This document shows, piece after piece, positions 1 to 64,000 of a DNA stretch of 64,000 nucleotides (the stretch's first letter is position 1; the number at the start of each line of letters is the position of its first letter). The stretch comes from Verrucomicrobiales bacterium (GTDB lineage Bacteria; Verrucomicrobiota; Verrucomicrobiia; Limisphaerales; UBA9464). The stretch covers positions 905-64,904 of the forward strand of contig SXSK01000318.1 of NCBI GenBank assembly GCA_005793375.1, read 5' to 3'. The translations under genes were made by a program, and so were the position numbers. The notes under the pieces were generated by a model. It did not search any database and had not been told where the DNA came from. It worked only from the letters and a program-made list of their open reading frames with translations.

Positions 1-900
1 GCCGGCACTAATCAGGACACTGGACTCGATCATGCAACCGATCATGGTTTTCAACCCGATGGCTCGAGCGGCTTCCAGTGCAGCTTTCGCAGCCGAAATC
101 CCGCCAGTCTTTACCAGTTTCACGTTAACGCCGTGGTAGCATCGGGCGCAGTGAGCGGCATCGGCGGCGGATTGATAGGATTCGTCCGCAATCAAGGGCA
201 ACGGGGAGTGTTCTTTCAACCAGACCAGATCGTCTTCTGAGGACGAGGGCGGCATGGGTTGTTCGACAAACTCAATTCGACCATCGGCCGCCATCCATTC
301 AATTTGGCACAAGGCTTCTTCCTTGGTCCGCCATGCTGCATTGGCGTCGACGCGAATCGGCTTATCGGGTGCCGCTCGGCGAAGTGCCGACAGGTTTTCG
401 CGGTCCGCTGGACTTCCAACCTTCATTTTCAGAATTGTGTACCCATCCGCTTCGCGCGTCTTTCGTTCGATCATTTCGGGGGTATCCAGTCCGATGGTGA
501 ACGAGGATACCTGGCATTGGTGCTGAAATGGGAGACCTAGGAATCCGCTGACGGGTTGGCCAGCCGCCTTGGCGGCCCCGTCCAGGAGGGCTAGGTTGAC
601 GGCGCATTTGGCGGGATATCGACCCGGTGCGATGGTATCGAGGTACGCCATGCTGGCCGGGATGTTGTCGAACGAGAGTTGATGTGGGTCGATTTTGTCC
701 AGGAATTGCCGCACCGTTTCGTGAGATTCCTGGTATTGATTGGATGGTGAGCCCTCGCCGATTCCGCTGCGGCCTTGGGAGTCCTGGAGTTCCACAAACA
801 CTACGGGGTAAAGGCGTTTGCCCCCGGAACCGAGGTCGGAAGAAATCGCCCATTCATGGGTCAATTGGAGGTCAAACCGCCGGTGCCGAAGTCGCATCAT
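1..900 (-). CDS. Enolase-superfamily (MR/MLE) enzyme, dipeptide (L-Ala-D/L-Glu) epimerase-like; 3' end beyond window
   Basis: Absent from the ORF track because it runs off the left edge. My reverse-strand translation from ATGATG (900-895) stays open to position 1: MMRLRHRRFDLQLTHEWAISS...DGYTILKMKVG...PIRVDANAAW...EFVEQP...LIADES...GVNVKLVKTGG...MIGCMIESS. The KxK, D, E, D, K order matches the catalytic and metal ligands of MR/MLE enzymes. Confidence 0.8.
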   Translation of the reverse strand, partial: MMRLRHRRFDLQLTHEWAISSDLGSGGKRLYPVVFVELQDSQGRSGIGEGSPSNQYQESHETVRQFLDKIDPHQLSFDNIPASMAYLDTIAPGRYPAKCAVNLALLDGAAKAAGQPVSGFLGLPFQHQCQVSSFTIGLDTPEMIERKTREADGYTILKMKVGSPADRENLSALRRAAPDKPIRVDANAAWRTKEEALCQIEWMAADGRIEFVEQPMPPSSSEDDLVWLKEHSPLPLIADESYQSAADAAHCARCYHGVNVKLVKTGGISAAKAALEAARAIGLKTMIGCMIESSVLISAG

Positions 901-1163
901 TGGAAGGAAACGATGAATTGGAACGGGACTGAGTCCAAGGACCAATCCGCGTGTCTCCCTGAAACGAATGTGGTGTCGACGGTCGTCTCGACTCTGGGGG
1001 TGGCTGGGTTTGGTGGTTGCGTGAGTCGTTGGGTGAGACTGAGTTGATGGATTACAATACAACGTTTCGTTGTAACGCATCGACGGACAAGGCGGTCTTT
1101 AAAGACGCATGCGGTCGTGCAGGTCGCAAACACAAAAATAAATCAACACGTTAGGATCCTGTT

Positions 1164-1733
1164 ATGAAGCGAGTATCTCAATGGTTTGCTGTAGCTGCTT
1201 TAGCCACGGCGTTCACGATTCAAACCGTGAGCCTCCAGGCTCAAGAAGGGGGTCAAGACGCCCCGCGCCAAAGTCGACGCCAAGGTGGTGGTGGCCAGGG
1301 TGGCCCCGGGAACTTCGACCCAGAGCAAGCCAGACAACGCATGATGGAGCGGTACCGGGAACAATTGGGTGTGAAGGATGAGACCGAGTGGAAATTGATC
1401 CAGACACGCATTGAAAAGGTGAGTGAAGCTCGCCGTGAAGTTGGTATGCGCGGAATGGGATTTGCTATGGGTGGTCGAGGAGGTGGTTCAGCGGGAGCTG
1501 GTGGTAGTGGTGGTCGGCGCGGATTCGGCGGCGAGCCGAGTGCGGAAGCGGAAGCGTTGCAAAAAGCAGTGGATTCGAACGCGTCGTCGGACGAGATCAA
1601 AGCTAAATTGACCGCGCTTCGCACAGCGAACAAGGACAAGGAAGCCAAGTTGGAAAAGGCTCAGGACGATTTGCGCAAGGTGCTGACTGTAAAGCAGGAA
1701 GCTTCTGCGGTTCTCTTGGGCTTGCTCAAGTGA
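1164..1733 (+). CDS. Secreted Gly/Arg-rich coiled-coil protein, possibly Spy/CpxP-like (LTxxQ)
   Basis: 189-aa ORF with an N-terminal signal peptide (MKRVSQWFAVAALATAFTIQTVSLQAQ), RGG/GGF low-complexity blocks, helical charged segments and a C-terminal LTVKQ motif. It sits immediately upstream of gspE on the same strand. Confidence 0.7.
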   Translation: MKRVSQWFAVAALATAFTIQTVSLQAQEGGQDAPRQSRRQGGGGQGGPGNFDPEQARQRMMERYREQLGVKDETEWKLIQTRIEKVSEARREVGMRGMGFAMGGRGGGSAGAGGSGGRRGFGGEPSAEAEALQKAVDSNASSDEIKAKLTALRTANKDKEAKLEKAQDDLRKVLTVKQEASAVLLGLLK

Positions 1734-1784
1734 CGTGATGAAGACTTCACACACGGCGCAGAATTGACGACGCTTCGTAACCCA

Positions 1785-3548
1785 ATGGCCACCACCAACC
1801 CCCCAGCTGAATTGCTCCATCGCATGGTGACCGACAAACAATTGTCGGCTGCGGATGCGAATGCCCTTACCCAGCCCTCAAACGGGTTGGCAGCGGCGGG
1901 GGTTGGTGGTTCCATGGACTCCGAGTCGGATATCCTACGGTGGTTGGCGCAGGAATACGGCCTGGGGTTTTCCACGCTCGAGGATGTAGAGCCTGAGAAG
2001 GAGGTGTTGGGGTTGTTTCCTGCTCGGATACTTCTCAAAGAAGACCTGCTACCGCTGAGACGAACCAACGGTTTGATCGAAATCGCCACGTGTCGGCTCT
2101 TTCAAACACAAGGGTTGGATGCTCTCAAAACCATGACTGGGCTGCGGTTGCAGCCGATTTTAGCGACTCGCGAGGCGATCCAACGCGAAATGAAAAAGCG
2201 CCTAGGAGTCGGCGCAGACACCATCGATACCCTTGACGAAGAGACGTCCTTTCAGGTGGTTAGCGATGATAACGACGACAACAACGATCTCGACAGTGCA
2301 GCTGAGGACGCGTCGATCATCCGCTTCGTCAACCAGGTGCTTCGCGATGCGATTGAACTGCGCGCGTCCGACATCCACCTCGAACCTTTCGAAGACGCGT
2401 TACGGATTCGATACCGTATTGACGGTGTGCTCCAAGAAGTGCCGGTGCCCGCGCAAATCAAACGATTTCAACCGGCGATTGTATCCCGCGTCAAAATTCT
2501 GAGCCACCTGAACATCGCCGAAAAGCGGTTGCCGCAGGACGGCCGAATCAAAATTCGCCTGGACGATGCCGAGGTGGATATCCGGGTGTCCGTGATTCCG
2601 ATGCTTCACGGAGAAGCGGTGGTCATGCGTTTGTTGCGGCAGAACTCAACCTTGCGCGGCATGGGACAGTTGGGCCTGGATCCCCGAGATTTGAAGGCGT
2701 TTCGACGGGTGTTGGCATTGCCACACGGGATTGTGCTAGTGACCGGTCCTACCGGAAGCGGCAAGACATCGACGCTTTATACGGCTCTCAATGAGATTAA
2801 TGATGCGGTTCGGAAGATCATTACGATTGAGGATCCCATTGAATACCAGTTACGGGGGATCAACCAGATTCAGGTTTCTGAGAAGGCGGGTCTGACCTTT
2901 TCGCGAGGATTACGTTCCATACTGCGTCACGATCCCGATGTTATTTTGGTGGGTGAAATCCGGGATCGGGAGACTGCGCAGATTGCGGTGCAGGCGTCGC
3001 TGACGGGGCATTTGGTCTTCTCGACGTTGCATACGAACGATGCGCCGGGTGCGCTGACGCGTTTGGTGGACATGGGGGTGGAACCGTATTTGGTGGCGTC
3101 CTCTTTGGAGGCGGTGTTGGCGCAGCGGCTGGTTCGCGTGCTCTGTCCCCATTGCCGCCGGGTGGATACCTCACCAGCGAGCCAGGCGATACACAGTCAG
3201 TTGAAGTTTGGCTCTGATGTCGTGATTTACAAAGCGATTGGTTGCCGGCAGTGCCGCAACACCGGATATCACGGACGTCGCGCCATTTTCGAATGGATGG
3301 ATGCCACTCATGAAGTGCGTCGCCTGATTCTGCGCAATGCATCGAGCGGTGAGATTCGAGATGCTGCGCGGCGCAACGGACTGAGGCTGCTTTCCGAAGA
3401 TGGATGGCGTTTGGTGCGCGAAGGAATCACAACGCCTGAAGAGGTGCTACGGGTTACCAAGGATCAATCGCTCGGGGAAGAGGACGATGCTGCCGCAGCA
3501 GAAATCGTGACGACCACAACGGGTGTTGAAGCGCCGGGCGAGTCGTGA
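1785..3548 (+). CDS. gspE: Type II secretion / type IV pilus assembly ATPase GspE/PilB family
   Basis: N-terminal T2SSE_N/MshEN-like domain, Walker A GPTGSGKTST, Walker B ILVGEIRD, His box GHLVFSTLHTN and a tetracysteine CPHC...CRQC. The track ORF opens at TTG 1764; the first ATG is at 1785. Confidence 0.95.
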   Translation: MATTNPPAELLHRMVTDKQLSAADANALTQPSNGLAAAGVGGSMDSESDILRWLAQEYGLGFSTLEDVEPEKEVLGLFPARILLKEDLLPLRRTNGLIEIATCRLFQTQGLDALKTMTGLRLQPILATREAIQREMKKRLGVGADTIDTLDEETSFQVVSDDNDDNNDLDSAAEDASIIRFVNQVLRDAIELRASDIHLEPFEDALRIRYRIDGVLQEVPVPAQIKRFQPAIVSRVKILSHLNIAEKRLPQDGRIKIRLDDAEVDIRVSVIPMLHGEAVVMRLLRQNSTLRGMGQLGLDPRDLKAFRRVLALPHGIVLVTGPTGSGKTSTLYTALNEINDAVRKIITIEDPIEYQLRGINQIQVSEKAGLTFSRGLRSILRHDPDVILVGEIRDRETAQIAVQASLTGHLVFSTLHTNDAPGALTRLVDMGVEPYLVASSLEAVLAQRLVRVLCPHCRRVDTSPASQAIHSQLKFGSDVVIYKAIGCRQCRNTGYHGRRAIFEWMDATHEVRRLILRNASSGEIRDAARRNGLRLLSEDGWRLVREGITTPEEVLRVTKDQSLGEEDDAAAAEIVTTTTGVEAPGES

Positions 3549-3555
3549 AACGATC

Positions 3556-4884
3556 ATGGCACTTTATCAATACCGCGCACTTCAGTCTGACGGCCGAATC
3601 ACCGAAGGTGAACTTGAGGCGGGTGGGCGCCAGGAGGCGTTGCGCCAGATAGAGGGCCGCGGATTGCGTCCCGTTCGGCTGAAAGAAGGTAGCGGGCCGA
3701 GCAACAGTTCTTCCTCGGGTGCCAGCTCACGCTCCGGCAGTCGGTCCTCCGGGCGGGAATCGGGACGCGACAACGGGAGGCCCAAGGAAAAGGATGCGGC
3801 TTCCAAGACCGCTGCTGGCAAGTCCTTTCAGCTGGGAGGTTCGGGCAAGATAACCGCCCGAATGTTGGAGAATTTTACGAGATTGCTTTCGAGCCTGCTC
3901 GCCGCCGGGGTGCCTTTAGGGCGCGCCCTGGTGATCCTCGTCAAGGAAGCCTCGTCCCCAGCTGCCGGAGCCCAGTGGAAAAAAGTCCACGACCTCGTGG
4001 TGGATGGGTTGTCGTTGGCGGATGCCATGGCCCGGTCTCCTGAGACATTCCCCCGGGTTTATACGGCCATGGTTGAGGCGGGGGAAACCGGTGGATTTTT
4101 GGACGTCGTGCTGGCTCAGATCGCCGACTTTCAGGCGCGCGAGAAAGAGATGCGATCCAAGGTGATGACCGCCCTGATGTATCCGATGATCTTGCTCTTC
4201 CTGGCGCTGGCGGTCTTGGTTTTCTTGATGGTGTTTTTCATCCCTCGCTTTCAGACAATATTTACCGGGTTTGGCGCTAAACTACCATTACTCACCCAAC
4301 TGATTGTCAGCACGAGCGAATTCATGCGCAGTTATGGGTTGTTCGCAGTGGTGGGTCTGGGTATTGGCGGCTACATGCTGAGGACTTGGTTTCTTTCCGA
4401 GCAGGGGCGCCGCAGCTGGGAGGGGTTGATCCTGCGCTCTCCCGTCGTGGGTTCGTTGGTGGCACAATTTGCGATGGCGCGTTTTTGCCGGATGCTGGGC
4501 ACGTTACTAGGGGCGGGTGTGCCTTTGGTCAATGGGCTCAATGTCGCCCGGCGGTCCATCGGTAACCAGATCCTGGTGGACGCGGTCTCTAATTCCATCG
4601 AGCGCGTGAAAGAGGGCAAACAACTGGGCCCGAGCCTGGGCGATTGCCGCACATTGTTCTCTGGATCGACGCTGGAAATGATCTCGGTCGCTGAGGAAAG
4701 CGGACGTTTGGATGCTGAGTTGGTACGGATTGCAAACGTGACGGAGTCGGATTTGGACCGCCAATTGAAGACGGCGGTCGCTTTAGCGGAGCCGCTGATG
4801 CTCTTTTTGATCGCGGGGTTTATCGGCACTATTTTTATCGGCATGGTCATTCCGATTTTTTCGCTGCAAGACCATATCAAGTAA
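3556..4884 (+). CDS. gspF: Inner-membrane platform protein GspF/PilC family
   Basis: Canonical N-terminus MALYQYRALQSDGRITEGELEA, two GspF repeats (LSSLLAAGVPLGRAL and LGTLLGAGVPLVNGL) and three TM segments. Carries an unusual Ser/Gly/Arg-rich insertion of roughly 45 aa after the first cytoplasmic subdomain. The first ATG is 8 nt after the gspE stop. Confidence 0.93.
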   Translation: MALYQYRALQSDGRITEGELEAGGRQEALRQIEGRGLRPVRLKEGSGPSNSSSSGASSRSGSRSSGRESGRDNGRPKEKDAASKTAAGKSFQLGGSGKITARMLENFTRLLSSLLAAGVPLGRALVILVKEASSPAAGAQWKKVHDLVVDGLSLADAMARSPETFPRVYTAMVEAGETGGFLDVVLAQIADFQAREKEMRSKVMTALMYPMILLFLALAVLVFLMVFFIPRFQTIFTGFGAKLPLLTQLIVSTSEFMRSYGLFAVVGLGIGGYMLRTWFLSEQGRRSWEGLILRSPVVGSLVAQFAMARFCRMLGTLLGAGVPLVNGLNVARRSIGNQILVDAVSNSIERVKEGKQLGPSLGDCRTLFSGSTLEMISVAEESGRLDAELVRIANVTESDLDRQLKTAVALAEPLMLFLIAGFIGTIFIGMVIPIFSLQDHIK

Positions 4885-4885
4885 G

Positions 4886-4920
4886 CAAACTGAACTGAAC
4901 TAAACTGAACTGAACGGAAC
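4886..4920 (+). repeat. Seven tandem NRAAC pentamers (caaac tgaac tgaac taaac tgaac tgaac ggaac) in the gspF-gspG spacer
   Basis: Read directly. The array starts just after the gspF stop codon and ends 12 nt before the gspG ATG. No Shine-Dalgarno-like sequence lies between it and the ATG. Confidence 0.9.
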
Positions 4921-4932
4921 AATCTCCAGACA

Positions 4933-5412
4933 ATGAAATTGAACGTTTCCTCACGCAATCGTCGCCCTGCGGCGCGGCGGCGTGGCTTCACCCTGATCGA
5001 GCTGCTGTTGGTGCTGGTCATCCTCGGAATTCTTGCGGCGATTGTGGTGCCGAAGTTTTCGGGGCGGACCGAGCAGGCTCGCGTGGCGGCCGTCAAATCC
5101 CAAATCTCCATCCTGGGCACGGCGTTGGACGCATACGAAGTGGACATGGGGTCGTATCCCAAAGGGAAGAGTGGTTTAAATGATCTCCTCAATGCGCCGT
5201 CTGGAGGGGATCTCAACTGGAAAGGTCCCTACATAAAGAACGAGATTCCCAAGGATCCTTGGGGAAATGATTACATCTACGAGTTTCCTGGGAAACATGG
5301 GGGTGGCACCAAGAACAGCGCAGCTTCCTACGATCTCATGTCGATGGGACCGGACGGACGAGTTGGCGGAGACGATGACATCACGAGTTGGGACAACGCG
5401 AATCGACGCTGA
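4933..5412 (+). CDS. gspG: Major pseudopilin GspG
   Basis: Prepilin leader plus RRRG|FTLIELLLVLVILGILAAIVVP, and the GspG signature PKDPWGNDYIY with a terminal DGxxGxDDDI calcium-site-like motif. Confidence 0.93.
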   Translation: MKLNVSSRNRRPAARRRGFTLIELLLVLVILGILAAIVVPKFSGRTEQARVAAVKSQISILGTALDAYEVDMGSYPKGKSGLNDLLNAPSGGDLNWKGPYIKNEIPKDPWGNDYIYEFPGKHGGGTKNSAASYDLMSMGPDGRVGGDDDITSWDNANRR

Positions 5413-6040
5413 TCGACCTCGGTCGATGGCTGCTTTCACGCTGATCGAACTGATCTGCGTGATGAGTTTGCTGATCATCGTTGTCGGAGTGGTCTCGCCA
5501 TCACTGTCGGGGTTTTACCGTGGTCGAAACTTGGATTCTGAAGTGCGACGGTTTTATTCACTGACGCTGTATGGCCAACAACGAGCGATTTCTGAAGGCA
5601 TGCCGATGCTGCTCTGGATTGATCCAGACGAGCGGCGGTATGGATTACAGGCGGAATTCTCCTTCCAGCAACAGGACGAAAAGTCGGTGGACTACCGGCT
5701 CGATGAGAATGTGGCTGTACAATTTGAGCGAGGTGCGGTGGCAGGCGGGTTTGGCTTGGGGTCCGGTTCCGCCTCCACGTCGAGTTCTGCACAGCGAGGA
5801 ACGTCGTCGAGTGTCGTCCGTGCGGCGGCACAGGCGTCACGATTCGGTCGAAACACAGGGATTTTGCGATTTGAAGCGGATGGGTCGATTGACTCGAGCA
5901 GTCCATTGGCGGTCGGATTCTATGATCAAGACAAAACGGGTATGCGGGAGAGCGATCGCCGCAAGAGTGTCTGGGTGGGTCAGCGCCTTAACGGGTTGAG
6001 TTATGAGATTCAGACCAATCAAACAGCCTATGCGCGCTGA
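5375..6040 (+). CDS. Minor pseudopilin, GspH-like (prepilin-type N-terminal domain)
   Basis: Has ...RPRSMAA|FTLIELICVMSLLIIVVGVVSP. Start uncertain: ATG 5375 gives a 20-aa basic leader and overlaps the gspG 3' end, while ATG 5426 gives a 3-aa leader. Ala rather than Gly precedes the FTLIE. Confidence 0.75.
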   Translation: MTSRVGTTRIDADRPRSMAAFTLIELICVMSLLIIVVGVVSPSLSGFYRGRNLDSEVRRFYSLTLYGQQRAISEGMPMLLWIDPDERRYGLQAEFSFQQQDEKSVDYRLDENVAVQFERGAVAGGFGLGSGSASTSSSAQRGTSSSVVRAAAQASRFGRNTGILRFEADGSIDSSSPLAVGFYDQDKTGMRESDRRKSVWVGQRLNGLSYEIQTNQTAYAR

Positions 6041-6446
6041 AGGCATCCTCCGGGATCGTCGCCAGGTGGCGCGCCGTCAACTGACGGCTGGGTTTACGTT
6101 GGTCGAAGCACTGGCGTCGCTCGCTTTTTTGTCCATCGTGATTCCGGTGGCGGTACAGGGGCTTCGGATAGGTAACTTGGCTGGACAGGTCGCGGAGCGC
6201 AAATCGGACGCAGCCCGCATTGGAGACAAGGTGCTGAGCGAGCTGGTCGCCACTAGACAGTGGCAACAGGCAGCATCCAGTGGAAGCGTTGAAGAAGCGG
6301 GTCGGGAATTTCGCTGGCAGCTCCAGACCACCAGTTGGAACAAGGAAGCCATGCGTCAGCTTACCCTGATCGTGACGTATGCGGTTCAGGGCCAATCCTA
6401 TGATGTGCGTCTCAGCACGCTGGTGGATCCGTCGGCTGAATTATGA
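6003..6446 (+). CDS. Minor pseudopilin, GspI-like
   Basis: RRQLTAG|FTLVEALASLAFLSIVIPV and a small (about 110 aa) mature domain. Overlaps the upstream stop; an alternative ATG is at 6030. Confidence 0.8.
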   Translation: MRFRPIKQPMRAEGILRDRRQVARRQLTAGFTLVEALASLAFLSIVIPVAVQGLRIGNLAGQVAERKSDAARIGDKVLSELVATRQWQQAASSGSVEEAGREFRWQLQTTSWNKEAMRQLTLIVTYAVQGQSYDVRLSTLVDPSAEL

Positions 6447-7195
6447 TGTCGCACCCCCCAGTTACCGCCGGTAGTCGTTTGGAACGTCGTGCATTCACCT
6501 TGCTTGAATTGCTACTCGCCATCGCCGTGTTTGCTGTTGTTTTGTCGGCGATCAACGGGGTGTTCTGGGGTGCCTTGCGGCTCCGCAACAAGACCAGCCA
6601 AATGTTGGAGCGATCCGTTCCAGTGAACCAGGCGATGCTGATTCTTCGACGTGATCTTGCCGGAATTCTGCCCCCTGGCGGCACATTTGCTGGTCAATTC
6701 AAAAGCGATGTCACATCGATCGATACCACTTGGGGCACTCCGACCGGACCTGAGATTCGGACGACAACGGGACGCGTCGATGAGTTGCAGCCGTGGGGGG
6801 AAGTCCAAAAGGTCGTGTATTACCTGCGGCCGCCCACCAATGGGATGAGCGCTGTGGGTTTTGATCTGCTCCGAGTGATCACTCGAAACTTGGCGCCAGC
6901 GCTGGCAGAGGAACAGGTCGCGCAGACCTTGATGAGTGGTGTCACCGAAATGACTTTTGAATATTACGACGGGAGCAGTTGGCGGACGACCTGGGATTCG
7001 ACGACTGAAACCACGGTCTTGCCTCGGGCAATTCGAGTTCAAATGCAGTTGGCGGACCAGGATCCTGAGGGAGGTACGCCAACCTCGGGCATGTTGCGAG
7101 TGAGCCGAAAACCTCTGGAGCTAGTGGTCCCCCTTTTGGTGCGGCCCGGCACGAATCAAACTCAAATCGCTTCTGCGGGAACGACCACGCCATGA
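6443..7195 (+). CDS. Minor pseudopilin, GspJ-like
   Basis: LERRA|FTLLELLLAIAVFAVVLSAINGVF with a mature domain of about 220 aa. The ATG overlaps the upstream TGA (ATGATG/TGA coupling). Confidence 0.8.
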   Translation: MMSHPPVTAGSRLERRAFTLLELLLAIAVFAVVLSAINGVFWGALRLRNKTSQMLERSVPVNQAMLILRRDLAGILPPGGTFAGQFKSDVTSIDTTWGTPTGPEIRTTTGRVDELQPWGEVQKVVYYLRPPTNGMSAVGFDLLRVITRNLAPALAEEQVAQTLMSGVTEMTFEYYDGSSWRTTWDSTTETTVLPRAIRVQMQLADQDPEGGTPTSGMLRVSRKPLELVVPLLVRPGTNQTQIASAGTTTP

Positions 7196-8562
7196 AAGCC
7201 GTGCCGCTGTTCCGATCTATGGTCGCAGAGAATCGGCGACAGGCTGAGGGTTCAGTCTTGGTGATCGTACTCTGGATTTCGCTCGGCTTGGTGAGTTTGG
7301 CGATTTATTTCGCCCAGACGACATCCCTGGCGCTCAAAGCGTCTGACCAGCGCTTGGCAGGGCTTGAGGCGGAACGGGTGATGGAAGGGGCGACGCGCTA
7401 TCTCTCGTATGTTCTTGCCAACACGGAACAACATGGCGTACCGCCGCTGATCCAAAATTATTTGCGCGACGCAGTTGGGGTTGGCGACGCGACTTTCTGG
7501 CTGGTGGGCCGGGATCCCCAGCAAGTGAATCCCAACGCTCCCTACTTCGGTTTGGTCGACGAAAGTTCCAAACTGAATCTGAATACGGCTACTCAGGAAA
7601 TGCTGGAGCTGTTGCCGATCCCGGGGATTAACGAGGTGGCGTCGGCAATTCTAGACTGGCGTGACGCCGATTCCGAGGTGCGGACTGGCGGGGCTGAGGA
7701 TGAGACCTATTTACGTTTGAACCCACCTTATCGGTGCAAAAACGGAAACTTCGAAACCATTGACGAGCTTCGCCAAGTCAAAGGAGTTGCCATGGAGATG
7801 CTTTATGGCGAGGACGCCAATCGCAACGGCGTGTTGGATCCGAACGAAAACGATGGTGACGCCACGCCGCCGAGCGACAATCGCGATGGTCGATTGGATC
7901 CGGGGCTGGTAGAGTATCTCACTGCGTTCAGTCGTGAATCAAACCTGACGACCAATGGAACTCAGAGGGTGAATATGGTGGGAGCTGGTGCTGCACGCCG
8001 TGCGGCTACCGTGTTACAACAGAAGTTTGGTGCGGCTCGCTCCAACGAGATTTTGGCGCGGCTTGGGAATGCCAATGTGCAGTCGGTTCTCGAGTTCTTC
8101 ATCCGCAGCCAGATGACCGCGGATGAATTTGCCCAGATTGGGCCGGAGTTGACGATGTCGAATGGCTCGTCGCAGGCGGGATTGGTGAATGTGAACACGG
8201 CCAGCGAAGCGGTGCTGGCCTGTATCCCGGGTATTGGCGTGAATAATGCGCCTCAGCTGGTGAGTTATCGGCTGTCGAATCCGGACAAACTGACTTCGGT
8301 GGCCTGGGTGGCGGAAGTATTGGATCGGGCGAGTGCCTTCCGGGCGGGGCCTTATCTGACCGGATATAGTTACCAATACACTGCGGACATTTCGGCGACG
8401 GGCCGGCTCGGGCGGGGGTATCGTCGGTGGCAGGTGGTGTTGGACACCACCGAGACGGTACCCCGAGTAATTTATCAACGCGACTTGAGCTACCTGGGTT
8501 GGGCCTTGGGACAGCAAGTGCGGACACAACAACAACAGCAGTTGGCGAGAATGACCCGATGA
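7192..8562 (+). CDS. gspK: GspK-like minor pseudopilin (no cleavable FTLIE motif, helix-hairpin-helix modules)
   Basis: N-terminal TM SVLVIVLWISLGLVSLAIYF, then LNLNTATQEMLELLPIPGI and VNVNTASEAVLACIPGIG, the repeats typical of GspK. Overlaps the gspJ-like stop by 4 nt. Confidence 0.85.
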   Translation: MKAVPLFRSMVAENRRQAEGSVLVIVLWISLGLVSLAIYFAQTTSLALKASDQRLAGLEAERVMEGATRYLSYVLANTEQHGVPPLIQNYLRDAVGVGDATFWLVGRDPQQVNPNAPYFGLVDESSKLNLNTATQEMLELLPIPGINEVASAILDWRDADSEVRTGGAEDETYLRLNPPYRCKNGNFETIDELRQVKGVAMEMLYGEDANRNGVLDPNENDGDATPPSDNRDGRLDPGLVEYLTAFSRESNLTTNGTQRVNMVGAGAARRAATVLQQKFGAARSNEILARLGNANVQSVLEFFIRSQMTADEFAQIGPELTMSNGSSQAGLVNVNTASEAVLACIPGIGVNNAPQLVSYRLSNPDKLTSVAWVAEVLDRASAFRAGPYLTGYSYQYTADISATGRLGRGYRRWQVVLDTTETVPRVIYQRDLSYLGWALGQQVRTQQQQQLARMTR

Positions 8563-9998
8563 AGCATTGGCTCCAAAAGAAACGTGGGACGTCGGTGTTG
8601 GGGCTCAGCCTCGACGGCCTGCGACTGGATGGCGTCTGGGTCCGTCGCACCAATGGTTCCGCTCAGGTCGCGCGCACCTTTTCGATTATCCTCACCAAGG
8701 ATCTTCTGGGCCCGGAAGGGGGAGCTGCGGCGCTGGAACTTCGTCAGCAGTTGGACAAACACGAGATCCGCGAACGTCAGTGTGCCGTCTGCTTGCCGAT
8801 GTCCTGGGTGCTCGGGGTGTCGACTCCCTTGCCGGAATTGCCTGAAGAAGATGTGCCGGAATTCCTCGATCTCGAGGCGGAACGAGTTTTTCCGTATGCT
8901 CCAGAAGATCTAGTGATGGTTCGCTCGCACTTTCAAACGCCCAGTGGTGGTAAGCATGGGACGCAGTTGGCGGTAGCGCGCGAGAACATTCAGAAATTGG
9001 AACTGGCACTGCGCTCTGCGCGCCTGGTGCCGGTGGCGTTTTCCGTGGGATTGCCCTTGATTGACCAGGCTCTAGCCACTCAGCCGAATTCGGGGGTTAC
9101 GCTTTCAGTGGATCGTTGCGTGATCGGCTTGATGGTTACGGCGGGTGGTGGGATCGCCGCGTTGAGAACACTGGCGACTGCTGTCGAAGTCGGTGAAAAC
9201 GGGCCGAAAATCGACACAGAATCCCTCGGGCGGGAATTGCGCATCAGCCTGGGTCAATTGCCGCCGGATGTCCGCGAGGTGGTGACGCAGTTGCGCGTGA
9301 TTGGTAGCAGGCAATTTGCGGATGTTTTAGCGACTGGGCTAAAATCCCGCGCCGCAACCCTGGGCTTGGCGACTGAGTGTCCCACGCGTTATGCTCCCGG
9401 GCGGCTGGGGGTGAGTGTTCCCGGTGACATCGCGCCGACTCCGGAACTCACGCTCGCCCTGCGTTATGTCACTCGTTCTCTGGGTGATCTGGATTTTTTG
9501 CCGCCACGAATTTCTGGCTGGCAAACTCTGGTCAGCAAGTATTCGTCGAGGAAATTGGCCTATACCGCTATGGTAGCGGGCGCGCTGGCGGCCGTGACCG
9601 TGTGTTTGTTTCTGGTGCAACAAGTTCAGCTGATGCGCTTGGAGTCGCAATGGAAGGAAATTGCGCCGAAAGTGCGCGAGATCGACGAATTTCGCCTCCA
9701 AATCAAACGCTTTCGACCTTGGTACGATGAGTCCTTCCGAAACCTGAGCATCTTGAAACGGTTGGCGGAGGTATTCCCAGAGGATGGGGCTGTTACAGCC
9801 AAGTCGGTCGAGTTACAGGAAACTGGCGCTGTGAGTTGCTCTGGTACGGCCCGCGACAGCGAGTCGTTGACTAAGATGCTGGATCAACTTCGTTCCACAC
9901 CTAGTATTGGCGAAGTACAGGTTGACCAACTCCGCGGAAGGGCCCCTCTCCAATTCACCTTTAATTTTCAATGGGCCAGTAATGGCCGTCAGCCATGA
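8559..9998 (+). CDS. Assembly-platform protein: PilM-like actin-fold domain fused to TM plus PilN-like periplasmic domain (GspL equivalent)
   Basis: ATG 8559 overlaps the gspK TGA (ATGA). N-terminus VLGLSLDGLRLDGVWV...LDLEAERVFPY is PilM/GspL-like. A single TM (LAYTAMVAGALAAVTVCLFLV) is followed by a coiled-coil and ferredoxin-like tail. The upstream 44 codons of the track ORF overlap gspK and look non-coding. Confidence 0.8.
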   Translation: MKHWLQKKRGTSVLGLSLDGLRLDGVWVRRTNGSAQVARTFSIILTKDLLGPEGGAAALELRQQLDKHEIRERQCAVCLPMSWVLGVSTPLPELPEEDVPEFLDLEAERVFPYAPEDLVMVRSHFQTPSGGKHGTQLAVARENIQKLELALRSARLVPVAFSVGLPLIDQALATQPNSGVTLSVDRCVIGLMVTAGGGIAALRTLATAVEVGENGPKIDTESLGRELRISLGQLPPDVREVVTQLRVIGSRQFADVLATGLKSRAATLGLATECPTRYAPGRLGVSVPGDIAPTPELTLALRYVTRSLGDLDFLPPRISGWQTLVSKYSSRKLAYTAMVAGALAAVTVCLFLVQQVQLMRLESQWKEIAPKVREIDEFRLQIKRFRPWYDESFRNLSILKRLAEVFPEDGAVTAKSVELQETGAVSCSGTARDSESLTKMLDQLRSTPSIGEVQVDQLRGRAPLQFTFNFQWASNGRQP

Positions 9999-10534
9999 AT
10001 TTCGATCCCAAGAACCGCCAGCACCTGCTCTTGATCATTGCCGCGATCGGCGTGGCGCTGCTTGCTGGAGATCGTTTGGTGCTGTCGCCGCTCGTCAAAG
10101 CGTGGCAAGACCGAACCACGCGGCTCGCGAAGTTGAGCCGTGATATAGATCAAGGCCGTCAATTGCTCCTCAGTGAACGCTCAGTTCGCGATCGATGGGA
10201 TTCCATGCGGACCAATACGCTTCCCGAGGATGTCTCGATAGCGGAAGGTGGCGTGCTAAAAGCGTTTGATCGGTGGTCGCGGGAAAGTCGCATTAGCATC
10301 ACTTCCGTGAAGCCTCAGTGGAAGCGCAATGCCGAGGATCACGTCACCCTGGAGTGCCGCGTGGATGCCTTCGGCAGTCTCAGCACCCTCGCGCGGTTCT
10401 TGTATGAAGTGGAACGCGACCCTCTCGCATTGCGCGTCGACTTGGTGGAGATCACGTCACGCGATAGCGAGGGCGCCCAACTAACCCTTGGCCTGCAGGT
10501 TAGCGGACTGCTGCTAAACCCACCGGAACTATGA
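9995..10534 (+). CDS. PilO/GspM-like bitopic platform protein
   Basis: 179 aa with N-terminal TM LLLIIAAIGVALLAG, then a coiled-coil and a small alpha/beta domain. Has a 4-nt overlap with both neighbours. Confidence 0.7.
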   Translation: MNFDPKNRQHLLLIIAAIGVALLAGDRLVLSPLVKAWQDRTTRLAKLSRDIDQGRQLLLSERSVRDRWDSMRTNTLPEDVSIAEGGVLKAFDRWSRESRISITSVKPQWKRNAEDHVTLECRVDAFGSLSTLARFLYEVERDPLALRVDLVEITSRDSEGAQLTLGLQVSGLLLNPPEL

Positions 10535-11499
10535 ACGATCTCCACTTTCCGCTGAGTCGGCCCGCTCACTTGACCTCGATATCCTTCCTCAGGGGTTCTT
10601 CCAGGGGCTCGTTTCGTTGGGTGAAATCCCTTCGTGTCGCCCTATCCATGGTCGGGTTGGTGACGCATTGGACATCAGGCAACGCGGCTGATGAAACGGT
10701 GCCGGCGATTCCAACCGAAAACAGCGCCGCAGCGATCCTAGAAGAGAAACCGCGATCCGACTCGACTGCCGACCTGATTGCCACCGAGCCTGACAGGGCA
10801 GCGACGACGAACTCGGTTCCCTCGCCGAATCCAACGGTCAGTGATCCGACCAAAACAAATGGGCCTACCACGACAGCCAAGGAGTCGGATGAAAAGCGAG
10901 ATTCGCGCAGCCGAGAGCGAGAGCGGGATCGACGGCGTCGTGAGCGATCCGGTGCTTCCGCATCTGAATCCATGTCGGAGTCGAAGACCAACGCCGCTGT
11001 GCTCTCGAAGGCCGATTTTGCGGCCTACAAGATCATTACGGATCGCAACATTTTCAGCCCGAGTCGAACAACGCCTTCGGAGGCGAAGAGTGAGACGCGT
11101 CGGGTGCCGAAGGTGGATTCCTTTTGGTTGGTAGGGACCATGAGTTACGACAAGGGTGACTTTGCCTTTTTCGATGGCAGTGATGGGGACTATCGTAAGG
11201 CGATTAAGATCCCCGGAACGATCGCGGGCCATACCATCACAGAAGTCACTGCGGAAGAGGTCACATTGGAGTTTGAAGGGAAGGCTTTGAGGATGCGAAT
11301 GGGATCGCAGCGGCGGCGGGAAGACGCTGGCACCTGGGAGTCTCGCGCTGGGTCAACGATCTCATCGACATCCACGGGGGATTCCCCGACTAGCGGGAGC
11401 GAGAGCGGTACTGAATCCAGCTCCGGTGGAGCTGAGGATGAAATTTTGCAACGGCTACTGAAGAAACGCGAACAGGAGTTGAAAAATGAAAAACCCTAA
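10531..11499 (+). CDS. PilP/GspC-like protein with Arg/Ser/Glu-rich low-complexity linker
   Basis: The C-terminal beta domain FWLVGTMSYDKGDFAFFDGSDGDYRKAIKIPGTIAGHTITEVTAEEVTLEFEG resembles the PilP/GspC HR domain. Central KRDSRSRERERDRRRRERS tract. Position in the operon is just before the secretin. Confidence 0.6.
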   Translation: MNDLHFPLSRPAHLTSISFLRGSSRGSFRWVKSLRVALSMVGLVTHWTSGNAADETVPAIPTENSAAAILEEKPRSDSTADLIATEPDRAATTNSVPSPNPTVSDPTKTNGPTTTAKESDEKRDSRSRERERDRRRRERSGASASESMSESKTNAAVLSKADFAAYKIITDRNIFSPSRTTPSEAKSETRRVPKVDSFWLVGTMSYDKGDFAFFDGSDGDYRKAIKIPGTIAGHTITEVTAEEVTLEFEGKALRMRMGSQRRREDAGTWESRAGSTISSTSTGDSPTSGSESGTESSSGGAEDEILQRLLKKREQELKNEKP

Positions 11500-13150
11500 A
11501 AACTTCCCCTTCTGGTGCTGGCTGATGGTCGGCCTGCTGACCACGGCTGGCCTCCAAGCGCAGGATGCCGAAAAGTCTATTTCCGACACACCTAAATTGG
11601 AGTCCGCCGCTGAATCTGCGGCCACCAAAGACAAAGAACCGGATGTCGACTCCACTCCGGTGCCCCGGTCCCGGGCCGCGCGAACCTCACCGGCATCCGA
11701 ACCCGCCATGCGCCCGGGCGAAGATCGCATGTTGCGCCTCAATTTTCGGGGTGTTCCATTGGAGATGGTTCTCAATTACCTGAGCGATGCGGCTGGCTTC
11801 ATCATCCTGCTCGAGACGGAAGTGAAAGGCAAAGTCGACGTGTGGAGCAATCAACCGGTCACCCAGACGGAAGCGCTTAAGATTCTGGACAGTGTCCTCA
11901 GCAAGAATGGTTATGCGGCGATCCGAAATGAACGGACACTCACCATTGTGAGCAAAGACAGCGCGAAGAAGAGGGACATCCCGGTGAAAACCGGGGCCAA
12001 TCCGTCATCGATCCCCAAGTCCGAGGAAATCGTCACGCAAATCATTCCGATCCGGTTTATCAGCGCATCGCAATTGACCCAAAACCTGCAGTCGCTGCTA
12101 CCGTCTTCGGCGGAGTTGACGGCCAACGAAGCGGGCAACGCGTTGATCATGACGGATACGCAGACGAGCATACGCCGCATCGCTGAAATCGTTCGGGCAT
12201 TGGATACTTCCATTGCTGGAGCGAGCACCATCCGGGTGTATCCCTTGCGTTTTGCCGATTCCAAAGAGTTGGTGAATGTGATCAAGGAATTATTTCCCGC
12301 CCAGGATTCTCGAACTGGTGGGAACACGGGTGGATTTGCCGGCGGATTTGGTGGTCGAAACGGCGGTGGTTTTGGAGGATTTCCCGGCGCTGGTGCCAAC
12401 TTCGGTGGTGGTGGTGGCAACAACCGCGGTGGCACAAGCAGCGGTTCGAATAACCGGGCGAGCGCTTCGAGGGTCGTTGCCGTCGCGGATGAGCGGAGCA
12501 ATTCCGTGATTGTGAATGCGCCGGATGATGTCTTGCCAGAAATTGAGGAATTGATCAACAAGGTCGATACCAGTGTGGAAGATATTACCGAACTTCGGGT
12601 GTTTAAGCTGCGGTACGCCGACCCGAGCGAGATGGCGGATGTGCTGACAGGATTGTTTCCGGATGAATCGAGCAGCACGGATGCGTCGAGGTCGCAGGTT
12701 CGCTTTGGGGGTGCATTTGGTGGGTTCGGTGGGACCCGGGGCGGGGCGGCGGCCAGTGGAAGTGAACGGGCCAAGAAGAAGGGCAAAGTCATTGCCATTC
12801 CGGATGCCCGGACCAGTTCAATCATTGTCAGTGCGGCGCATGAACTGATGGATCAGATTGGTGAGATGGTGGCCCAATTGGATTCGAATCCTGCGCGCAA
12901 ACAGAAGGTATTTGTCTATGACCTGCAGAATGCAGATCCGCAGCAGGTACAGGAAGTATTGCGGAATCTGTTCGAGAGCCAGCAGCAGCAAAGTCGGAAC
13001 AATCGTAGCGGCAACCAGAATCAAAGCAGTGCGCTCAGCACGCGAGCCACGCAGCAGAACAATAACAATAATCGAACCACCACGGGGTTCGGTGGTGGTG
13101 GTGGTGGCGGCGGCGCCGGTGGGGGTGCTGGCCGCGCTGGTGGTCCCTAG
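11486..13150 (+). CDS. Secretin N-domain protein (N0 plus about four N1-N3-type modules), lacks the secretin beta-barrel domain
   Basis: Signal peptide MKNPKNFPFWCWLMVGLLTTAGLQAQ and N0-like LNFRGVPLEMVLNYLSDAAGFIILLE. Repeated modules include IRVYPLRFADSKELVNVIKELF...VVAVADERSNSVIVNAPDDVLPEIEELINKVD. Gly-rich linkers; ends in GFGGGGGGGGAGGGAGRAGGP followed by TAG. Confidence 0.88.
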   Translation: MKNPKNFPFWCWLMVGLLTTAGLQAQDAEKSISDTPKLESAAESAATKDKEPDVDSTPVPRSRAARTSPASEPAMRPGEDRMLRLNFRGVPLEMVLNYLSDAAGFIILLETEVKGKVDVWSNQPVTQTEALKILDSVLSKNGYAAIRNERTLTIVSKDSAKKRDIPVKTGANPSSIPKSEEIVTQIIPIRFISASQLTQNLQSLLPSSAELTANEAGNALIMTDTQTSIRRIAEIVRALDTSIAGASTIRVYPLRFADSKELVNVIKELFPAQDSRTGGNTGGFAGGFGGRNGGGFGGFPGAGANFGGGGGNNRGGTSSGSNNRASASRVVAVADERSNSVIVNAPDDVLPEIEELINKVDTSVEDITELRVFKLRYADPSEMADVLTGLFPDESSSTDASRSQVRFGGAFGGFGGTRGGAAASGSERAKKKGKVIAIPDARTSSIIVSAAHELMDQIGEMVAQLDSNPARKQKVFVYDLQNADPQQVQEVLRNLFESQQQQSRNNRSGNQNQSSALSTRATQQNNNNNRTTTGFGGGGGGGGAGGGAGRAGGP

Positions 13151-13194
13151 TCTGAGATGTCCTGATTCCTCAAAAATATTTTCACGCCAAATTC

Positions 13195-14412
13195 ATGAGT
13201 CTTTCTTTCCATCGTCTAGGAACTCGGTTGACCGCCTCGCTCGGCCTGCTGATGTGTATCGGACAGCTTTGCGTCGTCGCTCAATTTCAAGGTGGCGGCG
13301 GCGGTGCGACGCGTCGCGCCGGCTCCGGCACGGGCCAAACCACCCGTGAGTACCCCAATAATACGCAGGTTGGTGATGCCATGATTTCGATCGATCCGGA
13401 AACCCGGAAGATCATTGTGGTCACCGATGACGAAACCAACCTCCAGATCAAGGACGTGATACAGAGTTTGGATCAACCGCGTCCGCAGGTGCTCATTAAG
13501 GTGGTGTTTCTGGAAGTCACGCACAACAACAGCTCGGACATTGGCGTGGAGGGCGGGTACGTGAAGGGTATCGGCGGCGGGGCTCAAGGCAGCATTGCCA
13601 ATGCGTTCGGCGCGTCCCCACTCAGCCTAGCAGCCACCGGCGCTGTAAATAATGTTCTCGGTCAAAACATTCAGAACTTCTCACCCACACCGCCCGGCGC
13701 GGGGTTGTATCAGATCCTCGGCTCCGACTATCAAGTGGCACTCCGAGCTATTGCTCAGGCTGGCAAGGCCGAAATACTTTCACGCCCGTCGATCCTGGCT
13801 CGCAACAATCAACCGGCAACCATCAGTCTCGGCCAACAGGTGCCGTTGGTCAGCAATACGCGCTTCGATGCCGTGAACGGTCAGATCAATACGGTCACTT
13901 ATCAGAGCGTCGGTATTATCCTTCGGGTCACCCCGTTCATCACGCCCGACGGTCTTGTCGAAATGATTGTCTCACCCGAAACATCCCAACTTGCCGATCG
14001 CAGCCAATGGGTGCCCATTTCCAAAGATGCCCTCGCCCCAGTCATTAATTCGCGTCTCGCAGACACCGTCGTCGTGGTGCCCGACGGTCAAACGGTAATT
14101 ATTGGTGGTCTGATGGAGACCCAGATGAACACCTCCGAAAGCAAAGTTCCGCTGCTCGGCGACATCCCCTGGCTTGGCAACGCTTTCAAGCGCAAGCAAA
14201 AGCAGAGTGTGAAAACGGAGCTGATGATTTTCCTGACTCCGCATATTGTTGCGGCTCCGTCTCAACTGGCCGGTTTGACAGCGGATGAGCGCAAGAATTC
14301 GTTGCTGAAACCTAAGTCGATTTCCGAAGAGGAACTGCATCGCATCATTGATGGCATCCCTATCAAGGACCCCAAGGCCGAGGATTCCAAGTCGTCACGG
14401 AAGCGCCGATGA
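13195..14412 (+). CDS. gspD: Secretin C-domain protein (outer-membrane pore part of GspD/PilQ family) with its own signal peptide
   Basis: Signal peptide MSLSFHRLGTRLTASLGLLMCIGQLCVVAQ and one N3-like half module ISIDPETRKIIVVTDDETNLQIKDVIQSLD. The secretin domain follows: ILSRPSILARNNQPATISLGQQVP...VGIILRVTPFITPDGLVEMIVSPE...VVVPDGQTVIIGGLM...KVPLLGDIPWLGNAFK...ELMIFLTPHIV. Confidence 0.9.
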   Translation: MSLSFHRLGTRLTASLGLLMCIGQLCVVAQFQGGGGGATRRAGSGTGQTTREYPNNTQVGDAMISIDPETRKIIVVTDDETNLQIKDVIQSLDQPRPQVLIKVVFLEVTHNNSSDIGVEGGYVKGIGGGAQGSIANAFGASPLSLAATGAVNNVLGQNIQNFSPTPPGAGLYQILGSDYQVALRAIAQAGKAEILSRPSILARNNQPATISLGQQVPLVSNTRFDAVNGQINTVTYQSVGIILRVTPFITPDGLVEMIVSPETSQLADRSQWVPISKDALAPVINSRLADTVVVVPDGQTVIIGGLMETQMNTSESKVPLLGDIPWLGNAFKRKQKQSVKTELMIFLTPHIVAAPSQLAGLTADERKNSLLKPKSISEEELHRIIDGIPIKDPKAEDSKSSRKRR

Positions 14413-14451
14413 GCCGCGGTTTGAAGCGGCTGACGACGTCCGATGTCGACG

Positions 14452-14964
14452 TCAGGGTTTGACTATGTTCTGTTCTAGAAACCGGATCACATCCTCGAAT
14501 TTTGCGGCATTGTCGGGCGCGAGCGCGGCGAGGAAACGATGGGCTTCGAGACAGCACTGATTCACTTCATCTCGCGAATGGTTGGCGCAATCCGTGGCGA
14601 TGGCATCGGGCCGCGGTGCGGAGGCCTCAGCATCGTGGATCACTTGAAACAGATCGAGGACGAAGATCGTATCGAGCAATTCGGTTATGTGCGCCGCAGG
14701 GTTGACAAGGACGATGCGGGATGCGGCGTTTGGGTTTTGTTGGGAGTGATGCAAGGCGAGTTGGGCCAAGTGTCCGACGAACGTGCTGTCAATTAGCAGA
14801 CAGGACGACAGTTCGAACACGAAACTTTCGTGGCCCTGAGATTGGAGGCGCTGGAGAAGCGAGACGAAGTCAGGCGCGGCGGGCGCAGTCGCCTTGCCGA
14901 CGATCTTCAGGAAAGCCCTCGGCGGATCCGACCACACTAACAGTTTGCAATCAGGCACAGCCAT
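14452..14964 (-). CDS. STAS-domain protein (anti-sigma-factor-antagonist-like fold) with C-terminal extension
   Basis: 170 aa. LKIVGKATAPAAPDFVSLLQRLQSQGHESFVFELSSCLLIDSTFVGHLAQL...IVLVNPAAHITELLDTIFVLDLFQV fits the STAS pattern. Convergent with the secretion operon. Confidence 0.6.
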   Translation of the reverse strand: MAVPDCKLLVWSDPPRAFLKIVGKATAPAAPDFVSLLQRLQSQGHESFVFELSSCLLIDSTFVGHLAQLALHHSQQNPNAASRIVLVNPAAHITELLDTIFVLDLFQVIHDAEASAPRPDAIATDCANHSRDEVNQCCLEAHRFLAALAPDNAAKFEDVIRFLEQNIVKP

Positions 14965-15068
14965 GGCGACAGAACACTCGGAGCCTGAGCGAGTCTCGTC
15001 AAGGGGGACGAACTGCCCCTCGATCAGGCGCCTGTCCTTCGTTCAGGTCGGCGGCGTACCGAAAGGGT

Positions 15069-15548
15069 TTATGGCGTGACGGCGAGACGCTCATCCGTGA
15101 GTTCGCGCCGCATCAAAACCCCTTGTTCCTTGTAAGCCCTTAGTACGAAGTGAGTTGCCGTTGATAGGACCCCTTGAAGCGTACTGAGCTTTTCAGAGAC
15201 GAATTTGGCAACTTCGCGCAGGTTGGTTCCCTCGACTTCCACCAGCAAATCGTACCCGCCGGACATCAAGTGGCAGGACCGCACCTCGGCATGACGCGCA
15301 ATGCGCTCGGCCAGTTTGTCAAAGCCACCACCGCGTTCCGGAGTGATTTTGACCTCGATCAAGGCTCGGACGGTTTCGAGGCCGAGTTTTTCCTCGCTGA
15401 TAATCGCGCGGTACCCAAGGAGAGTGCCATCGGTTTCGTAGGTGCGAATGCGAGCTCGGACATCAAATTCGGTGGTTCCGAGCATGGCGGCCATCTCGGC
15501 GGGATTCAGTGCGGCATTTTCACGAAGGAGTTTTAACAACGGGTCCAT
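15069..15548 (-). CDS. Lrp/AsnC family transcriptional regulator
   Basis: N-terminal HTH (LLKLLRENAALNPAEMAAMLGTTEFDVRARIRTYETDGTLLGY) and a C-terminal RAM/AsnC_trans_reg domain (ALIEVKITPE...HLMSGGYDLLVEVEG). Confidence 0.9.
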   Translation of the reverse strand: MDPLLKLLRENAALNPAEMAAMLGTTEFDVRARIRTYETDGTLLGYRAIISEEKLGLETVRALIEVKITPERGGGFDKLAERIARHAEVRSCHLMSGGYDLLVEVEGTNLREVAKFVSEKLSTLQGVLSTATHFVLRAYKEQGVLMRRELTDERLAVTP

Positions 15549-15590
15549 AGGCGCAGCAAACCGGAAGGTATGGGTGGAGCGAAAGGTTTT

Positions 15591-18287
15591 TTAGTTGGAT
15601 CGTGCGACTGTGAGGGACGCCAAACGTCGTGTGATGAACTCCCGGAGCTTCGGGATTTTGCAATTCCGGAGTAATTCCAGGGCGCGATCGGGATCCGTAG
15701 CGACGGCGCCTTCCGCTGCATACCAATAAAGTAGCGGGAGATTGTGATCGGCGATGTCCTCAGTGTGTTGTGCCAGGGCGGCAAGAGTCTCCCATCGCTT
15801 GGAGGTTGGGACACGTTGGAGGGCGCTTGCCACGGCGCGACGGACTACGGGCGACTTGTCATCGGTGGCGAGGCGAGTGAGCGAGGCGATGGACTGAGCG
15901 GCGAGATCGTCAAGGCGTTGATCGCCATTAAAGATCATGGGAGCATTTTCGAAGTAAAGTTGAACGACCCAAGCTCGAACCCATTCATCGGGATCTTGGA
16001 CCCAGCGGCCAGCGTCTTCCAACCGGATGAAACGCGCGGCATGCAACGCCCAGAGTGCGCGGAGTCGGGCGGGTGTATCCGTCACCGTGTCCACTTGTTC
16101 GCGCAAATAAACGAGTGACGGCATGGCCGTTGCTGCTCGGTATGCTTGGATTGCGTCGCCCCAGCCTTCTGGTGCATTCTCTGGAGCGGTTTCGCGTCGT
16201 GCAGCTGTTGCCACACGTTCCTGTAAGAGCCGGCGGGCATGGCGACTCTGCCATTCGTTTTTCGAAGGAACTAGTTTCACGAGCTCAGCGTCGCTTAAGG
16301 CCGTCAGATTCACTTGGGTCCGAGGCTGGTTGTTGTGAACCAACTTGTAGATCCTGCCACTGCTGCGGTCGTGGCCATCCTCCCGATTGTGATGGCATTG
16401 GTTTTTATCATACCAATCGATGATGTACATGGAACCATCCTGATCGTAGCGCTGGTTGAGGGTCTGAGACCAGGTGTCATTGAAATTGAGGAAATCCGGC
16501 CCGTGAGTCCCGATGAATCCGGATCCGGATCGTACCGGGACTTCCATGTTCAATCGTTGGCCATGAATGTTGCCCAGGAATAGTTTGCCGCGGTACTCGG
16601 CCGGCCAACTGGTGCCGAGATAGCACATCAGACCTGCGTGGGCATGTCCTCCGCCAGCGGCGTCACTTCGACCATTGGCGGCGTGAGGCCCGCGATTTCC
16701 GGCGTAATGAAGGTGGTCCGCATGAGTGGAGATGTCCTCGTAGACATAAGGGAATATGGGCTTCCGGCTTTCCTGATGCCGATGCTTGGAGTTGCGCGCG
16801 ATTTCGTCGCGACCCACCGCGAAATGTTCACCTCCCTGACGGGTGATACGCGCCCCTTGGATCATGTGAAACAGGTGCGGGATCACACACATTTCTGACC
16901 ACAACTGCCCATAGTCGTCGAAATCAATACCCCAGGGGTTGGAGCCACCTTCAGTGAAGACCTCGAACAGTCGGCGCGTGGGGTGATACCGCCATGCTCC
17001 TGCGTCCATCCATTGGCGGTCGCCTTCTGCCGCGCCTGGTTTGCCTACATTCGAGGGACAGAAGACCCCGTGGCACCCGTACAACCAGCCATCAGGACCC
17101 CAGATGAAAGTGTTCAAAGTTTCATGGGTGTCGACCGAGTAGTTCCATCCATCCAGCAAAATCTGCGGGTCACCGGCTGGACGCGGGCTGTCGCCTTCGG
17201 CAATTGGAATAAAGAGAAGATAGGGTGCCGCGCCCACCCAGAGTCCGCCGAATCCATATTCCAATCCGCTGATCAAATTCACGTTTTCCATAAAAACCGT
17301 GCGTTTGTCGAAACGATGGTCTCCATCCGTGTCTTCAAAAACCAGGATGCGATCACGTCCACCCAGGATGTCGCTGAGCCGCGCTGCCGCGGAAGTTTCG
17401 GAGGCGGAAGATTTGGGTGGATGGCCGACACGACGTGGATAGGTGTAGCCCTCCGCCACCCATAGGCGGCCACGGTCGTCATCGCAGAAGGCAATGGGTT
17501 GTTGAATTTCCGGTTCGGAGGCGAACAGGTGGAGCTTGAATCCGGCCGGTGCGCGAGCATTGGCGACGGCTTCGGAGGCACTGAGTCCGGCAAACGGAAC
17601 GGCATCCGCCGGTGGCGGCTGATTACGTTGGATCTCCGCCAGGGTCAGTTCGCCTGGCAGGGACGGGCGTTCGGCATGGAAAAGGAAGTCGTCAAAGTTA
17701 ATGTGACCCCATCCGCCGACACTCTGATCCACCAGCCGAATGCGCAAGGAACGTCCCATCCAGCGGGCGAGATCCAGGACCACTGGCCGCAAGGTTTCAG
17801 ATTCCAACCCTGAAACTTTGAGGACGGTTTCCTCCCCTGGAAGTTCGTTGGCTTGTGGCTCGCGAAGCGCGACGATTTCCACCCGCGTCGACGGGTTGCT
17901 ACCTCCAGAGACCCGAAAACTTGCCCAGGGATGCGCCACTCGAAACGCAGCGCTGGTCAAAGTGCCTTGGCGGGCATCACCAAATCGTTCATAAGTCCCA
18001 ATCCAATAGTTTCCGGTGTGTCGGGGTGGCATGTCTGGGCGACGCGCGGTCACTGTGTCACCTTGGATAGGCTGGGCTTCGAAGGCATTCCCGTCTGCCG
18101 TCCAGTCTCGCAGGTCCCCCGACTCGAAATCGAGGTTGAGCGGTTGTCCGTTGGCGCCGAGGGGGCGGATGGGTGCGGTCTGGGCGCAGAGACAAAGAGC
18201 CCCCCCCAGAGCCGCGGCGAAGCCGATCAAAGTTCGTCCTCGGATTAGGTTCCGGGTAGTTGCCAAAGGATTCGTCACGGTAGCCAT
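15591..18287 (-). CDS. Secreted multidomain protein: N-terminal lectin/GH32-like beta-sandwich, PVC-type membrane-bound-dehydrogenase (beta-propeller) domain, C-terminal HEAT repeats
   Basis: 898 aa with a signal peptide. LNLDFESGDLRDWTADGNAFEAQP...GTYERFGD...INFDDFLF, then a sugar-dehydrogenase-like core (LWVAEGYTYP...GWLYGCHG...GSNPWGIDFD) and HEAT-like DPDEWVRAWVVQLY and DKSPVVRRAVASALQ. I see no CxxCH. Confidence 0.7.
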   Translation of the reverse strand: MATVTNPLATTRNLIRGRTLIGFAAALGGALCLCAQTAPIRPLGANGQPLNLDFESGDLRDWTADGNAFEAQPIQGDTVTARRPDMPPRHTGNYWIGTYERFGDARQGTLTSAAFRVAHPWASFRVSGGSNPSTRVEIVALREPQANELPGEETVLKVSGLESETLRPVVLDLARWMGRSLRIRLVDQSVGGWGHINFDDFLFHAERPSLPGELTLAEIQRNQPPPADAVPFAGLSASEAVANARAPAGFKLHLFASEPEIQQPIAFCDDDRGRLWVAEGYTYPRRVGHPPKSSASETSAAARLSDILGGRDRILVFEDTDGDHRFDKRTVFMENVNLISGLEYGFGGLWVGAAPYLLFIPIAEGDSPRPAGDPQILLDGWNYSVDTHETLNTFIWGPDGWLYGCHGVFCPSNVGKPGAAEGDRQWMDAGAWRYHPTRRLFEVFTEGGSNPWGIDFDDYGQLWSEMCVIPHLFHMIQGARITRQGGEHFAVGRDEIARNSKHRHQESRKPIFPYVYEDISTHADHLHYAGNRGPHAANGRSDAAGGGHAHAGLMCYLGTSWPAEYRGKLFLGNIHGQRLNMEVPVRSGSGFIGTHGPDFLNFNDTWSQTLNQRYDQDGSMYIIDWYDKNQCHHNREDGHDRSSGRIYKLVHNNQPRTQVNLTALSDAELVKLVPSKNEWQSRHARRLLQERVATAARRETAPENAPEGWGDAIQAYRAATAMPSLVYLREQVDTVTDTPARLRALWALHAARFIRLEDAGRWVQDPDEWVRAWVVQLYFENAPMIFNGDQRLDDLAAQSIASLTRLATDDKSPVVRRAVASALQRVPTSKRWETLAALAQHTEDIADHNLPLLYWYAAEGAVATDPDRALELLRNCKIPKLREFITRRLASLTVARSN

Positions 18288-18726
18288 GCCTTGGGTTTAC
18301 CGGTGAGAACGCGTTGTCGGAAGCCCAATTTTGGCGTATGGGGCGCTTGCGGAGAATCTCTGGGTTCCACAGTGGAGCTCTTTCGGAATGCTGCAAGAGT
18401 TCTTCAATCAACCGGTTACACCTCTAGAATTTGATCAAGTGCAGCAGGAAGAGGGGCCGCCGAGGTAAACAAACTCGCTGAAGGCATCGGGAGAAATCGT
18501 GTCTGAGGAATCTGCGGGAAGATAAATCTCGGTTGTGGCCCTTGAAAACTTGGGGCGAGTCTGGATATTGCACCTGCCCTTGGCCTAAGAAATGCATTAA
18601 ATTCACCCTTGCCCCCTGAATTGGGTTACTTGGGGGGTGACGCGTGATTCGTTGGCTGTTTGAAACTCGGGTGAATCTGGTGTGGCCAATCGAGTGGAAA
18701 CTCAGCATTCTAGAACTTTAAACCGC

Positions 18727-21700
18727 ATGAACTGGAATCCTTGCCGGCGCTTGACGCCGGGTTTGACGCGCCGACTGCAAATGTGGATGTGCCTCGTTGG
18801 GCTTGCAGCCGTGACGACGTCGGTAACCGCCGCAGAGTGTTCCGTACTGGATCGCACGACCAACTCGTTACCGAAGCTAACGACGGACGATTTGTATTCC
18901 GTGGGGGCTGGACCTTTGGGTTTTTTCGCGGTGGGTGCCAGTGGTGCCATTGCGAGTTCCATTGATGGCACTGACTGGAGAAGTGCCCGATCGATCAGCC
19001 CCTTCACGCTATACTCCGTGGTGGTGAGCTCCGCGGGGGTTTTGACTGTGGGGCAGCAAGGGATCACGATATTCTCGGCGGACGGGGTTGCATGGGAAGC
19101 GTCCGTGGCCGGCAAGTCAAACCTCAACGGGGTCGCTTATGGAAACGGGACCTTTGTCGCGGTTGGCGATGGTGGCAAAGCCTACACCACCGTGGACGGC
19201 AAGACTTGGGCAGCGCAGGCGACAGGCACGTCGAACAGCCTTGTGAAGTTGGCCTATGGATCTGGGGTATTCGTGGCAGCGAGCGCGGCGAACGATGTCC
19301 ACGTTTCTGCCGACGGCACCAACTGGACTCGGTTCCGTTTAGCGGCGCCCCTGACCAGTCTTCGCGCGGTGAACGGGGGCTTTTTTGGATTGTCAGCGGA
19401 CCAGCGCATCGCGAGTTCGCTCGATGGACGTGTTTGGTCTTTGGTGGCAACCAACACGCTCCGCAATGTGACAGACATCGGCACCGACGGGCAGCAGTTG
19501 TTTGCGGTAGGCTCGCGTGGACTGATTGCCCGTTCCACGCCCACCCTGGGATGGAATACCATCCCGGTGCCGGCGATTGTCGGCGGACGCGACATTCTGG
19601 GAGTGGCTTCCCAGAATGGCCAGGGCATTGCGGTTGGTCAGCAAGGGATGATTTTGGGCTTCGATGCGTCGGGTTCGGTGACAAACCTGAACAACGACAA
19701 ATTTGATGATTTGGCGAGCGTTGCCTTCGGCGATGGGATGTTCGTGGCGGTGGGTAAGTCCGGTCGAATCACGGTGGGCGACGCATTACCGGGGGGCACT
19801 TGGCAACATCCGAATTCTGGAACCAGCAATGATCTTGCGGGGGTCACCTATGGTTTGGGCCGATTTGTCGCGGTCGGCGGATCTCCAACCAACGAGGTCA
19901 GCCAACGGCATGTGACTATTTTGACTTCGGTAAATGCCACCGATTGGTCGACAGTCCTCCAGCTCCCGGGGTTGACGAATGCAGCCACGAAGGATGTCAC
20001 GTGGCCCACGTCGGTTACTTTTGGTAAGGATCGCTTCGTCAGTGTGGGTCCCGGCGGGGCCTCTCTGATTTCGACCAATGGAACCGAGTGGTCGGTTTAC
20101 TGGAGTGGCGCACTGAGCAATTGCCAGCAGGTCACTTACGCCGCGGGTCAATTCATCGCGGTCGGTGGCCAGATTTCTTATTCAAAAGATGGCATTACGT
20201 GGAATGGAACATCGGTGCCGGAGTTTACCAACTTACTTTCCGGTGTCGCCGGGACAGTGAACAACTACGTGGCGGTGGGTGTGGGGCCGATGATGTTGGG
20301 ATCGACCAACCTGCTGCTTTGGACTCCGGGAACACTTAACATTCGTAACGGTGTCGGCGGGGTGGGGTATGGCGCGGATCAGTTCGTCGCTGTGGGAGCT
20401 CAAGGTCGTGCCGCAACTTCCTGGGACGCCAAGGCGTGGAGCGTCTGGGACCTTACCACTCAAGCGTTTCTCCGCGGCGTGGCGTTTGGCAACGGCAAGT
20501 TCGTCGTGGTCGGCGATCGGGGCACGCTGATCTACACGGATGTCGTCGATGGCAACAGTGGCCTACCGGGTCCCAGCACCTGGGTTCGCACTAGCGGAGG
20601 CTCAGCTCGGGACGCGGCTGCAGCTGCGGCTATTGATTCGAATTGCGGCTATTTTGTGACAGGGAATTTCCAAGGCTCCTACAACTTCGGCGGCACGGTC
20701 CTCGCGGCGACGGGGGATCCCTCGTTCTTCATTGCTCGATACACAGACATTGGCGCGCCGAGTTGGGCGTCCACCGTCGAAGGGGTGGCGTTGGGTACCA
20801 AGGTTACTTCCCAGGGTGGCTCGGTGTTTGTCGGCGGATTATCGCCGGCAGGGGTCACCTTCCCAGGCGGTGAAATCCTTCCGAGCGAAGGCGTGGGCTC
20901 ATTTGTTGCATCCTATGATCCAACGGGTGCACCGGTTTGGTCTCGCCAATTTCCAGGAACCTTGTCGGACCTGCTTTCCACGCGGAGCGGAACAGTCAAG
21001 TTCTCAGGACTTTTTCCCCAGCGAATGGTGCTTGGGGAGGAACTGATCATGGAACCGACCAATAATCCACTGAGCTTTTTCCTCATTAAGGCGGATAGTG
21101 GTCCGGGCACCAACATCTGGGGCCGTTATATTATCCCCAAGAACAACGGGTTCTTGGATGGGCTGAAGATCGCATCGGATTCGAAGGCGGCGACGTATGC
21201 CGCCGGCACCGCTGGTGGCGTTTTGGAATTCTGGACAGCGACGCTTCTGCCGGCTGTCGAGGCTGGCGAAAATGGTGAAGGCGGTTCTGAAGGTGGCTGG
21301 ACCAACATCCTGGACTTCAAACTCACGACTACCCCAGGCGTGTTTCTCTCCAAGTACGATCCGAACGGGAAGTTCCTTTGGGCGGTGACGACGCCCTTAA
21401 CGAATGGTGTTGTCGTGAACGCTGCGCCGGACGGCGCTGAGGGCGTGTTGCTGGCAGGCAACCGGGATTCGCTCATGTTTGTTGGCAAGTTCGCCACCAA
21501 TGGTGCCGTGGTTTGGATTCGAGAATTCGATTCCCAGGGAAGCGCCCAGTTAACGGCTTTCACCACAACCACCAACGGCACGATGATCGGTGCCGGGTTC
21601 TTCCAGAGCGAGTTGACACTGGGCGACGTAACTCTGACCACAGGAGGAACGGCTTCCTTCGTGTTCCACATGGATAAGGATGGCCGATTCCTCAATGTCC

Positions 21701-22068
21701 GGTCTTACGGTACCGCTCCAGCGTTACAGGGATATTCTGCTCCGACGGCCTTGTCGGCGATCAGCACCAGCGAATACGTGCTCGCTGGCTATTATGACGA
21801 GCGTGTTTCCTTCGGCGCTGGCGACTTGGTCACCCGTGGGTTGACGGACGCGTTCTTGGCGCGCTTGCGCCCGGCACCCGCAGTGCCGGGAACCTTGACC
21901 TCACGCCACACCGACGACGGCGGAGTGCAATTCGAGTTTCCCAAGGGATACGTGCTTCAAATTGCCACCTCGGTCGACCTCGCTGATTGGGTGACGATTC
22001 CGGGAGTATCGCCCATAGGAATCCCTCCGGGCCAGAGCACAGGCTTTTACCGCCTGATCTGGCCATAA
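18727..22068 (+). CDS. Large secreted beta-propeller repeat protein (BNR/Ycf48-like blades followed by SBBP-like repeats) with conserved C-terminal ...FYRL domain
   Basis: More than 12 repeats of the form V(A/T)YGxGxFVAVGxxGxxxxSxDGxxW, then repeats like GYFVTGNFQGSYNFGG. Signal peptide RRLQMWMCLVGLAAVTTSVTAAE. The track ORF opens at GTG 18682; the first ATG is at 18727. Confidence 0.8.
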   Translation: MNWNPCRRLTPGLTRRLQMWMCLVGLAAVTTSVTAAECSVLDRTTNSLPKLTTDDLYSVGAGPLGFFAVGASGAIASSIDGTDWRSARSISPFTLYSVVVSSAGVLTVGQQGITIFSADGVAWEASVAGKSNLNGVAYGNGTFVAVGDGGKAYTTVDGKTWAAQATGTSNSLVKLAYGSGVFVAASAANDVHVSADGTNWTRFRLAAPLTSLRAVNGGFFGLSADQRIASSLDGRVWSLVATNTLRNVTDIGTDGQQLFAVGSRGLIARSTPTLGWNTIPVPAIVGGRDILGVASQNGQGIAVGQQGMILGFDASGSVTNLNNDKFDDLASVAFGDGMFVAVGKSGRITVGDALPGGTWQHPNSGTSNDLAGVTYGLGRFVAVGGSPTNEVSQRHVTILTSVNATDWSTVLQLPGLTNAATKDVTWPTSVTFGKDRFVSVGPGGASLISTNGTEWSVYWSGALSNCQQVTYAAGQFIAVGGQISYSKDGITWNGTSVPEFTNLLSGVAGTVNNYVAVGVGPMMLGSTNLLLWTPGTLNIRNGVGGVGYGADQFVAVGAQGRAATSWDAKAWSVWDLTTQAFLRGVAFGNGKFVVVGDRGTLIYTDVVDGNSGLPGPSTWVRTSGGSARDAAAAAAIDSNCGYFVTGNFQGSYNFGGTVLAATGDPSFFIARYTDIGAPSWASTVEGVALGTKVTSQGGSVFVGGLSPAGVTFPGGEILPSEGVGSFVASYDPTGAPVWSRQFPGTLSDLLSTRSGTVKFSGLFPQRMVLGEELIMEPTNNPLSFFLIKADSGPGTNIWGRYIIPKNNGFLDGLKIASDSKAATYAAGTAGGVLEFWTATLLPAVEAGENGEGGSEGGWTNILDFKLTTTPGVFLSKYDPNGKFLWAVTTPLTNGVVVNAAPDGAEGVLLAGNRDSLMFVGKFATNGAVVWIREFDSQGSAQLTAFTTTTNGTMIGAGFFQSELTLGDVTLTTGGTASFVFHMDKDGRFLNVRSYGTAPALQGYSAPTALSAISTSEYVLAGYYDERVSFGAGDLVTRGLTDAFLARLRPAPAVPGTLTSRHTDDGGVQFEFPKGYVLQIATSVDLADWVTIPGVSPIGIPPGQSTGFYRLIWP

Positions 22069-22104
22069 GCGGCTTCAAATCTGGCTGATGCCCCCAAACA
22101 ACAC

Positions 22105-22137
22105 GGCGCGCTTCTCGGAGCGCGCCGTTTGAGTTTT
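22105..22137 (+). terminator. Rho-independent terminator after the beta-propeller gene
   Basis: GGCGCGC-ttctcgga-GCGCGCC stem followed by GTTTGAGTTTT, starting 37 nt after the stop codon. Confidence 0.7.
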
Positions 22138-22162
22138 GAGGGACAAGTTGGGCTTTTCAGGA

Positions 22163-23020
22163 TCAACGCTCCGCCAAGCGAGCGTGGAAATCATACCAGC
22201 CCACGGGTTCCTTGAAGGTCAGGCGGCGCCAGATTCGATGGAGTCGACGCAATGGACTGCGTCCAAATCGGCCGCTGTCTCCCCAGACTCGTTGTTCCTT
22301 GACCAGGGCGCGCGCTTGATGCGCTGTCGCCTCGAGAGTCATCCATTTGCCAGGGGCTTCCTCGCCGAAGGGACCACTCATTTCCACGTCAAATCGCGCA
22401 TCCACGTAACGCCCCTCCAGTGGGGGATTGAGACAACGCCGTCGATGATGAATGATCTGGTTGACGATTTTGAATTGGGTGTAGCCGAGGTGTCGAAGGG
22501 TTTGCAACTGTTGCAGTGCCTCGTCTTCCGACTCCAAGCTCGCTTCGACGGAAAGGAATCTAGGGCGAACGGCGAAGAGGTTAAAGGCCTGGAGACAAAG
22601 GTTATCGCAACCTTCGATGTCGATCTTGGCGTAATAAGGAATGCCGGTCTCAGCCAAGACTCGTTCGAACCTCCATCCCTCAACCTCTATTCGCTCATTG
22701 GTGGTTCCCAAGCGCTCGTTGCGTGCCGCTAGGTCCGAGGAAATGGTGCCCCAATCCGATTTTTCACGGTTCCGAAAGAAGGCTACCGGGCCGTCCTTTT
22801 CGCAGATGGCGACATTGAAGATGCGCAGACGGCCCGCCTGAATTGCCGGCGCGAGGCGAGTGCTACCCTCTCGAGCCAACTCTGGATTCGCTTCCACGGA
22901 GGCCACACGAAATCCCTTAGCCAAGTAGAACTCCGTGTCTTTGGCGACATGCATGCCGACGTCGAGGATCAGGTCGTCCTGACGTTGTTGAAACTGGTTA
23001 TTGGCCATCGGATGGAACAA
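22163..23020 (-). CDS. FkbM-family SAM-dependent methyltransferase
   Basis: LILDVGMHVAKDTEFYLAKGFRVASVEANPE...RIFNVAICEKDGPVAFF...YAKIDIEGCD matches the Methyltransf_21/FkbM pattern. Confidence 0.8.
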   Translation of the reverse strand: MFHPMANNQFQQRQDDLILDVGMHVAKDTEFYLAKGFRVASVEANPELAREGSTRLAPAIQAGRLRIFNVAICEKDGPVAFFRNREKSDWGTISSDLAARNERLGTTNERIEVEGWRFERVLAETGIPYYAKIDIEGCDNLCLQAFNLFAVRPRFLSVEASLESEDEALQQLQTLRHLGYTQFKIVNQIIHHRRRCLNPPLEGRYVDARFDVEMSGPFGEEAPGKWMTLEATAHQARALVKEQRVWGDSGRFGRSPLRRLHRIWRRLTFKEPVGWYDFHARLAER

Positions 23021-23035
23021 ACGGTTGAACTCGAG

Positions 23036-23974
23036 TCACCGCGCTCCTGAAGTCTCGCTCAGCGGTTCTTGGACGGACGCCTGCAACAAGACGGGGCGCA
23101 TAGGACTCATCCAAAACGCGAACCCCTTCAGGCGCAACCGATATTCAGGCACCAATGATACCAAAAGATTCAACATCTGCTCGGCGTGCTCGACTTCGTG
23201 ATAGGTCGTCACCGCGATTTGTGGGCGATACTTGCGGATGACCTGTGCGGCGCCTTGTAACACGGATAGATCGGCCCCTTCCACATCGATCTTGATTAGA
23301 TCATACGGATGCAACTCGAATCGGTTACGGAGACAATATTCATCGAGTGTGGTAACAGGCACCTCGATAGAGTCACTGCGAGAAGGAGTTTGAACCAAGG
23401 AATTACCGTCAGAAACCGAGGCCGTTGTGAAGTGGGCCGTGCCGGTTTGAGCCCCGACCGCCATCGGCTCGATCTGAAGCCGATCACGAACTCCGGTTTC
23501 CTCTGCGGCACGGCTGAGGAGCGATCGCATTCGGGGAAACGGTTCGAACGCTATCACGCGCCTCGCCAGTTGGTTCTTCAGGACGCGAAAAGCAAACAGA
23601 CCTTCGCAAGAGCCAATATCCAACACGAGGCTCTCGGCCGTCAGACAAATTGGCGGCGTATTATAATAGTGCGGGTTCGAGGTTTCGAGTTCCTGTTCGA
23701 TGGCAAACCACAGATTGTTGTCGGGTGGCTGGGGCCAGTAGAAATGCAGGCCCAACTCAGGAACCTCGACTTTCCATAGGCTCGCCTCGAGCTGCTGAAT
23801 CCGAGTGCGCTCTGCCAATTGCCGTCCGGCGAATCGGTGATGGAACCGCTGCGGCAAAACCACACGATTGAACTGCATCGCGGCGTCCGTGATGGTAAAG
23901 GCACCGGGAAACTTCCGGAACCTACGCAGCATTTCCAGCGATTGGATCAGATTCCCAAGGAGATTTCGCTTCAT
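23036..23974 (-). CDS. FkbM-family SAM-dependent methyltransferase (second copy, divergent)
   Basis: VLDIGSCEGLFAFRVLKNQLARRVIAFEPFP...EPMAVGAQTGTAHF...LIKIDVEGADLSVLQGA...IAVTTYH. Confidence 0.82.
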   Translation of the reverse strand: MKRNLLGNLIQSLEMLRRFRKFPGAFTITDAAMQFNRVVLPQRFHHRFAGRQLAERTRIQQLEASLWKVEVPELGLHFYWPQPPDNNLWFAIEQELETSNPHYYNTPPICLTAESLVLDIGSCEGLFAFRVLKNQLARRVIAFEPFPRMRSLLSRAAEETGVRDRLQIEPMAVGAQTGTAHFTTASVSDGNSLVQTPSRSDSIEVPVTTLDEYCLRNRFELHPYDLIKIDVEGADLSVLQGAAQVIRKYRPQIAVTTYHEVEHAEQMLNLLVSLVPEYRLRLKGFAFWMSPMRPVLLQASVQEPLSETSGAR

Positions 23975-24174
23975 GGGAGGCGTTGTTCCAACCGTCGAGT
24001 TGCGGACATGGTTAGGGACTTGAACATGGACTTCGGAGGGAAGCGATGCTTCGGGATCCGGTAACGGTCAGACACTAGTGAGCACGAACCAGGAGCAAAA
24101 GCGAAAGTCCACCGGGAATCGGGAATACCGAAATGTGGCAAGAACCGACGACGTTCAGAACCCGAAAGAGAATA

Positions 24175-24210
24175 CCCGGCGGCCTGTGGCAGGCCGCCGG
24201 GCCAGTTTTC
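24175..24210. terminator. Strong GC hairpin with T-tracts on both sides (candidate bidirectional terminator) inside a 626-nt non-coding region
   Basis: An 11-bp stem CCCGGCGGCCT/AGGCCGCCGGG with a 5-nt loop. The plus strand continues CCAGTTTTC; the minus strand continues TATTCTCTTTC. Confidence 0.6.
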
Positions 24211-24600
24211 AGAAGCACCGTTTCAGGCCTGTTCGCCTGCAACGTTTGGGGACCTTGTAGGACTGGTGCGAATGCGATGAGGGCATTCGCGGCAGGGGAG
24301 CACCAAAGACTGGTTTAGAGTTTTCAGTGTTAATTCCACAACCATGCGTCAAGCAGATTGCTTGCCAAGTCATTATGGAGAGTCGAATCCAATACGAACC
24401 CAGGGGGTGTGACTCGCTTTTGGCGTATGATCCCGTCTCGTGGGGCGGGCGGTAGCATCTGCCAACCGCTCCCAAGTCCCAGCTCAAATACGGGCTCAAT
24501 CGATTCCTGATCACTCAGAAGGCTCTTTTGTCAACTCAATGGTCGTGCCGGTACGGAGCCTGCCAGAGAACTAGCGGGGATCAAACCATCGGAGTTCGAG

Positions 24601-25221
24601 TCAGTTCGCCAATTGAACCATGCGTTCGCGCAATTGTTCGGTCCATCGGGTCACGTAGCTCATGGAACGATACAACTGTTCCAATCGCTCCAGCGGCAGT
24701 GCCGTTTGCCTGGCGTCACTACCGACGGCAGGTGCTGTTACCCAAATTGGGTTCAACGCTTGCAGTTCAACGAAAATCTCGGCCTGTTTCGCGAATACCT
24801 TCTTTTGAAGTGTATCGAGGCGGTCTGTCCAATGGAGCGACAGCTGGAGTTGCTTGAGTTTCAGCATGGGAGAGGGTGCTTCCACACGATTTTTCAGGAA
24901 CTCGTCCGTTTCGCGACAGGCCTGACCGATTTCCACGAAGAGGTCCATTGTTCCAGGCGGAATTCGTTGGACGTCCCTCGGCTTGGTGCCGGATTCCAAC
25001 TCCAGCAAGTGCAAAAGTCGGTCGCGCGGTTCCTTCAGGGCATTGAACGCGGCACTCAGTTCGGCAAAGCGATGGGTGACTGCGAGTCGATCGCTGTCGG
25101 ACGCCCCATGGAAGCGATCCGGATGAAGTGGGGCCGAAAATTCCAAGAAACGCGACTTTAAGGTGTCGGGATCCAGCCAAGGCCGACGGGATTCCCCGAG
25201 CAACACAAACGCATCCGTCAT
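24601..25221 (-). CDS. J-domain co-chaperone, HscB-like
   Basis: The N-terminal J domain carries an HPD motif (LKSRFLEFSAPLHPDRFHGASD), followed by a helical C-terminal domain. It lies directly downstream of an IscA-type gene. Confidence 0.7.
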   Translation of the reverse strand: MTDAFVLLGESRRPWLDPDTLKSRFLEFSAPLHPDRFHGASDSDRLAVTHRFAELSAAFNALKEPRDRLLHLLELESGTKPRDVQRIPPGTMDLFVEIGQACRETDEFLKNRVEAPSPMLKLKQLQLSLHWTDRLDTLQKKVFAKQAEIFVELQALNPIWVTAPAVGSDARQTALPLERLEQLYRSMSYVTRWTEQLRERMVQLAN

Positions 25222-25245
25222 TTCAGGTTCAGGTTGGAACGAAAA

Positions 25246-25638
25246 TTAGGCGCTGAAACTCTCACCGCAGGAACAACTAGTCGCTGCATTGGGGTTTTTA
25301 ACCTTAAACCCACCATCGGTCAGGGCATCCAGGTAATCGAGCTCTGAACCGGTGACATAAAGCGCGCTCTTGGGATCGACAACCACCCGAACGCCAGCGC
25401 TTTCGACGAGAATATCGCGGTTCTGTGGCTGATCCTGAAGATCCATCTTGTATTGGAGGCCCGAGCACCCGCCGCCGACCACGGCCACACGCAAGACGCC
25501 CATGGGCCGCCCTTGTTTGGTGAGTAAGGACGAAACTTTGCGCCCGGCGTTGTCTGTCAGTTTGATCAACCGCTCGTCGCCAACACGGTATCCCGGCTGA
25601 GTGCCGGCCGCTGAACCACCGATCTTGCCCGCGATCAT
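25246..25638 (-). CDS. Iron-sulfur cluster insertion protein, IscA/ErpA/HesB family
   Basis: GGGCSGLQYKMDL ... NPNATSCSCGESF shows the three conserved Cys of A-type carriers. Confidence 0.9.
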   Translation of the reverse strand: MIAGKIGGSAAGTQPGYRVGDERLIKLTDNAGRKVSSLLTKQGRPMGVLRVAVVGGGCSGLQYKMDLQDQPQNRDILVESAGVRVVVDPKSALYVTGSELDYLDALTDGGFKVKNPNAATSCSCGESFSA

Positions 25639-25831
25639 GATCCCCCAAGCTAGGAGCTATGGCGCCGGAAGCAAGAGTGGGCCGACAGAGTGGGCCGATC
25701 GGAGGCGAGTGGGGTGCTGGCGGACGCGCCTTTTGAGGGGGGCGGGGGCCGTCTTGGTACGAACCTAACCTAAGGAATTCAGGTTTTAGCTTCCGATTCT
25801 GACCTTCTCGTTGGAACCTTGGGGCTGGTTC

Positions 25832-26674
25832 ATGATGAAAATCCGGAAAGCTGTCATCACCGCCGCGGGAAAGTCCCAACGAACGCTGCCGCTCCAAACT
25901 TTGGTGGATCGCGATGGCACGCCTAAAACGGCGCTGGCAATCATTGTGGAAGAGGCCTTGGCCGCCGGGATTGAAGAGATCGGGATTGTGGTTCATCCAG
26001 GGGATGCGCCGGCTTTTGCCATGGCGGCGGCCGCGCATGCATCGCGGATTGAGTTTATTGAGCAACATGAACCCCTCGGGTACGGACATGCGGTGGCGTG
26101 TGCCTCCGAATTTGCGGGTGATGCGCCGATTTTGCTTCTGGTGGGTGATCATGTCTACGTGAGCACTGAATCCAAAGGTTGTGCCCGCCAACTCGTGGAG
26201 ATCGCCGCCGCGGAAGCCTGTGCCGTTTCAGCAGTCCAACCCACGCATGAGAGCAAGCTCCCGTTTTTTGGGGCTGTTGGAGGACGCCGAGTCCCGGCTC
26301 GGGTCGGACTTTACGAAATCAGTGACGTTCTGGAGAAACCCACTCCGACAGTTGCCGAACAAAGTCTGATCGTTCCTGGATTGAGGACCGCCCATTATCT
26401 GTGCTTTTTCGGCATGCACGTCCTCACGCCGATGGTGATGGAGTTGCTGAAGGATTTGATGCAATCCCATCCTACCCGTGTCGTGCACTTGTCTTCCTCG
26501 CTGGCTGAACTGGCTAGAAATGAACGATACCTCGCCGCCGAACTGAAGGGGCGTCGACATGATATCGGTGCCAAATATGGGCTGCTGACTGCCCAATTGG
26601 CGTTGGGTTTGGCGGGCCGGGACCGCGAAGAGATCCTATCGACACTGGTCGAGCTGCTTGCGGCGACTCGGTGA
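25832..26674 (+). CDS. Sugar-phosphate nucleotidyltransferase (GalU/UGPase-like)
   Basis: [28 protein letters not shown]...[15 protein letters not shown]...EPLGYGHAV...LLLVGDH. The glycine-rich loop is atypical (GKSQRTLP rather than GLGTRFLP), so substrate is uncertain. Confidence 0.7.
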
Positions 26675-26896
26675 AGGCTCCAGCGTTGCCCCCGAGAGCG
26701 TTTGGACTTGGGCAAGTCGGTTGAGCCTCAACCGTGAACTAACCTCCCACGAGTGGGCCTTGGACTGGGGTGCGTATGCCGAGTCTAACAAACCCTCGAT
26801 CCTCCGTGGCACTCGATTCGCACGCCCGGGGTGTATCCAGTGTGACCAAAACGAAGTGGTGACGAATTCCAGTGCCGATGGCACATTGCTGGAGCC

Positions 26897-28378
26897 ATGA
26901 ACTTGAATTCAGCGGGACCAAGAACATGCCTAGGAATCAGCCGCCGTTCATTCCTGGCGGACACTGGCATGGGGTTCACGGGACTCGCTTTGGGAGCCAT
27001 GCTTTTTCGCGATGGGGTTGGGGTCAGGGCTGAGGACACCTCGGGTTTGGCATCCATTCCCGGAGTCTTGCCGAATAATACTCCTCGTGCGCGTTCGGTC
27101 ATCTGGATCTTTCTTTGTGGCGGCGTGAGCCATCTCGAAAGCTTCGACGTCAAACCCGAGTTGAATCGTTACGCGGGTAAGTCCATCGCTGAAACGCCGC
27201 ACGCTGGCGTGTTGGCCACGGAGAACAAGGATGTCATCGGGGGCAATCCCGCCCATGGAAATCGCAAAGTGATTCTGCCGCTTCAGACTGGTTTTAAGAC
27301 CTATGGTCAATCCGGGCTGGTGGCTGGGGATTGGTTTCAGCACATCGGGGCGTGCGCGGATGACCTTGCCGTGGTGCGGTCACTCTGGACTGTTCATAAT
27401 GATCATGGCGCCCAGCTGACCTGGCAAACGGGGCGCCATCCGAGAGAGTTGGAACATCCAACAGTGGGCGCTTGGGCCTGCTATGGGTTGGGTTCTTTTA
27501 ATGAAAATCTCCCGGAGTATGTCGTGCTGGGTGTGCCGACCGGCGACTGTTGCGGGGGGACATTCACCTATGGTGCTTCGTATTTGGGGCCGGAACATGG
27601 CGGTGTGCGCCTGAGTACTGACCCTAAGAACCCATTGCCGTTCATTCGTCCCCCAGAAGGAACCCTGACCCAGGAAGAACAATCCGCCAACCTCAGCTTG
27701 CTGGGACGTCTCAATCGACTGTCTGGCATCGACTATCCAGACGACCAAAACCTACGGGCACGTATCAAGTCTTACGAGCTGGCGTTTCAGATGCAATCCA
27801 GTGTCCCAGAAACGCTCGAGCTGGAACGTGAACCGCAGCACATCCGAGAACTTTACGGACTGAACCAAGATCAAACGCGCACTTTTGGTCAACAATGCTT
27901 GGTCGCTCGCCGGCTCGTGGAACGTGGTGTTCGGTTCGTTCAGTTATTTCATGGCGGCGGTGGCGGCGGCGCATGGGACGCCCATAGCGAGATCAAGAGC
28001 AACCATACCAGCCTCGCGGCGCAGGTCGACAAACCTGTGGCCGGACTCCTTATCGACCTCAAGCAGCGAGGGCTGCTCGACGATACGCTGGTGGTCTTTG
28101 GCACAGAATTCGGTCGCTCGCCAGGAGCCCAGGAATCTGGTCGCGATCACCATCCTCAAGGCTTCTGTGCGTGGTTAGCCGGAGGTGGCGTCCGAGGCGG
28201 TGCCCAACATGGACGCACCGATGAACTTGGGTTCCACGCCGTCGAAGACCGCCACTACGTCACGGACATCCACGCGACCGTGTTGCATCAATTAGGGTTG
28301 GATTCTCGTCGGTTGGAGGTTCCCGGCCGCAAGCGACTCGATCTCGACCACGGTTCCCCGATCCGTGCGATCCTCTAA
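26897..28378 (+). CDS. DUF1501 protein (sulfatase/phosphatase-like fold, Tat signal)
   Basis: Tat-like SRRSFLADTGMGFTGLALGA, then IWIFLCGGVSHLESFD...WDAHS...VVFGTEFGRSP...GRDHHP, the typical DUF1501 pattern. Confidence 0.9.
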   Translation: MNLNSAGPRTCLGISRRSFLADTGMGFTGLALGAMLFRDGVGVRAEDTSGLASIPGVLPNNTPRARSVIWIFLCGGVSHLESFDVKPELNRYAGKSIAETPHAGVLATENKDVIGGNPAHGNRKVILPLQTGFKTYGQSGLVAGDWFQHIGACADDLAVVRSLWTVHNDHGAQLTWQTGRHPRELEHPTVGAWACYGLGSFNENLPEYVVLGVPTGDCCGGTFTYGASYLGPEHGGVRLSTDPKNPLPFIRPPEGTLTQEEQSANLSLLGRLNRLSGIDYPDDQNLRARIKSYELAFQMQSSVPETLELEREPQHIRELYGLNQDQTRTFGQQCLVARRLVERGVRFVQLFHGGGGGGAWDAHSEIKSNHTSLAAQVDKPVAGLLIDLKQRGLLDDTLVVFGTEFGRSPGAQESGRDHHPQGFCAWLAGGGVRGGAQHGRTDELGFHAVEDRHYVTDIHATVLHQLGLDSRRLEVPGRKRLDLDHGSPIRAIL

Positions 28379-28579
28379 GTGAGACGCTGGGGCTGGCATT
28401 GGGGCGTGCCTAGGTTTGTTCTCCAGGCAGGTGGCTGCGATTCAGGCTAGACAACTGAAGGCCAACTGGTTTAGTGCTTAGGCGAAGTTCCACCAAACTG
28501 TTATCGGGGCTGAATCGTCTGCCCAGGATCGCCTGAGTTACCGACCTCTGCCTCCACGTTGCGTTCTTCACTTAAAGCT

Positions 28580-29395
<816 letters not shown>

Positions 29396-29452
29396 ACCCT
29401 TTGGCACTTGTGTGGCGAAACCAGGTGCTTCCCTAAGTCATCCCAACGGCAT

Positions 29453-32326
29453 ATGCTGGCGCCGATGGGTCCGATCAAACCAACCGGTAGAAATGGGTGG
29501 ATCCTGGCGTCTATGGTGGGCTTGGCCGCGTGGGTATTGTTTCGGGCACACGGCGCCTCCTCGGACCTGGACTTGGACTATCGACAGGAGGTCAAGCCCG
29601 TCTTGAAGGCCCGCTGTTTCGCGTGTCATGGCGCGTTGAAGCAAAAGTCGGAACTGCGGCTGGACACAGCGGCCGCGATTCATCGGGGGAGCAAGAATGG
29701 CCCCGTGATTCTGACGAACGCTGTCGAGACCAGTGTTCTATTGAAGCGTCTGGTGACCGGGGACAAGGAGGAGCGCATGCCACCGGAAGGTGAGCCATTG
29801 ACGGCGTTAGAGATCGAGGCGGTTCGACGTTGGATTGCCTCAGGAGCCCCAACCCCTCCAGGCGAATTGCAGGAGCCGGACCCCCGTCGGCACTGGGCCT
29901 TTCAACAACCGGTCCGGCCTGAGATCCCGGAAGTTTCGGTGCCTGGCTTTGAAATCCGGAACCCCATCGATGCGTTCTTGGCAGCCACGTGGCGTCAGCA
30001 AGGCATGGTGCCGGCGCCTCCCGCCGACCAGAGCCAGTGGCTTCGGCGGGTCCATGTCGATTTAATCGGATTGCCGCCGACCGTGGAGCAGCGTCGGCAA
30101 TTTCTGGACGACAACCGCCCGGACGCCCGCGAGCGGGTGGTGGAGCAACTGCTGAATTCACCCAGACACGGTGAGCGATGGGCGCGTCATTGGATGGATG
30201 TTTGGCGCTACGCGGATTGGTTTGGGCGTCGACACGTGCCGGATGTGTGGAATTCCGCGCCCCAGATTTGGCGGTGGCGGGATTGGATCGTGCGTTCCTT
30301 GAACGACGACAAGGGCTACGATCGAATGATTCAGGAGATGTTGGCCGGTGATGAGTTGGCGCCAGAGAACCCGGAGATCACGGTGGCCACGGGGTTCCTG
30401 GTTCGGAATTGGTATGCGCTGAACCCGAACCAGTGGATGCGCGAGAACGTGGAACATACCGCCAAAGCATTCCTCGGACTCACCCTCAATTGCGCCCATT
30501 GCCACGATCATAAATACGACCCCATCACCCAGATGGATTACTTCCGTTTTCGCGCATTCTTCGAGCCACTGGGTCTACGTCAGGATTGGGTGGCAGGCGA
30601 ATCGGATCCGGGTCCGTTTCAGAAGTACGATTACTCCAGCCTGCGGAAGGTGGTGAAACATGGCACGGTTCAAGTATTCGATGAAATGCCATCGGCCAAG
30701 ACGTACATTTACGAGGGTGGCGACGAACGTGCATTCCTGCCCGGGAAACCGTCGGCAGATCCGGCCGTGCCGGCGTTCCTTTCCCACTCGGCCGTTCCCA
30801 TCAAGCCGGTGTCGCTACCTACCGACGTGAGTTACCCCGGGCTCAAATCATTTATTCGCGAAGCACGGCTGCGTGACACCACCGCAACGATGGAGTCGGC
30901 AATCAGCGCCTTAGGGGAAGCAACTCGTCAACGCACCATGATTCTGGAGGAAACGGCGCGGGACTTGTCGAGCAAGGCCATGAGCAACTTAGCGCGGGCG
31001 GAAACCACATGGCTGCGAGCCTCCAATCGGGTGGCGCTCACCCGGGCTGAGTCGGAGTCAATCCAGGCCCGGCTCGACGCGGACCTGGCCGTGCACCGAG
31101 CGGGTGCCAAAGATACCAATGACGTCGTAAAACGTGCCTCTCAGGCAGAGCGAGCCGTGGCCGTTGTCAAAGTTCGGCAAAAGCTATCTGAGACTCGGGC
31201 ATCCTTGAGTTTGTTGGAGCAGGAACAGGGCTTGGCAGCCGCCCGTCGAAGTTTGGCGGGTTTGGATGCGGCCAAGGAAACCAAGCAACAGGCGGAAAAC
31301 GAGGCGCTGCGCAAGAAGCTGCTGGATCAGTTGGCTATGGAGGAAAAGGCCCTGCAGGCGGCCGAGGTAGCGCTCGGCACTAACTCCACACGATACACCG
31401 CTCTCAGCCCCATATATCCCTCGCAAAGCACCGGACGCCGCTTGTCGCTCGTTCGCTGGATGGCGCAGCGAGACAATCCCCTGGTGGCGCGGGTTGCGGT
31501 CAATCATGTGTGGAAGTGGCATTTCCACGAACCCTTGGTGAAATCGGTTTATGACTTCGGACGCAACGGGGCTCCGCCTTCCCATCCCGAATTGCTCGAC
31601 TGGCTCGCCGTGGAGTTGATGGAGCATCAGTGGAGCTTGAAGCACCTCCATCGATTGATCACGTCCAGCAGTGCGTACGGCCTTGCCAGCATGCGGCGTC
31701 GAACATCGCCGGATCGTTTATCGATCTCCAATCAGCCGCCCGTGTTGTTATCGGATCCGGATCCGGATTCCGACCTCGAGAATCGATGGTTTTCGCGCAT
31801 GAATGTGGGACGTTTGGAGTCGGAGATTGTCCGGGACGCGGTATTGTTCGTGGCTGGTTCGCTGGATCTCAAGGCGGGAGGGTATCCTCTGGAAAACACC
31901 GCCGCCGATACGCTTCCGCAACGGAGCCTGTATTTTGAATGTTTTCCGGAGGAAGGGGGTCACGATGCCTTTACGACGATGTTTGATCCGCCCGATCCGG
32001 GCGAGTGCTATCGGCGCACACGAACGATCATTCCGCAACAGGCGTTGGCGCTTTCGAACAGCCAGTTCTTGGAGACTCAAAGCACTCGATTGGCGGAACG
32101 TTTGTGGAACGGTGAGACCAATCAGGGTCAGTCCGTAGAGGCGTTTATTTCGGTGGTTTTTGAGCGGATTCTGAATCGGTCAGCCACGCCGGCTGAACTC
32201 CAACTCGGGTTTGACTATCTGGGAGGATCCGGTGGCGGAGCGTTGGCCAAACCGGAAGCCGCCAAGCGCCGGATTAGCTTTGTCCGGGCACTGTTTAATC
32301 ATAACGATTTTGTGAGCGTGCGTTGA
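29453..32326 (+). CDS. PSCyt1 (CxxCH) / DUF1549 (PSCyt2) / DUF1553 (PSD1) protein
   Basis: CFACHGALKQKSELRLD heme-binding motif. DUF1549 block NPIDAFL...RRVHVDLIGLPPT...LLNSPRHGERWARHWMDVWRYAD...CAHCHDHKYDPI, and DUF1553 block RLSLVRWM...NPLVARVAVNHVWKWHF...GEC. Confidence 0.9.
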   Translation: MLAPMGPIKPTGRNGWILASMVGLAAWVLFRAHGASSDLDLDYRQEVKPVLKARCFACHGALKQKSELRLDTAAAIHRGSKNGPVILTNAVETSVLLKRLVTGDKEERMPPEGEPLTALEIEAVRRWIASGAPTPPGELQEPDPRRHWAFQQPVRPEIPEVSVPGFEIRNPIDAFLAATWRQQGMVPAPPADQSQWLRRVHVDLIGLPPTVEQRRQFLDDNRPDARERVVEQLLNSPRHGERWARHWMDVWRYADWFGRRHVPDVWNSAPQIWRWRDWIVRSLNDDKGYDRMIQEMLAGDELAPENPEITVATGFLVRNWYALNPNQWMRENVEHTAKAFLGLTLNCAHCHDHKYDPITQMDYFRFRAFFEPLGLRQDWVAGESDPGPFQKYDYSSLRKVVKHGTVQVFDEMPSAKTYIYEGGDERAFLPGKPSADPAVPAFLSHSAVPIKPVSLPTDVSYPGLKSFIREARLRDTTATMESAISALGEATRQRTMILEETARDLSSKAMSNLARAETTWLRASNRVALTRAESESIQARLDADLAVHRAGAKDTNDVVKRASQAERAVAVVKVRQKLSETRASLSLLEQEQGLAAARRSLAGLDAAKETKQQAENEALRKKLLDQLAMEEKALQAAEVALGTNSTRYTALSPIYPSQSTGRRLSLVRWMAQRDNPLVARVAVNHVWKWHFHEPLVKSVYDFGRNGAPPSHPELLDWLAVELMEHQWSLKHLHRLITSSSAYGLASMRRRTSPDRLSISNQPPVLLSDPDPDSDLENRWFSRMNVGRLESEIVRDAVLFVAGSLDLKAGGYPLENTAADTLPQRSLYFECFPEEGGHDAFTTMFDPPDPGECYRRTRTIIPQQALALSNSQFLETQSTRLAERLWNGETNQGQSVEAFISVVFERILNRSATPAELQLGFDYLGGSGGGALAKPEAAKRRISFVRALFNHNDFVSVR

Positions 32327-32429
32327 GGCTGGCAAGGTGAACCTCCGTGAGAATCATGGCTCCCCCGGGCTCACTTACACGCTGGGCAGTGTTGACCTAC
32401 GGCATTCTGTTCGCTAGGCATCGAGTCCT

Positions 32430-32855
32430 GTGGCACTCGAAACAACGCTTATTCTTTTCAAACCCGACGCGGTCAGCAAAGGGCTCGTCGGCCAAGTTCT
32501 CGCGCGATTTGAAGGCGCCGGACTCAAGATCCGAGGCATCAAAATGCTTCAGTTTGGGGACGCCCTCCTTCGGGAGCACTATTCCCATATCGCCTCGAAA
32601 CCGTTCTTCCCTGACGTCCAGAAGTTTATGCAGCAAACTCCGATCGTCGCCCTCGCTTTAGCCGGAGAAGACGCCGTGGCGCAGGTGCGCAGTTTGCTGG
32701 GTCCCACCGATTCGAAGAAGGCACCCAAAGGATCCATCCGCGGCGATCTTGGTATCGATGTGATGGTCAATGTCTGCCATGCATCGGATTCCACTGAGGC
32801 CGCCGCCGCCGAACTGAATCGGTTCTTCCGCGACGACGAACTCTTCTCACGTTGA
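32430..32855 (+). CDS. ndk: Nucleoside diphosphate kinase
   Basis: GTG start. TLILFKPDAV...HYSHIASKPFF...GPTDSKKAPKGSIRGDLG...NVCHASDS includes the catalytic His. Confidence 0.93.
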   Translation: MALETTLILFKPDAVSKGLVGQVLARFEGAGLKIRGIKMLQFGDALLREHYSHIASKPFFPDVQKFMQQTPIVALALAGEDAVAQVRSLLGPTDSKKAPKGSIRGDLGIDVMVNVCHASDSTEAAAAELNRFFRDDELFSR

Positions 32856-32963
32856 TGGCGGGAGACGTGGGTCAGGGTGCCCGCCGGCCAGTAGGCTGCC
32901 GTTCCAGTCCGATGCCGAAGATAACCTGACAAACCTCCTCGCCCGCCAACACGGAGCAAATCC

Positions 32964-33872
32964 ATGACCTTGCGACGAACAGCCATCCGGTTGCTTCAGT
33001 GCGTGTTGGGATTTGCGGTGGTTGCGGGGTCGATCGCCGGTGGCTTGTGGATCTATTTTCATCCAGCGTTTCGATGGGAGGCGGGGATTGTGTACGGCGA
33101 GCGGCACGGCCGACCCCTGACCCTGGATGTGGTGTCACCTGAGAAGCCCAATGGACTCGGAGTGGTGCTTATGGTGAGTGGTGGGTGGAAATCCGGTACG
33201 AATTCGTTTCGAAGCTGGATGGTGGCGCCCCTGCTTCGGCGCGGGTACACGGTGTTCCCCGTGTATCATATCTCCCAGCCGACCTCGACGGTCATGGAGA
33301 TCTACGACGATGTCTCCAAGGCGGTGCGCTTGGTACGACATCGGGCCAAGGAATTCGGGGTGGACCCCGATCGCCTGGGAGTGACCGGCGGCAGCGCTGG
33401 CGGACATTTGAGCCTGATGCTCGCGACGCGAGGCGGTCCAGGACCCGCAGATGCCAAGGATCCGGTGGAGCGCGAAAGCAGTGCCGTTCAGGCCGTCGCG
33501 ATCTTCTATCCGGTCACGGATCTTCTAAATCCTGGGGAATCCACCGAGAACCTGCATGACGGAGGACCGCCTAAGAGTTTCGTGAAGGCGTTTGGGCCGC
33601 AAGCGACGAACTTGGCGGTCTGGAAGGTGATCGGCCGGGAACTGTCGCCGATTTACCATCTCCATTCCAATTCTCCACCCACCCTGATCTACCATGGTGA
33701 TGCGGACACCTTGGTGACCTTGGATCAATCTCAGCGATATCAAGCGCGAGCTCGGGAGTTCGGACGAATCGTGGAACTGGTGGTTCACCCGGGCGGCGGT
33801 CACGGTTGGCTGTCCATGCTGTGGGACATCCATGCCTTTGCCGATTGGTTCGATCGATATCTCCAAACTTGA
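32964..33872 (+). CDS. Alpha/beta hydrolase (esterase-like), N-terminal membrane anchor
   Basis: VVLMVSGGWKSG oxyanion region, nucleophile elbow GVTGGSAGGHLS, then HGDADTLV and GGGHGW. Confidence 0.8.
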   Translation: MTLRRTAIRLLQCVLGFAVVAGSIAGGLWIYFHPAFRWEAGIVYGERHGRPLTLDVVSPEKPNGLGVVLMVSGGWKSGTNSFRSWMVAPLLRRGYTVFPVYHISQPTSTVMEIYDDVSKAVRLVRHRAKEFGVDPDRLGVTGGSAGGHLSLMLATRGGPGPADAKDPVERESSAVQAVAIFYPVTDLLNPGESTENLHDGGPPKSFVKAFGPQATNLAVWKVIGRELSPIYHLHSNSPPTLIYHGDADTLVTLDQSQRYQARAREFGRIVELVVHPGGGHGWLSMLWDIHAFADWFDRYLQT

Positions 33873-33946
33873 GAGCGTGCTGGGGAGATGTGGAAAGGTC
33901 CGATTCAAATTGCGTTCGTGAATCGCAAGATCGAGCTTCCTAAGCG

Positions 33947-36304
33947 ATGGCACAGACGAGCATCCAATTTCGACCGCGTGGTACAGGCGGTGCGCCGGGA
34001 AGTGTGACGGGTGCACGCACTGAAGTTGTCATTGAGGGCATGACCTGTGGCAACTGCGCGCGGCATGCCACAGAGGCATTGCAGGGAGTGCCTGGGGTGG
34101 CGTTTGCTGTGGTAGATTTGGCGCAGGGACGTGCCACGGTTCGTTGGCATCCGAACGTCAATCTGGCACCGCAGAAATTGGTGGAAGCCGTGACGGGCGC
34201 GGGGTTTGTAGGGCGTCTCGTTAGCGCGGCAGCTATGGGGGTAACCGTTGCACCTTCAACGGCTTCAACCACGTCGACCAATCCCTGGAAACGTTCCCTG
34301 CAACTTGGAATTCCAGCCACCGCATTACTCCTCGGTGGAGATTGGTTGATGGGGTGGGGCATGCACCGCTGGTTTCATTGGGTTGGCTTTTGGGTGGCGC
34401 TGCCGGTTCAGATTCTGGCGGGTGCGGGCTTTTATCAAGGTGCTTGGCGTCAGTTAAAGGCCCGGTCGGCCAACATGGATACTCTCGTGTCGTTGGGTTC
34501 AACAGCGGCCTTTGGATTTAGTGTCTGGGCTTTGTTAACTCGCGCGGTTCCGCACCTTTTTTTCGCGGAATCGGTGACCATTCTCACGCTCATCAGCTTG
34601 GGGCATCGGTTGGAATCGGGGATGAGCACCAAGGCTGGGGAAGCTTTGCGCGTACTGCTGGAACTGTCCCCACCCAAAGCCCGAAAGCTCTCCCCCAAGC
34701 CGGGCTCACAAGCTTCGGTCGATTCTGTGGACCTCTGGACAGAGTCTGAAGTCCCGGTGGCAACTTTGGTTGTCGGAGATCGGATCGTGATTAAGCCAGG
34801 GGATCGAGTGCCAGTCGACGCCGAAGTGGTCGAGGGCCGGTCGAGTTTGGACGAATCAATGCTCACGGGAGAATCCATGCCTGTTGAAAAAGCCTTGGGG
34901 AGTTCGGTACTCGCGGGAACTTCCAATCAATCGGGTCGTTTGGTGGCTCGGGTCATGGCCACCGGTGAAGCGACCGCGTTGGCGGGCATTGTCGCCGCAG
35001 TGCAGCGTGCCCAATCGAGTCGGGCACACATCCAACGGCTCGCCGATCAAGTCAGTTCGGTCTTTGTCCCAGTGGTAATTGCCATTGCGGTACTGGCCGG
35101 ATCCCTGTGGCTGTTTATACCAGAATCGACGCGGGCCTGGCACCAGACATGGAGCGGATGGTTTTGGCACACACAGATTCCGGAATCCAATGTGGCGGCG
35201 GCTTTTTATGTGGTCTGCTCGGTACTGATCGTGGCCTGCCCCTGCGCCATGGGAATCGCCACCCCCGTGGCCCTGATGGCCGGAGTGAATGCCGCGGCAC
35301 GCCGGGGCATTTTGATTCGAGATGCCCAGGCGCTTGAGAAGTCAGGGACGGTGACGGCAATTGTCTTCGACAAGACGGGGACGCTCACCGAAGGCGCGCC
35401 AAAGGTGACCCAGGTGCACTTGTTTGGCGGATCTATCGAGCGAGCGGATGCGCTTCGATTGGCGGCATCGATGGCGCGTTCGTCGCAGCATCCCCTCAGC
35501 CAAGCGATTGCCAAATTGGATCCATCCACACTCCCGCTCGCCGATGTCGAAGAGGTGCGAGGCTCGGGCATCCAAGCCAGGCATTCGGTCTCAGGACCGA
35601 ATGGGACGCCGGTTCGGGTGAGACTGGGATCGTTGGCCTGGCTGGCAGGTGACGGCGTGGACTTGACCCCTGGTAGCGCTGCTGCCGAAATGGAATTTCA
35701 ATCCGGAGGTTCCGTAATCGGTTTATCTGTGGGTCACCAACTTATCGCACTGCTGACGGTTCGCGACACACTCAAACCGCAGGCGGTGGCATTGATTGCC
35801 GAGCTGCGCGCCCGTCCCTTCGAGCACCGCGCCTATCTGTTGTCGGGAGATCATCCACGTGCGGTGGAATTTGTCGCCCGGGAGTTGGGAGTGGACGGGT
35901 CGTTTGCGGAGGTTCGACCTGAAGAAAAGGCAGCGAAGATTCGGGAACTGCAGTCGCGAGGATTGAAAGTCGCATTTGTGGGCGATGGCATCAATGATGC
36001 ACCGGCGTTGGCGCAGGCCGACTTAGGCATTGCCGTGGCACGGGCCAGTGATGCGGCCCGTGAAGCTGCCGACATCGTCTTATTACGTTCGGATCTGACC
36101 GGGGTCCGGGATGCGTTGATGCTGTCGAGGGCGACCTTGAGGACGATTCGTCAGAATCTGTTTTGGGCGTTTTTTTACAATGCCGCGGCGGTTCCGTTGG
36201 CCGCCCTGGGTTTGCTGAGTCCGGTAGTTTGTGCACTGTCCATGGGCCTATCCGATGTGATTGTGATTGGCAATGCGTTGAGACTTTCGCGGAAAAAAGT
36301 TTGA
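33947..36304 (+). CDS. copA: Copper-translocating P1B-type ATPase
   Basis: HMA domain GMTCGNCARHATEAL, TM CPC motif (IVACPCAMGIATP), phosphorylation site FDKTGTLTEG, SQHPLS and GDGINDAPAL. Confidence 0.95.
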   Translation: MAQTSIQFRPRGTGGAPGSVTGARTEVVIEGMTCGNCARHATEALQGVPGVAFAVVDLAQGRATVRWHPNVNLAPQKLVEAVTGAGFVGRLVSAAAMGVTVAPSTASTTSTNPWKRSLQLGIPATALLLGGDWLMGWGMHRWFHWVGFWVALPVQILAGAGFYQGAWRQLKARSANMDTLVSLGSTAAFGFSVWALLTRAVPHLFFAESVTILTLISLGHRLESGMSTKAGEALRVLLELSPPKARKLSPKPGSQASVDSVDLWTESEVPVATLVVGDRIVIKPGDRVPVDAEVVEGRSSLDESMLTGESMPVEKALGSSVLAGTSNQSGRLVARVMATGEATALAGIVAAVQRAQSSRAHIQRLADQVSSVFVPVVIAIAVLAGSLWLFIPESTRAWHQTWSGWFWHTQIPESNVAAAFYVVCSVLIVACPCAMGIATPVALMAGVNAAARRGILIRDAQALEKSGTVTAIVFDKTGTLTEGAPKVTQVHLFGGSIERADALRLAASMARSSQHPLSQAIAKLDPSTLPLADVEEVRGSGIQARHSVSGPNGTPVRVRLGSLAWLAGDGVDLTPGSAAAEMEFQSGGSVIGLSVGHQLIALLTVRDTLKPQAVALIAELRARPFEHRAYLLSGDHPRAVEFVARELGVDGSFAEVRPEEKAAKIRELQSRGLKVAFVGDGINDAPALAQADLGIAVARASDAAREAADIVLLRSDLTGVRDALMLSRATLRTIRQNLFWAFFYNAAAVPLAALGLLSPVVCALSMGLSDVIVIGNALRLSRKKV

Positions 36305-36338
36305 GGACAGGATGTGATTTTGGTGTATACGTAGTCCT

Positions 36339-36656
36339 GTGAACACAATGCGCACACTTCGATCGATCCTTGTGGGTGGTATGGTTGGTGTTTCCTCCCT
36401 CGTCCTTTGGACTGGATGTTCTGAACAGAACTCATCGTCGTCGCCTGCCGCCGGTGCCGATGCGACGGCCAAGGCTTATACCTTGGACACCTGCATGGTG
36501 AGTGATGAAAAGCTCGGGTCCATGGGTGACCCGGTCATTAAGGTCTACGCGGGCCAGCAAGTGAAGTTCTGCTGCAACTCTTGTGTGAAGGATTTTGAAA
36601 AAGACCAGGCCAAGTTTCTGGCGAAGATCACTGCGGCGACTGCGGCAAAGAAATAG
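36339..36656 (+). CDS. Small lipoprotein with YHS/TRASH-like Cys motif (paralog 1)
   Basis: Signal plus lipobox-like LWTGC, then YTLDTCMVSDEKLGSMGDPVIKVYAGQQVKFCCNSCVKDFEKDQAKF, which follows a C-X25-C-X3-C pattern. The ORF opens at GTG 36339; the first ATG is at 36348. Confidence 0.75.
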   Translation: MNTMRTLRSILVGGMVGVSSLVLWTGCSEQNSSSSPAAGADATAKAYTLDTCMVSDEKLGSMGDPVIKVYAGQQVKFCCNSCVKDFEKDQAKFLAKITAATAAKK

Positions 36657-36710
36657 TTCCAACCCATTTCAATCCTTAGCTTTAAAATTTCATTCTCAAC
36701 AGTTAATACT

Positions 36711-36968
36711 ATGAAGTCAGTTCGTTCTCTGTTCGCCCTGGGTGCCTTGGCTGTTGTCTTTGCCGGATGCCAATCGCAATCGCACACCGCCACCGCTGGC
36801 GCCAAGCCCTATAAACTCAAGACTTGCATCGTCAGCGATGAGGAATTGGGTAGTATGGGAGATCCCATCGTCAAGGTGGTGAACGGGCAGGAAGTGAAGT
36901 TTTGCTGTAAGTCGTGTATCGGAGATTTCGACAAGAATCCTCAGAAGTACCTGTCGAAGGTCAAATAA
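36711..36968 (+). CDS. Small lipoprotein with YHS/TRASH-like Cys motif (paralog 2)
   Basis: Signal plus VFAGC lipobox, then YKLKTCIVSDEELGSMGDPIVKVVNGQEVKFCCKSCIGDFDKNPQKY. The mature domain is clearly homologous to the preceding ORF. Confidence 0.78.
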   Translation: MKSVRSLFALGALAVVFAGCQSQSHTATAGAKPYKLKTCIVSDEELGSMGDPIVKVVNGQEVKFCCKSCIGDFDKNPQKYLSKVK

Positions 36969-37016
36969 TTGGGTCTTGAACAGATATCCCTTTGAGGGTG
37001 TCGAATTGGAGACATT

Positions 37017-37430
37017 ATGAAACGAACCAGCGCCATCACCTTGAGCTTTTGGCTCCTTGTGGCGCAGCTCGTTTGTCTTGGCCAGCCGTTCTATGCAGCG
37101 GGCGCTGGCCGGGCTCCAAAGTGTTGTTCCAGAGCTACGCCCGCCGTTAAACTGGCTGACCAGGTTGGGTTTCCTGTATTGGCAGCCATTCCTAGGTGTT
37201 GCCATCGCGAGTGTTGCGCACGGAAGTCGGAGCCGATTTCTCAAACCGCATCACTGTTTCCGATCCCTCCCGAAACCTTGCGATTTCTTCCCAATGTGGC
37301 GTTGCTCAATTTGGCTTGGGCATTGCCGTCGCCTCCGGTTTCTTTGGCTTCTGCTGTCCCTTCCTCTGCCAGTTCCCCAAGGCAACCTTCCGTGCCTGTT
37401 TTCACTCGGCACTGTGCTTGGTTGATTTGA
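37017..37430 (+). CDS. Hypothetical secreted protein with CC motifs
   Basis: 137 aa with GGAG 6 nt upstream of the ATG and a signal-like MKRTSAITLSFWLLVAQLVCLG. Carries KCCSR and RCCHRECCARK, and a Pro/Ser-rich tail. Alternative-frame ORFs overlap it, so coding status is uncertain. Confidence 0.4.
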   Translation: MKRTSAITLSFWLLVAQLVCLGQPFYAAGAGRAPKCCSRATPAVKLADQVGFPVLAAIPRCCHRECCARKSEPISQTASLFPIPPETLRFLPNVALLNLAWALPSPPVSLASAVPSSASSPRQPSVPVFTRHCAWLI

Positions 37431-37722
37431 GTTTCCGACCCCACTGACCGTCGGTCGCCTAGTTCCTGGGCGCCCTCCGACTATTCCCTCTTGTCAGTCC
37501 GGCGTATTTCCTCGGTTTTTTCGATGGTGAAACGCCTACCGGAATTCAAACGGACACGTTCACAACGGAACGATCCGCCTTCAATGCGGCCCATAGTCAT
37601 GGGCCTCGGCTCACTATAGGCCATTAAATACCCAAGTTGAGACAATGTCCGCTGTGTCTGGCCGTTGTCGACCTGGACAGGCTTGTGGTGTGTTAAGAAA
37701 CGAATCGAAACCGAAGCAACGA

Positions 37723-37766
37723 AGAACTCAAAAGAACTGCAGAACAGAACGACAGAACGACAGAAC
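37723..37766 (+). repeat. Six AGAAC pentamers in an A-rich leader upstream of the CC-doublet lipoprotein gene
   Basis: Read directly: gaAGAACtcaaaAGAACtgcAGAACAGAACgacAGAACgacAGAACaacaaac. It ends 23 nt before ATG 37790, with no SD-like sequence. Confidence 0.85.
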
Positions 37767-37789
37767 AACAAACAAAAACCTAAATCATT

Positions 37790-38020
37790 ATGAAAACATA
37801 TATCAAATCGAGTCTGCTGGGATTGGCCTTGGGTGCGGCATGGATTGTCGCCGGGTGTGCGGCCCACGGTCATAAAGGTCACGACCATGGAACCGCAATG
37901 TGCTGCGCCCATGGAAAATGCTGTAAGAGCGAGACGTGCTGTGATGGCAGTGCGACGTGTTGCAAAACGGCACAAAGCTGCTGCGCCAAGGCGGATAGTG
38001 CTTGCTGCAAGAAATCGTAA
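37790..38020 (+). CDS. His-rich, Cys-doublet-repeat lipoprotein (metallothionein-like, periplasmic/outer-membrane-anchored)
   Basis: 76 aa: MKTYIKSSLLGLALGAAWIVAGC (lipobox VAGC), then AAHGHKGHDHG, then six CC doublets spaced 4-6 residues apart (CCAHGKCCKSETCCDGSATCCKTAQSCCAKADSACCKKS). Located between copA and cusCBA. Confidence 0.75.
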   Translation: MKTYIKSSLLGLALGAAWIVAGCAAHGHKGHDHGTAMCCAHGKCCKSETCCDGSATCCKTAQSCCAKADSACCKKS

Positions 38021-38166
38021 TGGCCTCGAGCTATGGCACTCTCGGTCGCGGGATTGGTTTGGCCGAGTCCCGCGATTTCGAACGGCGACGGAAGCTAACA
38101 TGGCGAGCCCAGGTGAGAATACACCAGTCAAGACCCCCTTTGTTGACGAGTGGGACTCGTTGTGTT

Positions 38167-39567
38167 TTGAGCCGAAGCGATAGATTTGGAGCACTGCCTC
38201 ACTTCGGACGCGTTGAAGCGACCTGCCATGGTTCAAAAGGCTGCATCGTCGTTCTGCTGGCGTTCATGGTAGGCGCCGTTTGGATGCGAGCAGCCGGGAC
38301 TGGGCAGAGTGATGAGACAGGCATGGCTTCGGTTCCCTTGACGATCGGGCTCATCGAGCAATTAAGCGATGAGATGCGAACGAATCATCCCGCATTAAAA
38401 GCGGCGCGTGGGAGGGCGACGGCGGCCATGTTCCAGGCGGAAGGTATCCGCAAATGGCAGGATCCGGGGTTCAAGCTCGGCGGCGCCGTCAACAGCGGTC
38501 GGGGTCCGGACGCGCGCGAGGAAGGGGACTTGATTTATGGCGTGGAGCAAACGCTGCCGTTGTTCGGAAAGTTGGAGGCCGTGCGTGCTGTCGCTGCTGC
38601 GGACGCGGCTACCGAGTCGGAGCGGGGCGAATTGCTGTTACAGTTGCAACGCCGCGATTTGTCCAAGGTGTTGTTTGAATTGGCACTGGCGGATCGCGCG
38701 ATTGTGTTGGGCCGCGAGGATTTGAAATGGTTGGAAACAACTCTCGAGATTGCCAATGCCCGCCTTCAGGCAGGAACGGCGACTCAATTGGATTTCATTC
38801 GGCTGCAGAACGAGCGCGCCCGACGAACCAACCAGTTGGCTACTGAGATTAGCCGCCGCGCTGAGTCGTTGGTTACCTTGAATCGGTTGCTGGCACGTCC
38901 ACCGCTGACAGCGTTTTCCATCCTGACCCTCCCCGATATTGCGCCGGCACTGGCATTCACTCCCACATTGATCCGGTACGCCACCAACTCGGAACCGCGG
39001 TTGTTGGTGGCATCCAGAGAGGTAACGGCTGCAGAAGCCCGCATACGAGCGACCCGGAAGTCGAAAATTCCCGATATGACGGTTGCTGTTCAAGGACAGC
39101 AATTCCATGGGGATGGAGGGTTTCGCCAAGGCATGGTCACCGTAGGATTCAATCTACCGTGGCTCAACGCCGGGCGTTACCGCAAAGATCTCGCTCGGGA
39201 TCAGCACCGCCATAAATCGGCGCTGCAAGACAGGGAAAGCCTGGCACTGGAGGTGGTGAACGAGATTCACCATCGAATCACATCGATTGATGCGGCGCGC
39301 CGCGAGGGCTTGCTTTATCGCGACGACATTCTCCCCAGAAGCGAACGAGCACTGGCTGTCGCCATGGCGGGTTGGACCGGGTCTTCCATGGAAGTCCGGG
39401 ATGTCCTGGAGACACGCCGGATGTTGGTGGAGGCAAAGTCCATGATCGCTCGGGCCGTTGCCATGCAATGGATTGAAATGAGCGACCTCGTTTTGTGTTG
39501 CGGACTGAGTGATTTGGAAATGCTTTTGGAACTTGGCGCCCCGGAAACTCCAGCAATAACACCATGA
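38167..39567 (+). CDS. Outer-membrane efflux protein, TolC/CusC family
   Basis: Two OEP repeats (LSDEMRTNHPALKAARG...; ...YATNSEPRLLVASREVTAAEARI...). The frame is open from 38002, but only from TTG 38167 does it give a plausible signal peptide (basic n-region, CIVVLLAFMVGAVW, MRAAG). Start uncertain (alternative ATG 38266). Confidence 0.85.
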   Translation: MSRSDRFGALPHFGRVEATCHGSKGCIVVLLAFMVGAVWMRAAGTGQSDETGMASVPLTIGLIEQLSDEMRTNHPALKAARGRATAAMFQAEGIRKWQDPGFKLGGAVNSGRGPDAREEGDLIYGVEQTLPLFGKLEAVRAVAAADAATESERGELLLQLQRRDLSKVLFELALADRAIVLGREDLKWLETTLEIANARLQAGTATQLDFIRLQNERARRTNQLATEISRRAESLVTLNRLLARPPLTAFSILTLPDIAPALAFTPTLIRYATNSEPRLLVASREVTAAEARIRATRKSKIPDMTVAVQGQQFHGDGGFRQGMVTVGFNLPWLNAGRYRKDLARDQHRHKSALQDRESLALEVVNEIHHRITSIDAARREGLLYRDDILPRSERALAVAMAGWTGSSMEVRDVLETRRMLVEAKSMIARAVAMQWIEMSDLVLCCGLSDLEMLLELGAPETPAITP

Positions 39568-41300
39568 ACACGAAATCAATTGTTGCCGTTTTCCTCGCGG
39601 TTCTAGGAGGTGTTGCGGTCGGCTGGTTTGGACGCAGCAAGATGCAACCGGAAACTACGTCGACTTCCGAGGGGTCCTCTCTGACTGCGAGTCGTCGGGT
39701 TGCATTTTATCAATCGTCCATGCATCCATGGATTAAGTCGGAAAAACCCGGCCGCTGCACGATTTGCGGAATGGAATTGGTGCCGGTTTACGAGGGGGAA
39801 ACCGGAGTGGCTTCGGATTCGAATCTGATCACCTTAAGTTCGAATTCCATCTCGGTGGTGGGTGTGCGCACGTCACCTGTGTTGCGCGGTGGGCTGCTGC
39901 GGTCCTTGCGATTTGCCGGAGTGATTGATGATGACGATTCGCGGCATCGCATCTTGAGTGCCTACGTTGATGGCCGTCTGGACGAGTTGCACGTGAACTT
40001 CACTGGGGCCGAAGTTGCAGCAGGCCAGCCGCTGGCCAAATTCTATTCACCCATGCTCCTGACGGCAGTGCGGGAGTATTTGGCGTTGTCAGCAACAGGC
40101 GGGGATGCGCTGGCGGGCCAGGCTGCTGCCCAAAGACTGAGGCAGTTTGGTTTGATGGAATCTCAAATCCAAGCTCTGCCAAAAGCGTTTGGATCTACCA
40201 ACATCCACGTGGAAATTCTTGCGCCGATTGCCGGAACGGTAGTCAAGCGACAAGTTTACGCCGGTCAATTTGTGAAGGAGGGGGAACCGCTCTTTGAAAT
40301 CGCCGACTTCAACACCATGTGGTTCAAGTTTGATGCGTACGAACGCGATCTGTCCTGGATCCAACCAGGCATGCCATTGGAGATTCGAACACCGTCGGTA
40401 CCAGGACGTGTGTTTTCGTCCCAAATACATTTCATCGATCCCAATCTCGATCCGGGCTCGCGCAGTGCCAAGGTGCGCGTTGAATTGCCCAACCCTGTGA
40501 TAAACCTTGGAGCATCACACCGGCGGCAATTCTTGCATCGAACTTATGCCGAGGCCCAGGTTGCAGTGACAATACCCGATGTCCTTCTGATCTCGCGTCA
40601 GGCCGTGTTGAATCCCGATGGACACCCCGTCGTGTTCGTCGATCGCGGGGCTGGGGCTTATGAACGACGCACCATCGTGGTGGGTCGCGCGGGCGACGTC
40701 GCTTGGGAAGTGTTGGGGGGTGTCTCTGAAGGTGACTTGGTGGTGTCGCACGGCAATCTGTTGATGGATTCCCAAGCTCAATTGGCTCGAGCAGCATCGG
40801 GCGATTTGGGGATGGAAACGGTGGTGTCACAACCGCCTTCGGCTGCGACGGCGACGGCAGACCTTGCCCCTCTCGGACGGTTTCTAGTTGCGGTGGACTC
40901 GTTGCGTCTGGCGTTGGCCTCCGATGACTTGCAGGGTTTTGTGACGAAACGCATCCAACTGACTCAAGCGATCCCCACGTTCACCTCGGATGCGGATCGA
41001 GCTCCCTGGGGAAACGTGTTGTCACAGTTGGAAGACTTTATCGCATTGCCCCAACCCACGGATCTGTTGGTCGCCCGGCAACAGTTTTTCGGATTGAGTG
41101 CCGTCATACTGGAAGCTGTCGCGCAGGCTCGAAAGCAGGATTCGGCGTTGGCACGTATCAGGATCTTCGAATGCCCGATGACCGATGGTGCGTTTCCAGG
41201 TGCCCCTAAGAAAGCCAAATGGTTTCAATGGAGCGGTCCGTTGCGGAATCCCTGGTTCGGCGAGCGCATGGCGACCTGTGGCGCCGAGGTCAAACTCTGA
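39564..41300 (+). CDS. cusB: RND periplasmic adaptor, CusB-like, with N-terminal heavy-metal-binding domain and C-terminal DUF3347-like domain
   Basis: SSMHPWIKSEKPGRCTICGMELVP (HMBD), a barrel-sandwich/beta-barrel MFP core, and a C-terminal ...IFECPMTDGAFPG...WFQWSGPLRNPWFGERMATCG. The ATG overlaps the upstream stop (ATGA). Confidence 0.9.
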   Translation: MNTKSIVAVFLAVLGGVAVGWFGRSKMQPETTSTSEGSSLTASRRVAFYQSSMHPWIKSEKPGRCTICGMELVPVYEGETGVASDSNLITLSSNSISVVGVRTSPVLRGGLLRSLRFAGVIDDDDSRHRILSAYVDGRLDELHVNFTGAEVAAGQPLAKFYSPMLLTAVREYLALSATGGDALAGQAAAQRLRQFGLMESQIQALPKAFGSTNIHVEILAPIAGTVVKRQVYAGQFVKEGEPLFEIADFNTMWFKFDAYERDLSWIQPGMPLEIRTPSVPGRVFSSQIHFIDPNLDPGSRSAKVRVELPNPVINLGASHRRQFLHRTYAEAQVAVTIPDVLLISRQAVLNPDGHPVVFVDRGAGAYERRTIVVGRAGDVAWEVLGGVSEGDLVVSHGNLLMDSQAQLARAASGDLGMETVVSQPPSAATATADLAPLGRFLVAVDSLRLALASDDLQGFVTKRIQLTQAIPTFTSDADRAPWGNVLSQLEDFIALPQPTDLLVARQQFFGLSAVILEAVAQARKQDSALARIRIFECPMTDGAFPGAPKKAKWFQWSGPLRNPWFGERMATCGAEVKL

Positions 41301-41321
41301 GATGTCCCGGCAAAAACTCCC

Positions 41322-44300
41322 ATGATTCATCGCATCATAGAGTGGTCATTGCGGAACCGGTTCTTTGTCCTCTGCGGGACGCTCTTTCTCGTGGCTTTCG
41401 GGATTAGGGCGCTGCGGTCGACACCCGTGGACGCCATTCCCGATCTAAGTGAGAACCAAGTTTTGGTTTATGCAGACTGGTCTGGCCGAAGCCCTCAGGA
41501 AGTCGAAGATCAGGTTACCTATCCACTGAGTGTGAACCTCCAAGGACTGGCTGGCGTTCGGGCGGTGCGGGCCAATTCCATGTTTGGCTTCTCTCTTGTG
41601 ACGATCATTTTCGAAGATCGTCTGGATAACTATTTTGCACGGCAGCGGGTTAGCGAGCGCCTGAGTCTCATCGCTCCACAAATGCCGCTGGGTGTGGTGC
41701 CGCAGCTCGGCCCAGATGCAACGGGATTAGGTTGGGTTTACCAATACTATCTGCACGTTGAACCGGGTGCCCTGGGAGGCGGATCCAACACCCCTCCCAA
41801 CGGATACAGTCTGGGTCAATTGCGGTCTCTTCAGGACTTTTTCGTACGCCAACAGTTGGTCGCGGTTTCGGGGGTGGCTGAGGTAGCCAGCGTGGGTGGT
41901 TTCGTTCAGCAATATCAGATCGAGGTGGATCCCACCCGATTGCGCACAGCCGGCGTCCTGCTCTCGGAGGTCCTGGATGCCGTGGGCCGCGAGAATCGCA
42001 ATGTCGGCGGCAAGGTCATCGAAGAGAACGGTTTGGAATTCGTGGTTCGTGGCATCGCCTTGATCCGCGATGCCTCGGATCTCGAAAATATCGTGCTCGC
42101 CGAACGGAATGGCACGCCGGTGCATTTGCGCGACGTGGCTTCGGTTGAAATTGGTGGTGATTTTAGACGGGGCGCTTTGGATGTCGACGGACATGAAGTG
42201 GTGGGGGGCATTGTCGTGATGCGCACCGGCGAAAATGCCATGCGAGTAATTCAAGCCGTCAAGGAGCGGATACAGCAGATTCAGCATTCGTTGCCCCCCG
42301 GTGTTTCCGTGCGCCCGTTTTATGATCGTAGCGAATTGATTCAGCGGACCATCGATACCTTGCGACACGCCTTGGTGGAAGAAATGCTCCTCGTCACGCT
42401 GGCGCATATCCTCTTCTTGTTTCACTTCCGAAGCATTTTGATCGTCACTATCCCGCTCCCGGTCAGCATTCTCATCGCGTTTGTCCTCATGGAGGGTTTT
42501 GGAGTCTCCTCGAACATCATGTCGCTGGCCGGAATTGCTATCGCTATCGGCGTGCTCGTGGACGCAGGTATTGTGATGACGGAGAATGTCATCCGGCACT
42601 GCGAACGGGCGGAGGAAGAAAAGGCAGCTCGATTATCGTTGGAAGGTGTGAGCGTGGGGAAGGGCGGCGTGCGATTGACGATCCAGGAGACCTTGGAAGT
42701 GACGCGAGTGGCAGCACGCCAAGTGGGGCGGCCCATTTTTTTTGCCATGGGAATCATCATTCTGGCATTCGTGCCGGTGTTCGCGCTGACAGGACAGGAG
42801 GGCAAGTTGTTTCATCCTCTGGCGTTCACCAAGACGTTCGGGATGGTCGGGTCGACGATACTCGCAGTGACCTTGGTGCCGGTATTGTGCGTGGCTCTGG
42901 TTCGCGGGCCGTTTCATCGGGAGGATCAGAATTGGCTGATGCGCTTTCTACTGGCGATATATGATCCGGTATTGAATTGGGCATTGCGCTGGCGCAAGAC
43001 CGTCTTGCTTCTGGCGACAATCTTGCTGGTGATGGCGGTAGTGGTCGCCGTGGGCGTGCCGGCCACAGTGTTGAAGGCAGTTTCGCAAAGAGCTCCTCGG
43101 CTAGCGGCGCATTTGCCCCAAGGGTTCGGGCGTCAATTCATGCCTCCATTGGATGAAGGCTCACTTTTGTTCATGCCGGTCTTGCTTCCCCAGACTTCGA
43201 TTAGCGAGGTGAAACGGATCCTTTCCTGGCAGGACATGGTGCTCAAAGCCACACCGGAGGTCGCCAGCGTGGGTGGAAAATTGGGGCGCGCCGAAAGTGC
43301 CACAGACCCTGCCCCGGTGGAGATGATCGAAACCACAATTGTGCTGAAGCCGGAATGGATTTCGACGAACCGGACGGTCCTCGGTTTCGTCAAATGGCCC
43401 ACTGTCGTACGCAATCCGGCATGGCGTCCGAACATGACCATTCAGACGTTACGACAGGAACTAATGGACAAGATGACCCAGGTGCCCGGCTACGTGCCGG
43501 GGTTCTTGCAGCCGATCGAGAATCGAATCCTGATGTTAAGCACCGGGATTCGGGCTCAAGTGGGCGTGAAGTTGATGGGTGACAACCTCGAAGTGCTCAA
43601 TCGCAAGGCAATCGAAATTGCCCGGATCGTTGAGTCCGTCCCGGGAGCCATGGGCGTCTCTCCGTCGCGCACATTAGGTAAACCCTATTTGGAGATCCAG
43701 GTCGACCGTGTGGCTGCGGCGCGATTTGGTCTGGGGGCGGCGCAGATCTTGGAGGCGATTGAGGTCGGGGTTGGGGGCACGATAGTTTCGACCGCCATCG
43801 ACGGGCGTCAACGCATTCCAATCCAGGTGCGTTTGCATCGATCGGCGCGTGAGGATATCGAGAAATTGGGCGAATTGTTGGTGCGATCCCCGGGCGGAAC
43901 AGTGGTTCCACTCGGACAGGTTGCCACTATACGGCGCACTTTGGGACCGAGCGAGATCAACAGCGAAAACGGACGCCTGCGCACTTTTGTTCAGGCCAAC
44001 GTTCAAGGACGCGACCTCGGTTCCTTTGTCGCCGAAATCAAATCCCGGATGGATCGCGATGTCGTGCCGCATCTGCCACCAGGTGTGACGATTGAGTACA
44101 GCGGTGACTATGAGAACCTGCTCCGCGCGGGGCGTACACTGTTGCTGATTGTACCGGCGGTCCTATTGATCATCTTCCTGCTCCTGTACGGCATTTATCG
44201 AAGTGCGACGGAAGCGGCCCACGTCATTTTGGCTGTCCCGTTCGCGCTCACGGGTGGCGTGTTCTTGCAGGCTTTTTTGGGCTACGACTTTAGTGTGGCG

Positions 44301-44708
44301 GTCTGGGTTGGCTATATCGCCCTTTTTGGTACCGCCATTCAAACTGGCGTCGTGATGGTGGTGTATCTGGAGGAAACTCTCGAAAAGCGACGGCGTGATT
44401 GCCTGGATGCTGGACGCGAGTTCACATCCTTGGATTTGATTCAAGCGGTGAAAGATGGGGCACGTTTGCGATTGCGTCCCAAGGTGATGACCGTCGCAAC
44501 GGTTGTCGCCAGTCTGCTGCCGCTGTTTTGGAGCCATCGAACGGGGTCTGAAGTGATGAAACCACTGGCCACCCCAGTGGTGGGTGGCATGGTGAGCAGC
44601 CTGGTTCATATCTTGATTGTGACACCCGTGATCTTTGCCTGGCTGCGGGAACGTGAGCTTCGTCGAGAGAAACTGCCGACGCGTGGGTCACTTGTCATCT
44701 CGACCTAG
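41322..44708 (+). CDS. cusA: Heavy-metal efflux RND pump, CusA/CzcA family
   Basis: 1128 aa with 12-TM RND architecture. MIHRIIEWSLRNRFFVL..., AIPDLSENQVLVY... and the family-typical N-terminus and length. Neighboured by a CusB-like adaptor. Confidence 0.95.
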   Translation: MIHRIIEWSLRNRFFVLCGTLFLVAFGIRALRSTPVDAIPDLSENQVLVYADWSGRSPQEVEDQVTYPLSVNLQGLAGVRAVRANSMFGFSLVTIIFEDRLDNYFARQRVSERLSLIAPQMPLGVVPQLGPDATGLGWVYQYYLHVEPGALGGGSNTPPNGYSLGQLRSLQDFFVRQQLVAVSGVAEVASVGGFVQQYQIEVDPTRLRTAGVLLSEVLDAVGRENRNVGGKVIEENGLEFVVRGIALIRDASDLENIVLAERNGTPVHLRDVASVEIGGDFRRGALDVDGHEVVGGIVVMRTGENAMRVIQAVKERIQQIQHSLPPGVSVRPFYDRSELIQRTIDTLRHALVEEMLLVTLAHILFLFHFRSILIVTIPLPVSILIAFVLMEGFGVSSNIMSLAGIAIAIGVLVDAGIVMTENVIRHCERAEEEKAARLSLEGVSVGKGGVRLTIQETLEVTRVAARQVGRPIFFAMGIIILAFVPVFALTGQEGKLFHPLAFTKTFGMVGSTILAVTLVPVLCVALVRGPFHREDQNWLMRFLLAIYDPVLNWALRWRKTVLLLATILLVMAVVVAVGVPATVLKAVSQRAPRLAAHLPQGFGRQFMPPLDEGSLLFMPVLLPQTSISEVKRILSWQDMVLKATPEVASVGGKLGRAESATDPAPVEMIETTIVLKPEWISTNRTVLGFVKWPTVVRNPAWRPNMTIQTLRQELMDKMTQVPGYVPGFLQPIENRILMLSTGIRAQVGVKLMGDNLEVLNRKAIEIARIVESVPGAMGVSPSRTLGKPYLEIQVDRVAAARFGLGAAQILEAIEVGVGGTIVSTAIDGRQRIPIQVRLHRSAREDIEKLGELLVRSPGGTVVPLGQVATIRRTLGPSEINSENGRLRTFVQANVQGRDLGSFVAEIKSRMDRDVVPHLPPGVTIEYSGDYENLLRAGRTLLLIVPAVLLIIFLLLYGIYRSATEAAHVILAVPFALTGGVFLQAFLGYDFSVAVWVGYIALFGTAIQTGVVMVVYLEETLEKRRRDCLDAGREFTSLDLIQAVKDGARLRLRPKVMTVATVVASLLPLFWSHRTGSEVMKPLATPVVGGMVSSLVHILIVTPVIFAWLRERELRREKLPTRGSLVIST

Positions 44709-44728
44709 TTTGCTAGTTTTACGGCGTG

Positions 44729-45973
44729 ATGACTCGTCCCACTCTTCTGGTGCTAGCCGCAGTTGGTATATTGAATAGTGCTCTGGTTGGAACCGCTGGT
44801 GATTGGCCGCGGTATCGCGGATCCAATTTCAATGGAATCTCGGTAGAGAAAGATTGGCTCGGCAAGTGGCCAGGCGGCAGCCCAAAACAGGTATGGAAGA
44901 AAAACGTCGGCATTGGATTCTCTTCCATGTCCGTTGCGGGTGGACGCCTCTATACCGTCGGGAACGACGGCAAGAAGAAGGGCGGCAAGGACACAGTCTA
45001 TTGTTTGGACGCGGCAACCGGTGCTGAAGTCTGGCGCTATGTGTACGACCAAAACCTCGATGACCATTATTACGATGGGGGACCAGGGGCGACGCCAACC
45101 GTCGATGAAGCACGGGTTTACATCGTCGGGCGCCATGGAACCGTCGCTTGTCTGGACGCCGTGAAAGGTGTTGAGGTTTGGAAACGCGATATCCATAAAG
45201 AATTGGGGTTGGCCATTCCCGAATGGGGTTTCAATGGCTCGGCGCACATCGAAGGATCCCTGGTGATCGTGAACGCTGGCAATTACGGCTTGGCCCTCGA
45301 CAAGGCCACAGGCAAAGAAGCCTGGACCACAGGCAAGCAGGCTTCGGGATACGGAACCGCGGTTCCCTTTGACAACGGTGGGCAACGCGCCTTGGCGATT
45401 TTCGCCGCAACTCACCTGGTTGCGATCGATCCTAAGACCGGCAAGGCACTGTGGCGTCACCCATGGAAAACCAGTTATGACGTCAACGCAGCCGACCCCG
45501 CGATCAGCGGCGATCGGATGTTCATTTCTTCAGGTTATGGCAGCGGTGGTTCTGGAATCCAATTCACTGCCGCGGGAGCCAAGGAATTGTGGAAGAACAA
45601 AGAAATCGCGGCCCATATGGCGAGCCCCGTGGCCATAGGTGAGCATGTGTATGGCGTTGATGGCATGGGTGGGGACAAGGGTTCCAAATTGAAGTGTCTC
45701 GAATTGCAGACGGGTAAGTTGGTTTGGGCGTCGCCCGCTGCGGCCACTGGTTCGATGACGGTGGCCGACGGAAAAATTCTCTGGATCACCGGCAGCGGTG
45801 AATTGGTCGTCGTGGCGGCATCTCCCGCGGGCTACAAAGAATTGGCCCGCGCGCAGGTGACCGGCGGCAAGGTCTGGTCCCCTCCCGTTCTGGCCCACGG
45901 CCGCCTCTATGTGAGGACCGCCAAAGGCGATGTCGTCTGTGCGGATATCAAGGGCGAAGGCAAGCTGGATTGA
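44729..45973 (+). CDS. PQQ-like (BamB-like) beta-propeller repeat protein, secreted
   Basis: Signal peptide, then GDWPRYRGSNFNGIS...VWKKNVGIGFSSMSVAGGRLYTVG...VYCLDAATGAEVWRY with repeated xxxGxxxW blades. Starts 21 nt after the cusA stop. Confidence 0.8.
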   Translation: MTRPTLLVLAAVGILNSALVGTAGDWPRYRGSNFNGISVEKDWLGKWPGGSPKQVWKKNVGIGFSSMSVAGGRLYTVGNDGKKKGGKDTVYCLDAATGAEVWRYVYDQNLDDHYYDGGPGATPTVDEARVYIVGRHGTVACLDAVKGVEVWKRDIHKELGLAIPEWGFNGSAHIEGSLVIVNAGNYGLALDKATGKEAWTTGKQASGYGTAVPFDNGGQRALAIFAATHLVAIDPKTGKALWRHPWKTSYDVNAADPAISGDRMFISSGYGSGGSGIQFTAAGAKELWKNKEIAAHMASPVAIGEHVYGVDGMGGDKGSKLKCLELQTGKLVWASPAAATGSMTVADGKILWITGSGELVVVAASPAGYKELARAQVTGGKVWSPPVLAHGRLYVRTAKGDVVCADIKGEGKLD

Positions 45974-46110
45974 GAGAATCGATCCATTGCTTAACCACTC
46001 CCATCGCGACATCGATCGTGTCGTGAACGGATAGCCTCGATTCATGCGTCGCGGCCTGGCCTGGTATCGGCGATGGATTTCTATTGGCAAGACGCATCAC
46101 AGGCCTCGCA

Positions 46111-47244
46111 ATGGGATCCATGTCACGCGTCCTGATCGTCCCGGACAAATTCAAGGGTACTCTGACCGCGAGCGCTGCTGCCGGCGCGATCGCCAATGGT
46201 TGGTGGAAGATTCGTCCCCAGGACGATATTGAATGCCTGCCCATGAGCGATGGCGGGGATGGATTTGGTGAGATCATGGCAGGATTGCTTGGGGCAGAAG
46301 AACGGAGTGTGGCGACGACGGATGCCGCTGGCCGCCCCCGAGAAGCACTCTGGTGGTTTCACGCGGATTCCAGCACGGCGATTATTGAGAGTGCCCAAAT
46401 CATCGGACTTGCGCTCCTCCCGCAGGGTCGTTACCACCCGTTTGAACTCGATACCCGAGGCTTGGGCGCCGTGATCCGGGCGGCACATGCGGTCCATGCC
46501 ACTAAAATTCTGATCGGCGTGGGTGGGAGTGCGACGAATGATGCTGGGTTCGGAATGGCCCGTTCGATCGGTTGGCAGTTTTTCGATGTGAACGATATGC
46601 CCATCGAACGTTGGATCAAGCTGGATCGCTTGGCTCGATGGGAGGTGCCCAACGATCTCCCGAGCAACGTGGATTACATTGTCGCGGTGGATGTCGACAA
46701 TCCGCTGCTCGGACCGAATGGTTGCACACGCGTCTACGGACCCCAAAAGGGCCTTCGAACCGAACAATCTCCCCTCGCTGAAAGTTGCCTTGAACGCCTT
46801 GCGGCGCAGGCCCGTCAGGAATACGACGTCGATCTCGCCGCTGAAGACGGTGCGGGTGCCGCAGGCGGACTCGGCTTCGGTTTTCGGGCATTTTTAGGTG
46901 CGCGCATCGAACGCGGATTCGACATCTTCGCGTTTGCTTCGGGGTTGCAGGAGAAGATTTCGCGTGCCGACATTGTGATCACGGGCGAAGGCATGATTGA
47001 TCGCCAAACCATGATGGGCAAAGGCACCGGGCAGGTTGCGAAGGCGGCCAGGGAACAGGGGAAGATTTGTCTGGGTTTGGCCGGATCGGTGGACACGGTG
47101 ACGCATGGAGCGAGTCATGACCGATTGTTCACGGGCATTTGGGGTATCGCTCCGGGCATGGCCAGCCCCGCTCAAGCAAAGTCGGAGGCCGCCGTCTGGC
47201 TAGAGCGTCTGGCCACCAAAGTTGCCAGTGAAGGCGATTGGTGA
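46111..47244 (+). CDS. Glycerate kinase family protein
   Basis: RVLIVPDKFKGTLTASAAAGAIANGW...PMSDGGDGFGE...GVGGSATNDAGFGM...VITGEGMIDRQTMMGKG. Confidence 0.88.
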   Translation: MGSMSRVLIVPDKFKGTLTASAAAGAIANGWWKIRPQDDIECLPMSDGGDGFGEIMAGLLGAEERSVATTDAAGRPREALWWFHADSSTAIIESAQIIGLALLPQGRYHPFELDTRGLGAVIRAAHAVHATKILIGVGGSATNDAGFGMARSIGWQFFDVNDMPIERWIKLDRLARWEVPNDLPSNVDYIVAVDVDNPLLGPNGCTRVYGPQKGLRTEQSPLAESCLERLAAQARQEYDVDLAAEDGAGAAGGLGFGFRAFLGARIERGFDIFAFASGLQEKISRADIVITGEGMIDRQTMMGKGTGQVAKAAREQGKICLGLAGSVDTVTHGASHDRLFTGIWGIAPGMASPAQAKSEAAVWLERLATKVASEGDW

Positions 47245-47451
47245 GCCGAAAATTGGCAGGGCTACTCAAAGAACCCGCGTGGGTTCGTGGCGAGTGTTGA
47301 ACCTGGAAACGCGAGTCGCCCGTCTCGGTCCCGTTTAACGCGCAGCGCCTGTCGTTCATGCCGCGCAGGCACCCCCGCGGCAAAGCCGATCGATACGTAC
47401 TCGAAGATCCCAAATGCCCCTGCACGACGTTGCTGAAAGTGATTCAAATTC

Positions 47452-47528
47452 CTTCGTGTCTTCGTGTCTTCGTGTGCGATGAGACCTGCCTGAAATGGGA
47501 ACTCACACGAAGGCACGAAGGCACGAAG
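47452..47528 (+). repeat. 25-bp hairpin built from three TTCGTGTC octamers and their inverted copies (GRCACGAA), 27-nt loop
   Basis: Base-by-base pairing of 47452-47476 with 47504-47528 gives 23 Watson-Crick pairs plus two T:G positions. Those two positions are G-U wobbles only in plus-strand RNA. Confidence 0.85.
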
Positions 47529-47644
47529 ACGGGAAAGGAATTGGGGGAGTTGTCTGCTCTCGTGGTGGAGTGTACCTTCAGGCGGCCCAATCGCAAGCTG
47601 TGGCGAAATGAGAATTCCCTTGGGGACAGGTTGCGACCGCTGAC

Positions 47645-49912
47645 TCAAGCGAGATTCACCGCATCGATGTCGATCGTGAGTGTGATATCTTCAGGAAGTT
47701 GGAGCGACGCTTGCACTTCGGTCAGGACTTGCGCGAGCCGCGACATGGCCTTGGTGCGTAACATCAGTTGGTACCGGTAGAAACTTTCGGCCCGCATGAG
47801 AGGGGATGGAGCGGGGCCGGCAAGGATCAGGTCGCGCCAACCTTGGGTGTGCCGTTCGACTACGCTGCGCAGATGATCGGCGGAGAACTTGACCTTGTCT
47901 TCGTTGCGTCCCTTGAGCGTCAGCAGCGCCACTCGAGCCCAGGGCGGATACTTCAATTGCTCGCGGAACTCGAGTTCTTGGTCATAGAAACCGCGAAAAT
48001 CGTGGCGTCGCGCATATTGAATGGCTGGATGAAATGGCGTGAAGCTTTGAACGAACACTTCGCCTTCGACATCACCGCGTCCGGCGCGTCCACTCACTTG
48101 CGTGAGTAATTGGAAGGTTCGTTCGCCAGCACGAAAATCCGGAATGTGCAGCGAAAGGTCCGCATAAATGATTCCCACCAACGTGACATTGGGGAAATGC
48201 AAGCCCTTGGCGATCATCTGCGTACCGACCAGGATGTCGATTTTGCCAGTCCGGAAGTCGTTGAGGACGCGCCGATAATCCTCCTTGCGTTTGAGGGTAT
48301 CCGAATCCATGCGAGCAATCGTGGCGTGGGGAAAAAGCTTTTTGAGAGTTTCTTCAATCCGTTCCGTCCCGAGCCCGGCGTACCGGATCGCTGGATTCCG
48401 ACATGTGAGTTCAGGGCATTTGGTAGGGACGGTTTCCTGATGGCCGCAGATGTGGCACTTCAAGCGTTGATCGCGGCGGTGGTAGGTGAGTGAGATCGAA
48501 CAGTTGGGGCAACCGGCGACAAAACCGCATTTTGGACATTGCAGGGAACTGGAGTAGCCGCGGCGATTGAGGAATAGGATGGTTTGTTCCCGCCGTTCCA
48601 AGCGTTGTGTGATCGCTTCCTTCAACTGGTGAGAAAAGATTGGGGGCGCGTGTCCCTTCTCTTTGAGGGCCTCGCTGCGAAGATCAATGACACGCACGAT
48701 CGGCATCTTTTGATCCGTGGCGCGAGTGGTCATTTCCAAGAGGGTGTATTTGCCCCTCATGGCGTTGAAATAACTCTCGAGCGATGGCGTGGCTGAGCCA
48801 AGCACAACGACAGCCCGCTCCCGTTGGCCACGGAGCACCGCGACATCGCGCGCATGGTAACGGGGTGACTCCTCCTGTTTGTAGGAATGCTCATGTTCCT
48901 CATCCACGACGATCAGCCCCAGCGGGTCGACCGGTGCAAAAATGGCGGACCGTGCGCCGATGACGATTCGGGCGCGTCCATTGCGAATCTTGTGCCATTC
49001 ATCGTGGCGTTCTCCAGCGCTGAGATGCGAATGCAACACGGCGACGAGGGTGGCGTGTTTACCGGAGCTGAAGCGCGCTTTGAATCGTTCGACCGTCTGA
49101 GGTGTCAGGGAGATTTCTGGTACGAGCACGATAGCCCCGCGTCCTTGATCCAGGGCATGATCAATGGCTTGAAGATAAACCTCGGTCTTTCCGGAACCCG
49201 TGACGCCATGAAGTAAAAAGCACGACCCAGCGGTCTCGCGTGCATCTGTAGAGTCAGCCGGTTCGGCACGGGTGGAGAGATCCATAGCCTTGCGAATAGC
49301 CTCCAAGGCAACCTGCTGCTGCGGGTTCAACGACAACGCCTGAGTGGGTAGAATTCGTTCCCGGGCATAGGGATCCCGTTCGTCGATTTTTAAGGCGATT
49401 TCGATGAGCCCCTTATCTTCAAGCCGTCGCAGAGTTTCGGCGGTGGTTTCCCCGAGGCGCAGAATCTCCTGAAGGGAAAGCTCGCGCCATTCCTCGATGA
49501 TATTCCAGACCTCGCGCTGGCGCTTGGTCAGCGGAGGAAGATCGCCAGTTGGAGGAAGGGCGCGGACGTGCAGTCGCTCGCGCCAACCGTCTTCTTCTTT
49601 GCGCACAGCATCCGGCAGGACACTTTTCAAAGCCGTTTCTACAGGACAACAGTAATACTCCGCGATCCAGCGAGCGAGGGCGAGGATGTTGGGAGTGACG
49701 AGGCTAAGAGCACCGATCACATTGCTGAGAAACTTGAGATTCGAATGTGGGGAAGACTCGGGAAGTCCGGTGACAACTCCGAGAACCTCGCGGGAACCGA
49801 AGGGGACCTTGACACGTGAACCGATCTCGACGCGATCGATCAGATCGGGAGGGATGGCGTAATCAAATTCGCGACGCAACGCGATTTCGAGGGTGACACG
49901 TGCAATGGGCAC
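47645..49912 (-). CDS. priA: Primosomal protein N' (replication restart helicase PriA)
   Basis: N-terminal 3'-DNA-binding domain (VKVPFGSREVLGVV), Walker A GVTGSGKTEVY, DEEH, and the Cys-rich Zn region CPKCGFVAGCPNCSISLTYHRRDQRLKCHICG. Confidence 0.95.
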   Translation of the reverse strand: MPIARVTLEIALRREFDYAIPPDLIDRVEIGSRVKVPFGSREVLGVVTGLPESSPHSNLKFLSNVIGALSLVTPNILALARWIAEYYCCPVETALKSVLPDAVRKEEDGWRERLHVRALPPTGDLPPLTKRQREVWNIIEEWRELSLQEILRLGETTAETLRRLEDKGLIEIALKIDERDPYARERILPTQALSLNPQQQVALEAIRKAMDLSTRAEPADSTDARETAGSCFLLHGVTGSGKTEVYLQAIDHALDQGRGAIVLVPEISLTPQTVERFKARFSSGKHATLVAVLHSHLSAGERHDEWHKIRNGRARIVIGARSAIFAPVDPLGLIVVDEEHEHSYKQEESPRYHARDVAVLRGQRERAVVVLGSATPSLESYFNAMRGKYTLLEMTTRATDQKMPIVRVIDLRSEALKEKGHAPPIFSHQLKEAITQRLERREQTILFLNRRGYSSSLQCPKCGFVAGCPNCSISLTYHRRDQRLKCHICGHQETVPTKCPELTCRNPAIRYAGLGTERIEETLKKLFPHATIARMDSDTLKRKEDYRRVLNDFRTGKIDILVGTQMIAKGLHFPNVTLVGIIYADLSLHIPDFRAGERTFQLLTQVSGRAGRGDVEGEVFVQSFTPFHPAIQYARRHDFRGFYDQELEFREQLKYPPWARVALLTLKGRNEDKVKFSADHLRSVVERHTQGWRDLILAGPAPSPLMRAESFYRYQLMLRTKAMSRLAQVLTEVQASLQLPEDITLTIDIDAVNLA

Positions 49913-50158
49913 ATGGGGACACTATCTGGGTTGAACGGGGCAGCAAGCCATGCGTCTTGGAGGTTTCTTGCACCCGATCGAGGTGTTTTGTTCTGGTCTT
50001 CAAATTCTACGGCGTTGACGAGTGTCCAGTCGTTGACCACATTGGGGGTGCTGCCTGATTCAAGGCGGTACACAACTGGGGACGTGGCAGACAAGTAATG
50101 CACTTGCTTTGCAAGCAAGACCATGTGGGAGCGTTACCCATCGTCTCCACCAGTTTCA

Positions 50159-50190
50159 GGCCCGTGATTCTCATGAATCACGGGCCTTTT
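50159..50190 (+). terminator. Canonical intrinsic-terminator hairpin oriented on the plus strand, with no annotated plus-strand gene upstream
   Basis: A 12-bp perfect stem GGCCCGTGATTC/GAATCACGGGCC with loop TCAT, followed by TTTT. On the minus strand it is preceded by AAAA and not followed by a T-tract. Confidence 0.6.
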
Positions 50191-50654
50191 GCTGACTGGG
50201 AGCCGCAGCGGCGCGCCCCATTGGTGGTGGACGGCGCGACCCGCCACAATACTACCCTGGTTAATGGATGAGAAAATTCTCTCCAATTCGACCGGATCGA
50301 CCAGACGGAAAACCTTCCTGTCTATCGTCAGTGCCCGGCACATCAGCCTCACATTCGGTCCGGTGGGTCGATCAAAAAAGTCCCTGAATCGACGCCGGAT
50401 CAGGGGGAAATCGTGCTTGCACCGCTGCAAGCCTGCGAAGGTCGAAACCCACTCGTCCGTTGTGACCTATCCCGAAAGGCTGACCCTCTGTCCGAGAGGA
50501 ACCCTGACATCGGGTGAAGCCTTTCCTCGAACTGGAGCGGCATCAATGCTATCGTGTTCGCTGGGCCAGCCATCGGGGAGTTTAAACATGTTTTTTTGTC
50601 GCTCTGTGGAGGTAATTGACATTTCTTCATCGAAACAAGGTAGGCAAAAGCTCC

Positions 50655-53600
50655 ATGAACTCCCTCTTCCGCGCCGCGTGCCAGTCGCTGCTACTAACCG
50701 CGACAGCCGCTGGTTCCGCCTTTGGAGCGGATTGTGCCCCAATTCCATTTGGGTTGGTGGGTTGGTGGCGGGCAGAAAACAGCACGACAACGTTCCAGGG
50801 TGAGTCCTCCGGAACATTGGTAGGCGGCGCGTCGTATGCTCAGGGTAAAGTTGGCCAAGCCTTCAACTTCAACGGAATCGACTCCGGGTTGTTACTAGGC
50901 AAGAACCCGGCGTTTCACCTACAGAATTTCACGTTCGAAGCGTGGGTCAAACGGGCGAGCGCTGAGCGGCCATCCCAGGTTGCACCCTACTATGCCGCGC
51001 TGGTGGCAGGCGGTGCCAACCACTTTGCATTGGCGATGTTTCCTGACGGCAGAATGACCTTGGGAAAAGTGGGTATATCCAATGCCTACAGCTCGCAAAC
51101 ATTGGACGGCACCGAGTGGCATCATATAGCCGTCACTAAGGCCAATTCCCTCGTCCAATTTTACATCGACGGAAAATCGGCCGGGGCCACAGTCCAATCG
51201 TCGACATTCAGCTTTGAAACTTCGCTCGCAATTGGTTCCTTCGGAGAAAGTTATCCTGGGGTTGGAACCGAACCGTTTTGGGGAATGATTGATGAACCTA
51301 GTCTCTATGACCGGGCGCTATCTGAGGAGGAAGTGGCCACGATTTACCGGGCTGGCGTCGCTGGGAAATGCGGCACGACGAGGAATCTGATTTCCAACGG
51401 CAGCTTCGAAGAGCCAGCCTATCCCTCCGGACAGGGAGCGATCGTGCGGACTCAGTGGGTACCTGGCTGGGAGGTGGCGGCCTTCGACGGTGCGACCGAA
51501 GTGCAGTTGGGCGGCCACGGTGGGGCAACTGCGGCCGCAGGTGCCCAAAGCTTGGAGCTGGAAGGGGCTGAGGGGTTGCCTGCGTATTTCATCCGTCAGG
51601 CTGTGACGGTGAGCTCGGGAAGGCTTTACCGATTGCGTTTTGCCTACGCGAAAAACCCGTTCCGCGAGCGGTCACGGATGCGGGTTGAACTCATTGGGGC
51701 TAGCGTGGCGGGCGGAGAGTTTGACCACGCCATTGAGAATACGCTTCAGAATCCTGAGTGGGTTCGCGATTCGATAGACTTCGTCGCGACCAGTAGTCAA
51801 ATGACCGTTCAGTTCACCGGCCTGTCACCAAATCCAGGCTTTGGCATGTTGTTGGATGAGTTAGAGTTGCTTGAAGTCGGGGAGATTCCCTTGGCGAACC
51901 CCAGCTTCGAACTTCTCACCGGGACGAATCTTTCGCATTTCGATCTGCAAGGCCAGTTGCTGGACGGGCACTATTCCGCTTTGACTGAGTTTCCGTTTGA
52001 GGATAGCGGATTTGGCGTTTCGGAACCGATTCCCAGCTGGGTGGGCAATGCCTTGGCTGGAACGGTAAATCCGCCGTCGTCGTTGTTTGCCGCAGGGGTA
52101 CCCCACGGGCAAAATGTCGCGTGGCTGAATGCGGGTGGGCAGATCGGCCAATTGCTGGGAGCCGCCTACAAATCCGGGCGTCACTACCGACTGGAGGTGG
52201 ATGTCGGGTGGCCGACCGGGGTTGGGTTTACAGGCTACGTGGTGGGACTTTATGCGGATGGCCAAGTCGTCGCCGAGGACCGCAACACCCTCGCAATCCT
52301 GGAAGGTCAGTTTAGGCGGGTTACCGTGGAAGGCATATTGCCGCCGCAGTCGCCGCTCTTGGGCGCGTTAATCGAAGTCCGCCTGGGCAACCCTGGCAGT
52401 CAGCTTGGTCAGGTAAATTTCGATAATGTGCGGCTGACCGTGGAGTCGCCGGAACCACCGCTGGAATGCGCTCCTCAGCTTAAAGACTTAGCCGTGTGGT
52501 ATCGCGGTGAGGGCACGGCGGCGGACTGGCTTGGGCGGCATCCGGGGACATTTGCCGGGGGCCGGTATGTCGCTGGTAGTATCGGGCTGGGATTCGAGTT
52601 CGATGGCACCAATGAAGTGGTGGTTCCCGACGCTCCTGTTTTCAACCGCGACACCTTTACGATCGAAGCGTGGGTCTTTCCGACGTCACTCGATGGCGCC
52701 GTGGATATCCTCGTGAACAAGGAGGTTGGGCCGGAGTTCAGTCAATTTCAGTTCGAACTGGGCATCAAGGGTCCGGTGAACGACATCACCGGCATAATCC
52801 CACTGGGTAATTTGGCGTTCTATCTGGGAGGTGTCACCGGCCTACCAGACGACTACGGCGGCTGGGTTGATGGACTTGCCAATGTGCCACTCAACCGCTG
52901 GACACACGTGGCGCTTGGTGTCGAGCCGGGAACGGTGTCCGTGTATGTCAACGGGGTAGAAACTCGTCGTCTGACTGGATTGGGCGGCGCAGTGCGAACG
53001 ACTTCCGGGGCCCTAAAGCTTGGTTCTCGACACGATTGGTTTGTCTCTCATCGGCCCGCTGAACGGTTCAACGGTCGCATGGACGACTTCGGTTTCTACA
53101 CGCGGAAACTGGCCACCGCAGAAATTGCTACTTCCTACCGCAGTGGTGACCGATGTTCTGAGGATTTGGCGGTTCTCGTTACCGCACCGGCCAAAGTGGC
53201 GCACAACGAGGAATTCATCATCACGGCCATGGTGTCCAACTATGGCAATTCAGAGGCGACTCAGGTGACCCTGACGAACGTCATCCCCGCAGGCATCAGC
53301 GTGTTGGCAACTACCAATTCACAAGGTCAAACAATGAATTTCGCCGGTCTGGTAATCAGTGATCTCGGCAGCCTTCCTGGCGGACAGACGGCGACAGTCC
53401 ACTTGCTGTGCCGAGCGCTAGTGGCCAGACCTTATCAAGTCTCAGCTTCAATTGGACGCGGTGAGGTAGATTTTAACTTAGAAAACAACCATCACACACT
53501 CGATTTCGAGGCCGTGCCGTTGGCCCTGGACCTGGAGCCGCGTGTTAGTGTGGTCGAGGGCATCGATTCGGCGGCAGAAATCACCGTGTCGCTTTCGTCG

Positions 53601-56600
53601 GCCGTGCTGAAGGCGGTGACGGTAGAGTATTTCACGGTAGAAGGCACCGCCCAGTCCGGGCGGGATTTTACAGCCATGGCCGGCAGCCTGACTATTCCCC
53701 CGGGAGTCACCAGGGTTCCGCTGCGAGTACCGATCCTAGATGACGCGTTCTTTGAGGCTGAAGAAGCCTTTACGCTTGTGCTGACGAACGCCATCGGCGC
53801 CCAACTCGGCCGTTCCAATACAGTGGTGACAATCACCAGCAAAGACCCCAAGCCGCGCCTTGAGATTGAGGACGTCATTGTGCATGAGGGCAACGGTTTC
53901 CCCACCAACGTCATGGTGCAAGTGCGCCTGATTGGCGCCACCGAAAACCCTGTGAGTGTGGCATTTTCGACCTTGAACCAAACGGCACTCTCGCCCACGG
54001 ACTACGTGGCAACCAATGGCGTGCTGTCGTTCGCCCCAGGGGTTGCCGAGCAGATGTTTTCGGTTCGCGTCAACGGCGATACGGTGGTCGAACCAAACGA
54101 AGCGTTCTTTGTGAACCTGTCGGGTGCGATCAATGCCGAGGTAGCCAAAGGCACGGGGGCCGTTGTGATTGTGAACGACGATTTCATGCACGGACAGGTG
54201 GTTACGTTTGGTTGGGAGCCAATGGCTTCCTCGCAGGAACTCGGCAGACCCTTCGCAGCGCGCTTCTCCGCGCGCGATGGCGGTGACAACCTGGTGGCTG
54301 ACTTTAACGGCGCGGTTCAATTATCGGCGTCGGTGAATGGAAAGCGTCCGACGTCCGTGTTGATCTCGGAGGTGGACCGTGGAGCTCCCAACTCCGTGGA
54401 ATTCACCAACGTCTCTACCAACGAAGTCGATGTATCCGGGTGGATAGTGTTTCTCTACGACGACGAGAGTTGGCCGTTGCCGAAAGGTAGCGTCAGATTA
54501 CCGAGCTTTGCTCGAATCGCGCCCGGAGCCGTGTTCCGCGTATTGGAGGGAACTTCGCCTGCTGCGAGGTTCCCGAACGTGCATACCGATTTTCAACTCG
54601 AGTGGGGATCGGCCTTCAATTCAAGCAGACCCAATCGCGTCGCTGTGTTATGGCAGGATGCAGCGGGCAAACTGGTGGATTTCTTCTGCGCAGCGGATGC
54701 GCTACCAGGCCAGATTACTGTGCCCTCGGTCGTGCCAAATAGCGAATGGGTTGGACCGCCCCTTCCAAACATCCCCGGCGGCCGCAGCACCTATCAACGG
54801 CAAGGCATCTCAGACTTTGACAATGCTGCCGATTGGACGACTCAATTCCCGTCACCAGGTCATCGAAATTTTGGCCTAGCCGTACCGTTCACCGATTCGC
54901 GGACGTTGTCGGTCGCTCCGGAACTGGCGCTAGAATTCACAGGCGGGGTCTGGAGCGGGATGATTCAGCTCAACACCTTCGCCCCGATGGTTTCTCTCGT
55001 GGCGAACGACGGCAACGGTCATGTGGGTTTCTCGGCCCCGTTTGCCCTGACGACACCCAATGATCTGGCGGTCAGCCTACGGGTCACTCCGGATCGAGCC
55101 GTGGTTCCCATACCGGAGATTCACTACAGTGCGATCGTTACCAATCCCGGCCCGGACATTTCCTCGAACGTCGTGGTTGAGGTGCGGCTAGACGCCTCTT
55201 TCGGGCAGCTCGCTTACCAAGCTCTACGCCGAATCCACGTTTCCCAAGGCAGCACTCGAACTAGCACGTATACGATCGAGCAACCACCCCTCGCCTACCA
55301 AGCACTTCGAATCGTCGCCCTATTCGGAGAAATTTCTCCTGGCGGCACGGCATCGATGAATTTCGAAGCAGTCTGGCCGCCCTATGATTTTTCCTACATT
55401 CTGCCGACCAACATCGTGGCCACCGCCACCGCCACTGGCACACAGCCAGACCTCAATCCATTCAACAACACTGCGACTGCCGCCTTCGAGATCTCCAGGC
55501 CTTGCGTTGCGTTAACGAACTCAAGCCAAGTAATGGGCTGGTGGCGAGGCGAGGGCAATGGACTCGATTCGATCCGCGGGAACCACCTGGTCGCGGAGGG
55601 TGAAGGCGAGTTTTTCGGCGAGGGGCGAGTCGAAGAGCACTCGTTGCGTTTTACTGCCACTGGTGCCCATCGGTACGCACCGAATAACGCGTCGCTCAAC
55701 TTTGCTGCCTCCGAGGATTTCACCATTGAGGCTTGGGTGCGGGTTCCTGCCAGGACCATTCGCGAACGTTTGACGTTGCTGGACAAGCGCGATCCATCGA
55801 ACGGATCGGGCTACGTGTGGTTCATCGAGCATGGCCAACTGGGGATGACTCTCGTGGATCGTGCTGGGGCCTCGGTTACCGGGTTGTCCGGAGCCCCTCA
55901 ATTGGGTCTAGGCGCGAGTCGGCCGGATTTGCGCGACGGTAACTGGCACCATTTGGTCGCGGTGCTTTCGCACCCCCATAAAGCGCGTCTATCCCTGTTC
56001 ATCGATGGCCGTGAAAGCAGCAGCGACTTCGCATCTCCCGGCGACCTGACCACCGCAGCTCCGCTGCGATTCGGTTACGATTTTGCAGGGGGCCTGAACA
56101 CAGTCTTTGAAGGTGAGATCGACGAGCTATCGATTTATCGATTCGCCATGGACTATGCTGGTGTCTGGTCCATCTACGGAACGGGTGCGGCTGGCAAGTG
56201 CGTTTCGGACCTCGTCCTCAACATCACTGCGCCGGAACAGATCCAGTCGCAATTCAGTGCGCCGCTGGTTTTGGGTCGACCCATCGTGGTTTCCTTACTG
56301 CTGACCAATGCCGGACCGCTAGGCGTTCCGACGACCTGGCTCCAGGCCGAACTTTCGCGGGAATTTGGGACGACTCGGCTGCTAACTCCACCACTCGCCA
56401 CGAACGTCATCAACGAGTCAAATTCGATCCATGACTTCGGCCCCCTGGAGGCCGGAGCCAGCCGGATGCTTCAGACGGAAGTCACCCTCACCAACCTACC
56501 TCCGAACCTAACGGTGAACTACGCTGCGTCATTTCAATTCACAGGGCTCCGGGTACGCAATCGAGGGGTCAGTGCGGATTTTCGTGTTAACCCCGACCAT

Positions 56601-56966
56601 GACGCCGATGGGTTGCGCGATGACTGGGAACTGGCCTACGGCTTGAACTCTGACAATCCCGCCGACGCCGTTGCCGACGCAGACTTGGATGGTGTCAGCA
56701 ACCTGAATGAATACCTGGCGGCAAGCGACCCACGCAACGCCGCCGACCATCTGCGCCTCGAAGTGCTTTCACACACGGTTCATTTGGTGAAGTTTCGTGC
56801 ACTTACCAAGTCTGGCAGAAGCTACCAATTATTGCGTGCTGTCGATTCCGTGGCGGAGAAGTGGGACGTCATTATGGATGCCGTTGCCGGCACGGGTGCG
56901 ATTTTGGAATTCAGCGACTCGAATCCACCAATCGGTAATGCGTTTTACAGGCTGCGTGTCATGTGA
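50655..56966 (+). CDS. Giant secreted multidomain protein: three LamG, DUF642/CBM-like, DUF11, three Calx-beta, lamin-tail (LTD), TSP3 repeats and a C-terminal ...FYRL domain
   Basis: Signal MNSLFRAACQSLLLTATAAGSAFG. LamG blocks of the form GWWRAEN...GKVGQAFNFNG...FTFEAWVK...IDEPSLYDRALS. Calx-beta VTVEYFTVEGTAQSGRDFTAMAGSLTIPPG, LTD LISEVDRGAPNSVEFTNVS...VSGW and TSP3 DHDADGLRDDWE...DADLDGVSNLNEY. Confidence 0.88.
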   Translation: MNSLFRAACQSLLLTATAAGSAFGADCAPIPFGLVGWWRAENSTTTFQGESSGTLVGGASYAQGKVGQAFNFNGIDSGLLLGKNPAFHLQNFTFEAWVKRASAERPSQVAPYYAALVAGGANHFALAMFPDGRMTLGKVGISNAYSSQTLDGTEWHHIAVTKANSLVQFYIDGKSAGATVQSSTFSFETSLAIGSFGESYPGVGTEPFWGMIDEPSLYDRALSEEEVATIYRAGVAGKCGTTRNLISNGSFEEPAYPSGQGAIVRTQWVPGWEVAAFDGATEVQLGGHGGATAAAGAQSLELEGAEGLPAYFIRQAVTVSSGRLYRLRFAYAKNPFRERSRMRVELIGASVAGGEFDHAIENTLQNPEWVRDSIDFVATSSQMTVQFTGLSPNPGFGMLLDELELLEVGEIPLANPSFELLTGTNLSHFDLQGQLLDGHYSALTEFPFEDSGFGVSEPIPSWVGNALAGTVNPPSSLFAAGVPHGQNVAWLNAGGQIGQLLGAAYKSGRHYRLEVDVGWPTGVGFTGYVVGLYADGQVVAEDRNTLAILEGQFRRVTVEGILPPQSPLLGALIEVRLGNPGSQLGQVNFDNVRLTVESPEPPLECAPQLKDLAVWYRGEGTAADWLGRHPGTFAGGRYVAGSIGLGFEFDGTNEVVVPDAPVFNRDTFTIEAWVFPTSLDGAVDILVNKEVGPEFSQFQFELGIKGPVNDITGIIPLGNLAFYLGGVTGLPDDYGGWVDGLANVPLNRWTHVALGVEPGTVSVYVNGVETRRLTGLGGAVRTTSGALKLGSRHDWFVSHRPAERFNGRMDDFGFYTRKLATAEIATSYRSGDRCSEDLAVLVTAPAKVAHNEEFIITAMVSNYGNSEATQVTLTNVIPAGISVLATTNSQGQTMNFAGLVISDLGSLPGGQTATVHLLCRALVARPYQVSASIGRGEVDFNLENNHHTLDFEAVPLALDLEPRVSVVEGIDSAAEITVSLSSAVLKAVTVEYFTVEGTAQSGRDFTAMAGSLTIPPGVTRVPLRVPILDDAFFEAEEAFTLVLTNAIGAQLGRSNTVVTITSKDPKPRLEIEDVIVHEGNGFPTNVMVQVRLIGATENPVSVAFSTLNQTALSPTDYVATNGVLSFAPGVAEQMFSVRVNGDTVVEPNEAFFVNLSGAINAEVAKGTGAVVIVNDDFMHGQVVTFGWEPMASSQELGRPFAARFSARDGGDNLVADFNGAVQLSASVNGKRPTSVLISEVDRGAPNSVEFTNVSTNEVDVSGWIVFLYDDESWPLPKGSVRLPSFARIAPGAVFRVLEGTSPAARFPNVHTDFQLEWGSAFNSSRPNRVAVLWQDAAGKLVDFFCAADALPGQITVPSVVPNSEWVGPPLPNIPGGRSTYQRQGISDFDNAADWTTQFPSPGHRNFGLAVPFTDSRTLSVAPELALEFTGGVWSGMIQLNTFAPMVSLVANDGNGHVGFSAPFALTTPNDLAVSLRVTPDRAVVPIPEIHYSAIVTNPGPDISSNVVVEVRLDASFGQLAYQALRRIHVSQGSTRTSTYTIEQPPLAYQALRIVALFGEISPGGTASMNFEAVWPPYDFSYILPTNIVATATATGTQPDLNPFNNTATAAFEISRPCVALTNSSQVMGWWRGEGNGLDSIRGNHLVAEGEGEFFGEGRVEEHSLRFTATGAHRYAPNNASLNFAASEDFTIEAWVRVPARTIRERLTLLDKRDPSNGSGYVWFIEHGQLGMTLVDRAGASVTGLSGAPQLGLGASRPDLRDGNWHHLVAVLSHPHKARLSLFIDGRESSSDFASPGDLTTAAPLRFGYDFAGGLNTVFEGEIDELSIYRFAMDYAGVWSIYGTGAAGKCVSDLVLNITAPEQIQSQFSAPLVLGRPIVVSLLLTNAGPLGVPTTWLQAELSREFGTTRLLTPPLATNVINESNSIHDFGPLEAGASRMLQTEVTLTNLPPNLTVNYAASFQFTGLRVRNRGVSADFRVNPDHDADGLRDDWELAYGLNSDNPADAVADADLDGVSNLNEYLAASDPRNAADHLRLEVLSHTVHLVKFRALTKSGRSYQLLRAVDSVAEKWDVIMDAVAGTGAILEFSDSNPPIGNAFYRLRVM

Positions 56967-57143
56967 GTGAACATCGCCCACCTCGCCCTGGATAAATCTT
57001 GAGTCTTTCCATGGTAAGTCATAGCTTAATGGCGCATGCATGCGACTATTTCGAGCAAAGGGCAGCTCGTTATTCGACTACTGTTGCCAAAGCATTGAAC
57101 CTGGACTCGACGTGGTGTATGGATCGATTCTTTGAGTCTTTTC

Positions 57144-57896
57144 ATGATGACAAAAGTAGCTTTGGTTACCGGTGCGGGTTCCGGGATTGGGCGACGAAGT
57201 GCTGTCGCGCTGGCGGAGATTGGGTTCGATTTGGTACTGGCGGGGCGCCGTCGAGAACCGCTCGAAGCGGCCTTGGTGGACTTAGAGCAATTGGGGCGAC
57301 GCGGCCGGGTCATTCCCACCGATGTGACCCATCCTGAATCGGTGCAGGCACTGTTCGCTGAGATTCGTCAGGTTTATGGTCGATTGGATCTCTTGTTTAA
57401 CAATGCGGGTTTGAGTGCGCCGCCGGTTCTCTTGGAGAACCTGACTTACGAGCAGTGGCGCGCGGTTTTGGATACCTGTCTGACCGGCGCTTTTCTTTGC
57501 ACTCAGGAAGCGTTCAAGATCATGAAGGAACAAACCCCGCGCGGAGGACGGATCATTAACAATGGATCCATTTCGGCGCATGTGCCGCGTCCCAATTCAG
57601 CGCCCTACACAGCTGCCAAACACGCGATGACTGGATTGACCAAGTCGACGGCGTTGGACGGGCGCAAGTACGACATCGCCTGCGGTCAAATTGATATCGG
57701 GAATGCCGAGACCGAGATGACGGAAAAGATGAAGAAGGGGGTGTTGCAGGCGGACGGTTCCACAGCGGTCGAGCCCACGATGGATGTGAACCATGCCGCG
57801 CGGGCCGTAGCGTCCATGGCAGCTCTGCCGTTGGACACAACCGTCTTGTTCATGACCATTATGGCAACTCAAATGCCTTTCGCGGGTCGCGGATAA
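57144..57896 (+). CDS. Short-chain dehydrogenase/reductase (SDR)
   Basis: [16 protein letters not shown] (TGxxxGxG), NNAG, and catalytic S...YTAAK. Confidence 0.92.
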
Positions 57897-57973
57897 AGGA
57901 ATGCAAATTCCTGACTATCCGTGTGTGGAATGAGTATTCTGTGGACGCGGAACCCGCAGCCGCTGAATGCCGA

Positions 57974-59389
57974 TCAGGACAAGATATTCTTGACGATATT
58001 TCCGGCGATGTCTGTGAGACGATAATCCCGACCACTGTGACGGAAGGTGAGGTGTTCGTGATTCAATCCCATCAGATGCAGAATGGTGGCATGGAAGTCA
58101 TGCACATGGACGGGATCCTTGGCGACATGGATGCCGTAGTCGTCGGATTCACCATACGTCGTGCCAGGCTTGATGCCCGCGCCGGCCAGCCAAGAAGAGA
58201 AAACCCAATGATGATGTTCGCGTCCGCGGGCGTCCGCGGCGTTATTAAACGGCGTTCGACCAAATTCTGTGGTCCAGACGACGAGCGTGTCCTCGAACAT
58301 TCCCCGGGATTTCAGATCCCGAAGCAACCCTGCGATGGGTTGGTCAACGTTTTTGGCGAGTGGGGTGTGCGTGAGCATGTCCCCGTGGGCGTCCCAATTG
58401 TCGGAAGACCCGACGTCAATCAGTTCCACGAACCGGACGCCGCGTTCGGCCAGGCGTCGGGCTACCAGACATTGCCAAGCGAAGCCCTTGGTGCTGCCGC
58501 GCTCGAGTCCATAGAGTTTCAATGTGGCATCGGATTCTTTGGAAAGATCGAACACATCGGGCATCTCGGATTGCATGCCGAAGGCCGTTTCGAAGGATTT
58601 AATGCGGGCGTTGAGCAGCGGATTACCCGCTCGTTCCGCGAGATGGCGCTGGTTCATCCGGGCCATCATCTCGAGTTCGAGTTCTTGAAGACGACTGGTG
58701 GGAGCCCGTCGCTTAATATTGGCCACGGGTTCCGAGCCAGGAACTACGAGTGTCCCTTGATGGGCGCCCGGCAGAAAATCACTGGCCCAGACCTGCCCCC
58801 CGGCATAGGGGGTTTTGGGCGCGATGACGACGAATGACGGTAGGTTGCGATTCTCCGTGCCGAGTCCATAACTGACCCAGGAGCCGATGCTGGGTCGTGC
58901 AAATGTAAATGAGCCGGTGTGGATGCCGAGCGTAGCTTCGTAATGGTTGGTGTGATCCGACTTCATGGATCGTATCACGCACAGATCATCGACGCACTCT
59001 GCCATGTGAGGGAACAGACTGCTGACTTCGGTGCCACACTGACCGCGGGCCTTAAAGTCCCACTGCGGCCTTTTGATCCACATCTTGAAGTCGCCCTTGC
59101 GACCTTGGAATTCATCCACAGACACCGTCTTGCCCGCATCGGAGAACAACTTGGGTTTGTGATCCCAGGAATCCACATGAGAGACACCGCCGCTCATGTA
59201 AAGAAAGATGACGCGCTTGGCCTTGGGGGAATAGTGAGACGACCGCGGCAAGAGTGGGTCCGAGGGAGCTGGGCTGCCGGCCTCGTCGGCAAGCAGTTGG
59301 GAAAGGACACCTGGAAATAAGAGTGAACTCCCGACCATCGATCGCAGAAAGGTGCGCCGTGGAAGAGGATGAATGCGATTCGGGAGCAT
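57974..59389 (-). CDS. DUF1501 protein (second copy)
   Basis: Tat-like PRRTFLRSMVGSSLLFPG, then VIFLYMSGGVSHVDSWD...NWDAHGD...VVWTTEFGRTP...GREHH. The ATG at 59389 is 17 nt downstream of the DUF1553 gene stop. Confidence 0.9.
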   Translation of the reverse strand: MLPNRIHPLPRRTFLRSMVGSSLLFPGVLSQLLADEAGSPAPSDPLLPRSSHYSPKAKRVIFLYMSGGVSHVDSWDHKPKLFSDAGKTVSVDEFQGRKGDFKMWIKRPQWDFKARGQCGTEVSSLFPHMAECVDDLCVIRSMKSDHTNHYEATLGIHTGSFTFARPSIGSWVSYGLGTENRNLPSFVVIAPKTPYAGGQVWASDFLPGAHQGTLVVPGSEPVANIKRRAPTSRLQELELEMMARMNQRHLAERAGNPLLNARIKSFETAFGMQSEMPDVFDLSKESDATLKLYGLERGSTKGFAWQCLVARRLAERGVRFVELIDVGSSDNWDAHGDMLTHTPLAKNVDQPIAGLLRDLKSRGMFEDTLVVWTTEFGRTPFNNAADARGREHHHWVFSSWLAGAGIKPGTTYGESDDYGIHVAKDPVHVHDFHATILHLMGLNHEHLTFRHSGRDYRLTDIAGNIVKNILS

Positions 59390-59405
59390 GGGGAATCGGG
59401 TTGAG

Positions 59406-62400
59406 CTAGTCGATGTGTAGAAATTCGTTATTCGAGAACAACACACGTGAATAGGCCGCCAGGGCGGCGATATCGCGGTTGTCTTTTAGCGTGCGCCCAA
59501 ATTCGGCTCGGTAGGCTTCCAGGAATGTAGTGGCCTCGGTTTGTTCTGCTGCTGTTGGGCGCCGACCTAAAATTCGGCGGTAACCGTTCTCGATGTGTTG
59601 GGCGTCCTCCGTGTTGGATTGTAACAGGCGAGTGGCGAGTCGTTCCGCTTTGGCATGGACGAATGGATCGTTGAGGAAAAAAAGCGCCTGGGTGGGAACT
59701 GTGGTGACGCGTCGTTCGGGGGTGCTTGCGTTGGGGTCAGCGCCATCGAACAGCGTGAGAAACGGATGCCGTTTAATCCGTTGCGTCATGAGATAAACAC
59801 TGCGCTTGTTGTGATCATAAACCGCGCTGAATGGGCCGTGTTGAGAAAACCCCCATCCGATTGGGGAAGGAAACGGGTGATTGGTCCCCGTGTCGGGATC
59901 GAGTTCGCCGCTGACGAAAAGTATGGAATCCCGGATTTCCTCGGCGCTGAGCCTCCGGCGGGGGAACGAGGCATAGTGTTCCTCCCGTTCCTCGGAGATG
60001 GCCGCTTGCTGATAGGTGGCACTGAGTAGAATCAATCGATGCATGGCTTTGATCGACCATCCAGCACGAATAAACTGAGTCGCCAAATGATCCAAGAGTT
60101 CTGGATGGGTTGGTTTCAGGCCGCGTGTTCCGAAGTCATTTGGTGTCTTCACCAGGCCTTTGCCGAAATGCTGCTGCCAAATGCGATTCACCATGACCCG
60201 TGCCGTGAGCGGGTGTTTCGGATCCGTCAGCCATTGGGCGAGTTCCAGCCGCCCACTTCCTCGGACTTCGGACGTCAACGATTTGCCACCCAGCACTTGG
60301 ATCAGCCTTCGCGGGACCTCATCGCTCAGTTTGTCGGGTTCACCGCGCAGGTGAATGCGGGAATTGCGGGGCGTGCCCTCGGAGACAGCATAGGCAAGTT
60401 CATAGGGTCCTTGGATCAATAGCTGGTTGAGCTCCTGCTTGGCTGCTTCCATCTCGACGTTCGCCGCCGCAAACTGCCGACGCAGCTCCTTGATCTTGGA
60501 AGACCGCGCCGCGTAGTCCTCGGCAGTGAGCGACCGTGGTGGACTGTCCAACGGTGGAATGGGAATATCACCAATGGCAAAATTGTCGACGTCGAGTGCG
60601 GGCTTGACCCCGTTGAGGTGTCCGTAGCTGTCGATAAACGTGTAATCGATACCGCCGTCCCATCCCGAGGCGAGTTGGCCATTGAATTCGGTTCGATCTG
60701 ATCGTGAAGCGATGCTGCCCTGGTACGTCTTATCCTGCAAATTCATCGACAGCTGAACGTGATACCACTCACCGATTTTCAAGGGGAGAACCGCATCGCG
60801 TGTGTCACCGCTACGACGAAAGAACGTGGTCGCATTGAAGAAGAGCTCCACAGCAGCCGAACCTCCGGCGCCATGCCCAATGTAGAAGCGCCAACTACCG
60901 TCCCCAACGGTATCCTGGTTGGAGCATCGAAAATCAAAGCTCGCGTAGAATCGAGGCGTTTGAGCGGCCTTCCAATGATTCGTCAGGGTCTGACCGAATC
61001 CATTATAGGCCGCACTGTTGGGCAACTGAATACCCCGTCGACCTGGAGGATACACATGGGTGAACGGGCTTTGGGAGGAGGCGCGAATCTGAACGACACT
61101 GTTGGGCCCAGGCCCCCATGGCGTCGCCGGAGCGGTGTCGTCGGATTGTAGTTCGAAGTCGCCATCTAAGCCTGCCAAATGGGTTAGTTGGCGACTGAGA
61201 TCCGCAGGCTCAGTATCGGGTCCGCTAGATGCCAACCATGGCACTATCGTGGAGACGGATTGGATCGGTGTTTCACGTACCCCGAGGTTGTCGATTTCCA
61301 GCCCCGGGAATCGAACGGAGACAGCTTCTCCGCCCGAACCGATCTCCACAAAATCTAATGAACCATTCCACTCCTGCATGAAGGCTTTTTGGGGAAATTC
61401 CATGCGATCATCGGGGAGTCCGATGGCACCGCTGACGGTGCGGTTCTTCAGATCCAGCCGGAGTTGCAGATTATGCCAAGCTCCAGGGAGGAGTGGGCGC
61501 AAGGTTTCCCAGGAGTCGCCGACCCTCAGGGCGATACGGTCTGGTCCCAGAGAAAACTCCAGCGCTGGTGAATCGACTGTGGAGGCAGGCGCTTTGGATA
61601 CGCTCTTTTGTTGGGCACCGAGGCGAAGGTGATGCGAGCCGCCAGCCGAGAGGTCGTTGGTCGAAACTCGAAAATCGAGATTCAAATACAATACAGGATC
61701 GCCAGGTTGCAGTGGGCGAACGTAGAGCGTTTGGGCAATGCGGTACGTGTTGGTACTCGCGGCGACACTCGCGCCGACTTTGCCCAGAGCGTGGAGGTTC
61801 TTGAAGGGACTTTGAGCTTCGCGCGTGACGGCGACGTTTCCTTGGTAAACCCAGGGCGGCACGAGCACGCCATTGCTGCCACCAGCAGCAATCGCCTGCA
61901 TCTCGAAGTCGCCGTCCATATCGATGAGTGAACTCAGCACGGCGGCCGGCACCGGCTGATTCTGTCTCTGAATTTTGGACGCCAATATGGATACCCGGTT
62001 TTCAAAGACCTGCCACTTGGGCATGGCTTCGTCGGGCGGCAGCAGCGGAACCAGCGAACGGTGCCTTTGCTTCTGCTCCGAGCCGGGAAATGCATAGCGC
62101 GTGCTGTCGAAAATTCCGTAGAGACCGTAATAGTCTGTGGTGGAAATCGGATCGTACTTGTGAGCGTGGCAACGGGCACACCCCAAGCTCAAGCCCATCA
62201 CGTTCTGCCCGAGAGTGTCGATGGTGTCTTGTATCGTGAGGTGGTGATAATTCTCCGAGTCGAAACCGAATCTCCTGGAGATGGCCAGATAACCCGTGGC
62301 GATAATCTGCTCCGCATACCGATCGCGGGGTCCTTGGCGAGCGAGGATGTCTCCTGCGATTTGCTCGCGCAGGAACTCGTCATAGGGTTTATCGGCGTTG

Positions 62401-63365
62401 AAGGCCTGGATAACATAATTCCGATATCGCCACGCAGTCGGCACAGGATAATCCGCCGTTTCGCCTGCTGTATCCGAGTATCGAACGACATCCAGCCAAT
62501 GACGTCCCCAGCGTTCGCCATAATGGGGCGAATTCAGCAACTGTTCCACGACTTTGGCATAGGCCTCGGGCGATGTGTCTCCGATGAACGTATCCAAGTC
62601 CTCAGCCGTGGGAGGAAGCCCCGTGAGGTCGAATGCGGCGCGGCGCAAGAGTGTCCGGCGATCGGTTTGAGGTGCTGGATGAAGCCCCTGGGTTTCGATA
62701 CCCGCGAGAATGAAATCATCGACCGATGTCTTGGGCCACGACCGATCCCGGATGCTGGGAGGTGCTGGATCTTGAATTGGCTGGAAGGACCAATGACGGC
62801 TCCCGTTGGAGGCATTGACTGATGAGGGGTCACCATTTTCCGGAAACGGAGCGCCCATCTGGAGCCATTGGGCAAAATCGGCAATGACACGATCGGGCAA
62901 CTTCTTCTTGCCCCCTTTGGGCGGCGGCATGGCTAACTCCATGTCGGTGTGGCGGATGGCCTGTAGCAGTCGGCTCTTTTCCGGCTGCGCCAGATCGATG
63001 GTTTTGCCCGAATCCCCCCCTTTCAGTAACTCCTGGCGTGCGTCGAGCCGGAGCCCGCCGCCTAGTTTCTTAGACGCGGCGCTGTGGCATTCGTGGCAAT
63101 GTTCCACGAGTTGCGGGCGAATCTTGTTTTCGAAAAAGGCAATCCCGGCGGCACTGAGTTCGTTGGTGGCCCCTTGCAGTGTGCCAAGAGATGCGGTAAC
63201 GACGATGGTGAGTGCAATCCGGGCGAGGAGGTATCGAATCGTTGGGTTCCCACGGCTTTTGGGCAGAAATGCTCTGATCGGCGGCAGGGATGGGCTTGCC
63301 GTTGCGTCACCGGCCCAGGAAGTGATTTCAGATTTCTGATCCACGTATCTTGAGACACTCGGCAA
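59406..63365 (-). CDS. PSCyt1 (CxxCH) / DUF1549 / tandem ConA-like insert / DUF1553 protein
   Basis: CHECHSAASKKLGGGLRLD; LLNSPHYGERWGRHWLDVVRYSD...CARCHAHKYDPI; C-terminal RLELAQWL...HPLTARVMVNRIWQQHF. Between them is an insert of about 450 aa made of two homologous modules. Start uncertain (the ORF opens at TTG). Confidence 0.88.
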   Translation of the reverse strand: MPSVSRYVDQKSEITSWAGDATASPSLPPIRAFLPKSRGNPTIRYLLARIALTIVVTASLGTLQGATNELSAAGIAFFENKIRPQLVEHCHECHSAASKKLGGGLRLDARQELLKGGDSGKTIDLAQPEKSRLLQAIRHTDMELAMPPPKGGKKKLPDRVIADFAQWLQMGAPFPENGDPSSVNASNGSRHWSFQPIQDPAPPSIRDRSWPKTSVDDFILAGIETQGLHPAPQTDRRTLLRRAAFDLTGLPPTAEDLDTFIGDTSPEAYAKVVEQLLNSPHYGERWGRHWLDVVRYSDTAGETADYPVPTAWRYRNYVIQAFNADKPYDEFLREQIAGDILARQGPRDRYAEQIIATGYLAISRRFGFDSENYHHLTIQDTIDTLGQNVMGLSLGCARCHAHKYDPISTTDYYGLYGIFDSTRYAFPGSEQKQRHRSLVPLLPPDEAMPKWQVFENRVSILASKIQRQNQPVPAAVLSSLIDMDGDFEMQAIAAGGSNGVLVPPWVYQGNVAVTREAQSPFKNLHALGKVGASVAASTNTYRIAQTLYVRPLQPGDPVLYLNLDFRVSTNDLSAGGSHHLRLGAQQKSVSKAPASTVDSPALEFSLGPDRIALRVGDSWETLRPLLPGAWHNLQLRLDLKNRTVSGAIGLPDDRMEFPQKAFMQEWNGSLDFVEIGSGGEAVSVRFPGLEIDNLGVRETPIQSVSTIVPWLASSGPDTEPADLSRQLTHLAGLDGDFELQSDDTAPATPWGPGPNSVVQIRASSQSPFTHVYPPGRRGIQLPNSAAYNGFGQTLTNHWKAAQTPRFYASFDFRCSNQDTVGDGSWRFYIGHGAGGSAAVELFFNATTFFRRSGDTRDAVLPLKIGEWYHVQLSMNLQDKTYQGSIASRSDRTEFNGQLASGWDGGIDYTFIDSYGHLNGVKPALDVDNFAIGDIPIPPLDSPPRSLTAEDYAARSSKIKELRRQFAAANVEMEAAKQELNQLLIQGPYELAYAVSEGTPRNSRIHLRGEPDKLSDEVPRRLIQVLGGKSLTSEVRGSGRLELAQWLTDPKHPLTARVMVNRIWQQHFGKGLVKTPNDFGTRGLKPTHPELLDHLATQFIRAGWSIKAMHRLILLSATYQQAAISEEREEHYASFPRRRLSAEEIRDSILFVSGELDPDTGTNHPFPSPIGWGFSQHGPFSAVYDHNKRSVYLMTQRIKRHPFLTLFDGADPNASTPERRVTTVPTQALFFLNDPFVHAKAERLATRLLQSNTEDAQHIENGYRRILGRRPTAAEQTEATTFLEAYRAEFGRTLKDNRDIAALAAYSRVLFSNNEFLHID

Positions 63366-63588
63366 TTGGGGGATAAGAGATCAACCGGAAAGTCTGTGCT
63401 GGCGATAGTTTGGGTAGGGGCTGTGGATGCTGGCGCCGGTAAACGCCACCCCTGGCCCAGCCTCAACACGAGGGGGAGCACCAACCGCACCTGGTCTAGA
63501 AACGGACTAGCTCAGCCGCACTAGCAAGTTGAGCGGCAAGTTCTAGTTGCCGAGCTTTTTGAAGTTGGGCGTCGTTCTCAAGCCACGG

Positions 63589-63996
63589 TCAGCCTTCAAC
63601 ATTGGCGTGAGCGGGGGGCGGTTCTTTCGCAATCACATCCAATCCGATGCTCCTTACGACTTTGGCTTTGAATACTGCCGCACCTTTAAGAGTGCGCCCA
63701 TGGTTCATGATTGTGTGGATTCCTTCCAGCACTCGCGGGGGCACATTTAAACCATCAAAGCGCGCGACAACGTGGCCCTTATCCGCGCCGTCCAGCCACA
63801 CATACGCGAGGCGCGTTCCGATGCCGACACTCAACGAGAACATGCGGCTGCGGGACTGGATCCAGTCTAGTGACACCGAGCCGTCTGGTTCGGGCGCAAA
63901 CTCCGGTAGCGGAATCCTGCCTGGCAAAGCGCGGACCAGCGCTTCCGCGTTGAATACTGTCCTCGGGCCGATGGCCGCTGCCTTCTTTCCAAACAA
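63589..63996 (-). CDS. Hypothetical protein
   Basis: 135-aa ORF bounded upstream by a stop at 63997-63999 and opening at a non-ATG codon. I recognise no motifs. The composition is protein-like (…PEFAPEPDGSVSLDWIQ…). Confidence 0.4.
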   Translation of the reverse strand: MFGKKAAAIGPRTVFNAEALVRALPGRIPLPEFAPEPDGSVSLDWIQSRSRMFSLSVGIGTRLAYVWLDGADKGHVVARFDGLNVPPRVLEGIHTIMNHGRTLKGAAVFKAKVVRSIGLDVIAKEPPPAHANVEG

Positions 63997-64000
63997 CTAC

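Follow-up and report, generated by a model that had tools for sequence, protein, structure and literature searches.

The secretin of a Verrucomicrobiota type II secretion system is encoded by two adjacent genes that divide its last N module

The secretin belonging to the T2SS (type II secretion system) found in the window (the whole 64,000-nucleotide stretch of DNA analysed, from a Verrucomicrobiales bacterium) is encoded by two adjacent genes, and the break between them falls inside the last N module, which leaves each chain with one half of that domain, the two halves being complementary. This split is real, and is due neither to chance nor to an assembly error, because the two proteins recur in identical form on 3-4 contigs and dozens of species share the arrangement. 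Canonical GspD forms a gated multimeric (about 15-mer) outer-membrane pore. We consider it likely that the pair goes back to an ancient fission of the T2SS gspD gene, conserved in a clade of Verrucomicrobiota, after which the two chains would be exported separately and the last N module rebuilt from both.

The two genes, ORF1 and ORF2, form the 3' end of a complete T2SS operon, as revealed by an NCBIfam profile search of the window. The genes located upstream are the following (some starts correspond to the longest possible start codon).

1764-11499, + strand: T2SS operon, upstream part (NCBIfam matches and ORF coordinates)
1764-3548, + strand: GspE (NCBIfam, 606 bits, strong, just below its own cut-off)
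3523-4884, + strand: GspF (NCBIfam, 326 bits, strong, just below its own cut-off)
4933-5412, + strand: GspG (NCBIfam, 137 bits, above its own cut-off)
5267-6040, + strand: GspH-like (T2SS operon member)
6443-7195, + strand: GspJ (weak NCBIfam match, below cut-off)
7192-8562, + strand: GspK (weak NCBIfam match, below cut-off)
8427-9998, + strand: GspL/PilM-PilN-like (T2SS operon member)
9995-10534, + strand: GspM (weak NCBIfam match, below cut-off)
10531-11499, + strand: GspC-like, weak (NCBIfam match below cut-off)

GspE, GspF, GspG, minor pseudopilins, L, M and C, by which a T2SS gene cluster is recognised, are all present at the ORF1/ORF2 locus, with weak matches only for the GspC-like protein, GspM, GspJ and GspK. 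ORF2 is the last gene of the operon, and the next gene lies on the opposite strand.

ORF1 encodes the N-domain part of the secretin.

11486-13150, + strand: ORF1, secretin N-domain protein of 554 aa without the pore domain (ORF list, Pfam, NCBIfam)
11486-11560, + strand: predicted signal peptide, aa 1-25, MKNPKNFPFWCWLMVGLLTTAGLQA↓QD (sequence inspection)
11738-11935, + strand: N0 domain, aa 85-150 (Pfam PF21305, 49.8 bits, cut-off 27)
12029-12883, + strand: three complete Secretin_N modules (Pfam Secretin_N, PDB alignments)
12902-12973, + strand: N4a, first half (beta1-alpha1, KVFVYDLQNADPQQVQEVLRNLF) of a fourth Secretin_N module (Secretin_N profile match)
12974-13150, + strand: Asn/Gln/Gly-rich C-terminal tail, aa 497-554, plus the TAG stop (composition); upstream stump of the broken loop

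By inspection, the ORF1 leader consists of a basic n-region and a hydrophobic core followed by an A-x-A↓Q site; a leader was found in 94% of the homologues, with varying sequence. The N0 domain could be aligned with N0 of solved GspD structures, and N0 of canonical GspD binds GspC (PMC8134430). Secretin_N (PF03958) matched ORF1 with 153.6 bits in four stretches, the approximate boundaries of the complete modules, set by inspection, being aa ~182-240 (N1), ~247-361 (N2) and ~368-466 (N3). N2 and N3 each contain one Gly-rich insertion in the alpha1-beta2 loop. No Secretin pore domain was found in ORF1 by Pfam search, and the protein covers positions 1-295 of the 600 in the GspD model TIGR02517. 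The best 120 homologues of ORF1 (448-617 aa) contain N0 and Secretin_N only, and all belong to the split type. The preliminary description of this DNA had given ORF1 these coordinates, a leader, an N0 domain, a TAG stop (13148-13150) and no barrel, all of which stand; its estimate of about four N modules has to be corrected to three complete modules plus a half.

A short spacer separates ORF1 from ORF2, which encodes the pore part.

13151-13194, no strand: intergenic spacer of 44 nt, 36% GC (sequence)
13195-14412, + strand: ORF2, secretin pore protein of 405 aa (ORF list, Pfam, NCBIfam, PDB alignments)
13195-13281, + strand: predicted signal peptide, aa 1-29, MSLSFHRLGTRLTASLGLLMCIGQLCVVA↓QF (inspection and orthologue conservation)
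13282-13365, + strand: aa 30-57, Gly-rich linker and conserved REYPNNT motif; downstream remainder of the broken loop
13366-13476, + strand: N4b, second half (beta2-beta3-alpha2) of the fourth Secretin_N module, aa 58-94 (Secretin_N profile match)
13477-14277, + strand: secretin pore region, aa 95-361 (Pfam Secretin at aa 185-352, nt 13747-14250)
14278-14412, + strand: variable, basic C-terminal tail, aa 362-405, plus the stop (identity 0.44)

The spacer, at 36% GC against 57% for the window, is AT-rich and 44 nt long as had been proposed, and Gly-rich composition was likewise found on either side of the break. Neither a promoter-like nor a terminator-like site was found in it. The absence of an SD-like motif before ORF2 is normal here, because just 5 of the 25 long ORFs in the window carry one. 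The stretch from the upstream in-frame stop to the ATG of ORF2 contains no alternative start codon.

The N-terminus of ORF2 is predicted, from its features and their conservation, to be a Sec-type signal peptide. Inspection showed a hydrophobic core between a basic n-region and an A-x-A↓Q site, a pattern that fits Sec export and signal peptidase I. Leaders ending in A-x-A↓Q were present in the ORF2 orthologues of all 36 related loci and of L048, a divergent complete chromosome; in the 36 loci the value of the hydrophobic 12-residue segment was 1.8-3.1. The ORF2 leader evolves as the ORF1 leader does, and a conserved lipobox Cys is absent. In the remainder of the protein, the Pfam search placed a Secretin_N half on profile positions 29-69 of 69, PF00263 (Secretin) scored 170 bits and TIGR02517 was covered from position 277 to 599. 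The top PDB matches of ORF2, by sequence and by fold (fold E ~1e-19), were T2SS GspD structures, and N4b could be aligned with the second half of the XcpQ N3 (5WLN). N4b and the pore region had a pLDDT >90 in the AlphaFold2 model. The best 120 homologues of ORF2 measure 282-462 aa, most of them ~400-450 aa, contain the Secretin domain only and are all of the split type. The downstream gene was recovered as first described, with its coordinates, second leader, N half module and Secretin domain.

Searches with the N0, Secretin_N and Secretin models recovered all three domains across ORF1 and ORF2, and the scores locate the break. N4a alone matched positions 1-26 of the Secretin_N profile with 20.3 bits and N4b alone matched positions 28-69 of 69 with 21.4 bits, whereas the two halves joined in silico matched positions 1-69 with 43.2 bits, above the cut-off of 28.2. 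The same was observed for the complete proteins with TIGR02517, whose equivalog cut-off is 351.35 bits: ORF1 scored 223.7 bits, ORF2 242.2 bits and their in-silico fusion 467.8 bits. A single polypeptide spanning the whole model above the cut-off was obtained only by this artificial fusion. In conservation, N4a equals the corresponding half of the intact N3 (0.77 identity, 0.75 bits of entropy), and both orphan halves are conserved equally to the matching halves of intact modules. The complementarity of the half modules had escaped the preliminary description, and it supports the proposed co-assembly more firmly than the argument offered there.

The organization is not peculiar to the window. 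In the related genomic loci with both genes, which include long-read and complete-chromosome assemblies (L008 and L031), the succession of stop, spacer, ATG and hydrophobic leader was found in 36 of 36, and L048 shows the same intradomain break with the same four elements. The two genes adjoin in every locus whose upstream region is available. The stop codon of the first gene is TGA in 17 loci, TAG in 10 and TAA in 9; the three frame relations occur in 18, 12 and 6 loci, the ORFs sharing a frame in 12; and the spacer measures 4-98 nt except in three genomes, where its length is about 500-800 nt. Purifying selection acts strongly on both pieces. The earlier contention that this is not a simple frameshift is upheld by a split that is conserved in every related locus while spacer length, stop and frame vary.

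If an indel introduced in sequencing or assembly were responsible, or a pseudogene of recent date, gspD would be, or would until recently have been, one continuous gene. The break does lie in a Gly-rich, low-complexity, GC-rich stretch that is prone to indels, but the independently assembled loci differ in stops, frames and spacers, the short secretin forms constitute about 30 clusters at 50% identity with a leader in all of them, and the constraint on both pieces and the identical proteins on several contigs speak against it too. The recurrence of the split across independent assemblies, together with the constraint, effectively refutes this reading. Programmed recoding, either by stop-codon read-through or by ribosomal frameshifting, would restore a single full-length chain, and could be invoked for the 12 loci with a common frame, several of which have a single in-frame stop between the ORFs. 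However, the ORFs keep no constant frame relation, each of the three stop codons is in use, and a spacer varying from 4 to about 800 nt indicates no conserved slippery site or stimulatory RNA structure. In the window the two reading frames differ and several stops lie between the ORFs in each frame; moreover, a read-through chain would bury the hydrophobic leader within a periplasmic loop. Recoding is thus highly improbable.

Regarding the origin of the fission, the nearest one-chain relatives contain a continuous low-complexity loop of 100-130 aa exactly at the break position, and ORF1 and ORF2 both match the same one-chain relatives. In an exhaustive search the 26 best representatives were ≤480 aa, and a one-chain relative first appeared at 46% identity. 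In the pore-domain tree, built by neighbour-joining without bootstrap support, one bipartition comprised 33 short leader-bearing forms and 0 one-chain forms. The split form appears from this tree to have a single origin. The ancestor would have been a one-chain secretin with N0, four Secretin_N modules and the pore, whose last N module contained a very long disordered Gly/Asn/Ser-rich loop from alpha1 to beta2; it was probably inside that loop that a stop codon and a short spacer arose, together with a new start and a Sec signal peptide.

The low-complexity composition inherited from this ancestral loop also bears on the idea that, once exported, the chains become one again in the periplasm, a transpeptidase-like activity linking their Gly-rich ends covalently. 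The one feature in favour of it is that ORF1 homologues have conserved Gly-rich C-termini (...GR(xN) before the stop) and mature ORF2 homologues Gly-rich N-termini, which the ancestral composition would already explain. The tails are poorly conserved, that of the window ends otherwise (...GRAGGP), and profile searches gave no ligase, sortase-like or intein signature in the operon. We attach hardly any weight to such rejoining.

The pair resembles canonical GspD (PulD, XcpQ, EpsD) in its N0, Secretin_N modules and secretin pore, in its T2SS operon context, in its best sequence and fold matches (5WLN, 6I1X, 5WQ7 and 5ZDH) and in that the two chains, fused in silico, exceed the equivalog cut-off for GspD. 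In contrast, canonical GspD is one chain with three N modules after N0, whereas here two polypeptides share four modules, N2-N4 have long, Gly-rich loops, the last N module is interrupted by the break and neither chain alone reaches the cut-off of the GspD model. The initial premise that N rings and pore always reside on one chain holds for GspD, PilQ, InvG and pIV, but not universally (RhcC1/RhcC2, PMC3574062, PMC3459982; mitochondrial miT2SS, PMC8134430).

In the rhizobial T3SS "split secretin", RhcC1 (NolW) and RhcC2 are separate gene products for the N-part and the pore, and RhcC1 has been suggested to connect the pore with the inner-membrane ring (PMC3574062, PMC3459982). This distribution over separate genes of a bacterial secretion machine is shared with the window, but RhcC2 is a Tad-type secretin (BON plus secretin) whose origin differs from that of the N piece (PMC3459982). 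RhcC1 is a T3SS-type remnant and RhcC2 a whole, later-acquired secretin, so that simple fission does not apply; the rhcC1 and rhcC2 genes lie apart and no complementary half-domains are reported for them, while the pair in the window is adjacent, has one GspD-type ancestor and splits a single module. An Rhc-type identity was rejected: the best family of ORF2 is GspD (242 bits), there is no BON match and the neighbours belong to a T2SS rather than a T3SS.

The eukaryotic miT2SS also has its T2SS secretin in several polypeptides, GspD/GspDL and GspDN1-3, of which GspDN3 corresponds to the N-terminal half of a Secretin_N domain and GspDN2 to the C-terminal half, and GspD was reported to interact with GspDN1 in the yeast two-hybrid system (PMC8134430). 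That system is nuclear-encoded, mitochondria-targeted and devoid of N0 and GspC, and its pieces are small stand-alone proteins with other cut points, whereas the half modules in the window occupy the ends of large proteins. The bacterial operon, the N0 domain and the weak GspC-like gene led us to reject a miT2SS-type identity. That the fragmented mitochondrial GspD and its half-N-domain proteins descend from an ancestor of this kind, a bacterial GspD already broken at an N-module loop, seems very improbable to us. Secretins divided over several gene products were already known, and the adjacent, GspD-derived pair that splits one module differs from RhcC1/RhcC2 in origin.

As we propose the assembly, Sec would export the two products separately, ORF1 as a periplasmic N-domain protein ending in a half module and ORF2, after cleavage of its leader, as a pore protein beginning with the other half. 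ORF2 probably multimerizes into the outer-membrane pore, and ORF1 probably docks beneath it one-to-one. There, beta1-alpha1 of ORF1 would complete beta2-beta3-alpha2 of ORF2 to give one N module from two chains, the remaining ORF1 modules would form the periplasmic rings, and N0 would reach the inner-membrane platform through the GspC-like protein.

Alternatively, both proteins may be real with no shared domain being rebuilt: ORF2 would be a short, self-sufficient pore, ORF1 a separate periplasmic scaffold that touches the pore loosely, through stacking of rings, or makes no contact, and the half modules tolerated remnants. Secretins with few N domains do occur among the matched solved structures, such as phage pIV (7ofh) and RcpA (8odn), and the N-part protein of the Rhc T3SS has been proposed as a linker only (PMC3459982). 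In an AlphaFold2 chimera of the ORF1 tail and mature ORF2, the ORF1-derived part was unfolded (pLDDT 30-50) and no completed module was seen, the intact N3 in the construct being unfolded as well, so that the model does not speak against a rebuilt module. Nevertheless, the half modules are not decaying, they complement each other exactly in their profile matches, whose scores add up, the genes have stayed adjacent, and one beta-beta-alpha half of so small an alpha/beta domain would probably not be stable by itself. We therefore judge this alternative unlikely.

The last N domain has been reported as required for pore assembly (PMC8134430). Within the preferred reading, in which the last N module is rebuilt from the two chains, we advance only tentatively, and with more doubt than confidence, the proposal that the secretin is an obligate two-protein channel whose pore formation awaits the N-ring protein. 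If it is true, the need for ORF1 to arrive would be a built-in checkpoint on pore assembly, and the pair would provide a natural case of split-domain complementation in the periplasm.

The T2SS (type II secretion system) secretin gene gspD is divided in the window into two genes that lie in different reading frames:

11486-13150, + strand: ORF1, secretin N-domain protein, 554 aa
13195-14412, + strand: ORF2, secretin pore protein, 405 aa

The TAG stop codon of ORF1 is followed by a spacer of 44 nt with 36% GC (57% in the window), in agreement with the AT-rich spacer of that length in the preliminary description. Upstream of the ORF2 ATG, back to the preceding in-frame stop, there is no alternative start codon. 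Both proteins were compared with the Pfam profiles and with the GspD model TIGR02517. ORF1 matched N0 (49.8 bits) and Secretin_N (153.6 bits, in four stretches) without any match to the Secretin pore domain. ORF2 matched Secretin (170 bits) and half the length of Secretin_N (profile positions 29-69 of 69), with no match to N0. On TIGR02517, ORF1 covered positions 1-295 (223.7 bits) and ORF2 positions 277-599 (242.2 bits), so that each of them alone missed the cut-off of 351.35 bits, and an in silico fusion of ORF1 with mature ORF2 scored well above it (467.8 bits). The split secretin is real, and its earlier reading is supported: the coordinates, the domains and the missing pore domain of ORF1 stood, as did the order in ORF2 of an own leader, a half N module and the secretin domain. 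The "about four" N modules ascribed to ORF1 had to be corrected to three complete ones and a half. Long ORFs in other frames overlap the secretin genes at 12858-13349 (+ strand) and 11911-12825 (- strand), and one of them (163 aa) spans the junction; these probably arise from the GC richness of the coding sequence and are not to be taken for a linking gene.

The three complete Secretin_N modules of ORF1 (N1 to N3) include a long Gly-rich alpha1-beta2 insertion in N2 and in N3. ORF1 ends with KVFVYDLQNADPQQVQEVLRNLF and a subsequent Asn/Gln/Gly-rich tail of 58 residues, and in ORF2 the leader and a Gly-rich linker are followed by ISIDPETRKIIVVTDDETNLQIKDVIQSLD. When tested alone, the ORF1 tail matched Secretin_N positions 1-26 (20.3 bits) and the ORF2 head positions 28-69 (21.4 bits); joined, with the loop trimmed, they covered positions 1-69 with 43.2 bits (cut-off 28.2). 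In the alignment with XcpQ (5WLN), the first folded residues of ORF2 correspond to the second half of the XcpQ N3 domain, right after its Gly-rich loop. By these complementary matches and the XcpQ alignment, gspD is cut within its last N module, in the alpha1-beta2 loop. By sequence, the two chains hold complementary half-domains, N4a (beta1-alpha1) at the end of ORF1 and N4b (beta2-beta3-alpha2) at the start of ORF2. Low-complexity alpha1-beta2 insertions are present in every N module after N1 (window 12302-12466, 12665-12784, 12974-13147 and 13282-13365), with a Gly share of 25-42% versus 3% in the folded parts, and GFGG/FGGF-type motifs occur 7, 4 and 2 times. The equivalent loops reach up to ~130 aa in one-chain relatives, i.e. 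secretins with N domains and pore on a single polypeptide. At ~15 subunits, dozens of disordered Gly/Phe-rich loops would surround the periplasmic vestibule.

One important question is whether the split is a sequencing or assembly artefact, or a pseudogene. The best 120 homologues of ORF2 (282-462 aa, mostly ~400-450 aa, identity down to 60%) contain the Secretin domain only, and the best 120 of ORF1 (448-617 aa) contain N0 and Secretin_N only. The window's own two proteins recur on 4 and 3 contigs. A locus scan with one genome per species gave 46 loci, 39 of which had a relative of ORF2 at an identity of at least 48%; the pore gene lay in a separate stop-to-stop segment in all 39, and the ORF1 homologue terminated just before it in every locus with upstream DNA available. 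The split and the ORF2 leader, for which a comparison of orthologous loci had been proposed, were kept in 36 of the 36 loci with both genes. The pore protein begins in each of these with a basic n-region, then has a hydrophobic core with a Kyte-Doolittle maximum of 1.8-3.1 over 12 residues, and its leader ends in an A-x-A|Q site; a Gly-rich tract and the conserved motif (R)xYPNNTQVGDA come next. Among the split loci, L008 (OZ260084.1) is on a complete chromosome and L031 comes from a Canu long-read assembly. Neither artefact nor pseudogene fits these results. At the same 36 junctions the stop codon (TGA 17, TAG 10, TAA 9), the frame relation (+2 in 18, 0 in 12, +1 in 6) and the spacer (4-98 nt, with inserts of ~500-800 nt instead in three genomes) all varied. 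This variation excludes conserved read-through or frameshifting and, with the conserved split and leader, bears out the earlier claim that ORF2 is not part of a frameshifted pseudogene.

The inserts (L027:2768-3577, L029:1565-2061 and L030:5057-5862) are GC-rich; when checked for protein coding they yielded repeat-like sequence only and no convincing gene. Peptide-like strings that resemble one another are readable from either of their strands, suggestive of an element of the inverted-repeat or MITE type. Given these inserts in three related genomes, the gene pair evidently tolerates physical separation. P0266, a pore protein of 44% identity, is encoded on the 6.0-Mb complete chromosome OW818685.1 (L048, 1238-5398), after a spacer of 78 nt, and its locus breaks at the same place within the N domain as the window. 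The N-protein of this divergent split form has 894 aa, implying more N modules, and a histidine kinase and a sigma-54 response regulator are encoded directly downstream.

Constraint on the halves was compared among the 120 homologues of each ORF.

Table. Conservation of regions of ORF1 and ORF2 (identity to the window; entropy in bits)
N4a half (ORF1 end): 0.77; 0.75
N3 beta1-alpha1 (intact module): 0.75; 0.74
N4b half (ORF2 start): 0.73; 0.93
N2 second half (intact module): 0.70; 0.91
N3 second half (intact module): 0.68; 0.83
ORF1 C-terminal tail: 0.48; 1.50
ORF2 Gly-rich linker: 0.45; 1.52
ORF1 signal peptide: 0.24; 2.65
ORF2 leader: 0.20; 2.57

Judged from these values, N4a and N4b are as strongly constrained as the corresponding halves in modules that are intact. 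The ORF1 tail and the ORF2 linker are loosely conserved, and the ORF2 leader, like the ORF1 signal peptide, is variable in sequence and nearly constant in presence. A lipoprotein signal in ORF2 was rejected, as no lipobox Cys is conserved among the orthologues.

ORF1 and ORF2 are the final genes of a full T2SS operon encoding GspE, GspF, GspG, GspH-like, GspJ, GspK, PilM/PilN-like GspL, GspM and weak GspC-like proteins, and the gene that follows them lies on the opposite strand. The GspK-like protein (window 7192-8562) also matches, at aa 321-363, ComEA-type helix-hairpin-helix repeat models (TIGR01259, 51.7 bits). Annotation pipelines label the secretin halves 'secretin N-terminal domain-containing protein', 'hypothetical protein' or 'GspD'. 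The end of the GspC-like gene overlaps the start of ORF1 by 14 nt (window 11486-11499), which suggests that the two are translationally coupled; unlike ORF1, ORF2 is preceded by a free AT-rich spacer. A scan of the ORF1-ORF2 junction for promoters and terminators found none. SD-like motifs precede 3 of the 36 ORF2 orthologues and are equally scarce before the window's long ORFs (5 of 25), so their scarcity is no argument against translation of ORF2.

The data establish two genes, two leaders and complementary, constrained half modules in a T2SS setting. According to published work, GspC is bound by N0 and pore assembly requires the last N domain (PMC8134430). In the mechanism we propose, Sec would export both chains, with cleavage after Ala25 (ORF1) and Ala29 (ORF2). 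ORF2 would build the outer-membrane pore and ORF1 would form rings in the periplasm extending to the inner-membrane platform, docking one-to-one by supplying its beta1-alpha1 to the beta2-beta3-alpha2 of ORF2. An AlphaFold2 single-sequence chimera of the ORF1 tail and mature ORF2 reached a mean pLDDT of 35.9, too low for use. In a second model, from an alignment of the window chimera with one-chain relatives and both homologue sets, the ORF2-derived part alone was confident (pLDDT above 90), with T2SS GspD structures as its best structural matches; neither the ORF1-derived N4a nor even the intact N3 module came out folded.

In an exhaustive search of 1.84 billion representatives, the best 26 matches were all of at most 480 aa; the first one-chain relative was P0267 (895 aa, 46% identity), and one-chain forms dominate below it. 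The short, leader-bearing forms make up ~30 clusters at 50% identity. One bipartition of the pore-domain tree separates 35 leaves (33 short forms, 2 unclassifiable, no one-chain form) from 88 (62 one-chain, 22 unclassifiable and 4 short forms resembling fragments), which fits a single fission event in this neighbour-joining tree built without support values. The nearest one-chain relatives have N0 and the same N modules, these too with Gly-rich loops; the loop of their last module is continuous (100-130 aa, Gly/Asn/Ser-rich) exactly at the window's break. Most economically, stop, start and signal peptide would have arisen within a long disordered loop tolerant of cutting. By genome labels, several of which are evidently wrong for MAGs, the split clade belongs to Limisphaerales- and Pedosphaera-like lineages of Verrucomicrobiota. 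The extreme opposite to the split form is seen in predicted proteins of 3,400-5,500 aa with a terminal secretin domain 32-46% identical to ORF2 (P0310, P0352, P0358, P0367, P0376, P0377, P0380 and P0385).

No description of a split T2SS secretin was found in the searchable literature (subscription-only papers being outside its scope), and none of the secretin/GspD papers on Verrucomicrobia there describes a two-gene arrangement. The 'split secretin' of the rhizobial-type T3SS consists of RhcC1 and RhcC2 (PMC3574062), which were shown by Abby and Rocha to differ in origin: RhcC1 is what is left of the original secretin's N-terminal part, and RhcC2 is a complete secretin of the Tad type, gained later; their genes are non-adjacent (PMC3459982). 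GspD of the eukaryotic mitochondrial T2SS is broken up into several proteins, including N- and C-terminal halves of a Secretin_N domain (PMC8134430). From both of these the window pair differs in being bacterial and T2SS-type, in its adjacent genes, in an in-place fission that cuts within one module, and in the Sec leader on each piece. These two precedents limit the novelty of the split T2SS secretin.

It is still a matter of debate how secretins assemble rings and pore and by what means they are coupled to the inner-membrane platform. Software that rates the completeness of a T2SS may miscount systems with a split secretin, and the arrangement suggests a design for controllable split secretins. 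The secretin of the window is cut at the junction of ring and pore, inside the module reported to be necessary for pore assembly, and hundreds of sequences show that this arrangement works. It makes directly testable whether N rings can be provided in trans, and whether two chains can together refold a split N module.

Follow-up and report, generated by a model that had tools for sequence, protein, structure and literature searches.

A copper-efflux cluster with a Cys-rich lipoprotein gene

The window (the whole stretch of DNA analysed, 64,000 nucleotides from a Verrucomicrobiales bacterium) carries genes for a copper ATPase and a Cus-type efflux pump and, between them, a small gene for a predicted lipoprotein with six vicinal Cys-Cys (CC) doublets, here called the CC lipoprotein. 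The features of the cluster are as follows.

33947–36304, + strand: CopA, Cu(I)-exporting P1B-type ATPase with N-terminal HMA (Pfam E1-E2_ATPase, HMA and Hydrolase; NCBIfam TIGR01511)
36339–36656, + strand: first TRASH/YHS-like lipoprotein, lipobox WTGC, KFCCNSC motif (Pfam YHS E=5.6e-4 and TRASH E=1.1e-3, both under the gathering score)
36711–36968, + strand: second TRASH/YHS-like lipoprotein, lipobox FAGC, KFCCKSC motif (ORF and sequence; tblastn synteny)
37017–37430, + strand: orf137, exported or N-terminally anchored, three CC doublets (alignments A6 and A7)
37700–37789, + strand: A/C-rich leader without a Shine-Dalgarno sequence (sequence, TRF, folding)
37790–38020, + strand: CC-doublet lipoprotein gene (translation, six-lineage alignment, dN/dS, lipobox rule)
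37790–37855, + strand: signal peptide of the CC lipoprotein
37856–37858, + strand: codon of the lipobox residue Cys23
37859–37900, + strand: His-rich head
37901–38008, + strand: six CC doublets
38009–38020, + strand: KKS tail and stop
38042–38081, + strand: GC-rich stem-loop directly past the CC-gene stop (folding of the window and five homologous loci)
38212–39567, + strand: outer-membrane factor, CusC/TolC-like (Pfam OEP, 7e-32; N-terminal alignment with homologues)
39564–41300, + strand: CusB-like membrane-fusion protein with N-terminal HMBD, MHP...CTICGM (Pfam HlyD_D23 and HMBD; NCBIfam CusB subfamily; alignment with E. coli CusB)
41322–44708, + strand: CusA-type heavy-metal RND pump (TIGR00914; alignment with E. 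coli CusA)

CopA scores 504.8 bits against TIGR01511 (cut-off 397) and CusA 1013.9 bits against TIGR00914 (cut-off 701). The latter shares 42% identity with E. coli CusA and has Met at all three positions of the Cu(I)/Ag(I) triad, M573, M623 and M672. The cluster therefore possesses the three-Met CusA, the CusB-type adaptor and the outer-membrane factor of CusCBA-type systems, and by these predicted features the transporters flanking the CC gene are of the Cu(I)/Ag(I) type. The start of the outer-membrane factor is uncertain, the ORF being open from 38002, with a GTG at about 38212 fitting the homologues. A tblastn search with E. coli CusF gave nothing significant in the window, and mer, ars, czc and znt genes were found neither among the scanned window ORFs nor on the homologous contigs.

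The first-pass annotation of this DNA had placed the CC gene between copA and cusCBA. The position is right, with the pump genes at about 38212–44708, but three small genes intervene after copA. Wherever the neighbourhood is visible in related loci, the order is fixed: copA, two TRASH/YHS lipoproteins, orf137, the CC gene, a GC-rich hairpin, the outer-membrane factor, CusB (with HMBD) and CusA. The order from copA to CusB can be followed in L042 (7.2 kb), L047 (4.3 kb) and all shorter contigs. The first TRASH/YHS-like lipoprotein is kept in related Verrucomicrobiota cus loci, and homologues of the second on L001 and L048–L052 give a weak match to YHS (PF04945).

The product of orf137 is itself rare, with only 6 clusters in 5.8 billion proteins, and it has no match in Pfam. 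Its invariant residues are CC36-37, CC61-62 and CC66-67, the last two forming a CCxxxCC motif, and C133 within a C-terminal TRHCxxLI. In every lineage it is found together with the CC lipoprotein, and it lies upstream of the CC gene in L001–L007, L042–L052 and L004. The AlphaFold model of orf137 has a pLDDT of 51, with only the N-terminal helix confident. An orf137-like fragment is present in a different context in L053, which resembles a low-coverage chimeric contig and was set aside as evidence. A fusion is seen in two Opitutaceae loci, L014 and L015, where the TRASH domain directly upstream of CusB is joined to a Cys/Lys/Ala/Asp-rich segment that contains CC doublets.

The CC lipoprotein and its family

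The translation of 37790–38020 on the + strand is MKTYIKSSLLGLALGAAWIVAGCAAHGHKGHDHGTAMCCAHGKCCKSETCCDGSATCCKTAQSCCAKADSACCKKS followed by a stop, a protein of 76 aa with the lipobox VAGC and its Cys at residue 23. The mature part comprises 54 aa, with 13 Cys (24%), 5 His and 7 Lys, and lacks Phe, Trp and Tyr; sequence, lipobox, mature length and Cys and His counts all agree exactly with those first reported. The mature chain is rich in Lys, Ala and Ser and without a hydrophobic core, and its vicinal Cys pairs recur at a fixed period of 6–8 residues. There are indeed six doublets, but their spacing, originally described as even, is not strictly so: the spacers are 4, 4, 5, 5 and 6 residues long, in this protein and in all homologues. 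No other ORF in the window has six CC doublets. The CC lipoprotein has no match in Pfam, NCBIfam or PDB, even at E<=10 for Pfam and PDB, in keeping with the earlier statement that it does not resemble CusF, CopC, CopZ or Csp proteins. AlphaFold gives a mean pLDDT of 44.7, no confident fold and two 4-residue helices only, a result that is not diagnostic as the input was a 6-sequence alignment.

Two other identities for a short Cys-rich product were considered and rejected. As a RiPP precursor, the protein would have no modifying enzymes nearby, and its leader part is a lipoprotein signal. Binding of Fe-S clusters or haem is not indicated, CxxC and CxxCH motifs being absent.

Homologues of the CC lipoprotein form a family of six distinct lineages, all metagenomic, with lengths of 74–78 aa. 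Sequencing runs in which the family occurs are ERR10034879-98, SRR28520281-89, DRR545331, SRR36515762 and SRR26424693. The 13 Cys and the length of every spacer are invariant across the six lineages in the alignment, while the Cys codons swap between TGC and TGT. Several spacer and tail residues are also conserved, namely K43, S47, G53, S63, K67 and KK74-75. Among seven sequences, the mature chains have 49–54 aa, 24–27% Cys, no Phe, Trp or Tyr and a net positive charge; L, I, V, M and P together account for at most 2 residues, with Met 0–1 and Trp 0. The lipoprotein signal claimed from the single sequence proves to be conserved in the family. Under a PS51257-type rule (positive n-region, uncharged hydrophobic h-region, lipobox [LIVMF..][..][AGS]C, Cys at residue 15–35), all seven sequences have an n-region Lys, a hydrophobic h-region and a lipobox, the latter being VAGC, FSGC, LSGC, FTGC, LTGC or FAGC with the Cys at residue 23 or 26.

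This previously unnamed family is very rare, amounting to 5 clusters among 5.8 billion proteins, and its members were recovered only by exhaustive phmmer and profile searches; an exact look-up of the window protein returned no record, and a word-indexed search with the single sequence returned nothing. A family-profile scan of contigs from 185,579 species-representative genomes found no member, the same profile applied to metagenome contigs re-found L004 and nothing further, and tblastn against plasmids gave zero matches. The family occurs only in one narrow uncultured lineage; 33 related cus loci lack it, which implies that it is dispensable for Cus function in general.

Since the CC pattern is unique in the window and conserved in six lineages under purifying selection, it is not a product of chance. 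Lineage comparisons of the CC gene give dN/dS values of 0.14–0.5, with synonymous sites near saturation, and differences by codon position in the + frame (for example 8/6/24 and 11/5/27) are dominated by the third position. These values bear on the possibility that the ORF is no gene at all, arising by chance or as the shadow of a 251-aa antisense ORF (37481–38236). It is this antisense ORF, not the CC gene, that gene callers annotated on L042–L046, and codon usage, scored in all six frames, gave uninformative or negative values, the lack of information being due to the extreme amino-acid composition of the CC protein. However, the changes concentrate at the + frame third position, which is codon position 1 of the antisense frame, dN/dS is well under 1, and the antisense ORF has no Pfam match, whereas the + ORF is intact in all lineages with the same length and motif. 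By these comparisons the CC gene is a real gene, and the probability left to the opposite reading is negligible; we take it as effectively refuted.

The leader and the downstream hairpin

The leader had been described as dedicated to the gene, SD-less and marked by GAAC. It is SD-less and A/C-rich, but the repeat containing GAAC (ACAGAACG, 3.4 tandem copies at 37744–37770 by TRF) is specific to this window. The trait common to the lineages is an unstructured, SD-less initiation region: from -40 to +30 of the CC gene, the RNA is essentially unstructured in all six, with MFE values of -0.9 to -4.7 kcal/mol that are weaker than those of its own shuffles. The leaders of L003 and L007 are 87% identical. 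Across the six leaders (200–380 nt), the alignment was poor, and neither a common motif nor a 9-mer shared by at least five lineages was found. A scan for sigma-70-like promoters gave none, no copper-responsive regulator or conserved operator was found, and an Rfam scan of 33000–40000 gave one chance-level match and nothing else.

Downstream, a hairpin lies 15–70 nt past the CC-gene stop in every lineage. Its sequence is not conserved; in four lineages the stem is a perfect GC-rich helix of 11–13 bp. Standing between the CC gene and the pump genes, it is possibly a partial terminator or a 3' stabiliser. Contigs L004 and L005 extend from the 3' end of orf137 across the CC gene into the OEP gene; if IMG samples 3300012768 and 3300012769 are lake metatranscriptomes, as they may be, these contigs would directly attest transcription and passage through the hairpin. 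Together, the unstructured leader and the post-stop hairpin suggest stronger expression of the CC gene than of the pump genes.

The same arrangement raises the question of whether the ORF could be a regulatory leader, in which Cys codons and hairpin attenuate cusCBA in response to Cys-tRNA or thiol supply and the peptide itself is functionless. Thirteen of the 76 codons encode Cys, the ORF immediately precedes the OEP-cusB-cusA genes, and a strong GC-rich hairpin follows the stop in six of six lineages. Yet an attenuation leader is a very short ORF in which the regulatory codons alone are conserved and which stops at alternative hairpins. Here, the signal peptide, lipobox, His head and spacer residues and lengths, all needless for a codon sensor, are under purifying selection; 76 codons is far above the length of known leader peptides, and the hairpin lies too far beyond the stop, at too variable a distance, for ribosome-coupled attenuation. 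The downstream genes are, moreover, unrelated to cysteine metabolism. We therefore regard a purely regulatory role as very improbable.

Comparison with known metal-binding and Cys-rich proteins

In composition, the CC lipoprotein is metallothionein-like. All seven family members show the low mass, Cys content (about 15–30%) and scarcity or lack of aromatic residues by which metallothioneins are operationally recognised. The bacterial metallothioneins SmtA/BmtA and MymT of Mycobacterium tuberculosis are likewise small, very Cys-rich and without aromatics, are expected to fold upon metal binding, and buffer Cu or Zn (PMC7558416). Unlike the CC lipoprotein, however, they are cytosolic, with neither signal peptide nor lipid anchor, and they have CxC/CxxC motifs and zinc-finger-like folds in place of a pure array of CC doublets. 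There is no detectable sequence similarity, and Pfam metallothionein models, including the prokaryotic SmtA type, did not match any of six family members, even at E<=10.

In genomic position, the comparison is with CusF of the E. coli cusCFBA operon, which is also small, periplasmic and encoded with the pump, and which feeds Cu(I) to CusB/CusA, the role we propose below for the CC lipoprotein. There is no homology between them: the soluble CusF has an OB-fold, a Trp-capped Met2-His site and zero Cys, whereas the CC lipoprotein is lipid-anchored, has no Trp and 0–1 Met, and has neither the OB-fold nor the Met-Met-His site. SilE and PcoE are intrinsically disordered periplasmic "molecular sponges", similarly encoded with Cu/Ag efflux genes (PMC5008109). 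They differ from the CC lipoprotein in being soluble proteins of about 140 aa with Met/His ligands and no Cys, which become helical on Ag(I) binding. Another point of reference, CopL of Staphylococcus aureus and Bacillus, is not Cys-rich. Like the CC lipoprotein it is lipid-anchored and extracytoplasmic, encoded beside a copper P-type ATPase, and it aids copper resistance (PMC5947656), but it is a Gram-positive protein with larger folded domains and is not homologous.

The first-pass annotation had called an exported, thiolate-rich lipoprotein unexpected. This is overstated, as there are precedents in Csp1, CopG, COX17 and OmcA, and the neighbours of the CC gene are themselves Cys-based, with CxxC in the CusB HMBD, FCCxSC in the TRASH lipoproteins and three CC doublets in orf137. 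Csp1 of methanotrophs is a Cys-rich Cu(I) store exported by Tat; it has 13 Cys as well and takes up 13 Cu(I) per monomer (PMC7558416). It is, however, a pre-folded tetrameric four-helix bundle of about 120 aa, while the CC lipoprotein carries a Sec signal with lipobox, has a mature part of only 54 aa with no bundle predicted, and lacks both a twin-arginine motif and a Pfam match. CopG is periplasmic, has an adjacent Cys pair in its CxCC Cu-cluster motif and, like the CC gene, is linked to copA and cus (PMC7558416). With its thioredoxin-like domain, single CxCC plus Met ligands and proposed Cu(I)/Cu(II) redox role, it bears no similarity to the CC lipoprotein, in which CxCC is absent and no Pfam domain is matched. 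COX17, whose surface-exposed vicinal Cys22-Cys23 binds one Cu(I) in an oxidising compartment (PMC7582641), provides the simplest model for each CC doublet, although it is a eukaryotic non-lipoprotein with a single CC site on a CHCH fold held by two disulfides, and is not homologous.

The chlamydial OmcA, a 9-kDa Cys-rich lipoprotein from the same PVC superphylum (PMC2811131), resembles the CC lipoprotein in size and Cys content. It is a structural component of a disulfide cross-linked outer-membrane complex, paired with OmcB and unlinked to metal genes. The CC lipoprotein shows no similarity to it, with no Pfam match at E<=10, and the neighbours of its gene are orf137 and the OEP gene, not omcB.

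OmcA nevertheless leads to the main rival to a Cu(I)/Ag(I) buffer, namely that the CC lipoprotein works through disulfides and not as a metal-thiolate binder. It could be an OmcA-like cross-linked envelope component, a granulin-like laddered mini-fold or a sacrificial thiol/disulfide redox buffer, which in the last case might reduce Cu(II) to Cu(I) exportable by CusCBA or shield envelope proteins from copper-catalysed mis-oxidation. The twelve non-anchor Cys are an even number that would permit full pairing, Sec export leads into a normally oxidising compartment, and a disulfide ladder with defined pairing would likewise be compatible with the strict constancy of spacer length. OmcA itself shows that a small Cys-rich lipoprotein can have a disulfide role in the PVC superphylum (PMC2811131), and oxidised periplasmic Cys sites such as that of ScoI need a dedicated reductase (PMC6669012). 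On the other hand, similarity to OmcA (Pfam Chlam_OMP3), granulin or any disulfide-rich fold is lacking even at E<=10, there is no OmcB-like partner, AlphaFold gives no compact fold, and the mature chain is without the hydrophobic, aromatic, Pro or conserved Gly framework usual in disulfide-rich mini-folds. A purely structural role also leaves the invariant copA/cus position and the conserved His head unexplained. On balance we consider a disulfide-based function unlikely, but the most serious of the competing explanations.

If the thiols do bind a ligand, it may not be copper or silver. Vicinal Cys pairs are classic ligands of Hg(II) and As(III) in MerT, MerA and ArsD; a tethered binder of Hg(II), Cd(II), Zn(II) or As(III)/Sb(III) could thus be envisaged, and at the His-rich head Zn(II), Ni(II) or Cu(II) would be plausible too. 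Metallothioneins are, besides, generally promiscuous (PMC7558416). Against this, the flanking transporters appear to be of the Cu(I)/Ag(I) type, with CopA above the TIGR01511 cut-off and the Met triad in CusA, and mer, ars, czc and znt genes were not found in the scanned window ORFs or homologous contigs. A role with another thiophilic species therefore seems improbable.

A proposed tethered copper buffer

The family that the first-pass annotation had suggested looking for exists, with identical CC spacing, and its visible neighbours are always copA/cus genes. The two outcomes named in advance as counting against the copper reading, a lack of homologues with conserved CC spacing and homologues unlinked to metal genes, are both contradicted. 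As the CC gene always lies inside a copper/silver export operon, its product is most likely a periplasmic, metallothionein-like copper binder; metal binding is suggested by composition and context, lipidation is predicted from the sequence signals, and expression is inferred. More specifically, we think it somewhat probable that the CC lipoprotein serves between CopA and CusCBA as a lipid-anchored buffer or chaperone that binds Cu(I)/Ag(I) through its thiolates. In favour are the metallothionein-like composition, the export signals, the invariant linkage to copA/cus, the Cu(I)/Ag(I) features of the transporters, the CC doublets of the co-conserved neighbours and the fused segment in L014 and L015, along with the precedents of COX17, Csp1, CopG, SilE and CopL.

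According to this proposal, the sequence signals would direct export via Sec and lipidation at Cys23, and the protein would be tethered to the membrane, facing the periplasm. The mature chain is flexible, with a short His-rich head beside the anchor followed by the six CC pairs, whose twelve thiolates could bind several Cu(I) or Ag(I) ions. The doublets might act as up to six two-coordinate sites of the COX17 kind, or they might form condensed Cu-thiolate clusters of the metallothionein type. The CC lipoprotein would buffer Cu(I) released by CopA into the periplasm and hand it to CusB/CusA, taking the place of CusF, which is absent from this cluster. Its partners would probably be the operon's remaining CC-bearing envelope proteins, namely orf137 and the two TRASH lipoproteins. 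What speaks against a buffer is that the 12 free thiols of an unfolded, Sec-exported peptide would meet the periplasmic oxidation machinery. Cys residues of neighbouring doublets could form CxxxxC-type disulfides, and the resting CC lipoprotein may be oxidised. The failure to find a copper-responsive regulator or conserved operator and the narrow distribution of the family also count against it.

A bolder version, which we put forward tentatively and as rather doubtful, is that this is the first natural lipid-anchored periplasmic metallothionein. Here, the CC peptide, loaded with at least six Cu(I)/Ag(I), would join orf137 and the TRASH lipoproteins in an all-thiolate (vicinal-dithiol) relay from CopA to CusCBA, replacing the Met-based CusF route of Proteobacteria.

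Implications for envelope copper handling

The displacement of the CC gene by a spurious antisense ORF on several contigs means that such families are under-counted in protein databases. With just 54 residues, the mature CC domain is accessible to synthesis and directly testable. It would be a natural counterpart to the metallothioneins engineered onto bacterial surfaces for metal removal (PMC5572434). The bacterial metallothioneins that have been reviewed are cytosolic, and copper handling in the envelope of model organisms relies mainly on Met/His ligands, as in CusF, SilE and PcoE. If the proposed function is confirmed, it raises the question of how the CC thiols stay reduced in the periplasm, and a natural lipid-tethered poly-thiolate in a cop/cus operon would mean that some diderms buffer periplasmic Cu(I) by metallothionein-like chemistry.

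The predicted CC lipoprotein and its locus

The CC gene encodes a predicted lipoprotein of 76 aa with six Cys-Cys (CC) doublets, and domain annotation of the window bears out its earlier placement between copA and cusCBA. The locus is arranged as follows:

33947–36304, forward: CopA, passing the cut-off of TIGR01511, a model for copper ATPases
36339–36656 and 36711–36968, forward: two TRASH/YHS-like lipoproteins in tandem, each with KFCCxSC and only weakly matching YHS/TRASH
37017–37430, forward: orf137, a small CC-bearing protein without a Pfam match
37431–37789: spacer of 360 nt between orf137 and the CC gene
37481–38236, reverse: antisense ORF of 251 aa overlapping the CC gene, without a Pfam match
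37790–38020, forward: CC gene (translation, six-lineage alignment)
38042–38081: hairpin after the CC gene
about 38212–39567, forward: outer-membrane factor of the OEP family (Pfam, N-terminal alignment)
39564–41300, forward: CusB-type adaptor with an N-terminal heavy-metal-binding domain (HMBD) (Pfam, NCBIfam)
41322–44708, forward: CusA-type RND pump, above the TIGR00914 cut-off

The CusA of the window is 42% identical to that of E. coli and conserves all of the Cu(I)/Ag(I) site M573/M623/M672, while in CusB the HMBD motif CTICGM replaces the N-terminal Met site of the E. coli protein. The same adaptor has a C-terminal extension of ~170 aa, ending ...FECPMTDG...CGAEVKL, to which the Pfam scan assigned no domain. 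No CusF homologue is found in the window, and no regulator among its scanned ORFs of at least 180 aa. Judged by sequence, the CC gene is part of an operon for Cu(I)/Ag(I) export from which CusF is missing and in which the other accessory proteins also bear CC motifs. Genes unrelated to the CC gene lie elsewhere in the window (1764–14412, 26897–32326, 57974–63365 and 50616–56966); these include a type II secretion cluster (GspE, F, J, K, D-like), two DUF1501 + PSCyt/DUF1553 gene pairs typical of the PVC group, and a secreted giant protein of 2116 aa.

Translation of the CC gene gives MKTYIKSSLLGLALGAAWIVAGCAAHGHKGHDHGTAMCCAHGKCCKSETCCDGSATCCKTAQSCCAKADSACCKKS, identical to the protein string of the first-pass annotation, whose count for the mature chain (54 residues, 13 Cys, 5 His, lipobox VAGC) is reproduced by composition analysis. 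The N-terminus passes the PROSITE PS51257-type lipoprotein rule, with an n-region Lys, an uncharged hydrophobic stretch and Cys23 of the lipobox, and is predicted to act as an export and lipidation signal. Cys makes up 24% of the mature chain, which also has 7 Lys and zero aromatics; the predicted product is a hydrophilic, aromatic-free peptide in which a His-rich head is combined with twelve thiols arranged as vicinal pairs. The doublets had been described as evenly spaced; they are regular, but their spacers of 4, 4, 5, 5 and 6 residues are not strictly even. No second ORF with a comparable array occurs elsewhere in the 64-kb window. AlphaFold gave no confident fold (mean pLDDT 44.7), which agrees with disorder of the metal-free chain but, with six sequences in the alignment, is not diagnostic.

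A real gene and a rare family

Codon-usage scoring of the ORF gave no information because the composition of the protein is so unusual, and comparative evidence was used instead. When 1.84 billion representative proteins were searched exhaustively with phmmer, two relatives emerged (E=3e-17 and 6e-13); a profile search across 5.8 billion clusters yielded five, all 74–78 aa long, unnamed and from metagenome assemblies. They are ~57–63% identical to the window protein and keep its CC spacing. Across the alignment of seven sequences from six lineages, which includes a near-identical variant on contig L047, no change is seen in the lipobox Cys, the twelve Cys of the doublets, the H-x-H that follows the anchor or the length of any spacer; several spacer residues (K43, S47, G53, S63, K67, K74 and K75) are likewise invariant.

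Synonymous differences in the codon alignment are near saturation (pS 0.43–0.88, against pN 0.10–0.28), dN/dS is 0.14–0.51 where computable, and TGC and TGT are swapped at conserved Cys codons. Differences concentrate at position 3 of the CC frame (e.g. 8/6/24 and 11/5/27 by codon position), which is position 1 of the antisense ORF. The invariant six-lineage alignment, the dN/dS values and the third-position bias effectively exclude a non-coding ORF. The antisense ORF, having no Pfam match, is therefore spurious; it is nevertheless called in place of an intact CC gene among homologous contigs L042–L046 (L042 4619–5305, reverse; L043; L044; L046), so that the family is under-counted in protein databases.

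The gene order is identical on each homologous contig as far as the contig reaches. L042 (7.2 kb) carries copA, two TRASH lipoproteins, orf139 (the orf137 counterpart), the CC gene, OEP and CusB; L047 (4.3 kb) carries the counterpart orf159, the CC gene, OEP and CusB with HMBD; shorter contigs carry subsets of the copA-to-CusB order, and L004 starts with the final codons of an orf137 homologue. The gene 5' of copA is not the same in L042 as in the window, which puts the start of the conserved block at copA. The first-pass annotation had named two findings that would speak against it, either a lack of homologues with conserved spacing together with a lack of any transcription or translation signal for the frame, or homologues without linkage to metal genes; same-spacing homologues exist, and all visible neighbourhoods are copA/cus. 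The CC gene is real. It is the founding member of a family that is rare, unnamed, invariant in its CC-doublet architecture and strictly linked to copA/cusCBA.

Expression signals

The gene had been credited with an SD-less GAAC leader. The lack of a Shine-Dalgarno sequence holds in 6/6 lineages, in all of which positions −40 to +30 relative to the ATG are essentially unstructured (MFE −0.9 to −4.7 kcal/mol, in every lineage weaker than its own shuffles), but the GAAC-rich tandem repeat (ACAGAACG x3.4; 37744–37770, forward) is restricted to the window and not found in homologous loci. The upstream spacers of 200–380 nt share no motif across lineages and contain no sigma-70-type consensus, and no Rfam match beyond chance level was found in the scanned part of the window (33000–40000). 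Between contigs L003 (799–993) and L007 (812–1005), the orf137–CC spacer is 87% identical, above the neutral expectation, while synonymous sites of the gene beside it differ by 43%, which argues for constraint on the non-coding leader; this spacer has no motif in common with other lineages.

In each lineage a strong GC-rich hairpin lies 15–70 nt past the CC stop (L001 1990–2026; L003 1227–1262; L004 742–768; L042 5223–5252), its sequence not conserved and mostly without a U-tract. We infer that it may terminate transcription in part or stabilise the 3' end, and would thereby raise expression of the CC gene above that of the pump genes. Together with the alignment invariants and dN/dS, the hairpin analysis effectively excludes a leader-peptide attenuator.

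Proposed function

None of the six aligned members has a Pfam match, even at E<=10, and searches with the CC protein returned no NCBIfam match and no significant PDB sequence match. It thus falls outside the CusF, CopZ/HMA, CopC, Csp, CopG, described metallothionein, granulin and chlamydial OmcA families, in line with the earlier view that it resembles neither CusF, CopC, CopZ nor Csp.

The best-supported reading, which we consider somewhat more likely than not, is a lipid-anchored binder of Cu(I)/Ag(I) that resembles a metallothionein. Tethered in the periplasm, the peptide would use its thiolates to bind several Cu(I)/Ag(I) ions, would buffer Cu(I) expelled by CopA and would hand it on to CusB/CusA. 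In this working it would resemble metallothioneins, CusF and SilE, although it belongs to none of those families. Precedents are COX17, in which one vicinal Cys pair binds Cu(I) in an oxidising compartment (PMC7582641); Csp1, which is exported and stores 13 Cu(I) on 13 Cys (PMC7558416); CopG, periplasmic, with a CxCC motif and linked to copA/cus (PMC7558416); SilE, a disordered periplasmic sponge (PMC5008109); and CopL, a copper-resistance lipoprotein (PMC5947656). Binding of another metal (Hg, As, Cd or Zn) is a possible alternative, disfavoured by the Cu(I)/Ag(I) signatures of the flanking transporters.

The main difficulty for Cu(I)-thiolate binding is periplasmic redox: Cys sites there can become oxidised and then require a reductase, as with ScoI and TlpA (PMC6669012). 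This keeps alive a reading that we consider unlikely, in which the protein acts via disulfides, either as a cross-linker, for which OmcA is the precedent (PMC2811131), or as a sacrificial Cu(II) reductant or redox buffer.

Companion proteins and distribution

The orf137 family is tiny (6 clusters among 5.8 billion proteins) and unnamed. Its members lie always directly upstream of the CC gene and share three invariant CC doublets (CC...CCxxxCC) and a C-terminal TRHCxxLI; an N-terminal helix is the sole part that AlphaFold models confidently. Contig L053 (ENA ERZ650258, 2337 nt) is probably an assembly chimera, in view of its coverage of ~2x: it joins an orf137-like segment in frame to an unrelated, lipoprotein-like N-terminus rich in Gly, Val and Ser, and the genes that come after are unrelated as well.

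Relatives of the TRASH/YHS lipoproteins adjoin CusB in several further Verrucomicrobiota MAGs, which gives this accessory protein a wider distribution than the CC gene has. In two Opitutaceae MAGs (L015 7522–8004; L014 about 1560–2015) the TRASH/YHS protein upstream of CusB is extended at its N-terminus by a low-complexity stretch, rich in Cys, Lys, Ala and Asp, that contains CC doublets. The extension may be the fused counterpart of the free-standing CC lipoprotein, which would tie the CC-doublet sequence type functionally to Cus accessory proteins.

The window CusA is 62–68% identical to those of Chthoniobacteraceae, Verrucomicrobiales, Akkermansiaceae and Opitutae MAGs, which assigns the window to Verrucomicrobiota. 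A CC-array ORF or orf137 homologue was found in 0 of 33 related cus loci from species-representative genomes, several of which retain a TRASH/YHS protein, and the family profile found no member in 185,579 representative genomes, nor was one found in the plasmid collection. The CC gene–orf137 pair is seen in ~20 sequencing runs. From this distribution it follows that the two genes form an accessory module that belongs to a single narrow lineage, as yet uncultured.
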